A DNA stretch of 64,000 bases from Monocercomonoides exilis PA203 (Eukaryota; Protista; Preaxostyla). Positions 1-64,000 of the stretch are shown piece by piece. The number at the start of each line of letters is the position of its first letter. Within the stretch, counting starts at the first letter, position 1. The translations under genes were made by a program, and so were the position numbers. The DNA lies in the NCBI GenBank assembly GCA_001643675.2, contig LSRY02000004.1, forward strand, positions 1,054,001 through 1,118,000, read 5' to 3'. The notes beneath the pieces are model-generated. The model saw only the letters and a program-made list of their open reading frames with translations, did no database searches and had not been told where the DNA came from.

Positions 1-103
1 ATTGTTGTTATCAAAAGAATAGTTAAGAAATTTAAATGAAAACAAATGGACTTACAGATGATGAAATGGAAGTGTAATGAATTTTGATTAAGTTCGAAAT
101 TAT

Positions 104-104
<1 letters not shown>

Positions 105-153
<49 letters not shown>
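105..153. repeat. poly(A) tract
   Basis: Run of about 49 A; explains the poly-Lys ORF 84..584. Confidence 0.9.
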
Positions 154-155
<2 letters not shown>

Positions 156-1389
156 GAAAAGTTCAACAACAATCTTTATGTACAAAAAGAAAATGACATT
201 CTGGTTTTGCTTGACTTTAAGCAAAACTGTTCTCTTTTTTTCAAGAAGTCTCAAATATCACGAGATTTCTATGAAAAGAAAGAAATATTTCACCGTGGAG
301 TTATTAGTTATCAATCACAACACAATAGACATTACAAATCAAGTTTCCACTTAATTCAGAAGTGCCTTTTAATGACAGTCAATATTCCATTTATTGCATT
401 GCAAATTCTTTTAACCTTTCTTTTCAATTATCATGTTATAAACAATCACTCAAAAAATGAGCTGACTGCGGTTAGCATTTTCGAAAGTGTTTGTTTCAAT
501 ATTTCCTCTTTTATCCTTTATCTTCCATTTTCAAGAAATTCTTTTCCACCTCGTTTTCTATTTTTTTGCAGAAGAACACAGTAAAGGAGAGTTTGGTGTC
601 CTCTCGAGAGGATATCTTAACATCTGAAAACTCATCTCATTTTTTAAAAAACGTTATTTTGTTCATCAAAAGATGAGATTGGAAGTGTGTCAATTAATAA
701 GCATTTTATGTCATATTTCCAAATGCTTCATGAAAGAATATCACCGAAGCTGAGGGTTAAAGATTTAAAATTAAATCTTTTATGGAGCAGCGAAAAAGGA
801 AGAATTTTTGCTTCACCGTTTCACGAAAAAAAGATAAGATGGAATGAAATAAATGTTGCTGTTTCTTTCGAAAGTTAAGAGAAACAAGCAACAAGCAAGT
901 AATCCTCTTGCATCTCTTCACCAATTGGAAAGCAAATACTTTTACTTATTTTGTGAAGATTTGAAGAAGAAAAAGACAAATATTCAACATCAGAATTGTT
1001 TGGAAGTGGAGACGAAACAACAGAAGAAACTGAAAACTGCTATAAAGAACAAAGTCACTTACATCCAAAAAATGCTTTCAGGTGGGATTTTGCAAACAAA
1101 TTTGAAATCATATGTGTAATTTTTTATGAAAAGTCTCAAACGTTCAATTGTCGAATGATATTAAATTTTCATATTTTGCTCAAATTTTTGTCAACATTCA
1201 AGAAACTTATTTAATATGTTATCTGGAACTTGATAATGCAATTGCAAACATTCAAGTGAATTTGCATGAATGTTAACCAAAATTTGTGCTTTATAACAAA
1301 ATTTTAAATCATTTGACAATAGAAAATTTGCGACTTATCAAAAAAAATAATATATATGATCATCTCATTCAAGGTCATTTTTCAAAATT

Positions 1390-1615
1390 GTTCTTTCTTT
1401 TTCTCTCTCTTTCTTTCTTTCTCTTTCTTTTTCTTTCTTTTTCTTTCTCTCTCTTTCTTTCTCTTTCTTTCTCTTTCTTTTTCTTTCTTTTTCTTTCTCT
1501 CTCTTTCTTTCTCTTTCTTTTTCTTTCTTTTTCTTTCTCTCTCTTTCTTTCTCTTTCTTTTTCTTTCTTTTTCTTTCTTTCTCTCTTTTTCTCTTTCTCT
1601 CTCTATCTTTTTCTC
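1390..1615. repeat. TC-rich low-complexity repeat
   Basis: Imperfect tandem TTTC/TCTC units; source of the spurious F/L/S and K/E/R ORFs. Confidence 0.9.
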
Positions 1616-2329
1616 GTTGCATGTGGACATTATTACACAGTCCAAAAACAAACCATTATTTGAAATCTTTCATTAAATATTGTTTCAAAAATCGATATAA
1701 AAAATAACTCATTTGAGCGTCAGTGAAAATTAACAACTATTACTAATATGGATATTCACTTTCTTATTGTTTTTCACCCAATTTCAATTTTATTTGATAA
1801 TCACGTTTTAATAAGTGTTTGCAATAGATCGAATAAAATTCTTTTTTTTTCATAATAAAAGAAAAAAATATCAAACAGATATAAACGGCTAATTCAAAGA
1901 AAAAAAAAAAAATGTATTTGCTGGAGCAGAGAAAAAAGATGTCAATCTATGAAATGAGAAGATAAAAAACTACATCCCAAAAATATTCGAACAGTGAAAG
2001 GATGTATTAAAACAAAAAAGGAATCAGTGGATTTTGCAACAATATCAAACTGTTCTCGGAACAAAGGAATTTCCGCAGTGAAACAAAAAATGCTGGTTGC
2101 AGTGAATGGATAATTGACAATTATTTCACAAAATAAAAAAGAAAAAACTGTCTAATAATACGATGTGGAATAAAAGGAAAATATAAAAAAGTCAATAGAT
2201 GAAAACACATTGTTTATTATTTGCATTTGTGCAAGAAATTCTGTGAGGAAACCTTTTATTGATGAAATAAAAATATTTAGAAAAAACAAAAGATTTCACA
2301 TATTTATGTGAATTGACAAATTATATTTC

Positions 2330-3230
2330 TATGCAAAAAACAGTGGAACAGAAGGATCTCAGTATTTCAAAGTGAAATAAGCTCTTTTACAACAAGGATA
2401 TGACGTGAAGCTGACAATTGAAGAAAGTTTTGCACAACGAAGTTCCGAAATGCTGATATCATGAATACAAAAAAGATGTGACATTGTTTTTCCTTATTAC
2501 AGATACTGGAAATGAACCAAATACCTTGAAAGAAAATCAGTTTATCATGGTACTATTTTTGCGAATATTCAATAATACAAACAAATCAACTTTGTTTATT
2601 TGTTTGAATTATTGAGTGAGAATACCAATAAAAACAATTTCTTCTTTGTTCGGAATTTCTCAAAAGACGGTAAGTTTTTGGCGCAGTGTTGTAAGAGTCT
2701 GTTGTGCAAAAGAATGGAATGACAAACAGCAAACAATTGGAGGCCTAGGAAAAACTGTTGAAATTGACGAAGCTGTCTGGCGGAAGAGAAAATATGGAAG
2801 AAGAAGGAGAAAAGATTATGTTTGGATATTTGGATGAGTGGAGCGTCTCGACGGAGGAGGAGCTGGTAAAATATTTACTTCTATAGTCACGAAGAGAAAA
2901 AAGAAAATATTTGTTCTGCTGACTCAACGTTTTATTTTGCTCGGAACAACTATTATTTCCGACGAATGGAAGGCATATGCTTCTTTGGAGGAGCTGGAAT
3001 ATCAACGTAAAACCTTCTTCATCAAAATAATCTTCATTAATCCGGAAATTGGAACTAGGACGAACACAATATAAGGATTATGATCTCATTTGAGATGTTC
3101 TTTTCCACGGTTTGATACAAAAAAAAGTACATTTTGGATCGTTTTGTCATGTTTCTAGCCAAAATCTCTTTCAAGCTATCATTTGATGTACTAATTAATA
3201 AAATTGCAGAATTCAAAACAGAAGAAAGAG
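2330..3230 (+). pseudogene. Merlin (IS1595/ISXO2-like) DDE transposase remnant
   Basis: Motifs IGGLGKTVEIDEA, WIFG*VER, GTTIISDEWKAY and TNTI*GL, with several stops. The C-terminal part (FDVLINKIAEFKTEE) abuts the TIR element at 3235. The 5' boundary is approximate. Confidence 0.85.
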
Positions 3231-3234
3231 ATAT

Positions 3235-4157
3235 GGTATATCAGCTATGGATCCATCTGGGTGATTATTTTTGAAATCATAACTTTTTTCGGGGTGTTGA
3301 TTATATGAAAATTCATTATCATTTGCTGAATAATTGTCATTTAAACATTAAAAGTTTATCATTCGTTTCAAAAGCCAAAGTTTGACTTGAAATAATTGAA
3401 GCTGCATCATTATAAATAAATCAATAACTTTTCATGGTCCATTTATGAATATTCTTTTCAAATTTTCGTACCGATATTTTTGACAGAAAAAATATGATTT
3501 CGAAAATAATCACCCATCTCGATTAGGTCAATCAATATTATCGATTTATGTGTATCTGATGGTTGTTATCATCTTGTATAATAAGTTGGAATAGGCAATG
3601 ATAACAAGATGGAGATCGAGAGTTATTGCTAATATTCTTAGGGGTTTCTCATGATTAGATATTCAGTGATGTTCTATAAAGAAGGAGTTATTGATTGGTG
3701 TAATCGATGTGTATCTATAGCTGACATACCATATCTCCTAGGAGAAGAATTAGCTAAAGAATTAGCTGAAAGTGTTCAAGTTGGTGAATTAGTGGTGAAA
3801 TTGTGTGAAAATTGGTGTTTTCGTTGATGAAATACATGTGTTGAACATGTGTTGAATGTGTTGATGTTACCGTTGGTGAAATCATCGGTATTATCGTTTG
3901 TGAAATCGTAAATAAAAATAATTGATTTTGTTTTTTGTTTTATAGTAAATGGGTCGGAAGAAGATATACGCAACTGTGGAAGAAGCGAAAGCGGCTCAAC
4001 AGAAACAAATTAAACAGTTTCAGGAAAAACGTAAAGAAGAAACTAAGTGTTACAACGAACATGTATCTGAAAAACAGAAGAAGTTGATTAAGATATTGAG
4101 GAGAAAGCTTATCGAAAGTGATGAGCTGTTAGATGAGTTGATGGAAAAAGTTAATGG
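3235..4157 (+). repeat. Left TIR (~662 bp plus nested MITE)
   Basis: Reverse complement of 7409-8071. Identical by eye from ~3540 inward, with a few mismatches in the outer ~45 bp. Confidence 0.95.
3259..3515. mobile_element. MITE (257 bp) nested in the left TIR
   Basis: 23-bp TIR GGGTGATTATTTTYGAAATCATA. TSD ATCT at 3255-3258 and 3516-3519. The right TIR shows the empty site (GATCCATCTCGATT). Confidence 0.95.
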
Positions 4158-4161
4158 GTAA
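3949..4161 (+). CDS. 70-aa basic, coiled-coil protein encoded in the left TIR
   Basis: ATG ORF MGRKKIYATVEEAKAAQQKQ..., duplicated in the right TIR. The TIR ends almost exactly at the ORF end. Confidence 0.6.
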   Translation: MGRKKIYATVEEAKAAQQKQIKQFQEKRKEETKCYNEHVSEKQKKLIKILRRKLIESDELLDELMEKVNG

Positions 4162-4504
4162 GTTGAATGTGTTTATTTTTGGTTGATTTCGCAGTGAATT
4201 GTTTTGCCTGGACAGGTTAAGGTGGACAAGTGATGTGAGCGATGCTGCGGCGTGGAAATATTGGGTGAAATCTCCGTGCTGGAGAGAGGACAGGTGGACA
4301 GGACTGGACAGGATAAATTATATTCTCCAAAATATGTGGACAAACGGGCAAACTGAGTAAAGTGGGCAAAATACATTTAATGTGAAAATTAACTGTTTCC
4401 CGTCAAAGTTCGACATCAACCTCGACGTCATCTTCCCCGTAAATGCACGTTTCAAAAATAAATCTGTTTCAAAAAATCTTTGTTTTTTTTTTAATTTTTA
4501 TAAA

Positions 4505-6862
4505 ATGACAAACCCCCAAACAGACACTGGCAACGTGATCCAACAACTAATTGATTCAATTTCAACAGAACAGCAAACGCTGGGAGAACGAATGAAAGAT
4601 CACCTTGTTGACTTGTTCGACTACAAGAAATACTCTGACAAGAAGCAGGGCCAACGACACACTGGAAAAGCTGTCGATATCAGCAAATGTGAGGATTTTT
4701 GTGTCGTTGATGTTGATTTTAACAAATCCCTTCAAGCTGAACAAACGAAAACCATCAGGAATTCCATTCTCGAGTAACCCCCCCCCCCCCCCCCCCCCCG
4801 AAACGTCGGACTTGTACAAACAGATCATGGTGGTTTTCACATTTATTGTGAGCTGTGTGGTTATCCCCTTAAATGTTTGTCACAAACCAAAGTGTTCACG
4901 AGTCCAGAGTACGATATCGACATTTTTGCAGGCATTGGAGATCGAAAACAGAGGCTTGAAGTTCAAGCTGACTTTTCATACAGAGAGATGAAAGATGGCA
5001 AGAGAATCATCACCAAATACATTCCCCTCAACAATTACAGACAGCTAACAGATCTTTCATCACTCGAGAGTGTTCTTGACGTTTTCGGTATTGATCTCAA
5101 AACAGAGAATACATCAGCGACAATGGCAGCTGAACCACACAATCTTCTCACACAAGATGGTGTCGTTGATTTGTCTCCAACTGTCGCTCTTGCTCTTGTT
5201 GATGGACTCAAAGATGTTGAAATACATAACGATACAGGTTCTCTGTCACTTGATTCTGAGTTAACTCTTTTACCGTTATTTGCAGCTCTCAACTCTCTCG
5301 TCAACATAAACGGTTTCGACGACCAATCGATAGATTTTCTTTACAATCAAATCAGAAAGACAGCTGCTCTAACAGCAAATGCAATCACTCACTTTGAAGA
5401 AAAACGAAACAGATACAGAGATGACAAGTCACATCTATTTGTTCTACAAAAGATTGTCAAGAGATGGAATCCATCATTTTACAACGATGTGATCATTCCA
5501 CTCCTCAGAAAAGAGAATGAGCAAAAGGAAGAACCTCCACGAGAGATAACTGTTCATGAAATTGATCTCAACTCATCGTTCTCGTTCTCTGAAATCAGGG
5601 ATAAAGCTTGTCGAAAACAATACTCCTCACTGTCTGAAGTCGCCGAAGATCTCATAAAAGTTCTGAGGTTTGTTGAAGCAAGGATGGAATTTATTGTAAA
5701 AGAGTTTGACATTCACTCCTCTTGTTATTCAATAACATTCAAGACAAAATCAGCAATGTACGAACTGTTCAAAACAATAAAACTGTGGCATGATGACAAA
5801 AAGACTCTCACAGTTGAGACAGCTTTCGAACAATACTCTCATGTTCTGTCGATCGATGGAGTGAAGTTCTTCTCAGATAACCCTCAAATATTCTCCCTGT
5901 TCCATGGGTTCAAATACCAAATGGTAAACGAACAAAATGACGAAATCATCAAACCATTCCTCGATTTCACACGAGAAGTTATCGCCAATGACAACGATGA
6001 ACTCTATCAATACATCCTCTGTTGGATTGCGTCAATTGTTCAAAATCCTGGTAAAAAAGCAGAAACATCACTTGTTCTCAAAGGTTTGCAAGGTATTGGA
6101 AAGAATGTCTGGACAAATGAACTTGCTGAACTGTTGGCAGGATATTCATGTCCAAATGTCACAGAGATTGCAGAACTGACAGGACAGTTCAACTCCATCG
6201 TCGAAGGGAAAATGCTCATTGTACTTAACGAATTGAAGAATGTTGGAGATGATCGAACAGCTAACTTCGATGCCTTGAAGAGTATAATCACAGATTCAAC
6301 AATCAGAATCAATGAGAAGAATCAGCCAAGAAGAACAGCTGAGAATGTAGCTAATTTCATATTTGTGACAAATCACACATACCCGGTAAAGATTGAGATT
6401 GGTGACAGCAGATATGTTGTTTGTGATTGTGACTCAAAATATAAGAACAATCTCACATTCTACAAGGATTTCACTAACTCTTTCGATAATGAATTCTAAG
6501 AACAACTTCTCTGTTATTTCATCAGCAAAGATCTCACCAATTTCAACACTAGAGCTTTTCCAACAACGGAAGCAAAGGAAGATATCATTGCAGCATCACT
6601 CTCTGTCATCGATGTATTCTGTCAGGAGCATTACAACAAACTCAAAGAAGTGCGGGGATGTTCTGAAGCACTATGTTTCAGACCAGTTGAATACAAGAAC
6701 GATCGCTCATTCCAACTAGCAATTAAAGACAGATGTGAGAGAACACGAGTAGGTGGAAGAGGAAATCAAGTGTGGTGTTATAAACTCAAGCCAGAGTATG
6801 AACAACTCCTCAAACGACGTGAAGATGAAGATGACATTGATTGTTCTGCGGAAATTAACTAA
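4505..6862 (+). pseudogene. AEP primase-polymerase (Prim-Pol) fused to an SF3/D5-like helicase, ~785 codons, with two in-frame TAA stops
   Basis: Single frame from ATG 4505. Prim-Pol motifs VVDVD and QTDHGGFHIY; Walker A GLQGIGKN, Walker B LIVLNE, motif C FIFVTN. Stops at 4775-4777 (followed by a C22 run that keeps the frame) and 6497-6499. Confidence 0.85.
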
Positions 6863-7062
6863 ACACATTCGTTTATTTGGAATCATAAATACACAAACGA
6901 TACAACTTGTGTGCCACTGACGATTCCATGTGGCAATGTGGCAAAATGATGATACAGTCGAAAATAAATAAAAACCCTCAAAATCATGACAAATTAGGGG
7001 TAAAATGCTCATGTTGGCAGAAATAGCATGTTGGCAGCTCTTTTCAGATGAAATTAAAAGAT

Positions 7063-7094
7063 CCGGACTACCGGACTACCGGACTACCGGACTA
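7063..7094 (+). repeat. Tandem 8-mer (CCGGACTA)x4
   Basis: Four perfect copies next to the internal inverted repeat at 7099-7128. Confidence 0.95.
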
Positions 7095-7386
7095 CGCTTC
7101 CAGCACGGAGATTTTACCCAATATTTCCCTTCCCCAAGCATCTCGATACTGCCACAATTTGGTATCCGGTCTGCCGGTTGACACTTTTTCAAGCTAAATA
7201 CACCAAAATAAACCACAAATCAAGTGAAAAACATCGATGTGGCAATCCACCATAATGCCATTTGTTCAAAAAATATAGGTGTTGACAATCAACTATAATG
7301 TTATCTTGACTACTGTTTGATACAATCTACGATACAACGAACGTGTGTAGTCTGTTATATTTCGTCAATTAACACATTTTACTCAA

Positions 7387-7617
7387 TCATCCCGGTGCAG
7401 GCAAATAACCATTAACTTTTTCCATCAACTCATCTAACAGCTCATCACTTTCGATAAGCTTTCTCCTCAATATCTTAATCAACTTCTTCTGTTTTTCAGA
7501 TACATGTTCGTTGTAACACTTAGTTTCTTCTTTACGTTTTTCCTGAAACTGTTTAATTTGTTTCTGTTGAGCCGCTTTCGCTTCTTCCACAGTTGCGTAT
7601 ATCTTCTTCCGACCCAT
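7387..7617 (-). CDS. Second copy of the TIR-encoded small protein (76 aa)
   Basis: First 70 aa identical to 3949..4161; reads 6 aa beyond the TIR boundary. Confidence 0.6.
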   Translation of the reverse strand: MGRKKIYATVEEAKAAQQKQIKQFQEKRKEETKCYNEHVSEKQKKLIKILRRKLIESDELLDELMEKVNGYLPAPG

Positions 7618-8071
7618 TTACTATAAAACAAAAAACAAAATCAATTATTTTTATTTACGATTTCACAAACGATAATACCGATGATTTCACCAACGGTAAC
7701 ATCAACACATTCAACACATGTTCAACACATGTATTTCATCAACGAAAACACCAATTTTCACACAATTTCACCACTAATTCACCAACTTGAACACTTTCAG
7801 CTAATTCTTTAGCTAATTCTTCTCCTAGGAGATATGGTATGTCAGCTATAGATACACATCGATTACACCAATCAATAACTCCTTCTTTATAGAACATCAC
7901 TGAATATCTAATCATGAGAAACCCCTAAGAATATTAGCAATAACTCTCGATCTCCATCTTGTTATCATTGCCTATTCCAACTTATTATACAAGATGATAA
8001 CAACCATCAGATACACATAAATCGATTATATTGATAGATCTTAATCGAGATGGATCAATAGCTGAAATACC
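7409..8071 (-). repeat. Right TIR (663 bp)
   Basis: Inverted copy of 3235-4157 without the MITE. Confidence 0.95.
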
Positions 8072-10055
8072 ATATCTTTGGTCTGAAGAAGATCTAGCAC
8101 AGCAAGCAAAGATGTATGTTGAATCAAAGCGAAAGAGTGCTTGTTTCACACTGTTTGTTATTCGACATAATCATTCAGTTCCAATTATTGCATCGCTCAG
8201 ATAAATTGTCTTTAATTCAATAAGAGCTGAATCATTTGCTTATTGGTTTGCTTTAATTCCAAAATTAATATTTATTCGTGAATTATAATTATCTCAAAGA
8301 TCAAACCGAAATTGACTTTCTTTTGTCAGTGGTAATGATGTTGAAGTGTTCAAAATTATATTTTTCACTGCACAAGCAGTGTTTTTACTGATTCTCTTTC
8401 CCAAAAGTTCAAAATTTGAATCCTGTTCATTTTTTGTTATCCAATAAGCCGCACTTCTTCTTCACGCACAGATTCAGATTCAATGATAAAATACTGTGTT
8501 GCTTGCAAAGTCAATGCATTATTTATCATTAAACAGACAATCACACGCTCATTTTAACTTCGTTCTGTTTTTGCTTTTTCCTTTTTATTTTGTATCAGCT
8601 CCAAAAAACACATCTATTTCATTATTATGACAAATATTTTTTTCAAGCGAAAAGTAATTTTAAAAAACATTTCCTAATGTTCACTTAATGCTTTTCTTTG
8701 AAAAGATATTTATGATATGGAGTAAATATTAAAAGCGAGTGATGAAAAACTTGAGAGATTTTTGAAATTTCGTTCTTCAAAGATGTTTTGCTTACATAAA
8801 GAAAGATTATGATAAATAAACATACGCAAAAATTAAGATGCATATAAATATAAATTGAAAGCGATTGTTCATTAAATGAAAAGAAACAGCAAATTCTATT
8901 TTTAGAATATTGAAAATATAATTGTGGGGTGGTACAATTGATTTTTTAATTTGTTTAATTTTTTTTAATGTTTTATTTATTGAAAAATCATTAATTTTGT
9001 AAGAGTTTATAATTATAAACGACACTGCATCTGATTTTTGCTTTGAAATTATCAATTTTTATCAAAAATTTAAATAATAACTCAGATTTATGGATGATTT
9101 TAAAAAATAGTTTTTTCTCAAGGATCAACAAGAATTGAAAATTCCAGTCCATACAAATGTTTTATTTAGGCCTTTGCGACACAGAAAATTTTTTCGTTTG
9201 TGTCGGTCGTTTAAGTCGACTCGTGTCGGAATCAATTTATGAGAAAAAATTGTTTCACATAAATTTTTTCTTATCAAAATTTTTTAATAAACAAACTTAA
9301 CATTATTTCAATAGTATTTAGGAAAAAAACTTTTTTCAAAAATTACCATATTTCTTTTTGAATAAAAAATTATTTATGAAATTGATCAAATTTTTTTTGG
9401 ATGTTTTGTTGTATTTTCAAACAAATACAAATTCAGTCAATCTTCTTTTCGAATGAATAAGATGATAAACTTTTATATACATATGTTAATCACACAAAAG
9501 ATGGTTGTTTTCGGTTCCAACAACTGTGTTTTCTGTTTTTATAATGATATATAAATAGAAGTGAATAAAGTCATTAACAGTTTGTTAATCTACATTTAGA
9601 ATGTTTTATTTTGAACGCCAATCAGTTTTCTTTATAGTTTGAGATTGCTTTATGCAAACAAAGAACAACAGATAAATGAGAAAAAGAAGGGACTATTTAG
9701 GAATAAAATGAAATGAAAACATATATCGATGTCACAAAATGAGCAGTGAAGAAGAATAGTGAAAAAGCAGAAAAGGAAATTTGAAGAAAAGATAACAACA
9801 AAATTTTGAAGAAAAAAGATGTTTTTTTTGGAGTAGTGGAATATTTTTAATCTGAGAGTGATCGGCAATACACATTTGGAGAAAATATCTACACAAAGTC
9901 GCTGAATGGGCATTGGAGGAAGTTGAGGAAGAAGAGACAAGAAAGCAAACACTATAACCTTCAATTTTCTCGGCTGACACAGAAACAACTTTTGTTAAAG
10001 GGGAAGATTTGTGCCCTCTTTCTCATCCATTTCGATCATTGTTTATACAAAGGAT

Positions 10056-10532
10056 TGCTCGTCTCCTCATGAAAAACTGATTGCTTGCTCAAAGGATTCG
10101 TTGTTTATGCTGCAACATGGGATGAACGAGAAGAAAGAGATGGCAATTGGCATTCTGCAGGAGAGGGTGCAGACAGCAGCTCAAATCCTGTCCTGCATGG
10201 CCAATCTCGCACTTCACTCGTTTGATGAAATGGACAATCCTCTCTCATCACTTGCCAACATCAGTCCTCACATTGTGTTGTTCTCTGAACATATGGTCAT
10301 TTGTGTTGCAATGCGCTCCGACTGCTCTTCTGCAGATTCAGACTCATCATCCATCTCATCAACAGTTGTGACATCTGCAAGTGATGAGGAAGACACTCTG
10401 CCCTCATCAGCATTTGAGGATGAAGATAGTTTCAAAAAAGAGTGTTTGAGGTGGAAGGCGCCCGAGCTGCTGATCAACAAGAAGATGGGAGCAACGAAAG
10501 AGTCGGTAGTGTTCTCAATTGGGATGTTATGG
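10056..10532 (+). pseudogene. Captured fragment of the receptor-pseudokinase family
   Basis: CSSPHEKLI...FDEMDNPLSSLAN.SPHIVLFSEHMVIC...ECLRWKAPELLINKKMGATKESV closely matches 57205-57699 on the minus strand. Truncated at both ends. Confidence 0.9.
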
Positions 10533-11079
10533 ATAAAGTTCTTTATAGAAGATATATATTTTTTTTTTAGAAAATATTCGTTTGTGAATTTTGTTTTTTT
10601 CTTTATTTCATGACCAACATTTCAACATTCCATGTTTTTCATTTCTTATCATTGTTTCTCTTATTTTTGAAATTGCTCATTTTTGTTTTCATATTTTACA
10701 TATGTATTATCTATTTTAATAATATATTTTATATAAAAATTTTGTTGATCTGAACTTTTGTATTGATTTATTTATGTTTTTTATGCACTTCACCTTATTT
10801 ATTTTCTAGGTTTGCTCCTGTTATTATTTGAATTTTTAATAATCTATATTTATGATTCTGGATGAAAATTATGAAATTAACAAATTAAAAAACCATTAAT
10901 TAATTATGTCCATTTGTCGTTGAATCAGTTTTTCAAAGCTTAATTTTCAAATGTTTGATTTTTGATTAATGCAGGTATTTACCACACCTCTTCTTCTTTC
11001 CTGTATTTTAACTTTTCTTTTGATCTTTTCATTCTTCTGTTTCTTCATTTTTTCATCTTCAATCAATTTCTCGCATTCA

Positions 11080-13732
11080 TTCTGCACAGTTCACAAAACC
11101 TGCATCGCCTCCTCAAAGTTCTTCACCAGCAACAGCCCAACAGACTTGAAGAACGTCACCATCGAACCAGAAACAGTCACTATCTGCTCTGTTGCAGCTT
11201 TTCACTCAGCTCTCATCAGCCGTGCGATCGAATGCTCCGAAATGTGTTCGAACCAAACCGCTCTCTTCAGTTCCACCATCACCACGTGAAACTCTTCAAT
11301 CAGTTTGTTCAGCGCAATGTATGCATATTCTTGTCCACACCTCTCTGTTCTTCCCGAACGTTGCAAGTTATTCTGAGTGTCTATCTGCGCATTCGTTTCA
11401 ATAATCAGACCCACATGCAGAACATCAATTTTTCACGCTACAATATCAGTGGCAATCAGCACAGCAATGTTTCTCATCATGAATGGCCGCAGCTTCTGTT
11501 CTTTCCGCCTGTGGACAATGCTATCATGCAACGGCTAACAGTGGAAAGACTTCAAGTTTGCACACACGTTCAGTATTATCGCATCAACATTCTGGTCGCA
11601 TAATATGATCAGTCATCTGTGGATTCCTCCAAAGGTCTTCTGACTGTTTAAGATAATATCGCTCTGCTTTTTTTGTGAGGTCTACATCACATTGTACTTC
11701 ACACGCAATGAAATGGCTAACATATCCGATACCACGAGATCAGTCCACACTGAATTTGGTTTTTGTTTGTAGAAAGTGTCTTCTTCGATGATTGAACCAC
11801 GGTGGCAACTTGTCAAAGAACAAAAGGATGTTTGTTTCAAAATGCTCAGCGGAGAGGTCAACAGAGGAAGAAGTTGAGTTTTGTTGAAGAAGAGGAGTTG
11901 GAAGAAGAAAACTTGAGGTGAATTGGAGATGAAGATGGAAAGGAAACAGGCGGAGGTGAGCTTTGTGCTGAATTGGACCATCCAAAGAATGTTCTTTCAT
12001 GTTCACTTTCACCTTCTCTATCATTTTTTGTCTCCATTTGAAGCTTCCTGAAGTGATGCAAGATCAAATAACATGATCTTCTCCACATCTGGCATGAACG
12101 CAAAGTCCAACATCCTGTCAATCTTATTTATCGCAAAAAAACTTAAAATACTTCAACTTCTCCCTTTCCATTTTTCACCGCTTTCTTCTGCAGCAAAAAA
12201 GAGTCCCTCTATTTCGAGCTGCTCAAATCTTGGTTCTTCTATTGGAAGATTTTTAATTGTTTAATGCGATCGATTAGTCAGTTGGAAAATGGAACTACCA
12301 TGCATATTCCTCTGGTAATCATGCGATTCAGCTTCGTAATCTATTCTCCACATTCATCGTTTCCATTTATTTGCATACTGTTTGTGGTTTTGTAAACACT
12401 CGAGTGAAAGCATTTTATCTGCATTAGGTGAATTCTATGACTCTTCCAGACAAATCTCAGCTGATTCATTAAAAGAAGTTAAAAAAATGTAGAATACGAA
12501 GAATACGAAGATTACGAAGATGATGATGATAAGATGAATTGGAAGAAACTGATGCTTTTTCCTTGTTTGAATTCAACTCTGCTTTTATATCAGACACATT
12601 TGTGAGTGTGGCAATCACATCCAAATACCAAGCGGCTCCTGCCAGATGGATGGAGAGAAAGCCTCTAGTCAAATAGCAGCTGCATTTTCGAGCAGTTGGC
12701 TGGCTGGGGAGAGAAGAGAAGGAAAAAAAATGAATGCAATGTGGGTGAATAAGTGTGTGGCTGTAGTGTTGAGGTATCTTCTGTTTAGGAATAAGAGGAA
12801 GAGGAAGAGGAAGAAGAAGGGTTGATTGATGAAGGAATTGATGAAAGCATTGGAATCTGAGAGAATGATAGAACATCAACAGGAGAAGAGGAGGAGGAGG
12901 AGGAAGAGGAAGAAGAGGAAGAAGAAGATGGCATAAATGGAGTAACTGTAGTGGAAGAAGGAGAAAGATATGATTCAGAGCTGAGGAGAGGAGAATGATA
13001 GTAGAAGTTCGCAGAAGAGGAGCGACTGTGAATGTGGCGAGGGGACATACGCGACGGAGGTTTCTGGAACTCATTCAGGTTTTTAGTTGAAGAAGAAGAA
13101 GAAGAAGAAGAAGAATGAGGAGGAGGTGGTGGTGGTGGTGGAGGAGGTGGAGGAAAAGGAAGTGGAGGTGAACGCAACGAATGAGAAGAATGCGAAGAAG
13201 GTGAGGGAGAAGAAGATTTTTCAGATTGAGGAGACGAGGAAGTTCCGGCAGATGGTGGAAGGATAGGAACAAATGGAGATGAAACAGTGAATGAAGGGGT
13301 GTTTGTGTGGTGTGTGTTGGGTAATGAAAGCGAATTTTCTCTCGAAATAGCAGGACCATCTGCAGATATAATTGTTGCGGAAGAAGAAGAAAATTGACGT
13401 GTCTTAAAACAATCTGTTCCTCTGAGTAGATACCTCATCGTGCATGAAAACATTGCAGGTGGCGGAGGAAGTTGAGGGAGGGTTGGTGGAAGATGTGGAA
13501 GAGGATGAAGAGGCAGCATGTCTGAAGAGTGTGAAGGAAGAGAAGACATCTGCACACAAGAGCATTCAGATCCTTTACAAGCACTTTCAAAGGGAATTTT
13601 CGACAACATCGGCGTGTGGTAGACAGTCTCAAATTGTGTGCTGCCAGATAGAAACAATTGCAATCACAATCACAACTACTCGAATTCGAGATCATATGTG
13701 AAGAAGAAGAAGAAGAAGAAGAAGAAGAAGAA

Positions 13733-13776
<44 letters not shown>

Positions 13777-14300
13777 GGATGATGAGGATGATGAGGATGA
13801 TGAGGATGATGACGACGACGACGACGATGACGATGAAGGAGAAGAAGGAGAAGAAGTTGACAACATTCAAGATATCAAGGAAGATGAAGTGTGAGTTAAT
13901 GAACACGTGTGAAGACAATACCAATTATTTTTTTATTTGCGCCTGATGCATAAGTCAACTAATTCGTAGAAACGGATAGAAAATGGAGCTAACAAAATGG
14001 AGGAGCGATGGTGCGTGCAGGAAGATTCAGAAGATGAGGTCAACTGAAAGTGGTTTTCAAAAGGCGATGATAAAGGAAGTGGAGAAAAAGATGACGAAGA
14101 AAATATTGAAGCAGATGTTAACTGGCGGAGTGGAGAAGTGGCAGAGGAAGAATAATGGTGGAGAGAAGCAAGTTGGAAAAGAAAATGGAGACATGTGTTT
14201 CGAACAAGAGGAAATATAAGGCTGGAGAAATGGAACATGAAGAAAGAGTGATAGGTGCAGGGCAGAAGATTGGGATGAATAGTCGTTGCGTAAGATAATA
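11080..14300. pseudogene. Degenerate host-gene fragments inside the hAT element
   Basis: Coding-like composition with broken frames and Ser/Pro/acidic low-complexity segments. No family recognised. Confidence 0.45.
13700..13855. repeat. GAA/GAT/GAC trinucleotide tract
   Basis: (GAA)n(GAT)n(GAGGATGAT)n(GAC)n; reads as poly-Ser on the minus strand. Confidence 0.9.
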
Positions 14301-15126
14301 AAGGAAAAAAAGAAAACGAATTTATTTTTAAAAAATGAATATGTAATTCTCATAAATACATGGTATTGATTCTTTTTATTCAAACAATCAAGAGATTTTG
14401 AAATGGAACAGGAACATCAAGGTTGACATTTTCTTTTAAAAAAACATTAACTTCAATCAATGTGAAAAATGTTACATGTTGAAACAACTGTTTTAAAAAC
14501 TTCTTAATAAAACGGAATGATGGATGAAAACGGAAAAAATTTAAAACAAAAACAACAAAAAAACACGAATAAGTGAAACAGATAAGCGTATGCATCTGAT
14601 TTGTTAACGTTAATGCAAATTATGAATGTTTCAATGCAAAATATTGTTATTTCCAAAAATTGCGAAAAGAAATATGTGAAGAATGAACTTGATCTGTTTT
14701 TGCCTTATGAAAATACAGAAATAAATCACAATTTAAAACAAAACAATAGCAAACATGCCATTTACACGTTCTTTTCATTAATTATGCTTCAAAAAATTGC
14801 GAAAAGTTGAACCGTTTATGGAACAAAATATTCATGAAAGAATAAAAATTTGATAAATACATTAATAAAATATTGTAAATTAACAATTATTGATGTTTGT
14901 TTCTTTGTCAACCTTGTGCATTTGTTTGTCTTCACCACTTTTCAAGGAAACCTATGAAAAGTTGAAAAATGTTTAATTAACAAAACTGATTAGACAAAAT
15001 AAACACTTAACAAATCTCGCACAACACAAGGAATAAATAAAACGGTTAAATATAGGAAATTTCAAATATTTCCAAACCAGTTCAGATACAGTGCATGATC
15101 TTCATTGTATATTATCAGTTTATTGC

Positions 15127-17814
15127 TTATATGAAAAGAAGAGAAATTAACGATTCCAAAGAAAGTGAATGCCTTCGATCTCCACAGATTCTTTTTAGTC
15201 TTGAAAAAAGGCGCTCGCAAGATGCCTCACTACAGGGCGATGCGATCAATGCATATGACAAATTGGCATAAATGTTGGGTAAAACTCCTTGCTTTGCTAT
15301 TTCGTAGTAATAAACCATCCATTTGTCTTGAAAAATAGATTGATCATAACAAATAAAATTTGAAGAATGCAAAGAAATTATCTGCTTTCTTATATCGGAG
15401 TTCATAGAAAAAAGAACAGAATTTGCGTAATCGTTGAATCCGCTTTTGATTCGAGGAAACCAGTCACTTGAAATTGTCTCGAGAATTGTTGATAATGCTT
15501 TGGTCCTTTCATCTGAATTTTCTAAATCATCTGTTGGAAGTTGTTTGCTCGATCCAAGTAAAAACAGTTCGTCAACGATATTTTCATTGGAAGAATGATT
15601 GAAAACACTTGAACTTTCTTCAGTTGATGAATCGCAATCGGCAACTTGTTGGCTTTCAATTGATCCACAAGAGTTTCTTGTGTTATATATAAATTGTTCT
15701 TTTGGAATGGTTGTTGATTCTGTCTCTTCAATGAACTCATCGTCTTCATTTTCGGTGTCATCATCTATAATACCTAATGTTTCTAAAATAAGCTGATTCT
15801 GTAAATCATCATTCTGCTCATCGCTTGAATCCTTTGTAGATAAATTATTTGTTAAATAATTGATCAATTTGAAAAGAATATCGTTGTTCAAAACAGAACT
15901 TGAAGGTGAAAATATTGACTGTGCAATATCCGGTGCTGGTGTTTGTGCAGATGAAACAGATGCAGATTCTTTTTCCATTTTTTCTATTTTCGTTTCAAGC
16001 TGTTGAAGCGAATAATGAAATGCATTCACAGATAAAGGAGATCCGAAATTTATCTGTTGTGTTGGTAAAATAAATGTTGGTTTTAAAAATACCGAAGAAT
16101 TCTGCAACTGTTGATTGGAAAGAAGATAATTGTTTGCACTATTATCCTTTGATGTGTCTTGACTCGAAGGAATTTTCATGTTCTCTTGTTGAGCACAAGA
16201 TATTGTTGAAAATGTAACAGGTGTTATCGATGATGCTGAAGAAGAAGAGTTGAGAAATGAATTATGCGTTATTTGTGAATGTGTCTTCAGAGTGTTGACA
16301 GCAGGATGCGTTGATGAAAAAGGCGATAATTTTTCTGATGATTTGATAAATTGAGTGAATTCATCTTTAAGAGAATTAAGCTTCGATGAAAAGGAGATCA
16401 CAAATGAGCTTCGATGGTAAAGTCTCACTCCAATTGGTGTTAAAGAAAAAGCCAACGCGAATTTGTTACCTCGTTCTCCAGCAAGGAAATAATTATGTAA
16501 TAAAATCATTAAATGGCAAATGCAAACTTGCCAATTCTCATCAGAAAAATAATCAAGATTAATCATCCAAAAATAATAAGCAAACGCTTTAAGTATTAGA
16601 GGAAAAACAGATCCCAGTTTAGTGTCATCGTTTTCGAGCAATAGTTGCAGTTCTCTTAAAGGAAACAGTAATATACCACATCTGATCACATCAAAAATAG
16701 AAATATCACCAAAAAACTCAGAAATTGATGGATGTTTGCAATTCACATAAAAAAAATAACAAATGTCGTATAAACAGAGCCACCTTGTTTTGACAAAGCA
16801 AGGGCACGTAGGATTTGTTGGATTTTTCGTTGATGTTTTCCTGTAGTCTTTGGATATCGTTATAATGGTCTCTTTCAATTGTCTCAAAAATTTGTTTTCG
16901 GAAAATAAATGGGTAATAATCAGATTGACTAAATGATTTGTGCAGTAAATAAAAAATGGTGGAGTTTGTAATTCATTTTGCCGAGTTTCACAAATAGTCG
17001 CATCCTCTGTGAGATTTTGCAACGCTAGCATTTGTGGTTTCAATCCATCTGTACAAAAACAACGAACCTCCCCATTCGCATCAGACACTTCCTTCATGAT
17101 AGTATGCGCCAATTTTGTGTAATCTGCAACTGAAAAACATGCATTGTTCAGGCTCCAAAAAACTGGTTTTCCATTTTCATTCAAGGGAACAACCGTTACA
17201 ATTGTTAACTTTTTTCCAGCAATAACGCCTCCATCCATCATGACGCCGACCATTGCATTGTTGATTGCTTCATTTCGTTCTTTAACTTTTCTCAAATTTT
17301 CGTCTTTAATAAGCAATGATAGTTTCCTACTGGTTAAAGATGGAAAAATGGTTTCTGAAGATAAAGAAGGGTTTTGTTGAGAAAGTCGAATTAACGAAGA
17401 AATGAATGTGTTGAATTCAGAAGAATAAGCAGATAAAAAAGCTATATTGCAATGGCTTATAAGATGAAGAAATTGCTTAATAAGAATGCAAAAATCGGAA
17501 TTGAAAATCTTTTGGACTTTTTTTGGAGGTTTTGATAAAATATGAACAGAAGGTTTAGGCTTTAGATAAGATAACATTGAAGATCCTTTTGCTAGAAAGC
17601 ATGAATGACTCCTAACACGATCTGTGTTTTTTCTTCCAGAAAAGCCACAGTTTATTCCGTGTTTGCTATTTGGACATAGATAGTAAACATGCCCATCTTT
17701 TTTCAGTGATCCATCAGGTAAAACTGGAGTGTACGCAATCCAGAGGGTATTGTTGTTAACTTCAAAGTGTATTTTCCCAATTTCTTCTTTTGTATTGTTG
17801 GGGTGAAGATAATC
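15127..17814 (-). CDS. hAT transposase, apparently intact
   Basis: Motifs MMDGG (D), CTDGL (D), CTNH (CxxH), KTRW and SEASCERLFS (E). The frame extends upstream of Met 17577 through a BED-like Cys/His segment (YYLCPNSKHGINC...RSHSC) to a likely splice acceptor at ~17814. First exon not resolved. Confidence 0.88.
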   Translation of the reverse strand, partial: DYLHPNNTKEEIGKIHFEVNNNTLWIAYTPVLPDGSLKKDGHVYYLCPNSKHGINCGFSGRKNTDRVRSHSCFLAKGSSMLSYLKPKPSVHILSKPPKKVQKIFNSDFCILIKQFLHLISHCNIAFLSAYSSEFNTFISSLIRLSQQNPSLSSETIFPSLTSRKLSLLIKDENLRKVKERNEAINNAMVGVMMDGGVIAGKKLTIVTVVPLNENGKPVFWSLNNACFSVADYTKLAHTIMKEVSDANGEVRCFCTDGLKPQMLALQNLTEDATICETRQNELQTPPFFIYCTNHLVNLIITHLFSENKFLRQLKETIITISKDYRKTSTKNPTNPTCPCFVKTRWLCLYDICYFFYVNCKHPSISEFFGDISIFDVIRCGILLFPLRELQLLLENDDTKLGSVFPLILKAFAYYFWMINLDYFSDENWQVCICHLMILLHNYFLAGERGNKFALAFSLTPIGVRLYHRSSFVISFSSKLNSLKDEFTQFIKSSEKLSPFSSTHPAVNTLKTHSQITHNSFLNSSSSASSITPVTFSTISCAQQENMKIPSSQDTSKDNSANNYLLSNQQLQNSSVFLKPTFILPTQQINFGSPLSVNAFHYSLQQLETKIEKMEKESASVSSAQTPAPDIAQSIFSPSSSVLNNDILFKLINYLTNNLSTKDSSDEQNDDLQNQLILETLGIIDDDTENEDDEFIEETESTTIPKEQFIYNTRNSCGSIESQQVADCDSSTEESSSVFNHSSNENIVDELFLLGSSKQLPTDDLENSDERTKALSTILETISSDWFPRIKSGFNDYANSVLFSMNSDIRKQIISLHSSNFICYDQSIFQDKWMVYYYEIAKQGVLPNIYANLSYALIASPCSEASCERLFSRLKRICGDRRHSLSLESLISLLFI

Positions 17815-19491
17815 TAAAAAATTATGTAAATTTTATCATTATATTTAAGATCCAAAATAAAAATTATAAAAGAAAACATTTTCCGTTGTTTGTGAATTTA
17901 GTGCATATCAAAGTGACAAATGAACATCCTTTCTCTTTTAATTCAGAAATTTTATCTGAAAACGCTTTTTGCTTTACATGAATACATTAATATTAAAAAT
18001 TTTAAAGAATTCAAAAGAAAATCAATGTTTAACAAACTATTTGTGGAATAGATAAACAGCTTCTTAATTCAGCTGGTAATTCAAAAATGAAACCATCATC
18101 CATTTCGGACATTTATTATCGACACAACACGACAGATCTTGAGATCCGAATGATCCAGACAGATCTGAACAGATCTTTGTCGAATTGATCTGTCGAAAAC
18201 CCATTAAATACATCATGATTAATATTTTAAATAAAAATAAATATGAATAATTCTTAACAAAATATTTGAAATTAAATACAACAAATTAAAGTGAAGTAAT
18301 TTTTTAATTGTGAATGAAAAAAAAATATCTTATTAAAAAAAAAAAAGAATTTCCTGTCGGTCGACTAGTCGAAACCATTTTTATAAGTCGGCTTGTCGCA
18401 AAGGCCTAGTTTTATTATTAAATCAACTTTTTAATAATCAAAATGTTTTAATGAATAATAAAGGATTGGAAATGTGCCTTAAATACACCTATGCCGAAAA
18501 GAGGATGCAGAATTGAGAGCTAAAAACAACACCTTTGGAGTTGAACACAGTTACGTGACGTTCTCGTCAGCCGAAAAGAAACAATATGCGATTTCCACAC
18601 TTACAGAATTAACTCAGTGTTTAAAAAAAGAAAACGTTTCATTCTGGAAGAAGGATGATAAGAATAAGAAAAAGAAGAAAAGGAAGAAAAGGAAGAAAAG
18701 GAGAAAGAATTCGGAATGGGAGGAAGTTCAAATTTTTTTGGGGAGTTTCACAAGCTGCTTGAAGAAAGAAAGGAAAATGAAAGGCTCTGACAATATGAGA
18801 TGATCCTCACACGTTTGTGGAATGAGCGAGATGAGAAGTTGAAGGGAGCAAAGACGATAGTGGTGGTTGTGTGTGTGTATGTGTGTTGCAAAGACAATGT
18901 TGTGGCTGAGATGACAAAATGGATGAAGTGGAAGATGAGGAAGAGAACGAAGAAGAAAACGAGGATTATTTAGAGGAAGAGAAAATGAAAGTTGATAAGC
19001 GAATGAAGGTTGTTGACGTAATTTTCATTTTGCTGATGTCGGATAATTGTTTATGCGAAAAAGAAAGTGATAAGAAGTTCGACTTGTGATAATTATTTGG
19101 TTTTTGTGTTAAATCTTCAATATCATAAACCTTTTGATGAAAAAATTCTTGTTCTTATCATTTTCTTTCTTCGAATAATTTTTTTTTTTTGCTTTTCTTA
19201 GCCTTTTGTTGTCTTTCTTCCTCCACATTCATCCTCTTTCCTTTTTTTTTCTTCGTCGCCTTTTTTATTTGTTCTTCTTTCAATTTTCTCTTTTTCTTCT
19301 TTTCTCATTTTGTTTTTATCTTGATTTTTTTTTTCAAAGATCGGATATAATTTCTATCAGTCCTATAATAATATCCGACAATATCACAATTCTATCGGTT
19401 TTCAAAGAACACTTTGACGTTAATTTCTTTTGTTGCAATTATTACTTTTGTAACGTAATATCACCTTTATTTATTTAACAAAGATAAATAT

Positions 19492-19731
19492 GTCCAAATA
19501 TTTTGAAAATAACATTTTGTTTAATTTTCAAATGAAGAAAAAATTTCCTATTTCGATCAAATTTCTGTTTCCAATCAGGTAATTTTTCTCGAATGGAAAT
19601 TAAAACATTGTCAAAATTTTGTTTTCGTGATAGTGAAATTTGATATGTGAGAACAGAAATTTTATCAAAATATGAAAATTAAATTTTATTTGAAAATTGA
19701 ACAAAAGGAAGTTTTCAAAAAAAATCCAGCC
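19492..19731. mobile_element. Degenerate MITE (240 bp), ATAT-flanked
   Basis: Imperfect TIR (GTCCAAATATTTTGAAAATAACATTTTGTTTAATTTTCAAAT) similar to 50793-51033. ATAT on both sides. Confidence 0.7.
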
Positions 19732-19735
19732 ATAT

Positions 19736-19975
19736 GGGTGATTCTTTTTGAAAAGTCACAAAAGTTTAATTTTCAAATAAATCAATAATTTCATATTTTA
19801 CTCAAATTTCTGTTAGCATGCACCAAACTTACCAAATATGGAATCCATTATTGGATAATGCTATTTCATGCATTCAAGTGAAGTTACGTGAATGTTAACA
19901 GAAATTTGAGCAAAATATGAAAATTTTAATTTATTTGAAAATTAAACTTTTGTGACTTTTCAAAAAGAATCACCC
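19736..19975. mobile_element. MITE (240 bp), TSD ATAT
   Basis: Long TIR GGGTGATTCTTTTTGAAAAGTCACAAAAGTTTAATTTTCAAATAAAT. ATAT at 19732-19735 and 19976-19979. Confidence 0.95.
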
Positions 19976-20670
19976 ATATGGTCCTGAGCAAAATTGCTTT
20001 TGAAATTGTGAATAATAATTAGTTTATTGGGTTTTCTCCAGTTTTTCAAAGTTAATCAAATAAAATAGTGAACCATCGTTTGTGTTTGTTCCCAAATGCA
20101 ACATCTGATTTTACATGTGATATTACCAGAAGAAAAGACCACTCATCTATCAAATATCGCAAATGCAAGTTGACAAAGCAGAACTCAATTCAGATTTTTT
20201 TCCTGCATGCAAAAATTTGCTTCGACAACAAATGCATTGCAGTAATTTCACACAGTGAACAATTTTGCAACACTAGTTATAAATTAATGGACACATTCAT
20301 TTCATTGGTAGGAACTTGTAACATTTCTTTTCTTAAAGCTTCATGAAGTTTTCTGAAAGATTTCATAACAACTTTTTAAAAAGAGTCTCAGTTTCATACT
20401 TATTCTAAGAGATAAGATATAATCACCTGCTTAACAGGAAAATCGAATTAAAAATCATTCTTCAAATTATTGATTCAAAGATTACTAATTCATTATCAAA
20501 AATTAGAAATAGACCAATAGCAATTATGATGGAAAGCGGAAAAATTGGAAACAAAAATTACGTAGTTGTTGGAGTTGTGCCATTATCTTTTTATTCTGTT
20601 CCTTTGTTCTTGAATTTGTTTGAAGGCTGCTCAACTGAAAAAGATATTCGAACTTGGACAGTTTTTGTTG

Positions 20671-23600
20671 TAGGCCTCTGCGACCGACCGACATTTTTTA
20701 GACAACTCGACAGGTCGACCGACAATTTTATCGAGTTTACACTTTTTGGTCATTAAAAAATTTTAAATATAAATTTTATTATTTTAAGAAAAAAACGAAA
20801 CAAAATCTTTTTAAATAATTTTTTATTTATAAATATAAATAATTTTATAAGGAAATGAATAATCAGAATTTTTTCTTTTTTTTCTGAAATTTTAATAATA
20901 ATAATGGGTTATCGACAGATCTTTGTCGAGATCAGTCGAACGACAAAGATCAGTCGTTTGACAAAGATCAGTCGAGTTGAAAGATATAAATGTGTTTAAA
21001 TGATTTTTTAACAACTGTTTAATATTTTTTATTTTGAGACTTTCACTCACTTAAAGATTTCACTTTTTTTTCATTTATGAATCATTCTTGCTTTGATTTC
21101 TGGTTTTGAAGTTTGGTGATTCGGTGAAATATTATTTCAGATGTTGCATTGTTCAAACAAGACTTTTTGATCATTTTTAATAAAAGGAAATGGAGTTTAG
21201 CGTATTTCAAACAATTCTCTTTTATCTTTTTAGTTTTGATTTTAAAGACAAATATGATCATAATTTCAAAAATAACATTTGATTGTTGTGGCAATTCAAT
21301 GAAACGTTAAAGTGGTCATTTGAGGACTATTATTATTTATAATAATTGTATAAATCTTTTGTTCAAAGTTAAAATTTGCATAAAAATATATGATGCGATT
21401 CATTTTCTATAACTTGAAACGGTGATAACAAAGAAGTGAAGGAATTTTATTTTCTAAACAAAAAAAGTGAATGAAACGAAGTTGAGATAATTTCGAATAC
21501 TCCAGAGAATGAAATATCACTCTATTGGAGTGTGTGAGCGAGATGAAATGAATACAAGGAAACTACAATGGTGATGAAGGATCAGATGGAGCTTCATGCG
21601 AAGCCGAAGAGAACATTGGAAAAGAAGGTTGCTAAAATGAAAAAATAGTCTGATGGAGTGAAGAACATCGCATTTATCGGAAAGAAATTGTTTGAAAGAA
21701 GAGAGAAGGCGAAAGTGGGAAGAATGAGAATGAGAAGAAGAGGAAGAAGAAATAAAAGATTTAAAAAAAATCATGTGATGAAGAGGAGGAGGAGAAGGAG
21801 GAGGAGAAAAAGGAAAAGAAGGAAGAAGAAGGAGAAGAAGGAGAAAAAGGAGAAGAAGAAGAAGATAGTGACGTAGAAATTTGACAAGAAAATGGTAATA
21901 AAGTTTAGAAAGATGAATGAAATGGAAAAGAAGATTATCATTGAATGAAATTCACCACAAAATCAAATTATTTCAAAAAAAATCCAAAAATATTAAATCG
22001 CTAAATAAAAGTCACTCAAAAAGTGCAATGAAACAACAATTACATCACAAAATCCTTTTCTTTCTCTTTCTCTCCTTCTCTCCTTCTCTCTCTTTCTCAA
22101 AAAACAAAAATAAATAAAAAGTTTCATTCTTTCTATCAAACCTGTCTTTCTTTCTTAACCCCATCAATTGTTGACTCCCATCTTCCTTTTGTCCTTTCCT
22201 TCTCTTCCACCCTCTCGTTGTACTTCAAATCTCTCAACAGCATCTCAGTATCTGCAATTGGATCCTTCGAATGAAGCTGCTTGCTCAGCGTGGCGATTGC
22301 TTCGGGTGAAAAATTCTGAGGGGGAAGAAGAGGGAAGAAGAGGGAAGAAGAGGGAAGGGAAGGGAAGTGGAATGGAATGGTTGATATTTCATTTATACAC
22401 AAAGAAAGAAAAAAAGAAAGAAAGAAAGAAAGATGATCATAAGAATATAAAATAATAAAAATAAATGAAATCATTTAAAATTGCAACATATATAAAAGAA
22501 TAATCACAAATAAATATCAACTTCATGACTTCAATAAACAGAATTAACACAACCTTCAGCTTGTCCAGATTCCGAGTAGCAAACGCTCTCTGCATCTTCG
22601 AATTCATCAGCATCGTTACTGTCTGCACAATCGGATCATTCTCATCCACACTCACACTTACATCTCCATTTCTAGTGATTTCACTTCCTTCTCCTCCTTC
22701 TCCTCCTTCTCCTCCTTCTCCTCCTTCTCCTCCTTCTCCTCCTTCTCTTTCTTCTTCTCCTCTTCCTTCTCTTCCAGATACATTCCTCGATGACATCCCT
22801 CTCTTTTTCGCCTGTCTCACAGCAGAAAAAGGTGGAAGCACCATTCTTCTACTTCTTCCGCCTCAGCCAGCAGATGAAGCTCTAATTTGAGAAGAAGAAG
22901 AAAAAGAAGAAGCATCAGAAAATGGATAGAAATTGGCATTGGTGTTTTTCAGTTTGTCTGATGCTTCCCACACAATCACATCTGAATCATCGAAGCAAAC
23001 GGGTTGGTGAAGCGAGGAGTGAATTGGGTTCGATTTTGACTTTGAAATTGATTCAAATTTTGTGATTGTGTTTGTATTTGGCCTTGGAAGAGAGGGAAGC
23101 CTCAGCCAACAGGACCGTCTGGAGTGAATGTGGAAGAAGAAGAGGAGGAGGAGGAGGAGGAAGGAGAAGAAGGACGACGAAGAGCTGGGAGTTGTTGTCT
23201 TGATGCTGATGATGGACATTGTGATTCTTCTTCAATGAGATGTCAATGTTATGTTGAAATGGATTAATAAATAAAGAAGAAGAAGAAAGAAGGAAATTAA
23301 TAAATAAATAATAAATAAATAAATAAATATAAAAATATTGTCAAAAAAAAAAATCAATTCTATTAAAAAGCATACGACGTAATGTTCCATCGACACTTTG
23401 AGCAAGCGGGAGCAGGCGAGTGGTGCATGTGGGAGAAATGCCGCAGAAGAGAGAAGCAGGTGGAGTGGATAGGAGCCTGGCAGTGGAGAAAGGAGACATC
23501 GGAGTGAGCTGGGAAGAGCGGGAGGTGATTGGATGAAGGGAGGAGGATGGAGTTGGGTTGGATAAAGTGACTGAGAAGAGGTGAAGGAAGGATATGAGAG

Positions 23601-24230
23601 GAGGAGGAGGAAAAAGAGAAAGTGAAGGCACTTGTGATATGAAAGATGGAGTTGTGGAGTGAAATGAGATGTGCTGTGATGAAGTGGCATGAAATGGAAA
23701 TTAAGTGTCTATTGAAGATGGCTGTGTTGTAGTGGGCAGAAGCAAAGGAACTGGTCAAATGGAAGAAGAAGAGGAGGAAGAAGAAGAATAGAAAAATAAT
23801 AATGCATGAGTTATTTTTCTTCGAGCTTTTTAAATAACAACGTTAAAATTATCGCAATTAATCAAATCCACATCAGGCGCAATGATATCACAAAAATCTT
23901 CCATTCATAATCATTATATTTAATACAAAACAACAATCTTTTTGATTCCTTTCATATTTCTTCTCCAGTTTTTCGCAAATTTCTCATTTGTTTTTCAAAC
24001 GCAAAATATATTATTATTATGGTTAAAAAATATCAAAAAATTTCAAAAAATTAAAAAAAAAATAAATTAATAAATATAAACAAATAAAAAAACAGTGAAG
24101 TTTGGGTAATACAGAGATATATTCATGAATTGCAAAATTAGGGAAAAAACAATCATATCAATCTTATCGACAAATGAATAATTTCTCGACCGACAAATTG
24201 CACGCAAAAAATATGTGTCGCAGAGGCCTA
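20671..24230 (+). mobile_element. Non-autonomous hAT (3.56 kb) with host cargo
   Basis: TIR TAGGCCTCTGCGAC...GTCGCAGAGGCCTA. TSD TTTTGTTG/CTTTGTTG (one mismatch). Subterminal CGACAGATC motifs match the 18.1-18.4 kb end of the 9167 element. Confidence 0.92.
22136..23770 (-). pseudogene. Intron-containing host-gene fragment carried by the nested hAT
   Basis: Ser/Gly-rich exon-like blocks separated by AT-rich intron-like gaps (~22380-22550, ~23240-23375). Includes a (CCTTCTCCT)n repeat at ~22686-22745. Confidence 0.5.
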
Positions 24231-27200
24231 CTTTGTTGATTGAGTTTGGAAAAATTGGTTCGAATGTCAGATGTTTTTGTTCTGATGGCTTGAAATCGCA
24301 GGTTCAAGCACTCACAAAATTGTTCCATTCGTTTAACCAGGTTCCAATGGAACACGCTGACAGTCTGTCGTTGTTTAATCATATTTTCGTTCCTTGCTTG
24401 AATCATCTACTGAATTTGATCGTCAGTCATGCATTTCAAGATAATAAATTCTTGAACAATGTGAGAGAAATGCTCGTTAATTTCAGCACCGCGTCGCATA
24501 TAACAGTCAATCGAAAAATATTGGTTCGGAAATGTCCGACTTTTATCCGAACAAGGTGGTTGTGTTTATTTCAAATATGCAATTATATTAGGACAAACAT
24601 CCAAAGGGTTCGTTTGAGCAAGTTACTGAATGAAGAAAACATTAAAGCTGCTGGAATAACAGAACTTTTACTATTTCCGATTAACTATTTGCATCTCCAA
24701 TTCGAAAAAGACTCCACAAAGATATCTTTTGTGTTTCCTATTTTATTGAACGCAATGAGCTTATTCTTCTATTATTCAACATTGAATATATTTCAACAGA
24801 AAGATTGGCACAATGCAATAACAGACATTATCATTCTGCTTTTCAACTACACATTTTCTGGTGAAAGAGGCAGATTTTTTGCCTTTACTTATGCCCTTTC
24901 ACCAATTGGAGCAGGAAAATATCGAAAAGGTTTGTTCACAAATTGCGATATAGTATTTTCTGAAATTTCGAAGCACCAAAGCATTATGAAATTCAATTTA
25001 TCGAATATTCCATCTTCATCAAATGCGATTGAATCATTTGTCAAATCATTTTCATCTTCAAGTTTTTCTCAGCCAACTTCCTCGTCATCAACGATCCCAT
25101 TTCAATTATCTTCAACTCAAAAACATTCTTCTTCTTCTCAGTTATCCTCTCACATTCAACAACAAATGTCTCCACTGCTCATTTCTTGTTCAACTAATAT
25201 TTTATCAAACACAATTTCTTCTCTATCTGCTTCACTGCCGACCTCAATTGCTGCAATTTTTAATCATTTTTATGCACTTTATATCAAAACAGCAATGGAA
25301 AGATTTCGGAATCGATTTAGTTTACACACTCAACAATTGTATTCTTCATTAACATAGATTTGCCTAAGTAAAACAGACTTTGCAAACATTGGAAATTGCT
25401 CAGAAATAATGAAATTTGTTTGTGAAATTATTGATCATATTGAAAAAACCGAAATAGAAATTGCAAAAGAAGATGAAAGCGAAAGTGATGGATATTTTGA
25501 TGAATTTGAATGTGATGTGGAAATAGAAAAATTCGAAAGTGGTGAAATTTTTATTTGTATGATTAGGATAATAAAGAAAACAATTCTGAATCATTTTAAG
25601 AAGATGAAGATAAAGTTTCAACATATCGCATAAAAAATACAACAAGAGCGAAAGATGAAAGGGATATAGTTGGAAACCAAGAAGAAAATGGAACAGATAA
25701 AGAAATCTGTTACAAAAACAAAACAATTAGACGAGAGTGCGAAAGATCATTTGCAAATGAATAAGACATTTTCTGCTTTGGAAACTATTCGTCAAGGAAA
25801 AGAATATTGAAATATGATTCAACAACTGAAAATGAAGCATTGGAGCAAATCAATAAAGCTGCTTTTTTTGATTTGTATTTTCGACTTATTGTCATTTTCG
25901 ACGAAGCAATAAATATCATTTTGCAAAGGATTGGATGATATTCTTATTTCAGGATGTGAAGCTCTCTTTCGAAGAAGTTTTTAATATTCAGGATGATTCT
26001 GTCATTGAGGACGATCCATATTTCTTTGATGAAGATTTGGCTCTGAAAGGGGATATGGAAACTGTTAATTCTTGTTTTGCCTTCCATTTGATTGCATCCC
26101 CTTGGAGAAAAGCCTTATTTGAACGCATGGTTTCAAAGGCAAAAAGAATTGTTGGAGATCGAAGATATTCTCTTTCATTGATTTCTTTTAATAAAAAAAT
26201 GCGTATGTGATTGTTTTTTTTAAAAACAATGTTTCGTTTGTTAACATTTGAAAGTTTTTCATCTCACTCATTCAATTTTTGTAATTTCAGTCAACAAAGC
26301 TACCATTAAATATGAAAGATGTTCTTTTCTATTTATTTTTTCAAAAATTTTGAGGAAAATACGGAATTTCAAACTTTTTTTGCACAAGGCATAAATAAGT
26401 ATTTCACTCATAACTTAATTTCGCTTTCTCAGATTTCAAAATAAATCTGATTTTCATATCCGTAAACAGGAATCACTGATATAACAACATATTGTTTCGT
26501 GTTCTCACACGCATTTCAAAAAATGAACCCATTTAATTCATATTATTTAATCACAAAAGGTTCGTTCACAGTGCAAATTTTTTCAATGAAAAAGCCTGAA
26601 ATTCGATATTTCCCCCCATTTGATTTTGAAAACTTTGTGAAAAACACAAACGTTGTGTGTTGTTGAATTTTGAATTCAGAACAAATTATTGAACTCTTTT
26701 TGCTTGAAAGAAAATAAACAATAAAATCAAAGTTCAAATTACGAAATGAAATTGATAAAGAAATGTTATAAAAAAGAATAAAGATTAAAATATTTTTTGT
26801 CACAGCAGCGAGAAAATAAAAAAACCTTTAAAGTTAAAATGCAGAAAGAAATTGAAGCTAATATCTAAAAATGAAGTTTTGTCAAGAATAAACAATAGTG
26901 AATTTTTAATTTGGAACATTCACATAGAAAGATGTATTCATCTTATTTGAATTTGAAAGAAAATATTTTTAATTATATTGTTAATCAATTATCTAAAAAA
27001 GAATTCAGAATTTAATGATATCAGAAATATAATAACCACTTCAAATTGAAAAAAAACCAAAGTTATATTTTCATAAACAGTTGAATAAGAAAAAGAATGT
27101 TGTCTTAGAAGTGATTCATTTTTTGTTTTTTTTGCCAATAGAATTTTTGTTGATATTACAGTTCAAACAACAAGTTTCACATTTCTTCATTTTTTATTCA

Positions 27201-28048
27201 TTCGGTTGTGTTTTCTTTATAATGACAAATGTTATTTAGTAAAGATCATTTTTTTTTTATTTATCTTTAAAAAATAAACTTGTTCATCAGTTCTTTGTTC
27301 AAAGATTAATAAGAGAAAAAGTTGAAAAGCTTTCACAAATTCACATTTGAATCTATCTTTTTAATACAAAATTTTTATTTATTTGTTCGCTTGGGAAAAT
27401 ATGTGATATGGCAATGAAATGTTTGTTTGCAAACAAAACAAGATTAATAATCAAAATGAAAACAGCGGAAACAAGATCTTAACTTTCAACGAAGAGAAAA
27501 CAGCTATTAATTTCTTGTCTTGATGAAACGATCATAAAAAAAGATTGAATGAATTTCGTTCAGCTTATTCAATTAAAGTGATTAGAAAGGAAATTACCTG
27601 TTAATGTCTTTATGTCAGAAGAGCTTCAGATAAAATAATTAGCTTTTTTTAGAAATAAGTTTAAAAAAATACGAACTTTCCACAACGAATTAATATTCCA
27701 TGAAAATCTTTCAATACAATTTCTGTCTTTGATTGATTTAATAATATTCAAACAATAATGAGTCAATATGCTGATAACATAAACAAACCCAATTAAAATT
27801 GAAAAACAATCACACAGAGAATTTCATAAGTTGATGATGAGAAATTTTCAATTAATGGCAAGGATGAAGCAGATGAAAAACAAACATCACATTCAACATG
27901 AATATTCTTGTATTTTTCTCCAACATATTCATTAATAAAATAACTAAACTTTTAACATTTTATTATGGAAAAATCAGATAAATTCAACGGAAACAACATG
28001 GATGAGTGTGGAAAATTTTTTATTCATATATATTTGATCAAGAAATAC

Positions 28049-28895
28049 ACACCATTTATTATTCAAATTTGGTAAACTTATAATTCGACATTGGTCAACT
28101 AATTGTTCAATATTAATTAACTAATTATTCGATTTTGGTAAACTTTTTATTCGAAATTAATAAAATTGAGTATTTTTTGAAAAAAAATTTTTTGTATTAA
28201 GCCTTCCATTGATTGAGTGTCGAAAAGTGATTAAAATATAATATTTAGTCAATATTCAAAATATTGATGAGAAATTGAACCTCTAATATTATTATTTGTG
28301 AATAGACATGAAATGTTCTGATTTTCAGAAAAAACCATCATCTTTGAAAACTTAAAATTTTCAAATAAATTCATCTCACATTGTTTAACTTTGCATTGTT
28401 CAATCAATATATATATCATTTATATTGTAATTTATACAGATAAGCATATATAAACAAAAAAATCTTTGAATGTTCTTTCAAAATTCTTTTTTGTTTATAA
28501 TAGTTTATCTGTATAAATTACAATATAAATGATATATATATTGATTGAACAATGCAAAGTTAAACAATGTGAGATGAATTTATTTGAAAATTTTAAGTTT
28601 TCAAAGATGATGGTTTTTTCTGAAAATCAGAACATTTCATGTCTATTCACAAATAATAATATTAGAGGTTCAATTTCTCATCAATATTTTGAATATTGAC
28701 TAAATATTATATTTTAATCACTTTTCGACACTCAATCAATGGAAGGCTTAATACAAAAATTTTTTTCAAAAATACTCAATTTTATTAATTTCGAATAAAA
28801 GTTTACCAAAATCGAATAATTAGTTAATTAATATTGAACAATTAGTTGACCAATGTCGAATTATAAGTTTACCAAATTTGAATAATAAATGGTGT
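28049..28895. repeat. ~850-bp palindrome (foldback), copy 1
   Basis: Arms 28049-28443 and 28505-28895 are reverse complements apart from homopolymer length. The 61-nt loop is imperfectly self-complementary. Confidence 0.95.
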
Positions 28896-29149
28896 CTATC
28901 ATTTTTTGAATGAATATCAAAAAATTATTTATTCAAAAGAAAAACAATTCAATAATTTTAATAAATATAAATGTGAAGTGTAACATATTGGGTCCGACTA
29001 TTTTTTACGGAAAAAGCAACTTCCAATGAATGGTTTGCTTTATTTTGTTCTTTGAATGATTAATTGTTGTTAAAAATGAGTGAAAATTATGTTTGAATTG
29101 AGAAAAAAAAAATTAAATTATTAAATTTATATTATTCAATTATCGATCT

Positions 29150-30200
29150 AACATGAAGCTGAAGAGCCATCGCCAGCACCTAAACTGTCACTGTCAGTTT
29201 CTCCACTTGATGAATTTGCATCTTCAATTATGTGGTCCAACTCCGCAAAGTCTGATGTAATATCTTCGATGTCATCTTCTTCTTGTATTTTCAGAGGCTC
29301 GAATTGATAAATCATTCCAATTAATAGAATAAAATCAACTTTGAAAACACTTTTAACGATGAAAGATGACAGAATATCTTGTTGAAACTAATGGTGAAAC
29401 ACTGATTTTTGAAAAAATGATCTCATATGGTGCCACATCCCTTCGACGGTATTAGTACAAGCCCCTGTGATGGAATCTCTAAAGTTTCTTTTGTGTGTCA
29501 CAATTTTGTTTTCATGACATAAATCCGTTAATTCTTTATATAAAACCCACTCATCACTCATAATTGTTGATCCTTGCAAAATGTGACCTTGAATGAAAGG
29601 TAGCAAGTGCTTTCTTTTTCTTGATTTTACAATCCAAATCATTTTTTTCTGAACTGTTCCATCCATTTTCCTCTCAATAACTCCATAAACCCATTGCTGC
29701 CATTTTGAGCGACCTCTTTTGGACTTTCTCCTCCTCAAAATTGCTTCATCGATTTCCACAACGATCCCAGGTCCCCCTAAAATTATTGGATACTCGATCA
29801 AGAAATACGTTATGAGACAAGACAAATACTGTAACATTAACCAACGCTGTTATATGATAAATTCAATAGATTCTTTGTGGTTTTTTTTGGTATCCCAAAG
29901 TAGAAATAAAGAATCAACAGCAGAATCTTCACTAACCCTATTTTGTAATGATTGAAAACTGGTGTTAAAAACAAAGATTTTTTAGATCTGCACTTTTTGC
30001 ATTTCCAATATGATGCATTTCCACCATTTTTGATGCACGAAAAAAATACCCTGTCTTTTCTGCAAAATGGCTTTTTCCCTCGTAAAATCTGTTCGAAAAG
30101 CCAATTCCAAGAATCGTTTTTTGAGAAAAATTGAGATTGAAGCTCAAAAACTTACATAGAAATATATCAAAGATTTCATCCACAACGTAAACAATGATCA
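29150..30200 (-). pseudogene. Merlin (ISXO2-like) transposase remnant
   Basis: N-terminal WKCKKC zinc-ribbon-like motif; LGGPGIVVEIDEA, WVYGVIER, GSTIMSDEW, CTNTVEGMW. Frameshifted on both sides of 29388-29837. Confidence 0.9.
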
Positions 30201-30727
30201 AAACCCATAATTCTAAATTATTTCTATTAAAATCTTTATTGAGAAAACTAAGAAATGAAACACATAAAATTGTTTTATATTAACTTATCAATCAGTTGAA
30301 AATTATTAGGTTCAATTTTATTAAGAAAATTCGGTATCCAATTGTTACATCTTACCAATATAAATATTTCTTTTTCTTGAAAAACTGTGGGACGAAACTG
30401 ACTGACGTGGAGAAGAAATGTTCATGTGACTTAAAGGTTTAACTTCGACCGACACAATCCACTTTAATTTCTCTTGTTACATAGTCCTAACAAAAATAAT
30501 TCTGAATTATGAATTAATTATTTGTCTCTTTATTTTCAAATATTTTTTAATTGATTAATTTTGTAAGTTCAAATAACGGAATATGCTATAAGTTAAAAAA
30601 TCGATGCTCTATATCACTAATAAAACATTCGTGAAGATTATTTCGCAATTTTGTTGAACTTGCATTTATTTTCACTAACAACAACAAATCGAAAATATGT
30701 TAAACCCCATTATAAAGAAATTCTTAA

Positions 30728-33690
30728 ATGATTGATGTAAAAATTCAATTCACCAATTTCAACTCTTTCATATTCCGTTTCAACAATGGCATTAATATAG
30801 ATGAGTTGAAAGGAATTATTGCAAATCTGATGAATGCAAATTGTGAGAGCATTTCCCTTTTATTCATGGGAAAAGTGCTGAAGGATGGATTGTCATTAAA
30901 TAAGCAAGGTTTTCTTGTGCTTTTCGAAAATATATTATTCCTTTTTTAGGTGTTTGTTGTAGGTCATCAATCCTTGTTGTTGAATCGTCATTCAATAATA
31001 CTTCAAATCAATCAGAATTTGAAACAAACCATTGCTCAAATACTTCAGAAATAAAGAAGCTTGCTTCTATTTCATTAATAAGCTCTCACATTCTAAGGTT
31101 ATTGCCCGATTATGAAAAAAAAAGCGTAAATTCTGGTTGCAAAAAGTTACTTGATCTTAGTTTTTATGATGGTTTGTTATTGCTGATTTTTTATTTTTTT
31201 TTTTTTTTGTCTTCTATTTATGTAAAAATTAGAATATTTCATTTCACAAAAATGGAACAAAATGTTTCAGGGATTTGTTAAGCATCAGCTAAAGCGTTCA
31301 AATGAAGGGAATGGAAAAAAAAGATTTGAAGCAGTCCAACTTGAATACCAAAATTTTTCACAGAAATTTGCTGAGAATCTTGAAATCAATCCTCAAATTA
31401 GTTATTCATTGAGTGAAATAAAAAATATTAGCAATGGTATTGAAGTGAAAGCTTCGAAACATTCAAAATATTTTGAAGGATTGCCAAAAAAGCGCTTACA
31501 TACTAATTACATTCATTTCGCTATTAACAAGCTGCAAAGTCGCAGCACTTCAGACGAAAAGATTGAACCTGAAGGTACAGCAAGTTTTCATTGTATTTAA
31601 GTTTCAAAATTTCACCATTTTATTTTAATATTCGTTTGTTTGAATATTTCCAATGTTATTAATTTTCATATGTGAAAATTTCAATCTTAATAGGAAAAAA
31701 ATTTTCTGAATTGCAAACTTTGAAGATTAAAAAAGAAGAATCCAACAAACAACCAAACGAAATCATGAAAAAGAAAAAGGAAATAATTGACTATCCTTTT
31801 GAACAATTATTCAAGCTCACAGAAAAAGAGCATGTTTCCGATCAAAGTACAGCTGAAGGTAATGAACAGCCTTCCATTGTGAAAATGTTGAACAGTCTGA
31901 AATCTCTTCGAAATTCGAGCAAAGATGCGCCAACAGATGATCAGATGCAGATGAAGTCTCGTTACATCACAGCTGACGAGAAATTTTTAGATTTTCCTGG
32001 GCTTTCAATGGGAATGAACAGAAACTCTGATCTATCGGAAAGGATGTTGCACAAGACTCTAACCTCAGATGAAAAGTCTTCAGTGCCAAATCTTGATACG
32101 TTTGATGATGCTGCTGTTCAGCAACGCGTCGAAATGTTGTGGAATCTTTACGAAAAGCCAGAATTAGCAAAGGATTTCTGCCTTTCTGTGTACGGTGAAG
32201 AAGGGTTGAGAAACAATAAAGATGCAGCAGAGCTCATAGCTGGATCAGAAAATGATCCTGTCGTTGTTCAAGCCTATGCAATCATGCAGCTTTATTCGCT
32301 CAGAGAAGAAAACGGACTACCATGGAATCGATATGGAAAGTGGAATGTGAAATTGCACACGAATGGCTTGCGTTATTTGTCAAAAGAAGAAATGGATGCA
32401 ATGGACGATAAGGAGAAAGCACGCAGGGCAAGAAAACGGGTGTTGCCCGAAGGTTATTGTAGAAGAGATCTTACAAAAAGCGAGCTTCAGCAACTGTATG
32501 GAGAATATGTTCCTCTAAAGCGCTTACGGAAGCTTTATGCAATGTGCGACTATCCGCAATACGCAATCGAGATTTTCTCAAGTTCAGCTAGTAAAGTGGA
32601 CAGGGTGAATATTGCAGAAAAGTTTAAGGAAAAGAATAATGTTATAAAACTCCTTCGGAGCCGTCAGAATCCGGACGAGCTGAGAAACGAACTTCAATTA
32701 AAACTTCTTGAAAATGGATTTGTTGCTTTGAACGATCGGGACTTTACAGTGCTGGATAAAATTGACGATGAGGCTGAGCAACAAGAGCTATTAAATAGAA
32801 GCACTGCTCAAACATCTGGCTGTGATATTGCTTCGTCTTCTTCTGTTCCATCATGTGTCCAGCCATCAAATTATTCTGATTCACAAAGTTGGTTTATCAA
32901 TGTCATTCAGAGAGGTTATGATAATCCTGAGGAATTTCCTCGACTTGTGAGTTCAGCTCCTGCTCAATTTACTGGAACTGAGAAAGTGTTTCTTAAGATG
33001 ATGAGTGAAGTGGCGAAGATTCAGCCTATTGTGTTTCGTTCCACATTACTCATCTATTTAATGCGTTCTAAAGGATTTGGTGCATTGCCTTGGAATCGAG
33101 AAGGGGAATGGGATATGAGAGCTGCAACGTCAAGGCTTAGTTTCAGATCGGCGAGTCAGATAAGCAAAATGTCTGATTCCGAGCGAATGTGGCGAACGAA
33201 AGAAAGAGTCCTTCCTCAGCCGTATAGAAGAAGAATGCTGACCAAAGAAGAAAAGAAGAAGCTATATCGTGGATGCGTTCCAAATGCACAGGAAGAGCTT
33301 CTATATTATCAGTATGACTTTCCTCAACACTATGTGAAGCTGTCTTTTTGCCCAGCGTTCTTCATGAATCGTAATGTCGTGCCTGACGAACTATTAAGCC
33401 AGGATGTGGTCTATGAAATGATATTAGCGGAACAAAATCCGATTTTTGTTCGAACTTTTACAAGACAAAGATTAGAGGAAGGAGGATTTCCGCGGCCTGC
33501 TGAAAGAGATTTTTCTGTGATGATTTCTGTTGACGATGAGGCAGAACTCGAAGAGATAAAGAGACGGAAACAGAATGGAGAGCCGCTAACAAAGTGCTTG
33601 TTGCCAACAGATCCTGAGCCTCAATCGGCTAGCTTTACGAAGAGAATTAATGAGCTTTTTTCAAAATCAGGATTATTTGACTTTGATTAA
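30728..33690 (+). CDS. Protein with N-terminal ubiquitin-like domain and two copies of an unknown ~180-aa domain (4 exons, ~913 aa)
   Basis: Exons 30728-30908, 30950-31171, 31233-31574 and 31694-33690 join in frame via GT-AG introns. Ubl-like signature IDELKGIIA...LLFMGKVLKDGLSL..GV. Confidence 0.8.
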
Positions 33691-34435
33691 AAAGGATGAA
33701 TTGTACAATATGACATCAAGTTGTGGCATTGAGTAGTTGAAGCTTGAAGTTGTGGAGAATTGCGGTTTGAGTTATATCCATCAAAGTTCAGGATGCTACA
33801 TTTGAGAATTAACTCTTTGTTATAAGTTTTTGAAAAAGAGCACTTGAAAGCGCATTTTTTTTTTTAATTAGTTGGAAATGTGGGAATAAACAACTATTTG
33901 AAGCTTTTCACACAAAATATTATGCTTCAACATTCCAAATGTGAAATTTTCAAAAATGCTTAGAGTGATTCTCAAGAAAGAGTTAGCATCAAATCATTTT
34001 TCTTTTTCTTTTTCTATTTGACTGGGGCAAGTGGTGTTTGTGGATGATGTTTATTGGTTTTGGCAGAAAGTTGTCTCTTTTCTTTGAATGAATTTATCAA
34101 ATTTTCTGAATCTTGCTAATTTTTGAAATTCTTTGGCATTTATTTTGAAATTTCATCTTTTGATTTCCGTTTTTTGATTTTTTTTATTCAAAATAAGCAT
34201 ATTCAAACTTTTTGGGAAAAATGTTAGCCACAAAATATTTATTCGGTATAAGTTTCATTTCAAGAATTATAATCTTGAATTAACTTTAAAAAGAGAAAGT
34301 TATTGTTCTCAAGTGCTGATTTCCAATGTTTCTGTTGTATTATTAATGGAAAAATAATTTATTACATAATTTTTCAAAAGTTGATGTGAAAATAGCACTC
34401 ATAAGCATGAAGAAAAGAATATCAAAATAAAATCT

Positions 34436-35218
34436 TCATTCTTTACTTAAAGAAATTTGATGCAACAAATGGATGACATTTTTTTGAATCACAGAAAGAG
34501 AATCAATTGCTTCAGATGATGCTTCTCCTATCTTCTGCAAATACAAGTTATAAGAAAAAAAATTGTTACAACAAAATATTGCATATTTTCAACAAACCGC
34601 AATCTGTGTGCTCACAGCATCATTGGATTTATTTGTCTTTTGCTTTATTTTTGCTTGCGATATTTTGATATATTTCTTCCATTTTTCAAAAAAGTACATT
34701 TTTAGCCATTGACTTCTAACATCATTCGCATCGCAACTTCCAATAGTTTTAATATTATCCTCTTCGAATTCTTTGTTTTGAACTTCGTTGGGTTCCACTT
34801 TGCTTTGTCTAAATGTTATTTGAAGCCTTAGGTCTCTGTTTTGGCTTAACAGCATCTGATTTCGTTTGTTTTGATGTTCCAAAGATTCAACTAATGACTT
34901 TTGCGTTGTTCTTGCACCGTCAAGTTCCGATGAGTACTTACGTAGTTCTCGTTCGAAAAACTTCACTTGCTTCTGCAATCCTTCATTTTCATCTCTGAGT
35001 TGTTGATTTTCAAGAGAAATACTTCGTAATGCATATGCTGCTGTAAACATGGCTGGAACAGACGATGGAATAAATTGACTTTGTTCAAGCTTCAATTTCA
35101 TGCTGGATTGTGTGAAACTCGTTTTCAATTTATCCTTCAATTTCTCTTTATTTTCTTGCGAAAACAAGGCAACGCTTCCGCAAAGTCCTTGATATTTGGG
35201 AGTTGATAGACAAGACAT
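34436..35218 (-). CDS. Hypothetical coiled-coil protein (2 exons, ~239 aa)
   Basis: Exons 35218-34598 and 34534-34436 join in phase 0 across a GT-AG intron. Heptad-rich middle region. Confidence 0.65.
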
Positions 35219-35453
35219 TTCAACAAAATGTCATGAAATAAAACTTATATCTCAAGAACACATTCCTAAAGGTTGGGAAATATTGTTATATTTTCTTATG
35301 GGGCACAAACATTTAATTCGGAATATATGTTTTGCTTCATGAATGATGTTCCACACATTGCTTTCAAAGATTATTCTCAACCTTCAAATATTTCAATGTA
35401 ATATTTTACACGAGAATGTCAGAATTATTATTATTCCAAAAAAGAATAAATAT

Positions 35454-35654
35454 GGATGATCCTTTTTGAAATCTTCCTTTCGTTCGAGTTTTGATAAAAA
35501 ATTCAATATCAACGGGATTTTGAAAAATTGATCAAAACTATTAGAACATATTGTTCATGATGTTTTTATTGCAGAAACAAAAAAAAAAAATCCCATTGAA
35601 ATGGAAATTTTGATCAAAACTCGAACGAAATGAAGATTTCAAAAATAATCAGCC
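35454..35654. mobile_element. MITE (201 bp), TSD ATAT
   Basis: Imperfect ~45-bp TIR GG.TGAT..TTTTGAAATCTTC.TTTCGTTCGAGTTTTGAT. ATAT at 35450-35453 and 35655-35658. Confidence 0.88.
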
Positions 35655-36096
35655 ATATGTGACATATTTTTTTGTTTTTTTCAGAAACGCAAAATTTTTG
35701 CTTTTGTGATGAAAATTGATAATAAATATTTCAAAATTGCTCAGAAAGGCAAATTTGATATTGAAATTTTTTGTGTCGTTCATTTTTAATTTGGTATGAG
35801 TTTCCGAAAGTGTTATGTTAGTTGAACAAGAACAGTCCACAATTTTTTAAAGTTATTGAACAACTTTTAAATGGTAGAGGACAATATAAAAATTTTAACA
35901 ATTTCATGCAAAGTGCATTGTTCTTTTCAATTAAATTCGGTTTTGTTCGAAAAATTTATTATTATGAATTATGATTTGATTATCTTAAAATTTGGTGAAG
36001 CAATGCTCTGAATGAAATGATTTTTGATTAGAGCGAAATGAAGTTTAAAAAATGAAAAAAAAAAAATGATTGTTTGTATTCCACTTCCTTATTCTT

Positions 36097-39000
36097 TCAT
36101 TCCTTTTCCATTTTGGATTCAAGAAGTTTTCTATATGCTTCAATTCCTCCTTTAAACGGCTCAACTTTCCCGTCTTCGCAAAGCCACACCTCTTTAGCAA
36201 CCTGGCGAATGAGCCTGAAATCATGCGAAACAAGCAAAACACCTCCTTCAAACTGATTAATAGCGGTCGCAAGCGCATCAATCGTCTCCAGATCCAAATG
36301 GTTCGTCGGCTCGTCCAGCAGCAGAAAATGCGGAATCGAAAACGCCAGCCACGCAAACAGGATTCTGCTGCGCTGCCCATCGCTAAGCGTCTTCATAGGC
36401 AGCAGCTGCGCCTGCCCGGTGAGACCGTATCTTCCCAGCGCCCCTCTCAGCGCCTGCTCTGCACTGCTGACAGTCGACCCAAACGACATCCCACCAGACA
36501 GCTCTGCACCCATCCCTGGTGTTGTTCCTGCCGGAATCACTTTCTTCTCCCCATCTGGCACACCAGATGGAGGGAATTTCTTCAGCATGAACTCCAACGG
36601 AGACAGCGAAAGATCCAGCTGCTCTTCCAGATGTTGGTGATACCTGGCAATTCTGCAATTTCTGTGCCGCCGGATGTTTCCTTCAAGCGGATTCAGCTCT
36701 CCGCACATCAACTTCAGCAGAGTCGATTTTCCACACCCGTTCTGCCCAACAAGCGCAATACGTGCATCCATCCCAAGCGAAAACGACACATTGGAGAACA
36801 AAACTGGGCCGAGTTTGGGAACAGGTGGAAGTGAAGATGAAGGAGTTGTAGATGATGATGCAGAAGAAGCAGAAGCAGAAGCAGATGTTTGCTGTGTATC
36901 CTTCAGAGCGTATGCAAAACTCACTCCATCAAACTGAATGACAGGCGGAGGAAGTGTCCCGCACTTTGAGAACGTAAACTGGAACTTTCTGTCATCCACC
37001 ACAGCTTCTGTCAGCCCTCTCTGCTCCATGTGCTCCAGCTGCTTCGCACGAGACTGTGCCTGCGCAGCCATTTTCGAGCGCCCTCTCCCAAACCTCGCAA
37101 TGTACTCTTTGATGTCTGCAATCTGCGCCTGCTCTGTCTCGTACTGCCGCCGCTGGTTTTCTTCTCTTTCTCTCCGAGTGATCACATACTGGTCGTAGTT
37201 TCCTGTGTAGATTGTGAGCTTCTTCAGATGCAGGTGCATGATGCGATTGCACACGTTGTTCAAAAAGTCCTGTGAATGTGACACAACCACAAGGCACCTC
37301 TCATACTGCTTCAGATGCCTCTCCAGCCACACACACGACTCCAAATCCAGATGGTTCGTCGGTTCATCCAGCAGAAGAATATCTGGCCGCACAAAAAGCG
37401 CTCGGGCAAGCGAAAGGCGCATTCGCCAGCCACCAGACATGTCCTTCGTGTGCTGCCGCTGCTTCTCGGCAGAAAAGCCCAGCCCGCGCAGAATGGCTCC
37501 TGCACGTGCTTTTGCTGTGTCTGCTTCGAGTTCATCGAGGCGGAGATACAAATCATTCAAAAGGTCTAATTGCTCGTCTGTCAGCTCAGATGCGGCTGAC
37601 GATGATGAAGATGAGGAAGATGAACTTGACGAAGTTGGACCATCTTCTCCATCAACACCTGGTGTTGCAGAAGAAGCATCACCTCCTCTCTTCTTTCCTT
37701 TCCCTTTGCCTCTTCCACCTTTTCTATCTCCCTTTCCTCCTCCGCTTCCATTGAGAAGATCATCGATTTTTTTCTCAATCTGCAGCCTTTCCTCGTCCAC
37801 AGACACAACATAGTCCAAAGCCTCCACTTCCAACGGCGGCGCCTCTCTATCCAGCAGATACACATCCAGAAACGCAGGAACAGGAAGCTCTCTCGCTGCA
37901 ATCGCCTTCAGCAGCACTGACTTCCCGCTCCCATTCAGTCCCACAAGCCCGTACCGCTTTGCCATCCCCAGTTCGATGGATGTGTCAACCAGAAGCTCTT
38001 TGCCGTGGAAAGTGAGAGAAAGTGAACCAATTTGTGTGTCACGAGACGAGGCGCTGCTTGTGATGACTCCGACAGCTGTAAGATCAGCTATCACATCGCT
38101 CAGCTCTTCTCTGATCGTCGTTTCCTTCGCACCAGATAAAAGAGAGCTGGATCCTTTTTCATCGTCGCCTTGTTTTGATGAACTTGACGATCCTTGAGTA
38201 GGAGATGGAGAAGGTGTTGGAGTTGCCGATGAATCGCCTCCTTCTCCCTTATCACCCCCTGCTTCAGCCTGCTTCTTTGCTTTTCGTGCCTTTCGTGTGC
38301 TTCCTGCTGCCTCGGCGGACAAAGTAAACACAGATGTGGGATCTTTTCTCACATGATGCATTCTTTCCTGTCTCATTCTTTCTCTCTTTCGTTCTCTAAT
38401 TTCCTCTTCAGAAAGTTCGGACTCATCGTCATCATAAAGCATCCAATCATCATCGTCGTCGTCTCCTGTTCCCTTCTTCTTCTTCTTCTTTTTCTTTTTC
38501 TTGCCGCTTTCATCTTTCTTTTTCTTATCTTTTTTATCTCGAAGTTCTGCGGGACCTATTAAATTTAACATTGCTTGACGCAAAGAAGCTGGATCAGTAG
38601 GAAGAGTTGAAACATCCACAAGAGGTTCGATTTTCTTTTCATCGCTACCTTCAGCGTCTTTTTCATCCTTGCTTTTTTCATCACCGTTTTCAGTTTCAGG
38701 AGCAAGGTAATCGGGTTTTGGTTGTTCAGCAATTGCTATTTCCCCAGCATTCTTCAGGGCCCAGCGAAGACAACTTGATCCATCTGAATTTACACCAGGA
38801 TAAGAATCGCACATAGGAACGAATATCTTAAAAAGGTTGTTGGGGTCAGATACCCATGCTGTAACATCAGAAACTGTTTTCTTTTTACACGTTTTCATTA
38901 TTGAATTGCAAAAACTAATTTTTTGATCCTCTTTCATTTCATCACTTTGGCATTCAAGTCCACATGCTTCTGTAGGGTACCTTTCGGAAATAACAAATAA

Positions 39001-39153
39001 AAACCTTAATGAATACAAATCAACTTGTTCAGGAGCATCAACATCGATCGTCAATCGTATAGGAAATGGAGTTGTGCGCTTTAATAATCTTAAACTTGGA
39101 TATTGTTCTTTCAATGATATAAGCTCCTTTTTAATGAATTCTTTGTTATCCAT
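36097..39153 (-). CDS. ABCF2: ABC-F ATPase (ABCF2/Arb1 type) with N-terminal RWD-like domain
   Basis: Two ABC domains (GLNGSGKS/MSGGW/LLLDEPTNHLD and GQNGCGKS/LSDGQ/LLLDEPTNHLD), no transmembrane segments. LSLTFHGKELL and YIARFG are ABCF2-like. Likely start MDNKEF at 39153. Confidence 0.9.
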   Translation of the reverse strand: MDNKEFIKKELISLKEQYPSLRLLKRTTPFPIRLTIDVDAPEQVDLYSLRFLFVISERYPTEACGLECQSDEMKEDQKISFCNSIMKTCKKKTVSDVTAWVSDPNNLFKIFVPMCDSYPGVNSDGSSCLRWALKNAGEIAIAEQPKPDYLAPETENGDEKSKDEKDAEGSDEKKIEPLVDVSTLPTDPASLRQAMLNLIGPAELRDKKDKKKKDESGKKKKKKKKKKGTGDDDDDDWMLYDDDESELSEEEIRERKRERMRQERMHHVRKDPTSVFTLSAEAAGSTRKARKAKKQAEAGGDKGEGGDSSATPTPSPSPTQGSSSSSKQGDDEKGSSSLLSGAKETTIREELSDVIADLTAVGVITSSASSRDTQIGSLSLTFHGKELLVDTSIELGMAKRYGLVGLNGSGKSVLLKAIAARELPVPAFLDVYLLDREAPPLEVEALDYVVSVDEERLQIEKKIDDLLNGSGGGKGDRKGGRGKGKGKKRGGDASSATPGVDGEDGPTSSSSSSSSSSSSAASELTDEQLDLLNDLYLRLDELEADTAKARAGAILRGLGFSAEKQRQHTKDMSGGWRMRLSLARALFVRPDILLLDEPTNHLDLESCVWLERHLKQYERCLVVVSHSQDFLNNVCNRIMHLHLKKLTIYTGNYDQYVITRREREENQRRQYETEQAQIADIKEYIARFGRGRSKMAAQAQSRAKQLEHMEQRGLTEAVVDDRKFQFTFSKCGTLPPPVIQFDGVSFAYALKDTQQTSASASASSASSSTTPSSSLPPVPKLGPVLFSNVSFSLGMDARIALVGQNGCGKSTLLKLMCGELNPLEGNIRRHRNCRIARYHQHLEEQLDLSLSPLEFMLKKFPPSGVPDGEKKVIPAGTTPGMGAELSGGMSFGSTVSSAEQALRGALGRYGLTGQAQLLPMKTLSDGQRSRILFAWLAFSIPHFLLLDEPTNHLDLETIDALATAINQFEGGVLLVSHDFRLIRQVAKEVWLCEDGKVEPFKGGIEAYRKLLESKMEKE

Positions 39154-39321
39154 TGAACAAAAGATTATTATTACAACTTTGATCACATTAAAAAACAAAT
39201 TTTACAATAAGAAAAATGTAAAGTGATATCATTCAACAAAGACTTTCTAATGTTAAAAAATAAATAAATAAAACTATAGAAAAAATAAGATCTCATTAGG
39301 ATTTTGCATAAAACATAATCA

Positions 39322-42300
39322 CTAAAAATGTGAAAATTTCAAATTACAATCTAATTGGCTAATAACTTTTCCTTTTTCATCAATCCAAACAAAATCAAAA
39401 GGATTAACAAGTTTTAGCGAAGGATTTTGCTTGAAGCCTTTAGATTCATTTTGAAGAATATTCGTCAAATACTAATATTATTGAAAAGGAGAATATTAAA
39501 ATAAAAAGAAAATTAGGGGAAATAAAAATGGCAAACTGCAATAATATCATCATCCGGATCATCTCTGAAAGCTGCTGCTTGACTGTTCATTTTACCTCTT
39601 TTCATGCAACGAAATCTCTTCTGTCTGTTGCTCAGCTGGAATTCAATGTCCTCTTTTGACTGAAGAGAAACTGATGAATGTGCAAGTGGAGAAAAAGAGG
39701 AAGTGTGTGAAAATGAAGAAGCTGGCTTTAAAGAAGAAGAAGAAGAGGAAATTGACAGTGGAGATATAACATTGATCTGCTTTGAACTGAATGAGTGCTC
39801 TGTTTTGCGAAGAGCAGACAGATGGAGAACTTGCCCTTTGTCGTTCATCTTTTGCTGTTGGGACAGTTTTGTGCTGGCAGAAGAAAGAAACATTCTTTTG
39901 TGGACAAATGGCAATGGAGATGAACGAGAAAAGGAAAGATAATCCGATTTTGCAGAATTCATATGGTTTGTTGTTGTATTAGTCTGAAAAATATCTTCTC
40001 CTCCTCCTCCTTCTTCTTCTTCTTTCTCAATCACATTTGAATTATCCAAAGTTGAGTTGTTCAATGAAACGATATATGCACCAAATGTCAAACACTTCAG
40101 AGCAATCTGCCTCAAAACTGTTTGTGTTTCCTGATAGAACAGAAGCGACAATGAAGCTCTGTCAATTCCCATCCCGGGCATTTTGAATAGCCCTTTCGTA
40201 CATGAGCCACTGTCCAGCCTCAGGCAATGCATCCAGTGCTTGTCATAATACCAAAGAACAACACTTTCTGCTGCATTTGGCGCAATACAAGATGATGAAG
40301 ATAGCATCTGATGAATCGACAATGAAGCAGAGGAGGTGGAGGAAGAGGAAGAGGAAGAAGAATTAGCCATTGAAGAATTAGTTGAATAATCACACAACCC
40401 GCACAGTCTGAGTGAAGGCAGATCGCCCACAGAAAGTGGGGTGACTCGCCAGCACTGCACACAGCTGACACGAGGAGAGCCAGCGACAAACAGAGAAAGA
40501 GAACCAACAAGCTGGACGATCCTGTCGCGAGATTTGGAGCAGCCACAGATGACAACAGGGATGCCATGGAGGAGAGAGAGGGCAGCTTCGCGGAAGAAGA
40601 CGGGGTGGCAGAGAAAGTTGTGGAGAAAGACGACTGGCGAGAAATTTGGGGAGGAGAGGAGAGAAAGAGAGGGATGCAGATTGCGGAGAAAGAATGCTTT
40701 TTCTTGGTGAATAAAGTAGTCTGAAAGAAACTGCTGGAAAAGAGCTGAAAAATGATTGAAATTAGAAGGAAGTGGGGTTTTAGTGGATGTCAATGACTTG
40801 TATGAATCTGCCCGTTGAAACATCCCCAAAATCAATGAATTCAAAATAGATTCGCGATCTTTTCTCATCTCTGAACAAGACTTGCTTTTTGTAGAATATA
40901 TAACTTTAAGCATTGTTTCATTACCATTTTTCAGAAAAGAATGAAAATCTGACAAAGAATTACTTGAATCTGTTGATTTTGCAGAAAAAGATTTCCTTTT
41001 AGCATCAAAACTGAGTCTATGTGAAGAAGTTTTCAATGAATTTCCTTCTTCGCAATTAGTTCTGTATTTCACTGAACAAGTATTAAGCAAGGAAAGAATA
41101 GGATAGCGTTGTTTCCACACAAACTTCGAAAACCCTTCAAACGCCACCACTTTCGCAATGAAATGCGAATAAAAAGCGAGTGGAAAAGGAGACAGTGTGA
41201 CTGACTTTGTCGCAAAATCGGGATCAGAATACGACGAATAAGGCTTCGAAGCAGACTCATCGAAGATGTGGATCATTCGACTCAGAGAAAACTCATTTGA
41301 GCTGTCGAAAGTGGAGTCAGAAGCGTCAAATGACTGACTCTGTGAAGGAGATAGTGATGGAGATGGTGGTAGCAGTGGTAGTGATTTTGCTTGAATCTGA
41401 GCTGAACCCGAACAAGGTTGCTCTTTGCATTCATTTTCATTGACAATACATTCTTTTATTGGTGATTCACTGTGACCTGTTTGAATTCCTTCTCTTTTCT
41501 GCTTCTTTTGCTGATGCTGCTGCTGATTGCGAGGGATGATATTTGACGACAGAAGAAGAAGAATACGTGCTCTTCCGAATGGAGAAGGGATGGTTGTGAA
41601 TGGAAGCGAGAGAGAAAGAGGTGAAGACGAAAGCGGAAGATAAATGAAAAGTGAATTGGATGCGTCAGAAACAGTTTGGGTCTGCTTAGCAGAAGAATGC
41701 TGAGCGAAAGGGCGATGGAAGAAATGAGGAGAACTGAAGGAGAAAAGCAAATGTGATGAATTTTGAGTGTGTGAATGGAAACATTCTTCATTTCTGGTTA
41801 GAGATAATGAAGTTGAGCCATTCGTTTTTGCTCCTTCGGCTGCTTGATTTATCCTCTTTCCATTGTCTTGATCACTCAGACAAGATACTTTTGAATCTTT
41901 CTCAGAAGAAGAAGAGGAAGAAGAAGGTGAAGAAGAAGAGGAGGAGGAAGAGGAAGAAGAGGAAGAAGACTGCAAAAGAGAGTTGTTGTGCTCAGAGATA
42001 GGGAAACAGACAGAAGGATGCTGAACAACGAATATTGGAGAAGGCAAATGGAATGTCTCATTTGAAGAAGGAAGCATCAAACTGGTTGAGTCTGATGAAT
42101 TTTGTGTTGTTTGAGAAGATTGAGTGAAAGAAGTGTGGTTGTTGGGAAATGATGGATCAAAAACAGAAGAAGAAGAGGAGGAGGAGGAGGAAGAAGAAGA
42201 AGAAGAAGAAGAAAGCGGAGGAGCAGCAAAAACATGTATTTTTGGGAGAGGAAGAGGAGAAAGAGGATCGAAGATTTTTGGGTGTTGTGAAGGAAGAAAA

Positions 42301-45300
42301 GGGAAAATTGAGAAATACGACGCAAAACAAGAAGCAGAAGAGAGAAGAGAAGAAGGAGAATGAAGCAAAGAAGAGGCAGAGTAAGATATGATGTTTGAGT
42401 CGTCTTTGTGATTTGGACAGAAAAACGGATAAGATGAAATTGAAGAATGAGAAGAAGAAGAAGAAGATGATGATGATGATGATGATGTGATTAAATTCGA
42501 AGGGTGAACATGTTTAATTGAAGAAGAAGAAGAAGAAGAAGAAGAAAGAGGAAGCTGGTGACTCTCAAAAGAACAAAATTGAGTTGAACGGCAAAAATTC
42601 AGAAGCGAAAGGGTTTGAAGAAAAAGAGGATGGCTTATGAAGTTTGATTCATGCGAAAGAGTATTAACACTTTTTGAATTAAGTTCTGAATGAAGTGGAG
42701 ATAAACAGAGCTGTTCAGATGAAATAGAAGAGGAGGAAGAGGAGGAGGAGGAGGACAATGGCAACGAGGAAGAAGAAGAAGAAGAAAGAGGAGAAAGAGA
42801 TGGAGAAAGAGAAAGATAATTCGTTGGAATTTTGAAAGGATCAAAAATCTGATTGTTTGAGTGAAGAAGATGAAGAAGAAGAAGAAACGAAGAGAGTAAA
42901 TGAAGAGAAGAAGCGACTGCTGGTGCGAGTGCTGTGAAAGGCAAAGAGGAAAGAGGCGGGAGAGAAGAAAGAAGAACAGGAAAAACCGTCATTAAAAGAG
43001 CAAGAGGGTTTTGAGGTGATTGCGAATTCAATGAAAGAAGACGATCGAGTGAAGGGAAATGAGTAGGAGGGGTGAAAGACGAGGAAGAATCTGAAAGATT
43101 CATTTCAGAAGATGAGTTTGATTTCAACTTAGAAGAAGAAAACATATCATTTGAAAGATAATCAGGTGAGTTTAGAGAGGCAGAATGCAAAATTGTGCGG
43201 GAGAAAACAGAAGAATGCGAAGCAAATGAATCGTTTTGTGACAAAAAGGGTGAAATGTTTGGCTGTTGCAGCGAAGTTGGCTTAAATTCAGGTGATTGCA
43301 GATCATTCGAAGAATAAGAACTATTTCTGATGAAAGAAGGAGAAGAAGAATGAGAAACAAGAAGTTTGTCTACATCTGAAGAAGAAGATGATGAGGAAGA
43401 AGAAGAAGCTGATGATGATGATGATGAAGATGAAGATAACTGCTTAGAAATGGAGTAAGAAAGGAGAGGAGAAGGAAGAGTTGAGTATTTCTGGCCAGGC
43501 GACATGCGAAGATTCTGTTTGAACTGAACAGTTTTGCGTGTTTTGTTGGAGCTGCTGGAGATGATGCGCTTGAGTGTGGGAGGAGGAGAGAATGTGGGGG
43601 TGGCAGGGGATAAAGAGGAAGAGGAGGAAGAAGATAACGATGATGATGAGGAGGAGGAAGAAGAAGAAGGAGAAGGAGAAGGAGAAGGAGAAGAAGCAGA
43701 AGAAGAAGAAGATGATGATGATGATGATGATGAAGCAGATGAAGAAAAAGTTGTAGAAGCAAAGAGAACAGAAGGTGGAGATGTGTTGATGTGTGCAGAA
43801 GGCGAAGTTGGAGCAGAAAATGTCTCTTTCGCTTTCTTTTCTGAGCGGCTGGAAGGAATTGGAAGAGTAAAAGAAACAAACATTGAGGAAGAAGAAGAAG
43901 CATCAGAAGAATGAGAAGAATGAGATGAAGAAGAAGTTGATGATGATGATTTTATTGAAGTGGGAGAAGAAGTTGGAGAGGAGGAAGAAGAAGAAGAAGA
44001 AAGAGGAGAAAGTGAAGGAGAAGAAGAAGAAGAAGAATCCTTCCCATTCAATTGCTGTGATTCAGGTGAATTCAGTTCTTCGCTTTCAATTTGATTCAAT
44101 TTCCTTTTTATTTCTCTTTCAACTTCATCTTCTGTTTGTTCATTGCCACTCAAATTATTCTTTCCTTTTTCAACAAGCTCTTCTCCTTCTTCATTTCTTG
44201 CAAAATATAACACATCTTTGTTTTTCTTGTCTTCCTCACAAAAAACCCTCGTTTTCTCTTTGCGTGTCTCTGTATTCAACATCTTCAGATGGCTTGTCTC
44301 TATTTCGCTCAGCGCTCTTTTCACAGCTTCTTCTTCTTCTCTCTCTTGCTCCCTCAGAAGAACATCACATGCGCATTCAGCATCTGCAAAGGCACGCAGA
44401 AGGCAAAGAGGAGGGGGCCTGCTGGATGAGAAAGAGAAAGAGGGAAAAGAGGAAGAGGAAGAGGGAAATGAAGAGGAAGGATCAGTAAGCGAAGTGTTAT
44501 AAAAACGACTCATTAAAGCAGAAACAGAAGAAGAAGAAGCAAAAGAAGAAGAAGAAGCAGATGAATAACCAGAAGATTTCGAGTGTCCTTGGAGAGAACG
44601 AGGAAAGCCAATATCCTTTGTGGTGTTGCTGATTCTGTTGAAAGTTGCCAAAGATGTGTTGCCGAAGCGTAAAACAGTGTTTCCGCCTTCAAAATCAGAA
44701 GAAAGCGACAAATCGAATGATTCTTCATTCAGCATGCGCAGAAGAACAAGAGGACGAGAAAAGAAGGAGTGTATTGTGGTTAAGCGGGCAATGGGGAGAA
44801 GAAGATGAAGATTTCTGTTTGAAGAAGAGGAGGAAGAGGAAGAAGAGGAAGAAGAGGAGGAGGAAGAGGAGGAGGAAGAGGAGGAGGAAGAGGAGGATGA
44901 TGATGATGATGATGAAGGATAAGGAGAAAAAGAAGAAGGGGTTGTAGTATTAGTGCTGTAAGAATAACTCGAAAATGGATCAAAAGGAATCAACTGATTG
45001 ATTTTTGATTGTTTTGCATTGGTTTCTGAGCAGATTTCTTCGATGGAACGTCTTTTTTGGTCGAGCTGGACGTTTTTGTAGCGCGAAGGAGGGAGAAGAA
45101 TGGAAGGAGGAGAAGCAAAAGGAGAAAGAACTGCGTTTATATATGAAGGTGGAATTACAAATGGATGAGGACGATGATGAAAATGACGATGACGATGAGA
45201 GTGGTGGTTTTTGACGGAAGGAGAAGGAGAAGAAGATGTTGAAGAAGTTGGATTTGAGGAGGAAGAGCTGGAAGAAGAAGATGAAGATGAAGATGAAGAG

Positions 45301-47266
45301 GAGGAAGAGGAAGATAAATCAGCAGCAGCAGGATTATCGACGAGTGTTTGTGAGTACAAAAAGAGAAGAATGTCAATGTCGTCCTGAATTGTATCAAGAT
45401 AAATGAAAGAAATAAACATTAAAATCAAAAAATTAATACATAAATAAGTTTGAAACAGAAATTTTGTCAAAAAAGAAAAAAATGACGAAAAACACAATTT
45501 GAACATGTCATCATATTAGAATAAGTTCTTTCATAAGCCTCAAAAAAAAAAAGAAAAGAAAAGAAAAAAGAAAGAAAGAAATTAATTGCAAACTGGTTCA
45601 AATTGTTTGTATTGTATTTCGCTGTCACCATCTTCAACAATTTCAAAAGGAAAATATTCATTCTGTTCATTTTGTGTATTTGTAGAAAAAGAAAGTTGTT
45701 TCATTGAATCCAATTTTTCATTGAATGTTTTTAAATCTTCTGTTTTTTTGGCTGAAGATACATTACTTAAACAAGTACATTCCTTGTCTTTTTCCGTTTC
45801 ATTTCCAAAAATCTCTTCTTTTCCTGCTTGTTGCCAGCAATCGTGTTTCGGCAATGTTTCCCCTTCTGATTTTCCTTTCAAACGGCAAATTGCCTGCTTC
45901 AATTCTCTCAAAACAGCGTCTTCTACCATCTCTTCGCTCCAGTCGCTGATGTCTGCATATTTCCCTTCTGCTCCATGTTCGCCCTCTTTCTTTGAACAGA
46001 AGGGGAAATCGCCTTTCAAATGTTCATTGAATTCTTGGCATACGACGTTATGTGATGTCGAAACTGCAGGAGAAATGATGTTCTTTTCGGTTTCTTGAGC
46101 ATTGCAATCTTCATCATCATCATCTTCTTCTTCTTCTTCTTCGAACTTGTTTTCGAATTCTTCTTCATCATCAAAGTTGTCTTCATCCGCATCGACATCT
46201 GTTATAATTCCTCGTTCTCTCAGTTCGTTTTTCCTCCGCTTGTACAAATTCCTCAGCCGCAAGTCAAAGTCGCTCAGCTCGTTCAGAACCTCCCAAATCC
46301 CCAGCTCTTCGAGGTCCTCTCCTCCCAACCATCCTTTTTCCTCAAAGAGATGCCGAAGAAGATGAGACTTGCATCCTTCTGAAGCAGTTGAACTGATGCA
46401 ACTCTCTGTTTTTTCTGTCACTTCATTCTGCAGTTCGCTTTCATGCTGTACAAAACAAGTTTTTGAAGTGCAGAAAAGCGATATTTCTTCGCATGATGGC
46501 TGTATTTTGTCTTCATTATCTGCTGAATCGTTGTAAAGTTGATCAAATGTTACTAGGCAACAAATTTTTGCGAGTCGAAATGTTCTGCATGCAAATTCTG
46601 TTTGATTCCAATTTAACAGTTTGCCTGTCAAAAATGATGACGGCAATCTCTTTGAAAGATAAGCATGTGTGATCCTGATGCTTCTGAGTTTTTCAAAAAG
46701 ATTATTCCGAAACAATGCAAAATTTGTTCGTTGGAGATCCTTTGTAATTTTTTGAAACTCTAAGCGGATCTGATTATGAATTGCCAATATTTTTATTTTT
46801 GATACCGAGCAATAGCTTAAGGCAAGCGGTCTAACATACCCTCGCGCAAAAATATCCGAAAGAGTAAAATGATGAACCTGTGATATAAAAAAAACAAAAA
46901 ATTAATAAATCAACATTACATATTTTATTTCAAAAGAAGTAATTTCAGAATCAATACATATGCATAAATGCGATTTTGTTCATCAATTACAATTGTTGAA
47001 AGATCATTTGGTAGATGATCGGGAATATTTCTACCTTGGAAGTCAACCTCAACTGTCATTATGCGAATAGCAAAAGAATTCACATCAAATTCTGTCAAAA
47101 TTGTAGCGTCAGGATACACAATTAACGGAACAGGCTTTTGAAATAATAATAAATCAAAAAATCATTATTCAAAAATTCAAACTCCTTCTTGCTCATTAAA
47201 TTCTGTAATAACGATAAAGTCATTATCTAAGCACAAGTTTTGATATTTTTTATCGAAATTAGACAT
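39322..47266 (-). CDS. SMCR8: SMCR8-like protein (folliculin-family longin/DENN), multi-exon, with large poly-Ser insertions
   Basis: Spliced N-terminus DFIVITEFNEQEG|PVPL..FDVNSFAIRIMTV..AY|VHHFTLSDIFARGYVRPLALSY (exons 47266-47183, 47134-46958, 46877-45594) matches the SMCR8 longin domain. C-terminal SLLHGIPVVICG..LVGSLSLFV resembles its DENN part. The junction near 45.4-45.6 kb and the last exon are less certain. Confidence 0.8.
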
Positions 47267-47656
47267 GTTTAAGCATCTTTTTTGAAAAAAAAATTATGAT
47301 AAATAAATTATGTGTTGATATTTCATTTCTTTTTTTTGTGTTAATATTGATTGCTTTTTGTGTGTGTGTTAAATTTGTTTAGTTCTGTTTTGTATTATTT
47401 GAGTTCTATATGTATCAACTGTTTTATTAATACTAATTTATTTGAAATATGTCGAAAATAGTTATGAAAAAAAATTTTTCAATACAGTTGAACGTATGAA
47501 TCAATGATTATAAACCTTAATTTCGACATGTTAAACTCCTTATTCGAAATAAATGAACTAATTATACAAAAATGAAAAATTTCAATTGGAAATTAATAAA
47601 ATTGCGTATTTTTTTATAAATTTTTAATGAAAAATAGGTTTTTGGCTGAGCATCGG

Positions 47657-48359
47657 AAAGTGATTAAAATATAATATTTAGTCAATATTCAAAATATTGA
47701 TGAGAAATTGAACCTCTAATATTATTATTTGTGAATAGACATGAAATGTTCTGATTTTTCAGAAAAAAACCATCATCTTTGAAAACTTAAAATTTTCAAA
47801 TAAATTCATCTCACATTGTTTAACTTTGCATTGTTCAATCAATATATATATCATTTATATTGTAATTTATACAGATAAACTATTATAAACAAAAAAAGAA
47901 TTTTGAAAGAACATTCAAAGATTTTTTTGTTTATATATGCTTATCTGTATAAATTACAATATAAATGATATATATATTGATTGAACAATGCAAAGTTAAA
48001 CAATGTGAGATGAATTTATTTGAAAATTTTAAGTTTTCAAAGATGATGGTTTTTTTCTGAAAAATCAGAACATTTCATGTCTATTCACAAATAATAATAT
48101 TAGAGGTTCAATTTCTCATCAATATTTTGAATATTGACTAAATATTATATTTTAATCACTTTTCGACACTCAATCAATGGAAGGCTTAATACAAAAAATT
48201 TTTTTTCAAAAAATACTCAATTTTATTAATTTCGAATAAAAAGTTTACCAAAATCGAATAATTAGTTAATTAATATTGAACAATTAGTTGACCAATGTCG
48301 AATTATAAGTTTACCAAATTTGAATAATAAATGGTGTCTATCATTTTTTGAATGAATAT
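47657..48359. repeat. Palindrome copy 2 (loop inverted relative to copy 1)
   Basis: Perfect arms at ~47657-47878 and 47941-48162. The right arm keeps matching copy 1 to 48359; the left arm is only degenerately similar upstream of 47657. Confidence 0.93.
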
Positions 48360-48399
48360 TTTGTTTATTTTTGTCATTTTTTTTTGAAACGCGCATGAA

Positions 48400-49850
48400 A
48401 ATACGAATGCAAAAAAACTTTTCAACAGAAGAATTGTTCATCAAGTGAGACCTTTATCGGAAGTCCAAAATAAACTGGCATTCGATCGATGTTCATTTTT
48501 CCCCATTCACCTCCTTTTGTTTGTCTTGTTTGTCTTGTACATGAAAGCGGCAATGATTTGTTGTCCAATTTCACAACTTCGATCACTTTTTTGAAGCTTT
48601 CTTCAAAGATCTGGGCTGTTGAAAGCTGTTTTGTGAAAATCATTCATTATTTCACTTTCTTTAGAAGCAGAAAAATTGTTGATCGATGTAGAAACTTGTA
48701 ATATTGCATTCATTGCGACCCACAAATGATGCTCCATGTAGTTGTGTGTTGAGCCCGATTTAACCTGTTGAATTTGAAGTTACAAAAAAGAGAAAATTGA
48801 TTATCCTAATGAATGCAACGAATGTGTTGTGTTTGGAGGAAAAACTGAAAGCAAGATATTTTAATTGGCAAGTCGAGTCAATACATTATCCGACAGGTGG
48901 ATTCGGTAACCATTGAGCATCAACACTGTCTATGCGTGTTTATTTTGCAAAGTCACACTTTTAATGTTGACATGAAAAATGAAAACTTTCTCTATCCAGT
49001 TTACAAACAACTCCTTTGTGAAATATGACGTATTTTGAATTTCCACACAACCATGAATTCCGATTTGATAGCCAAAAGATTGAAGGGATCTAATGTTGAA
49101 TGGTTTTTGTACAAGAAAACAAGGAGGAACAAAAGTTCCATCAAGCGAAATGCAATGGAGCAATGAAATCCTTTTTTCTCCTCTATCCACAGGCGTGTGA
49201 TCAATTTCATTATTAACATTTGTTTCCACAATAAAAATCACATTTCTTGAATCTTCATAGGCATGATTACCTGATTCATCAGCACAGAGGATCATTGAAG
49301 GATATTTACCCCACACATATTGAGATAAATGATTTTTCCAGGTGATAATGCTTTGTTCCGATATTTTCATTCTTTTTTCGTCTCTCATGCTTGAAGGAAC
49401 GATCGTCAATTCCTCGCTATGCCTTTTTATGAATGAAGAATGAAAATTGTGAGAAGGCATTTTATAACAAACCTTCACAACAACGGTTCTTAGTGTTTTC
49501 GGTGTAATTTGTTTTCTTTTATCTCATGAATTTTTCAGTATTTTTATGACTCGTTTTTCTTGCTTTCGAGTAATCAACATGTTCTTTTTCTCATGTGTTT
49601 TTTTCCTTTTATATCCGGTTCGAATCTGGCAGACAAGGCTCGGTGTGCAGTTGAATGCCTTTGCAATTCGCAAGTTTGAAGGTATTTTCACTTTTCTAAT
49701 GTTGCATGCGTCGAAGAATGAACGAATTAATGAAACTTTTGTTTTTGAAGAGTTTCGAGACAAGAAGGATGAAATGAAATGGAGGTCTAATTTTGGAATG
49801 AATCCTGTCAAAACTGTTTCAAATGAAGATGTTTTTAAAAGTTATAAAAA
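48400..49850 (-). pseudogene. pogo/Tigger-like (Tc1-mariner, DDE_1) transposase remnant
   Basis: ILCADESG, RISLLHCISLDGTFVPP, YFTKELFVNWI, then past a break LMLNGYRIH..FPPNTTHSL. HTH-like N-terminal ORF at 49524-49811. Boundaries approximate. Confidence 0.82.
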
Positions 49851-50792
49851 AGAAAGTCATTTTCAATGAAAAGAAAGACAAATTTGTTTAACTGAAACAA
49901 CCATAATGATTAAAGAATTACAACCACCAACATTTAACAATAAACACGAATGGTGAGTGACTGATTGTTTGTTAGAAATTATTCAAAAATTCGAATCCAA
50001 AAATATTAATTTCGTTAGAAAAAAATCTTTGACTTATTTGCAAAATTTTCATACAAAATTTAAAATTTACTATTTTGCGAGAAAGAATTCACATTTTGAA
50101 TTATTTTTTGTGTCAGAAGCCAATATATTAACTGATTTAAAGTGTATCATGAAAGCATTTTTCAAAGGATATAGAAGCCTCACTTCATCATTGCGATAAA
50201 AAAATAATAAATAAAAATGAACGAAAAAATATGGTCTAGCCCTGGGTGACGTGAGGGAAAAAATCCTCCACGTCCGTCACCAGTTTTCCATTTCATTAAA
50301 AAAAAAGTTTGAAATATTTAATACTGAAAAACTTGCAATATGTGATTGTAAAAGTCTATTAAATGATTTGATTGAATTTGATTTGATGAAAATCAAGATC
50401 GAAAGCACCATAACAAAATTCAGCAAAAATCAAAAAGTGTATTTATGTGCAATTTCAAATGAGAAATGTGTACATGAAAAAGCGAAACATGAATGCAGAT
50501 ATCATCGTGACTGAGATTATTTCTTCATAATATATTGTTTCGTTTTTCCAGACTGCGCTCATTCGGTGTTGATGAAAAAAATGGATGATTTTTGCTTGTG
50601 AAAAGTTTTCCAAATTACAGGTGAATAAGTTCATTCGAAAATTAACATGTTTGTAATGTATTTGTCTTTGATCTCTTGAAAATCACATATTTTTTCGAAT
50701 TGATGTCTGGACTGGAAGATTGAAATGAGGAATTGTGAAAATGGAAAGAAAAAGAATTGAATGTGTTGTTTTGTGGAATGAGATTTATATAT

Positions 50793-51033
50793 GTCTAAAT
50801 TTTTTTGAAAAGTCCCTTTTGTTTAATTTTCAAGTCAAAATGAAAAATGAATATTTTCTTCAAATTTTTATACCAACTCACAGATATTTGTTAGAATGTG
50901 AATAATAACATTGTCAAGCATTAATATACATGCCGGTGAATTTTAGTGAGTTGAAATGATAATTTGATCGAAATATGAAATTTATATTTTATTTGTAAAT
51001 TAAACAAAAGGAACTTTTCAAATAAATTTAGAC
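50793..51033. mobile_element. MITE (241 bp), TSD ATAT, nested in the hAT element
   Basis: TIR GTCTAAATTT.TTTGAAAAGT.CCTTTTGTTTAATTT. ATAT at 50789-50792 and 51034-51037. Confidence 0.88.
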
Positions 51034-51109
51034 ATATACTCGTTTTATTATTAACGAAGCAATATTTTTCAAATCATCATTTCACCCAATTGATCATTTC
51101 AAATCAGCG

Positions 51110-52030
51110 AGACTCATTTGATAAGAGCTGCTTTGAACAAGGAAGATGGAAAAGAGTTTCAAAAGTAAGTGGAAAAGGCTATGTTGGATCTCAGTGACGC
51201 GAGACATTCTGTATGTTAATGTTGAACATGGTTTTGACTTTTCGAAGTTTTTATTTATTTTTATTCTTTTTTATCTTTTTCAAGTGAAATAGGAATCTTT
51301 TTCCACAAAATCAAAGAAATTGTCTTATAACATCAGACGTTTCGAAATCTGAAGCGACTTGTATTTTTGTTTATTTGGCTGTTTTCGATCTTAAGATTGG
51401 ACAAGGCAAAGGCTTGAATGAAGCGATTGTTAATGAATTATACTATGTGAAAGAGGCAACAAGATTACTGGAAAAGCTGAAAATTAGCTTGGATTGGATG
51501 AAAAAAGAAAATGAAGAGGAATAGAAACGAAAGAAGTGCTTTTATTGGTGAGACTGCTGTAAGCTAAGGATAATTATATGCACAAAAGCAAATTGAAGAA
51601 AGAGAAATTTGCTGAACTTATTGGAGGCATTGTTCAGGTGTATCGGGCAGCGAAGGATGATCACAGAGAAATTGTCAAACATAGCATAATGACTTTTTGT
51701 TGTGACACAATAAACAGAACAGTGAAAGTTGATTTCTGAATGAAATGAGGAGCAATTGATCTCACTTCGGACGAAATTCAGAGTCTTATGTTGAACAACA
51801 TGATAGCATTTGAGGTCTTTATCTTTTTTGAAATATTTCAAGAAGATTGAAGAAAAGATAGAGAATGAAATTGATGATGCGGAAAGAAAAGAAATGAAAA
51901 GAAAAAAGTTTGAAATGTTGGAAGAAAAAGGATATGAAGATATCAACACATGTTTTCAAGTAATTTTTCCATTTATTAACGATGAGTATAAACGTGAGTT
52001 ATTGTTAAATGTTAAAGATTTTTTGTGATG
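51110..52030 (+). pseudogene. Decayed host multigene-family fragment inside the hAT element
   Basis: Broken coding-like segment (KEIVL*HQTFRNL; ERKEMKRKKFEMLEEKGYEDI). Confidence 0.5.
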
Positions 52031-53427
52031 GTTGACGGAAATAAAATTCCTTGAATATATTTTTTTGCATTGCTATTTTTCTTTTTAATTCATCTCTCCA
52101 AATTAAAAAAGTATTATTTGCGGAATAACAATCATTTTTTTCTCGTTTCAAAAAATTGAAAAAGAAAAACGAAAAAAACAATTTTCTTTATTTTTATTCC
52201 TTTTTTTATCCTCTCCAAATATCTTTCTCACAGACTTTCTGTTTAAGTCTCCTTTTGAAAGATTATCTCAGAATAATTTGTTTATTCATTCATAAAGTCA
52301 ATTCAGTCTTTCATATTAACATATGATAACTTTATTCACTATAAAAGCATCTCTACGTTTTTCTTAATTGTTTTGTAATTATTGAGCTTCTTTTTTGAAT
52401 ATCTAATAATCTTTGAATAATCACAATATATCTTGTGGATGAAATTGCAATAGTTTACTGGTCTGAGAAGATAAAACTTCAACAAAATGACAAAAAAGCT
52501 CCATCATATCATACGCTGGAGAAATGAAGAAGAAAATAAGATTATTTGCCAAGAAAAAAAAGATAATATTTCAACTGTTGAAGATAAAATCAAATAAATC
52601 AGATAAAACAAATCACACCAAAACATGAGTTTTTACACTTTTGTAATTCGTTGAAGCTTTTATCTCGCTCGCTTTATCAAAATGATGTTGTTTGTCATAT
52701 TCACTAAATTTGACGAATCATTTTCAATTGTGCAAATTTAGTCAGTCTGTTCAACTGAATTGTTTTGTTTTGTTTGCGAACTTATAAATGAATACTGTTG
52801 TTTTTCATTCAAATCATATTAAGTTCTTGGAATTATCATTATTGAAAAAAGGCAAAATCAACGATTAACTTGTTTATTCAACAAGAAATCTGGAAATTTC
52901 AATTAATAAACTTGAGAGATAATATTTTCCATCCCAGATAATAATAAACTTCAATTCCTGAAATAAATAAGTCGAATAATAAAAATCAAAAATATACAAA
53001 CTTGGAAAACATTGTGAAGCACGAAACATATTTATTCAGAAAAAAGATAATTCTCATTGTCCGACAACAATTTCAGTCTTTAAAAAATTGCTTCAAAACG
53101 AAAAAACAGAAATAATCGATTACAATTGTATTACTATGGGTGAAAGTTATTCATAATAGAAACACACTAGATTTCTACTTCATTTGTTTAGTTTTTAAGC
53201 AAAGACTTCTTCTTAAAGTTTTCTTCATCTGACTTTAAATGACGTCAGTGACTTGTGACTTCGGTGATGAGTCAAAATTCCGATTTCCGCTCACACGTCA
53301 GTGAAAATTGTGTTATGGATTTTCTGATTTGGAAGAATTTGAAAATTTATTTCTCAAAAGATGACTGAAAAAACAGCATTTTAAATAAAAAAATATAAAT
53401 TATTATCAGGATATAAATGAGAAATCT

Positions 53428-53428
<1 letters not shown>

Positions 53429-53475
<47 letters not shown>
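53429..53475. repeat. poly(T) tract
   Basis: About 47 T in the subterminal region of the hAT element. Confidence 0.9.
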
Positions 53476-53476
<1 letters not shown>

Positions 53477-56400
53477 TGACGTGGAAAAATCCGTCACGTC
53501 CTTCAAAAATCGAAAAGGTCACGTCAGATGTCATCACGTCACCCAGGGCTAATATGGTCCTAACAGTGAACTTGAAGAGATGGAAGTTTTTTTTAAAGAT
53601 CAGATCAGCACCATTTTAATATTTTTGAAATTGATTGTTAGAAATGTTTCTTTCTTCACAGAGGAGTTAAGAGGCAAAAAGGCGCAACATCTTAGAGTCA
53701 ATCAAATATGAGAAAATTTGGGAAAAGAGCTAATGTGCTGCAATTGATGTAAAAAAGAATGGAGCATTTGTTAATGAATTGCTTTTTTTCAATGTAGATA
53801 ATTGCAAATGGTTCCGGCAAAACGATAAGAAAAGACAATCAAATTATAGAGGAAAGAGAAGTGGGCTGCAGAGACGTTGAAACTTGGAAGAAATCAAAGA
53901 AACGGGACAAAGAGTTCGACAAACTATTTTCAGTGGCATTTGACGGGGCGAGTAACGAGATTGAAACGGCGAAGCAGTGCAGTCATCTAACACAGCATAT
54001 GGAGTTCATGAGGAAAATGATGAGAATTTTATTATCATTTTTTTGAAGATTACCGAAAGATTTTGGCCAAAAGAAAAAGTTAATGTGGGGCTTGCAGAGA
54101 ACAGGAAAGGGCGACAGAAGCGGATTTGAAAAGAATCATGAGCATGTGAATGGAGGAAAAGAGAAAAATCTCCAAAGCGTTTTTTTAAATTGGCAAGGCA
54201 GATGAAGAAGACGAACCATAATTGACTGCGAAACAGTTCAGCACGCTGAGCGTCATTCGTTTTTCTTCAAGCTCAGATGAAAATCCCCACCAAATGAACA
54301 ACTTACACTATCAGAGAAAATTGTTTCTCCTGGGTTTATTGGGCAGAGGAATAAAGAAAGATAAGGTTAGAGCACAACCCCGATGAAACTCAAAAGTTAT
54401 CCGCTGAGCAGATTGACAGATTTCTGATGAGAAACTCAAATACATGCACGATTGTCAGTGCGAACCTTTAATATCCACATTTGCGATACTGCTACCAACG
54501 CAATCGTATGATCCGTCGAATCAGATGAAACAGCCACACAGTGAAATCACTTCTCCATTTGCAAAAAATCTGAGGAAATCCTCTTCAGTAGCATCGTAAC
54601 CAACGCACAAATCATTATTATATTCGAAGCAAAATACGGAAATGAAGTTGGAGACTGCTTTATCTTCTGGTGAAGCATCTTTGGAAGCTTGTTTCAGCAG
54701 AATATATATGCTGCCTTATGACTCTTCATATTCTTCGTTTCTTTCAGAGCAAATTGTGCTCAAAAGAGAAGTGCTTCAAGTCCGATTACAGTCTTCTTGG
54801 TGGATATTGTGATGATTGGAGGATACGGAGAGAGCTAGATGGAGGATTTTATGGAAGGAAACGAAGAAGGCCCAGAAGCAGGTTATAATTCATGCATTAA
54901 TTTGAAGTGAGAATCAGAGATTTAAGAGTGGAGCATTGATGATGCTGCTGAGAATAGAAGAAAGAAAATAAAAGTGTAAAACAGACTTTGAAGAATAAGA
55001 AAAAGAAGGAGGAGGAGGAAAAAGAAAAGAGACAAGAATTGAAGAGGCTGAAAGGAGCGAGAGGGAGAGATAGAAAACGAAAATAGAAAAGAAAATTAGC
55101 ATTGGAAGAGATGAGATATTTGAGATTGGGGATACATCAGAAGAAGAGGACAAATGTCTGTTTGAAGCAGAAAAGATGAAAAGGAGGGGAAGTGTGACAA
55201 ACGGAAAAGAGGAAGAAGAGCACATATAATCGAGAAGTTATATTGTGGAGGCTGAAAAAGAAGTTGATAATATTATTTTGAAGGAAAGAAATGAGAGAGG
55301 GAGAATAACGAAGAATATTTTGAGGCAGGAAAAAGCAAGGGAAAAAGGAAAAAGAATTTGCACAGAAATGAATAAAAGAGTTTGATATTTGATGATGAGG
55401 ATAACAACGATAACGAAGAAAAGAAGCTGGCGTTGGAAAAAGGATAAGAGAAAAGAAGATTTTGTTAGAAAGTTGCTCGCTTCAATTGAGTGGAGAAAAG
55501 ATAATGGGAAATGAAGGAAGGAGGAAACACAGTGAAGGATCAAATAATGAATGTGAAGGGGAAGAAGGAAAAAGCTTTGATATTGCGGTGAACAGCGTGA
55601 AGGATGCAGATCTGAGCAAGGTTGGACTAGGAAAGCAGGTGAATATGGCTTTTGAAGGAAGCGAAAATCAAGTGAAACGGATGATGAATAAAGAAGAACT
55701 GAGAAGTTTTTGCTATTTAAGTTATTCGATACTGAAATGCAAGCATTTGGAATCAGAAAAAGAAAAGGATCTTTTTCGATTTCGAGCTTATTCCAAAATG
55801 AAAATAAATTGACCAATCCAATTACAACATGAGATTATTGGGATGTGTGAATGAAGGGGAAAATTACGGTGTGGGGGACTTATTAACGAAAAAAATAAAC
55901 AGGAAAAGAGCATCAAGGAATAACTGTGTTCGCTTTCTGGAAGGTTTTGAACACTAAAGAGCAGCTGAAGGATTCGAACGAAAGGCAAAGCTTTGCAACA
56001 AAATCAAAATCTGAAACGCAAAATATTCATTTGGAATTATTGATTTGTCTTTTGTTTATCAATGGCTTGACAGATTGAAGTTGAACTTGACTTTCTGATT
56101 TTAATAATTTCTTTTTTTAGCAAAAGAAGTTCTTCGCAATTGAACCGAAGATCGAAAGGTTTGCACGAAGGAAAAGAAGATAGTCTTGTGCAATAATTTT
56201 TGCAAAAAAAAAGCTCTCGCGCTGTTGAAAAATGAAACTGCAACAGTTGCACAAAGTTTATTCAACTTCAACATTCATTTTCAAACATTTTTGTGCTTCG
56301 CTTTTCAATCTTTAACGTGCGCTCTTCGTTTGATGCTTTAAGCGATTGTTGTTTGTTCATTGTGCATTCGCCTAAATCATACAAACAAGCAGTTTGAAAA

Positions 56401-56898
56401 ACAGAAACAGAAAAGATAACTCTTGGAAGCACTCTTTTCAGAAGCTTATTTTTTATTGGTCAGAAAACCATTCATCATCTTCAGAAAATATAAAATAATA
56501 AAGAAAATAAAGAAAACGAAAAGAATTGCATCACACAATCAAATACCCACACCCAATCAAGACCAAAACCTGGCAATAAACTCAAAGAGGAAAAAATGGA
56601 ACAAGAAAGATTCAGAAAGTGATTGGAAATGAATTGCCGCAAACTGAAAAAATGTTTTTTTGATTTCGTTCAAACAGTATTTGCATGGCTTTTGCAAAGT
56701 TCAGCTTGAACTCAGCTCGATATTTCCGAAAGAGCAATAGACTGAATATCCGAGACTTCCACAAGCATCAAAATAAAACCGTTTTCAGATGAGCCGTCTT
56801 CGTATCAGAAAAGATCTCATTTCATCATTTGAGTCTCTTTCATTGACAAATATTATTTATGCTTTTTGAAGAAGATGCAGTTGAAGCCATTTGTACAC

Positions 56899-59800
56899 CT
56901 ACAATGATATGAGCGAGCTGCATGAATCAGGGATCTGTGAGTTGCACTCAGATGGCATCTGATAATCAACTGCATCAGCGATGGTCATAACCATCACCCC
57001 TTCTGGAAAGTGCTGGAAGAACTCCTTCTTCAAATCATTAAGTGTCGGCCGATCATTTGGCTGTTGGCACAATATGCATTTAACAGTGTCACTCAAAGAC
57101 GAGCTTTCAACAACCTCTGGTTTTGGTTTTTCTCCATTCATAATCTTCTGCCCCGCCACCTCAGCCTCATACTCTCCAAATGGGATCTTCAGCGTCAAGC
57201 ACTCCCACAGCATCATCCCGATCGAAAAGGCAACAGATTCCTTTGTTGCCCCCATCTTCTTGTTGATCAACAGCTCTGGCGCCTTCCACCTCAGGCACTC
57301 TTTTTTGAAATTATCATCTTCATCTTCAAAGGCTGATGAGGGCAGAGAGTCACTTTCATCATCATCATCGCTTGCAGATGTCACAACAGTTGATGAAGAG
57401 ATGGATGATGAGTCCGAATCATCAGAAGAGAAGTCAGAGTGCATCGCAATGCAGATGACCATATGTTCCGAGAACAACACAATGTGAGGACTCAGATTGG
57501 CAAGTGAAGAGAGTGGATTGTCCATTTCATCAAACGAGTGGAGCGCAAGATTGGCCACCCAGAACAGGATTTGGACAGCTGTATATTCTCTCTCCTGAAA
57601 GGTGCTAATTGCCATCTCTTTCTTCTCATTCCTTCCATGAAGCAACATGAACAGTGAATCTCTCAAATCCACAATCAGCTTCTCGTGAGGGGATGAGCAG
57701 GCCATTGCATCTACCAGATTCGACATGGATGAAGTTGTGGGGCACAGACTCTCCGATCGAACAAATGTGGATTCTGTGTCTGAAGTGTCTGTGGTTGAAG
57801 TGGATGAGATGGATGGTGAAGGTATTCTTTTCCTTATCTCTTCTTCTTCTTCCTTCTCATCGAACTTCTCCAATACCCATTCTGGAATCTTGTCTGAGTC
57901 TTTTCCAAGAATGTATTCAGTCGAACCACTCTCACTCAGCAAATGCTCCGATGACTCGGAATGCCCCAAGCTTTTCTCGTACGCCCTCTTCTTTATCCTC
58001 TCTTCATTCTTCTTCTCTGCCTCTCTCTCTGCTCTCCTCCACTGCTCCTCTGGCGACATCTCCATCGTCACCATCTCAAATGCTTTTGGGTCCTTCTTCA
58101 CTGTGTCTTCCACAATCACCTCCAGCTCTTCTGTTCGTCTCTTTTGTTTTCTCCATCTGACTGCCAATATCACAGAAACAATGATTACAAACAATAAAAC
58201 AACAACTAAAACAACAACAGCAATCGGCCAAAATGATTTTCCTTCTTTTCCTCCCTCAACAATTCTTCCATCTCCTTTTATTTCAGATTCGCTTCTGTTC
58301 TTCAGAACAAACGATTCGGTTGATGAAGGAGAGTCTATTCTTCCAAACAGAATGCACACAGACACTTCTGCCTCTTCTGGAGCCGAGCGGATGGCGCCTG
58401 ATGGCAGCACCCCCACAGCCTCGCCCTCACCTGCAAATCCGTCTGCCTCGAACTGGTGAGCTGCCATCGACGAGGCTGACCCAACAGTGGTTGCCATCTG
58501 GAACCACAGGTTGCACGGCAAGAGAAGCGATCCGTGGAACTTCAATGCTGTCTCGCCTCCATCGTCTTCAGCCTCCACACCATCCAGTCGCGGAATAAAG
58601 AAAACAGATTCTCTTTCTTCAGCCATCCCTCCCACAGTGCACCCTTCATTCAGAATCCACATCGAGGTGTTGGGCAGCACCCCATCTCCGCCTTTCAAAC
58701 TCAACACATCCAGCGATCCTGCATCTCCACACACAATGTTTCTTCTTGCTGATGGGTATCCTTCGATTGATGGATTATTGTTCGCAAACTCTCCTTTCTC
58801 GATGGTTGTGCTCCCTCCACACACAGACAGGCCTCCTTCAGGCGAGTTGGCAAAGGAGGTGTCTTTCATCGCTGCTGTGCTGCTCGCAATCTCCACAAGA
58901 GATCCATTCCATCTGCATATTTCATCTCTCTCAAATACTTCTTTCTCTTTCATTAGTTCGTTTTCCTCAAGAGCACCCACAAACATGCATGAGTCCAAGC
59001 TCAAGCTTGTGCACTTACAAAAAGATGCTTCAACACCTTGAGTGCTTTTTGACTCACATACCACAAACGAACAGTTTTGCAATGCAATCTTCCCTTCTCC
59101 ATCTTCGCATTCCACTCCACATGCTCCTTCACTTGTTCTGCTGATATTACTGAACTTCGATAACATCACATCCACTCTTTTCTCATCACCTCTCAGCTGC
59201 TTTCTTCCTTTCTCATTTGGTGACCTCCCATAATTCACATTTCCTCCTTCTCTCAACACATTAACAACAGGCCCATCTTCAATCCTTACATCCACCACAT
59301 CAAGTTCCTTAACATTCATCTCTCCATTCCTCAAGAAAATCAACCCATTCATACTCTCACCTTGCTCCACCACAACTTCTGATAACTTCACCTCACACTC
59401 AACACATTCAACAAGTGAAGCGCACACAAACTGTGAAACAATCAATCCAGTTATTGTGACTGATGATCTTTCTCCATGCATCAGCGTTGGCATTCGGCAC
59501 TCATTGTATCCTTCAGCTGGCTTCACCCAACATTCACTCATTGATAGTGTCCCCTCCTCCACACAAAATATCTGCTCGTGTTCTGTTGGAATGACTTCTG
59601 GAATCTCAAAGCTGATTCTCTCCACACTCACATTCACCTTGCACTCCACAACACAACCTTTCTCTTTCCTCGCCAATCTGCTCATCCCGACTGTTGCCCT
59701 GCTTCCCTTTGCCAGCAGTGTGAGATTCTCCAGCTTGATCTCAGTTTCCACTTCACTTGCCTCATCCACCACAACTCGCGTTCCATACTCGTGCACAATG

Positions 59801-62800
59801 TGTTTCAGCCCATATCCCAGCGTTTCACAGCACTTGTCTTCTTTCCCACACTGTCTGTTGTTCTCCCCGCCTTTTGCTCCTCCAGAGCTCACAAAGATCG
59901 TTGACGACTGATATATCGTGATGAATGGCATCAAGTCTGTGTCTTCCCTGTGATCTGTTGTGTCTGATCCTGATATCATGTGCGCCTGCCCAGAAATGCC
60001 TCTCAAATCCATCACAAATTGTGTTTCGTTGATCTGTGAAGAGATGTTGCGGCAAGCAACAAAAATGTGCCTCCCAATATATGCTGTGTTCCCTTCGAAC
60101 TTATCTCCCTCAAACACAAAGTCCAACGCCCCATCAACCTCTGCCCCAACATACACACCTCCTCCACGCCCACTGATCCCAGAGCATCCACACTGCACCA
60201 CGCTGCATTCACTCACACAGAGCCAGCCCCCAGCGCTCATCTGCCAGCACATCCCTCCTCCTTTTGTGCTTCTTCCACATTTGCACCCCTCCACTTTCGT
60301 TCCATTCACCTCTGCCCCAACACTCACCTCTCCCTCGCTCTTCACCACAACCGCATCACTCCCTTCTCCATCCACCCATCCAATGCTCGAGTTCACAATC
60401 CCAATCCCTGCCTCTCGATCTACAATATTCACTTTTCTTTCATCTGCTTCCATCCCAGCACTCACAGATATTAATGCCCCACTTTTCACTTTGCATCCTT
60501 CCACTTTCAGTTCTTCTACAACACATCTGCACCCACTCTCAACAACAAATATCCCATTGCATACACTTTCTCTTTCCATCTCAATGCCCTTTCCCTTCAG
60601 CTCTCCTTTTATCAGGTGGACAAAAACAATCTCTCCAACAAATTCATTTTCTTCAATTCTCAATGCGCATCTTGTGAGTGACAGAACACCTTCATTGTTT
60701 GCTATTATTGTTGCTCTCAAACACTCTTCAGCCTTCACAACATCAAATCGGATCACTTCAAATTCTGCATTCTTGCTGTTCACCAGTCCCACGCCTTCCA
60801 TCCTCTGTTTCACTTCAACAACAATTGTTGCTTTCGCATCCTCCTCAATCAATGTTTCTCCATGTGCCTCTATCTTTATTCCAGACACATCAAGCTTGTC
60901 GTCCATCATCGTTTTCTTTTTGATCTTGATCATTCTCTCTTCTTCACAGTCCTCAATATGCATCAGCCCTTGCCACAAGCTCATGCACGGATCTTCAATG
61001 CTCCCACATCTCATCACATCATATCCATCTTCTGCAACATGCACGATTCTGTCCTTGAACATAATAACAAAGCGCAATAAATCAGTGCGTGCGAAAACAC
61101 TGTCATTCCCCACAAATCCATTTCTGTCGTCACTCCAATTCCCAACATCAAACAAGAACGAATTCACACTCACACAGCCGTTCAGCTTCGATGCAAATAT
61201 GAACATGTTTCTTCCAACAGTTGCTTTGTTCCCTTGCATCTCGCATCCCTCGCCAAATATGAACGGCTTCTCTGCCTCGTTTCCCTGGCAGTCCATCCAC
61301 AAAAACCCTCCTTTCCCTCCTTCTCCATCGCATCTACATGATTTCATTTTTGTGTTGTTCATCTTCATCTCTTTACCATTCTCAATCACCACCCTCATCA
61401 CCCCTCCTTCTCCTGAAACTGTTCTTCCGCATTCTGAAAATTTGCACCCATCAACCACAATGCTTCCCTGAATAGAAAACCCTGTCTCTGCCATTTCAAT
61501 CATTGACATCTCACATTCTCTCAGCCTCGCAATTCCACCCTCTACAACCATTATTGCATATTTCCTCTCCCCAGTTCCATCTCCCACAAATGTGCATTTC
61601 TCAATCTCGACTTCAGCATTTTCTTCACCTTCTGCTGTTGATCTCGATAGAATCACAGCATTTATATCATGCACAAACTCGATTGGCAGCCCTATCTCCA
61701 TCCCTCTCATCAGCATGCTTGCTGTGTTTCCAAGAACAGAACTGCCTTCTTCTCGCTCAATCATCGATTTCACTGTCAGTCTCGCACTTTCCGCTCCTTC
61801 ATTCTTCACAATTTCATATGTGCTCATATCGTACATGTCTTCTATCTCAGCAATTCCACTCACCTTCAGCGTCTTCTTCCCTTCCCATTGCTCTGCATTC
61901 TTGTATCCTCTCAAAAGTGTCTTGCACGGATGCTCTCCACTTCCACATCCAATAACATCAATACCAGTCCTGCTCACATCCACCACGCCTCCAATATATT
62001 CCTTCAGAAACAGATCCAATGAAACAGCTCTTTCTTTGAAATATCCTTTGTCAATCCCTTCCATTCCGATACTCTCCCCTTCTCTCCCTCTGATATCCAC
62101 AAATTTCTCCTTCACAACTCCCACAACCAGATCGTCACACTCCACAAAAACATCCTTCCCTTCTGCTGCACTGTTCCCTCCAAACTCAATATCATTCAGC
62201 GCATAGTCGATCTTCGATCCTGCACATCCATAAAGAAATATCCCTCCTCCTCTTTCTTGTGCAGAACATCCATTCACTTTCCATCCATCCAATTTAAACA
62301 CTGATGCAACACTAAGCTCCGACCTTATCCCACCTCCACCACTCTGTTCTTCACCCACAGAACATCCACTCATTGTGCAATTCCTCCCTTCCATTGTTAT
62401 CCCATTTCCTCCTCCAAACGCAAAGCATCCCCCATCCCCTGTCCTTCGTTTCATCCCAACAACACTCACATTCTCCATCTCCACGTTCCAGCTTCCGCTC
62501 CATGTCCCAAATCCACTTTCGCATCCTTCCTTTCCCTCGAACTCACAATTGTGAATATGACTCTTTCCACTTGACGATACAACCACAATTCCATCAACTC
62601 CTGTTGATCCAACGCCCTTGCATATAATTCCGTCCATCTCCAACTCTCCTTCTCCTTTTACCGACAGCATCCTATTTCTACCAAAGATCACATGCTTTCC
62701 CTCCACTATTTCGCAATTCCTCATCACCAGTTTTCCTCCAGTCACTCGAACATATTCATAATCCACAGCAGTCACACTTTTCATCATCCTCATTTTGTTA

Positions 62801-64000
62801 TTTTCCATTGCCAGCGTTTTGTCCATCACCTCAACAAATGCCTCTCTTCCACAGAGTGACTCCTTCAGAACCAGTGTCATCTTCAAAATTTGAGTATCAG
62901 CTGAAAGCATGAGAAGTGCATCCTGTTGTTTTTCGATGTCTGAACCAACAACAATTTCACTCCACTCATTCACTGTGTCAAGTACAAAACTACCACCAAC
63001 GATAACTGCCTCCTCATCGAGCTTATATCCTTCTCTCATCCGAATTCTGTGCCCTTCTACTGAACCAACTGCATCAATCGCTCCTTGGATTGTCCGACAT
63101 GCAAACATTTCACTTCCACACCTGCTGAAATCATACACCCCTTCTTCGCTTCCCACAATTGTTGGCACACTCACTTCTCTCAGATACACCACGAGAGCTA
63201 TCACCAGCTTTTCATTTGCCGTGCTCCTCTCAAACCCACTCAGCTCATTATACACATCCATATTCGGCTGAAGCCCAAGTGTTGTTGTGTTAATCACCTT
63301 CTGTAAATCATCTGCACTCACAAACATGTTCTTCCCAGCCCTCGCCTCACAATTCGAAAATCCAACATTTTTCACCACAAAGTCTCTCATCCCCTCGCAG
63401 ACATATAAATACACTCCTCCTCCATATCCTCCTCCACTATTCCCTCTTGTTTCTGATCCTCCTGCACTGCATGACTCAAACATCGTCTTCTTATCAGAAC
63501 TAGTCATGTTCCCAATCCCCACCCTGCTTCCCATCTTCATCTCTAGCCACAATGCCCCACCGTTCCCACTCAAACATCTGCAGCCTTCAAATGAAATACC
63601 GTTCAGCTCCATTTCCTTTCCATCCTCCACAACTCCACAAAACACACTCCCATCTCCTTCACTTCGTTCAATCCCCAAAAACATGCTCGCTTCAATTCTT
63701 GCAGTTCCAGCTGCACCAATTCTCACCATCTCCTGTTTGCTCTTCATCCATTTCATCGTAACATTGTTGCATGTCAACTCTCCATCACCAATCTCAATAA
63801 CACTTTTCTCAAACACTTCTGCTTGCTCATCCCCTTCTGTGCTCCTTTCACTCTTCAATACTGCATCTCGAAGCTCTGCGACTCCTGCTCTCCCTTCAAT
63901 CTTGAGCAGATGCGATCCTTTCCACAATCCAGAATTGTGAACCAGACATATCTTCACTATGACCAGCTTTCCACTTGTGATCTTCATCCCAGCACCTCCC
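56899..64000 (-). CDS. Large single-pass surface receptor-like protein with a degenerate C-terminal kinase-like domain (5' end outside the window)
   Basis: Open frame >2360 aa. Repeated G.D...CG....PC.T and GGG/A beta-helix-like motifs; transmembrane segment FWPIAVVVLVVVLLFVIIVSVILAV; kinase C-lobe motifs RWKAPE, FSIGMMLWECLT..PF and RPT. Confidence 0.88.
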   Translation of the reverse strand, partial: GGAGMKITSGKLVIVKICLVHNSGLWKGSHLLKIEGRAGVAELRDAVLKSERSTEGDEQAEVFEKSVIEIGDGELTCNNVTMKWMKSKQEMVRIGAAGTARIEASMFLGIERSEGDGSVFCGVVEDGKEMELNGISFEGCRCLSGNGGALWLEMKMGSRVGIGNMTSSDKKTMFESCSAGGSETRGNSGGGYGGGVYLYVCEGMRDFVVKNVGFSNCEARAGKNMFVSADDLQKVINTTTLGLQPNMDVYNELSGFERSTANEKLVIALVVYLREVSVPTIVGSEEGVYDFSRCGSEMFACRTIQGAIDAVGSVEGHRIRMREGYKLDEEAVIVGGSFVLDTVNEWSEIVVGSDIEKQQDALLMLSADTQILKMTLVLKESLCGREAFVEVMDKTLAMENNKMRMMKSVTAVDYEYVRVTGGKLVMRNCEIVEGKHVIFGRNRMLSVKGEGELEMDGIICKGVGSTGVDGIVVVSSSGKSHIHNCEFEGKEGCESGFGTWSGSWNVEMENVSVVGMKRRTGDGGCFAFGGGNGITMEGRNCTMSGCSVGEEQSGGGGIRSELSVASVFKLDGWKVNGCSAQERGGGIFLYGCAGSKIDYALNDIEFGGNSAAEGKDVFVECDDLVVGVVKEKFVDIRGREGESIGMEGIDKGYFKERAVSLDLFLKEYIGGVVDVSRTGIDVIGCGSGEHPCKTLLRGYKNAEQWEGKKTLKVSGIAEIEDMYDMSTYEIVKNEGAESARLTVKSMIEREEGSSVLGNTASMLMRGMEIGLPIEFVHDINAVILSRSTAEGEENAEVEIEKCTFVGDGTGERKYAIMVVEGGIARLRECEMSMIEMAETGFSIQGSIVVDGCKFSECGRTVSGEGGVMRVVIENGKEMKMNNTKMKSCRCDGEGGKGGFLWMDCQGNEAEKPFIFGEGCEMQGNKATVGRNMFIFASKLNGCVSVNSFLFDVGNWSDDRNGFVGNDSVFARTDLLRFVIMFKDRIVHVAEDGYDVMRCGSIEDPCMSLWQGLMHIEDCEEERMIKIKKKTMMDDKLDVSGIKIEAHGETLIEEDAKATIVVEVKQRMEGVGLVNSKNAEFEVIRFDVVKAEECLRATIIANNEGVLSLTRCALRIEENEFVGEIVFVHLIKGELKGKGIEMERESVCNGIFVVESGCRCVVEELKVEGCKVKSGALISVSAGMEADERKVNIVDREAGIGIVNSSIGWVDGEGSDAVVVKSEGEVSVGAEVNGTKVEGCKCGRSTKGGGMCWQMSAGGWLCVSECSVVQCGCSGISGRGGGVYVGAEVDGALDFVFEGDKFEGNTAYIGRHIFVACRNISSQINETQFVMDLRGISGQAHMISGSDTTDHREDTDLMPFITIYQSSTIFVSSGGAKGGENNRQCGKEDKCCETLGYGLKHIVHEYGTRVVVDEASEVETEIKLENLTLLAKGSRATVGMSRLARKEKGCVVECKVNVSVERISFEIPEVIPTEHEQIFCVEEGTLSMSECWVKPAEGYNECRMPTLMHGERSSVTITGLIVSQFVCASLVECVECEVKLSEVVVEQGESMNGLIFLRNGEMNVKELDVVDVRIEDGPVVNVLREGGNVNYGRSPNEKGRKQLRGDEKRVDVMLSKFSNISRTSEGACGVECEDGEGKIALQNCSFVVCESKSTQGVEASFCKCTSLSLDSCMFVGALEENELMKEKEVFERDEICRWNGSLVEIASSTAAMKDTSFANSPEGGLSVCGGSTTIEKGEFANNNPSIEGYPSARRNIVCGDAGSLDVLSLKGGDGVLPNTSMWILNEGCTVGGMAEERESVFFIPRLDGVEAEDDGGETALKFHGSLLLPCNLWFQMATTVGSASSMAAHQFEADGFAGEGEAVGVLPSGAIRSAPEEAEVSVCILFGRIDSPSSTESFVLKNRSESEIKGDGRIVEGGKEGKSFWPIAVVVLVVVLLFVIIVSVILAVRWRKQKRRTEELEVIVEDTVKKDPKAFEMVTMEMSPEEQWRRAEREAEKKNEERIKKRAYEKSLGHSESSEHLLSESGSTEYILGKDSDKIPEWVLEKFDEKEEEEEIRKRIPSPSISSTSTTDTSDTESTFVRSESLCPTTSSMSNLVDAMACSSPHEKLIVDLRDSLFMLLHGRNEKKEMAISTFQEREYTAVQILFWVANLALHSFDEMDNPLSSLANLSPHIVLFSEHMVICIAMHSDFSSDDSDSSSISSSTVVTSASDDDDESDSLPSSAFEDEDDNFKKECLRWKAPELLINKKMGATKESVAFSIGMMLWECLTLKIPFGEYEAEVAGQKIMNGEKPKPEVVESSSLSDTVKCILCQQPNDRPTLNDLKKEFFQHFPEGVMVMTIADAVDYQMPSECNSQIPDSCSSLISL

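Follow-up and report, generated by a model that had tools for sequence, protein, structure and literature searches.

A multicopy element of Monocercomonoides exilis with one Prim-Pol/SF3 gene between long terminal inverted repeats and no integrase of its own

We found that the stretch of 64,000 nucleotides of Monocercomonoides exilis DNA analysed here (the window) contains one copy of a dispersed element in which a single Prim-Pol/SF3 gene lies between long terminal inverted repeats (TIRs), and which encodes no integrase. With about even confidence, we propose that this multicopy element likely came from a Polinton-like virus (PLV) replication module of gut protists, and that a DDE transposase acting in trans likely inserted it. 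Our best reading is therefore of a non-autonomous, composite-like derivative of PLV replicase modules. The initial annotation of this DNA had instead proposed a new class of mobile element. We do not retain that proposal, because a 2026 preprint (bioRxiv 10.64898/2026.10.13.758929, section 13) already proposes AEP-only mobile units, of which the element would be a variant, and because the evidence points to a PLV derivative. The features of the element and its target are collected in Table 1.

Table 1. Features of the element and its surroundings (positions within the window)
Feature	Coordinates	Strand	Remarks
Decayed ISXO2/Merlin-type transposase gene, 3' part	2616..3230	+	target interrupted by the element; PF12762 E 6e-7; 49% identity to P0179
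GAAGAA, left copy of rival 6-bp target-site duplication (TSD)	3221..3226	.	partner 8085-8090; element would be 3227-8084, AG..CT ends
Left ATAT	3231..3234	.	likely 4-bp TSD; right copy 8072-8075
Whole element	3235..8071	+	favoured boundary; ATAT-flanked, with GG...CC ends and a step in depth at each end
Left TIR	3235..4160	+	~665 bp once MITE insertion is removed
MITE-like terminal unit in left TIR	3235-3730	.	mirror of 7836-8071
Unrelated high-copy MITE in left TIR	3259..3515	.	257 bp; GGGTGAT ends; ATCT duplicated 3255-3258/3516-3519
70-aa ORF in left TIR	3949..4161	+	basic, likely coiled-coil; no family
Subterminal inverted repeat, left	4254..4283	.	30 bp; partner 7099-7128, 97%
AEP Prim-Pol/SF3 (NrS-1/D5-like) helicase pseudogene	4505..6862	+	TAA 4775-4777 and 6497-6499; C run 4778-4799
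Subterminal inverted repeat, right	7099..7128	.	30 bp; adjoins 9-bp tandem array ~7063-7096
76-aa copy of TIR ORF	7387..7617	-	annotated paralog P0192, 89% identical
Right TIR	7406..8071	-	666 bp
MITE-like terminal unit in right TIR	7836..8071	.	~49-bp imperfect inverted repeats 7830-7877 vs 8029-8077; ATAT on both sides
Right ATAT	8072..8075	.	partner of left ATAT 3231-3234
GAAGAA, right copy of rival 6-bp TSD	8085..8090	.	partner 3221-3226

The TIR arms, at 3525-4160 and 7406-8041, match at all but 4 of 636 positions (99% identity overall), and there are no differences at all over the 618 bp at 3540-4157. The initial annotation had recognized long TIRs, of ~663 bp, but had missed that the left one is split by a MITE. 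Contigs from other copies of the element skip exactly 261 nt at this point in 4/4 runs, other contigs have diverse loose ends at 3258/3517, and the MITE is present at 3.8-20x the depth of the Prim-Pol/SF3 gene. The outer ~240 bp of each TIR resembles a MITE in its own right: it lies between two copies of ATAT and has ~49-bp inverted repeats of its own. As DNA, this terminal unit is predicted to fold stably (z = -5.1), with 0/200 shuffles equally stable. Its abundance is 1.2-1.7x that of the gene and not above that of the remaining TIR, so solo copies are not evident. Near-exact matches to the terminal motif are found only inside the element, besides isolated one-mismatch matches in the 64-kb window, which also contains a separate GG..CC MITE with ATAT flanks at 19736-19975.

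The motifs from which a single Prim-Pol/SF3 gene was initially described are indeed found between the TIRs, but in this copy they belong to a pseudogene. It has TAA stops at codons 91 and 665, where the paralogs have Lys and Tyr, a run of 22 C, and an R635S substitution at a site that is invariant in 13/13 distant homologs. Reading both stops as code-6 glutamines was ruled out, because a 1034-aa ABCF frame that stays open under table 1 shows the host to have the standard code. The gaps between the gene and the TIRs are just ~345 and ~545 bp long, which leaves no space for an integrase, capsid or pPolB gene and bears out the earlier statement that none is present. There is no ORF space for a protein-primed PolB within 3235-8071; neither the ORF list nor a Pfam search of the element revealed an rve integrase gene; and no ORF for a double jelly-roll capsid, packaging ATPase, DDE transposase or His-Me nuclease was found in it. 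Because the element encodes no integrase, integration must come in trans, as the earlier suggestion of borrowed machinery would have it. The small ORFs noted at the outset in each TIR are 70 and 76 aa long. They have no Pfam match at the cut-off (best Atlas score 0.85), neither they nor the TIR DNA matched any of the 59 loci compared, and Rfam gave 0 matches in 3100-8200.

To compare structures, we used a model of the intact paralog P0002 (pLDDT 89.7). Residues 25-196 of the model match the prim-pol domains of pRN1 ORF904 (Z 9.9, rmsd 3.6, 153 aligned) and NrS-1 (Z 8.2), while residues 339-757 match the NrS-1 helicase (Z 26.9, rmsd 4.0, 365 aligned). The modelled folds thus identify the product as the AEP-SF3 fusion that had been expected, that is, a replicase of the AEP-S3H type. 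Its helicase is SF3 and its N-terminal domain AEP, and no pPolB-S1H (Tlr1-like) protein of the transpoviron type is present.

The gene is annotated at 9 loci on 8 contigs of M. exilis, with 82-96% identity, in agreement with the predicted dispersed, TIR-bounded family having only an AEP-SF3 gene. The gene itself was found in the dispersed copies, and the absence of an integration gene was read in the present one. Just one of the nine annotated copies is whole with all motifs; the other eight are partial or broken as annotated. Depth over the gene, in 4/4 runs of one sample, is 22-53x that of the flank bins (~30x in summary), and internal junctions are rearranged among copies. Of the 32 minority residues of the present copy, 15 are common to P0003, on another contig, and 4 of those fall at positions that 11-13 of 13 distant homologs conserve. 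Because this sister copy has the same damage at conserved sites of the primase, spread of the copies in trans is likely. A lineage whose primase domain was damaged beforehand was apparently duplicated, which weakens the initial proposal that the element copies itself; the shared residues could alternatively derive from segmental duplication or gene conversion.

Where exactly the element ends can be read in two ways. We favour a 4-bp ATAT duplication, with the element at 3235-8071, over a possible 6-bp GAAGAA duplication with Polinton-like AG..CT ends. ATAT does flank the element on both sides, as first reported, but by itself it is no proof of a TSD, because the mirror symmetry of the ends continues through it, out to 3229/8077; the rival 6-bp repeat lies at 3221-3226/8085-8090. 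When the empty site was reconstructed under each reading and compared with the tail of the transposase paralog P0179, the ATAT reading beat shuffles (P 0.003-0.02) whereas the 6-bp reading did no better than shuffles (P 0.3-0.7), in a post hoc test with low scores (BLOSUM sum <=5) against a paralog only 49% identical. The right-flank paralog contigs (X2, X4) begin to align at 8079, within the part that the 6-bp model gives to the element. The GG..CC and ATAT arrangement, possibly of Kolobok/PHIS type, was read at this one locus. The ends of the interrupted Merlin-like element were looked for within the 64-kb window and not found.

We also examined homologs in gut metagenomes and their neighbours. 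A full-length homolog (L054) directly precedes an rve-like integrase (Pfam E 2e-4, below the cut-off), and a shorter one (L057) likewise lies directly before an integrase (E 1e-12 to the L051 integrase). Two helicase-only homologs (L046 and L049) sit beside A32 ATPases that score above the Pfam cut-off. L051 also encodes a 542-aa ORF that may be capsid-like, although Pfam gave no support for this. In a FastTree tree of 54 sequences and 362 columns, which includes partial and helicase-only rows and leaves out ~113 of 150 listed matches, the family nests in a clade with L045 and L046 (support 0.896); deep support is weak and the root falls on a long branch. Searching IMG/VR with the family alignment returned 44 loci, all helicase-only, at 24-35% identity (one 59-residue match at 42%), and queries with P0027 and P0037 returned no match there. 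A plasmid search gave 12 records, also helicase-only, with <30% identity in the 10 listed. AEP-S3H is a known PLV replicase (PMC11161782, in the accessible text), and the M. exilis assembly is reported to contain 6 MCP genes (PMC10120064 Table S1). Because members of the protein family are interspersed with virus-like contigs that carry an rve-like integrase or an A32 ATPase, and because of these six capsid genes, we regard the element as a derivative of PLVs rather than an independent class.

A related but somewhat unlikely explanation is that the element arose by deletion from a longer Maverick/PLV-type provirus that had the same TIRs, and that the parent's rve integrase made the 6-bp duplication. 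The homologs adjoining rve-like integrases, the capsid genes of the assembly and the rearranged internal junctions would all fit such an origin, as would the GAAGAA repeat, which directly abuts AG and CT; AG/CT-type ends and 6-bp TSDs are characteristic of Mavericks and rve integrases in the accessible text of PMC8097293 and PMC12220804. The chance rate is 0.04% for the repeat with CT before it and 3.6% without CT (both post hoc). Where other copies have loose ends, ATAT is preceded by AGAG (in 7 and 5 contigs, with agreement of 0.84 and 0.89), which would be expected if the terminus truly starts with AG but equally if such targets are preferred. Against this, the right end would have 5 extra letters with no mirror on the left, the empty-site test and the flank paralogs favour ATAT, and there are ~30 gene copies to 6 capsid genes. 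Moreover, GAAGAA occurs at 0.43% of positions in the window, and its left copy encodes EE, which is also present in paralogs of the target transposase.

Alternatively, the element could belong to a true class of minimal replicons: linear AEP-SF3-only elements that exist in many gut protists as self-replicating free DNA and integrate just occasionally, by borrowed enzymes. The catalytic motifs are conserved among homologs of 35-48% identity, the identical TIR arms suggest that ends are copied during replication, and AEP-only mobility is proposed in section 13 of the preprint. The longest contig is <=4.6 kb in 17/19 examined clusters of long or near-full-length homologs, two of which peak at 4551 and 4555 nt, but these sizes are weak evidence either way, because short contigs are usual in metagenomes and assemblers collapse TIRs. 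We consider this class quite unlikely, since long inverted repeats were found in 0/14 readable related gut-metagenome contigs, both full-length homologs with context (L054 and L056) have extra virus-type neighbours, and most annotated copies are partial or broken. It is more improbable still that the gene is passive cargo, a stray viral gene with no role in movement that was captured by two inverted MITE-like ends. The MITE-like terminal units and the spread of damaged copies would be expected in that case, but one copy has kept a whole ORF, and on both sides the TIR continues inward of the MITE-like unit for another ~425 bp, which contain an ORF and are followed by the 30-bp subterminal inverted repeats. 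These inner structures suggest an older replicon with its own ends.

Under the preferred reading, a PLV-derived element moved in trans, the intact protein would load as a hexamer and, starting at origins in the TIRs, would unwind and prime the DNA, by analogy with NrS-1/D5-type proteins. The outer ~240-bp units, with their GG..CC ends, ATAT duplication and palindromic target, are predicted to be the ends bound by the transposase, and the whole element would then move in the manner of a composite transposon. Proteins encoded at other loci may go on moving, and perhaps replicating, copies whose own gene is damaged; that the present copy shares its damage with P0003, yet has TIR arms identical over 618 bp, supports movement in trans.

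Several known systems resemble the element in part, as far as the accessible text of the papers cited here describes them. PLVs with AEP-S3H (PMC11161782, PMC11296320, PMC12220804) share the AEP-SF3 fusion, TIRs of several hundred bp and genomic integration, and relatives of the element sit in contigs with an A32 ATPase or rve-like integrase. In contrast to PLVs, the element has no capsid, packaging ATPase, protease or recombinase, is 4.8 kb rather than 14-40 kb long, and has 4-bp ATAT flanks under the favoured boundary. Polintons/Mavericks (PMC8097293, PMC6431247) likewise have long TIRs, and under the rival boundary the element would possibly share AG..CT ends and a 6-bp repeat with them, but it lacks pPolB, rve integrase and the capsid module. 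Transpovirons, which are PLV-derived, and Tlr1 (PMC11161782) are also capsid-less and replicase-centred; they have pPolB-S1H or a Tlr1-like helicase where the element has AEP-SF3, and we know of no giant-virus host for the element. KolobokP composite-like transposons and Kolobok/PHIS MITEs (PMC9587614, PMC10045372) also have long terminal repeats with their own TIRs in each unit, and the element would share their purine-purine ends and 4-bp TSD under the favoured boundary. However, KolobokP has direct rather than inverted repeats and a DDE transposase gene of its own, and Kolobok is described with TTAA, not ATAT, as its TSD. At the protein level, the NrS-1 primase-polymerase/helicase, pRN1 ORF904, ASFV PrimPol and SaPI PriRep (PDB 6k9c, 6a9w, 3m1m, 8wvz, 7ola) have the same domain folds and order, but at 11-19% identity and in other hosts and genomic settings.

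A further parallel is the independently mobile AEP replicases proposed in section 13 of the preprint, which describes one AEP-only unit in EVE_QPMI01_83 and 11 extra AEP-SF3 genes in Bodo saltans virus, copies that lack flanking repeats; repeat-flanked helicases are described in entomopoxvirus TIRs (PMC11296320 section 9). Like these replicases, the element has an AEP-SF3 gene with no integration gene and several dispersed copies. It differs from those in the text of that section in that it forms a chromosomal family, has long TIRs that encode an ORF and is likely flanked by a TSD, and in that no homing endonuclease adjoins it. We found no published description of the family in the searchable text of the literature; the accessible text of the two oxymonad genome papers (incl. 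PMC8767320) contained no passages on viral or poxvirus-like genes.

Unclassified repeats make up 35% of the M. exilis assembly (PMC8767320, in its accessible text), and the family described here gives an identity to one part of them. Even if it proves to be no more than a deletion derivative, the repeat family is undescribed, though then of modest interest. AEP-SF3 replicases are frequently swapped among PLVs, and the preprint's evidence that they move on their own, in the accessible text, is the one AEP-only unit and the repeat-less copies. The family is a bounded, multicopy chromosomal case in a likely cultured protist, with one intact gene, and it makes testable both the self-copying of such replicases and the identity of the integrating enzyme. 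A bolder and rather unlikely possibility is that eukaryotic AEP-SF3-only replicons of ~4.5 kb are widespread, amplify as free linear DNA from origins in their TIRs, and enter chromosomes via the ends of a host DDE transposon; if so, they would be self-synthesizing elements that borrow their transposase, and a means by which replicases are swapped among PLVs. If our reading of a virus-stripped gene with a borrowed transposase holds, the family would be a concrete example of the recently proposed replicase-only mobile element.

The sole long frame inside the element was proposed in the initial annotation to fuse a Prim-Pol to an SF3 helicase, and structure prediction bears this out on P0002, the intact paralog (pLDDT 89.7). 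In the P0002 model, residues 25-196 match the prim-pols of pRN1 ORF904 (Z 9.9, rmsd 3.6, 153 aligned) and NrS-1 (Z 8.2), while residues 339-757 match the NrS-1 SF3 helicase (Z 26.9, rmsd 4.0, 365 aligned). Foldseek, a profile search and Atlas also back this predicted assignment, and the catalytic motifs are retained in homologs of 35-48% identity. Examination of the element's frames likewise upheld the claim that it lacks an integrase, capsid or polymerase gene, as the remaining interior DNA is too short for any of these. In the gene itself, codons 91 and 665, which read Lys and Tyr in paralogs, are TAA stops. Because the host uses the standard genetic code, this copy is a pseudogene. The first stop, as read in the window sequence, adjoins a run of 22 C that cut the reads; at position 6499, most of the contig depth carries the Tyr letter and a small share the stop.

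The claimed TIRs of ~663 bp, with a small ORF in each, are real. A 257-bp MITE at 3259-3515, which has inverted ends and is flanked by ATCT on each side, interrupts the left TIR, and contigs from other copies jump exactly 261 nt there in all four runs. Once this MITE is taken out, the left arm reaches the element end, so that each TIR is ~665 bp, with a basic ORF of 70-76 aa. Comparison of the arms (3525-4160 and 7406-8041) gives 4 mismatches in 636 positions, all of them outside 3540-4157. In both TIRs the outermost ~240 bp has imperfect inverted repeats of ~49 bp at its borders and an ATAT on either side. Letters unlike those of nearly all other copies occur in both arms (3540-4157 and 7409-8026), which implies that the arms were homogenised after the lineage split, whether by replication, conversion or assembly polishing.

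We found copies elsewhere in the genome. The closest proteins, annotated either as "putative Poxvirus D5 protein" or as uncharacterized, are from M. exilis, where nine gene models, including the element's own, lie on eight contigs and are 82-96% identical; just one is whole, with all motifs. The contig of a TIR-ORF paralog equals in size that of one gene model. Contig depth over the gene was 22-53 times that of flank bins in four of four runs from one sample, possibly the window's source, a ratio that is not a copy number. Almost half (15/32) of the minority residues of the element's gene are common to P0003, a damaged sister copy on another contig, and four of the shared residues fall where 11-13 of 13 distant homologs agree. 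Together with the identical TIR arms, this shared damage suggests, from sequence comparison, that the lineage was damaged before it was copied and inserted, and hence that the proteins required for this act in trans. Alternatively, the shared damage may stem from segmental duplication or conversion.

The target of the element is a decayed ISXO2/Merlin-type transposase gene, interrupted in its 3' part, and two boundaries compete for the ends of the element (see table). When the empty site was read against the tail of P0179, a transposase paralog, boundary A outscored shuffles (P 0.003-0.02) and boundary B did not (P 0.3-0.7), although scores were low and the comparison post hoc. Boundary A also gains from right-flank paralog contigs, which align from 8079, and from a second GG..CC MITE at 19736-19975, with ATAT on both sides in a palindromic context. 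That MITE and another at about 35613-35656 are akin to the MITE that interrupts the left TIR. For boundary B, AG..CT ends with a 6-bp duplication are described as a Maverick/rve signature in PMC8097293 and PMC12220804; by a post hoc estimate the GAAGAA repeat arises by chance in 3.6% of cases, or 0.04% with CT. AGAG before ATAT is also common to other copies, but under boundary A a palindromic target preference would account for the shared AG. The ATAT-flanked ends first claimed are the favoured reading, with the GAAGAA boundary as a competitor.

Coordinates of the element and of other features in the window
Feature	Position	Strand	Basis or remark
Boundary A	3235-8071		GG..CC ends, ATAT flanks
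Boundary B	3227-8084		AG..CT ends, GAAGAA repeat
AEP Prim-Pol/SF3 gene	4505-6862		sole long frame of interior
hAT-like transposase frame	15127-17832	-	weak PF05699
hAT-like transposase frame	24182-25357	+	likeness to 15127-17832 frame, by eye only
675-aa frame, internal two-fold repeat	31663-33690	+	frame reading
ABCF-type ATPase, N-terminal RWD-like domain	36097-39201	-	RWD E 3e-4, just under cut-off
DDE_1 (pogo-like) transposase remnant	48930-49523	-	weak Pfam match

Elsewhere in the window, the ABCF-type ATPase and its RWD-like domain are possibly an unusual fusion, and the 675-aa frame had no Pfam match.

A representative search returned 360 proteins at E <= 1e-30. Of the related contigs, 14 were readable: 11 came from metagenomes, and three, probably contaminants, had been binned in prokaryote MAGs; a fourth genome match turned out to be a distant bacterial helicase. 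Long inverted repeats are absent from all 14, but most of these contigs are short. A FastTree tree of the helicase halves, whose deep nodes are weak, places P0023 as sister to the family (0.987), with P0027 next (0.92; 10-11-kb contigs), nested in a clade holding contigs L045 and L046 (0.896). A32 ATPases adjoin helicase-only homologs in L046 and L049. The gut metagenome contigs L050-L053 represent one virus-like element with an rve-like integrase (the L051 ORF has near-identical counterparts in L052-L053), an SF3 gene of the helicase-only kind and an ORF of 542 aa that possibly encodes a capsid protein. No hallmark gene was found in L047, L055 or L058. L056 has a full-length homolog next to a small ORF with 44% identity to an ORF of L048. 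This contig runs on for 170 bp past its AEP-SF3 gene, and a short hairpin and an ACTACT motif make its end resemble that of a Maverick (L056:3260-3426); it was placed in an archaeal MAG, where it is probably a contaminant. Rve-like integrases follow a full-length homolog directly in L054, which uses code 6 (L054:81-4079), and a shorter homolog in L057 (L057:729-4001). This pairing of an AEP-SF3 or SF3 gene with an rve-like integrase in gut protist elements looks atypical, since a preprint reports tyrosine recombinases as the usual partners of AEP replicases and pPolB as that of DDE integrases (bioRxiv 10.64898/2026.10.13.758929).

We consider the element most likely to be a replicase end-module of a Polinton-like virus (PLV), moved by a DDE transposase. 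AEP-S3H is described as a common PLV replicase in PMC11161782 and PMC11296320, and Table S1 of PMC10120064 lists six capsid genes for the M. exilis assembly. The module would have lost its capsid and integrase genes and gained, or always had, ends recognised by a DDE transposase. By analogy with NrS-1/D5-type proteins, an intact AEP-SF3 would start at the TIRs, priming, unwinding and copying the DNA, and a putative transposase that duplicates ATAT would insert the copy in trans. KolobokP offers a composite-like precedent, but its repeats are direct (PMC9587614); TSD lengths of other superfamilies were taken from PMC10045372.

A plain deletion derivative with Maverick ends, to which the boundary B signature would belong and the preferred boundary A would not, seems to us unlikely. 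That the element belongs to a true minimal class replicating in free form is improbable. Among 19 clusters whose homologs are long or near-full-length, 17 have no contig above 4.6 kb, a weak hint of more small elements; two clusters of distant AEP-SF3 homologs, P0008 and P0009, reach at most 4551 and 4555 nt in several assemblies, and these are possibly complete small replicons. Passive cargo, in a family that keeps one whole gene among its damaged copies, is the reading we find very hard to credit.

What was first claimed as a new mobile-element class looks instead like a derivative of Polinton-like viruses. Our literature search found no description of the M. exilis family, which is apparently undescribed, but independent movement of AEP genes has already been proposed (bioRxiv 10.64898/2026.10.13.758929, section 13), on the strength of a single AEP-only unit and of Bodo saltans virus copies that lack repeats. 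The M. exilis family is a good test case for this published hypothesis of mobile AEP replicases.
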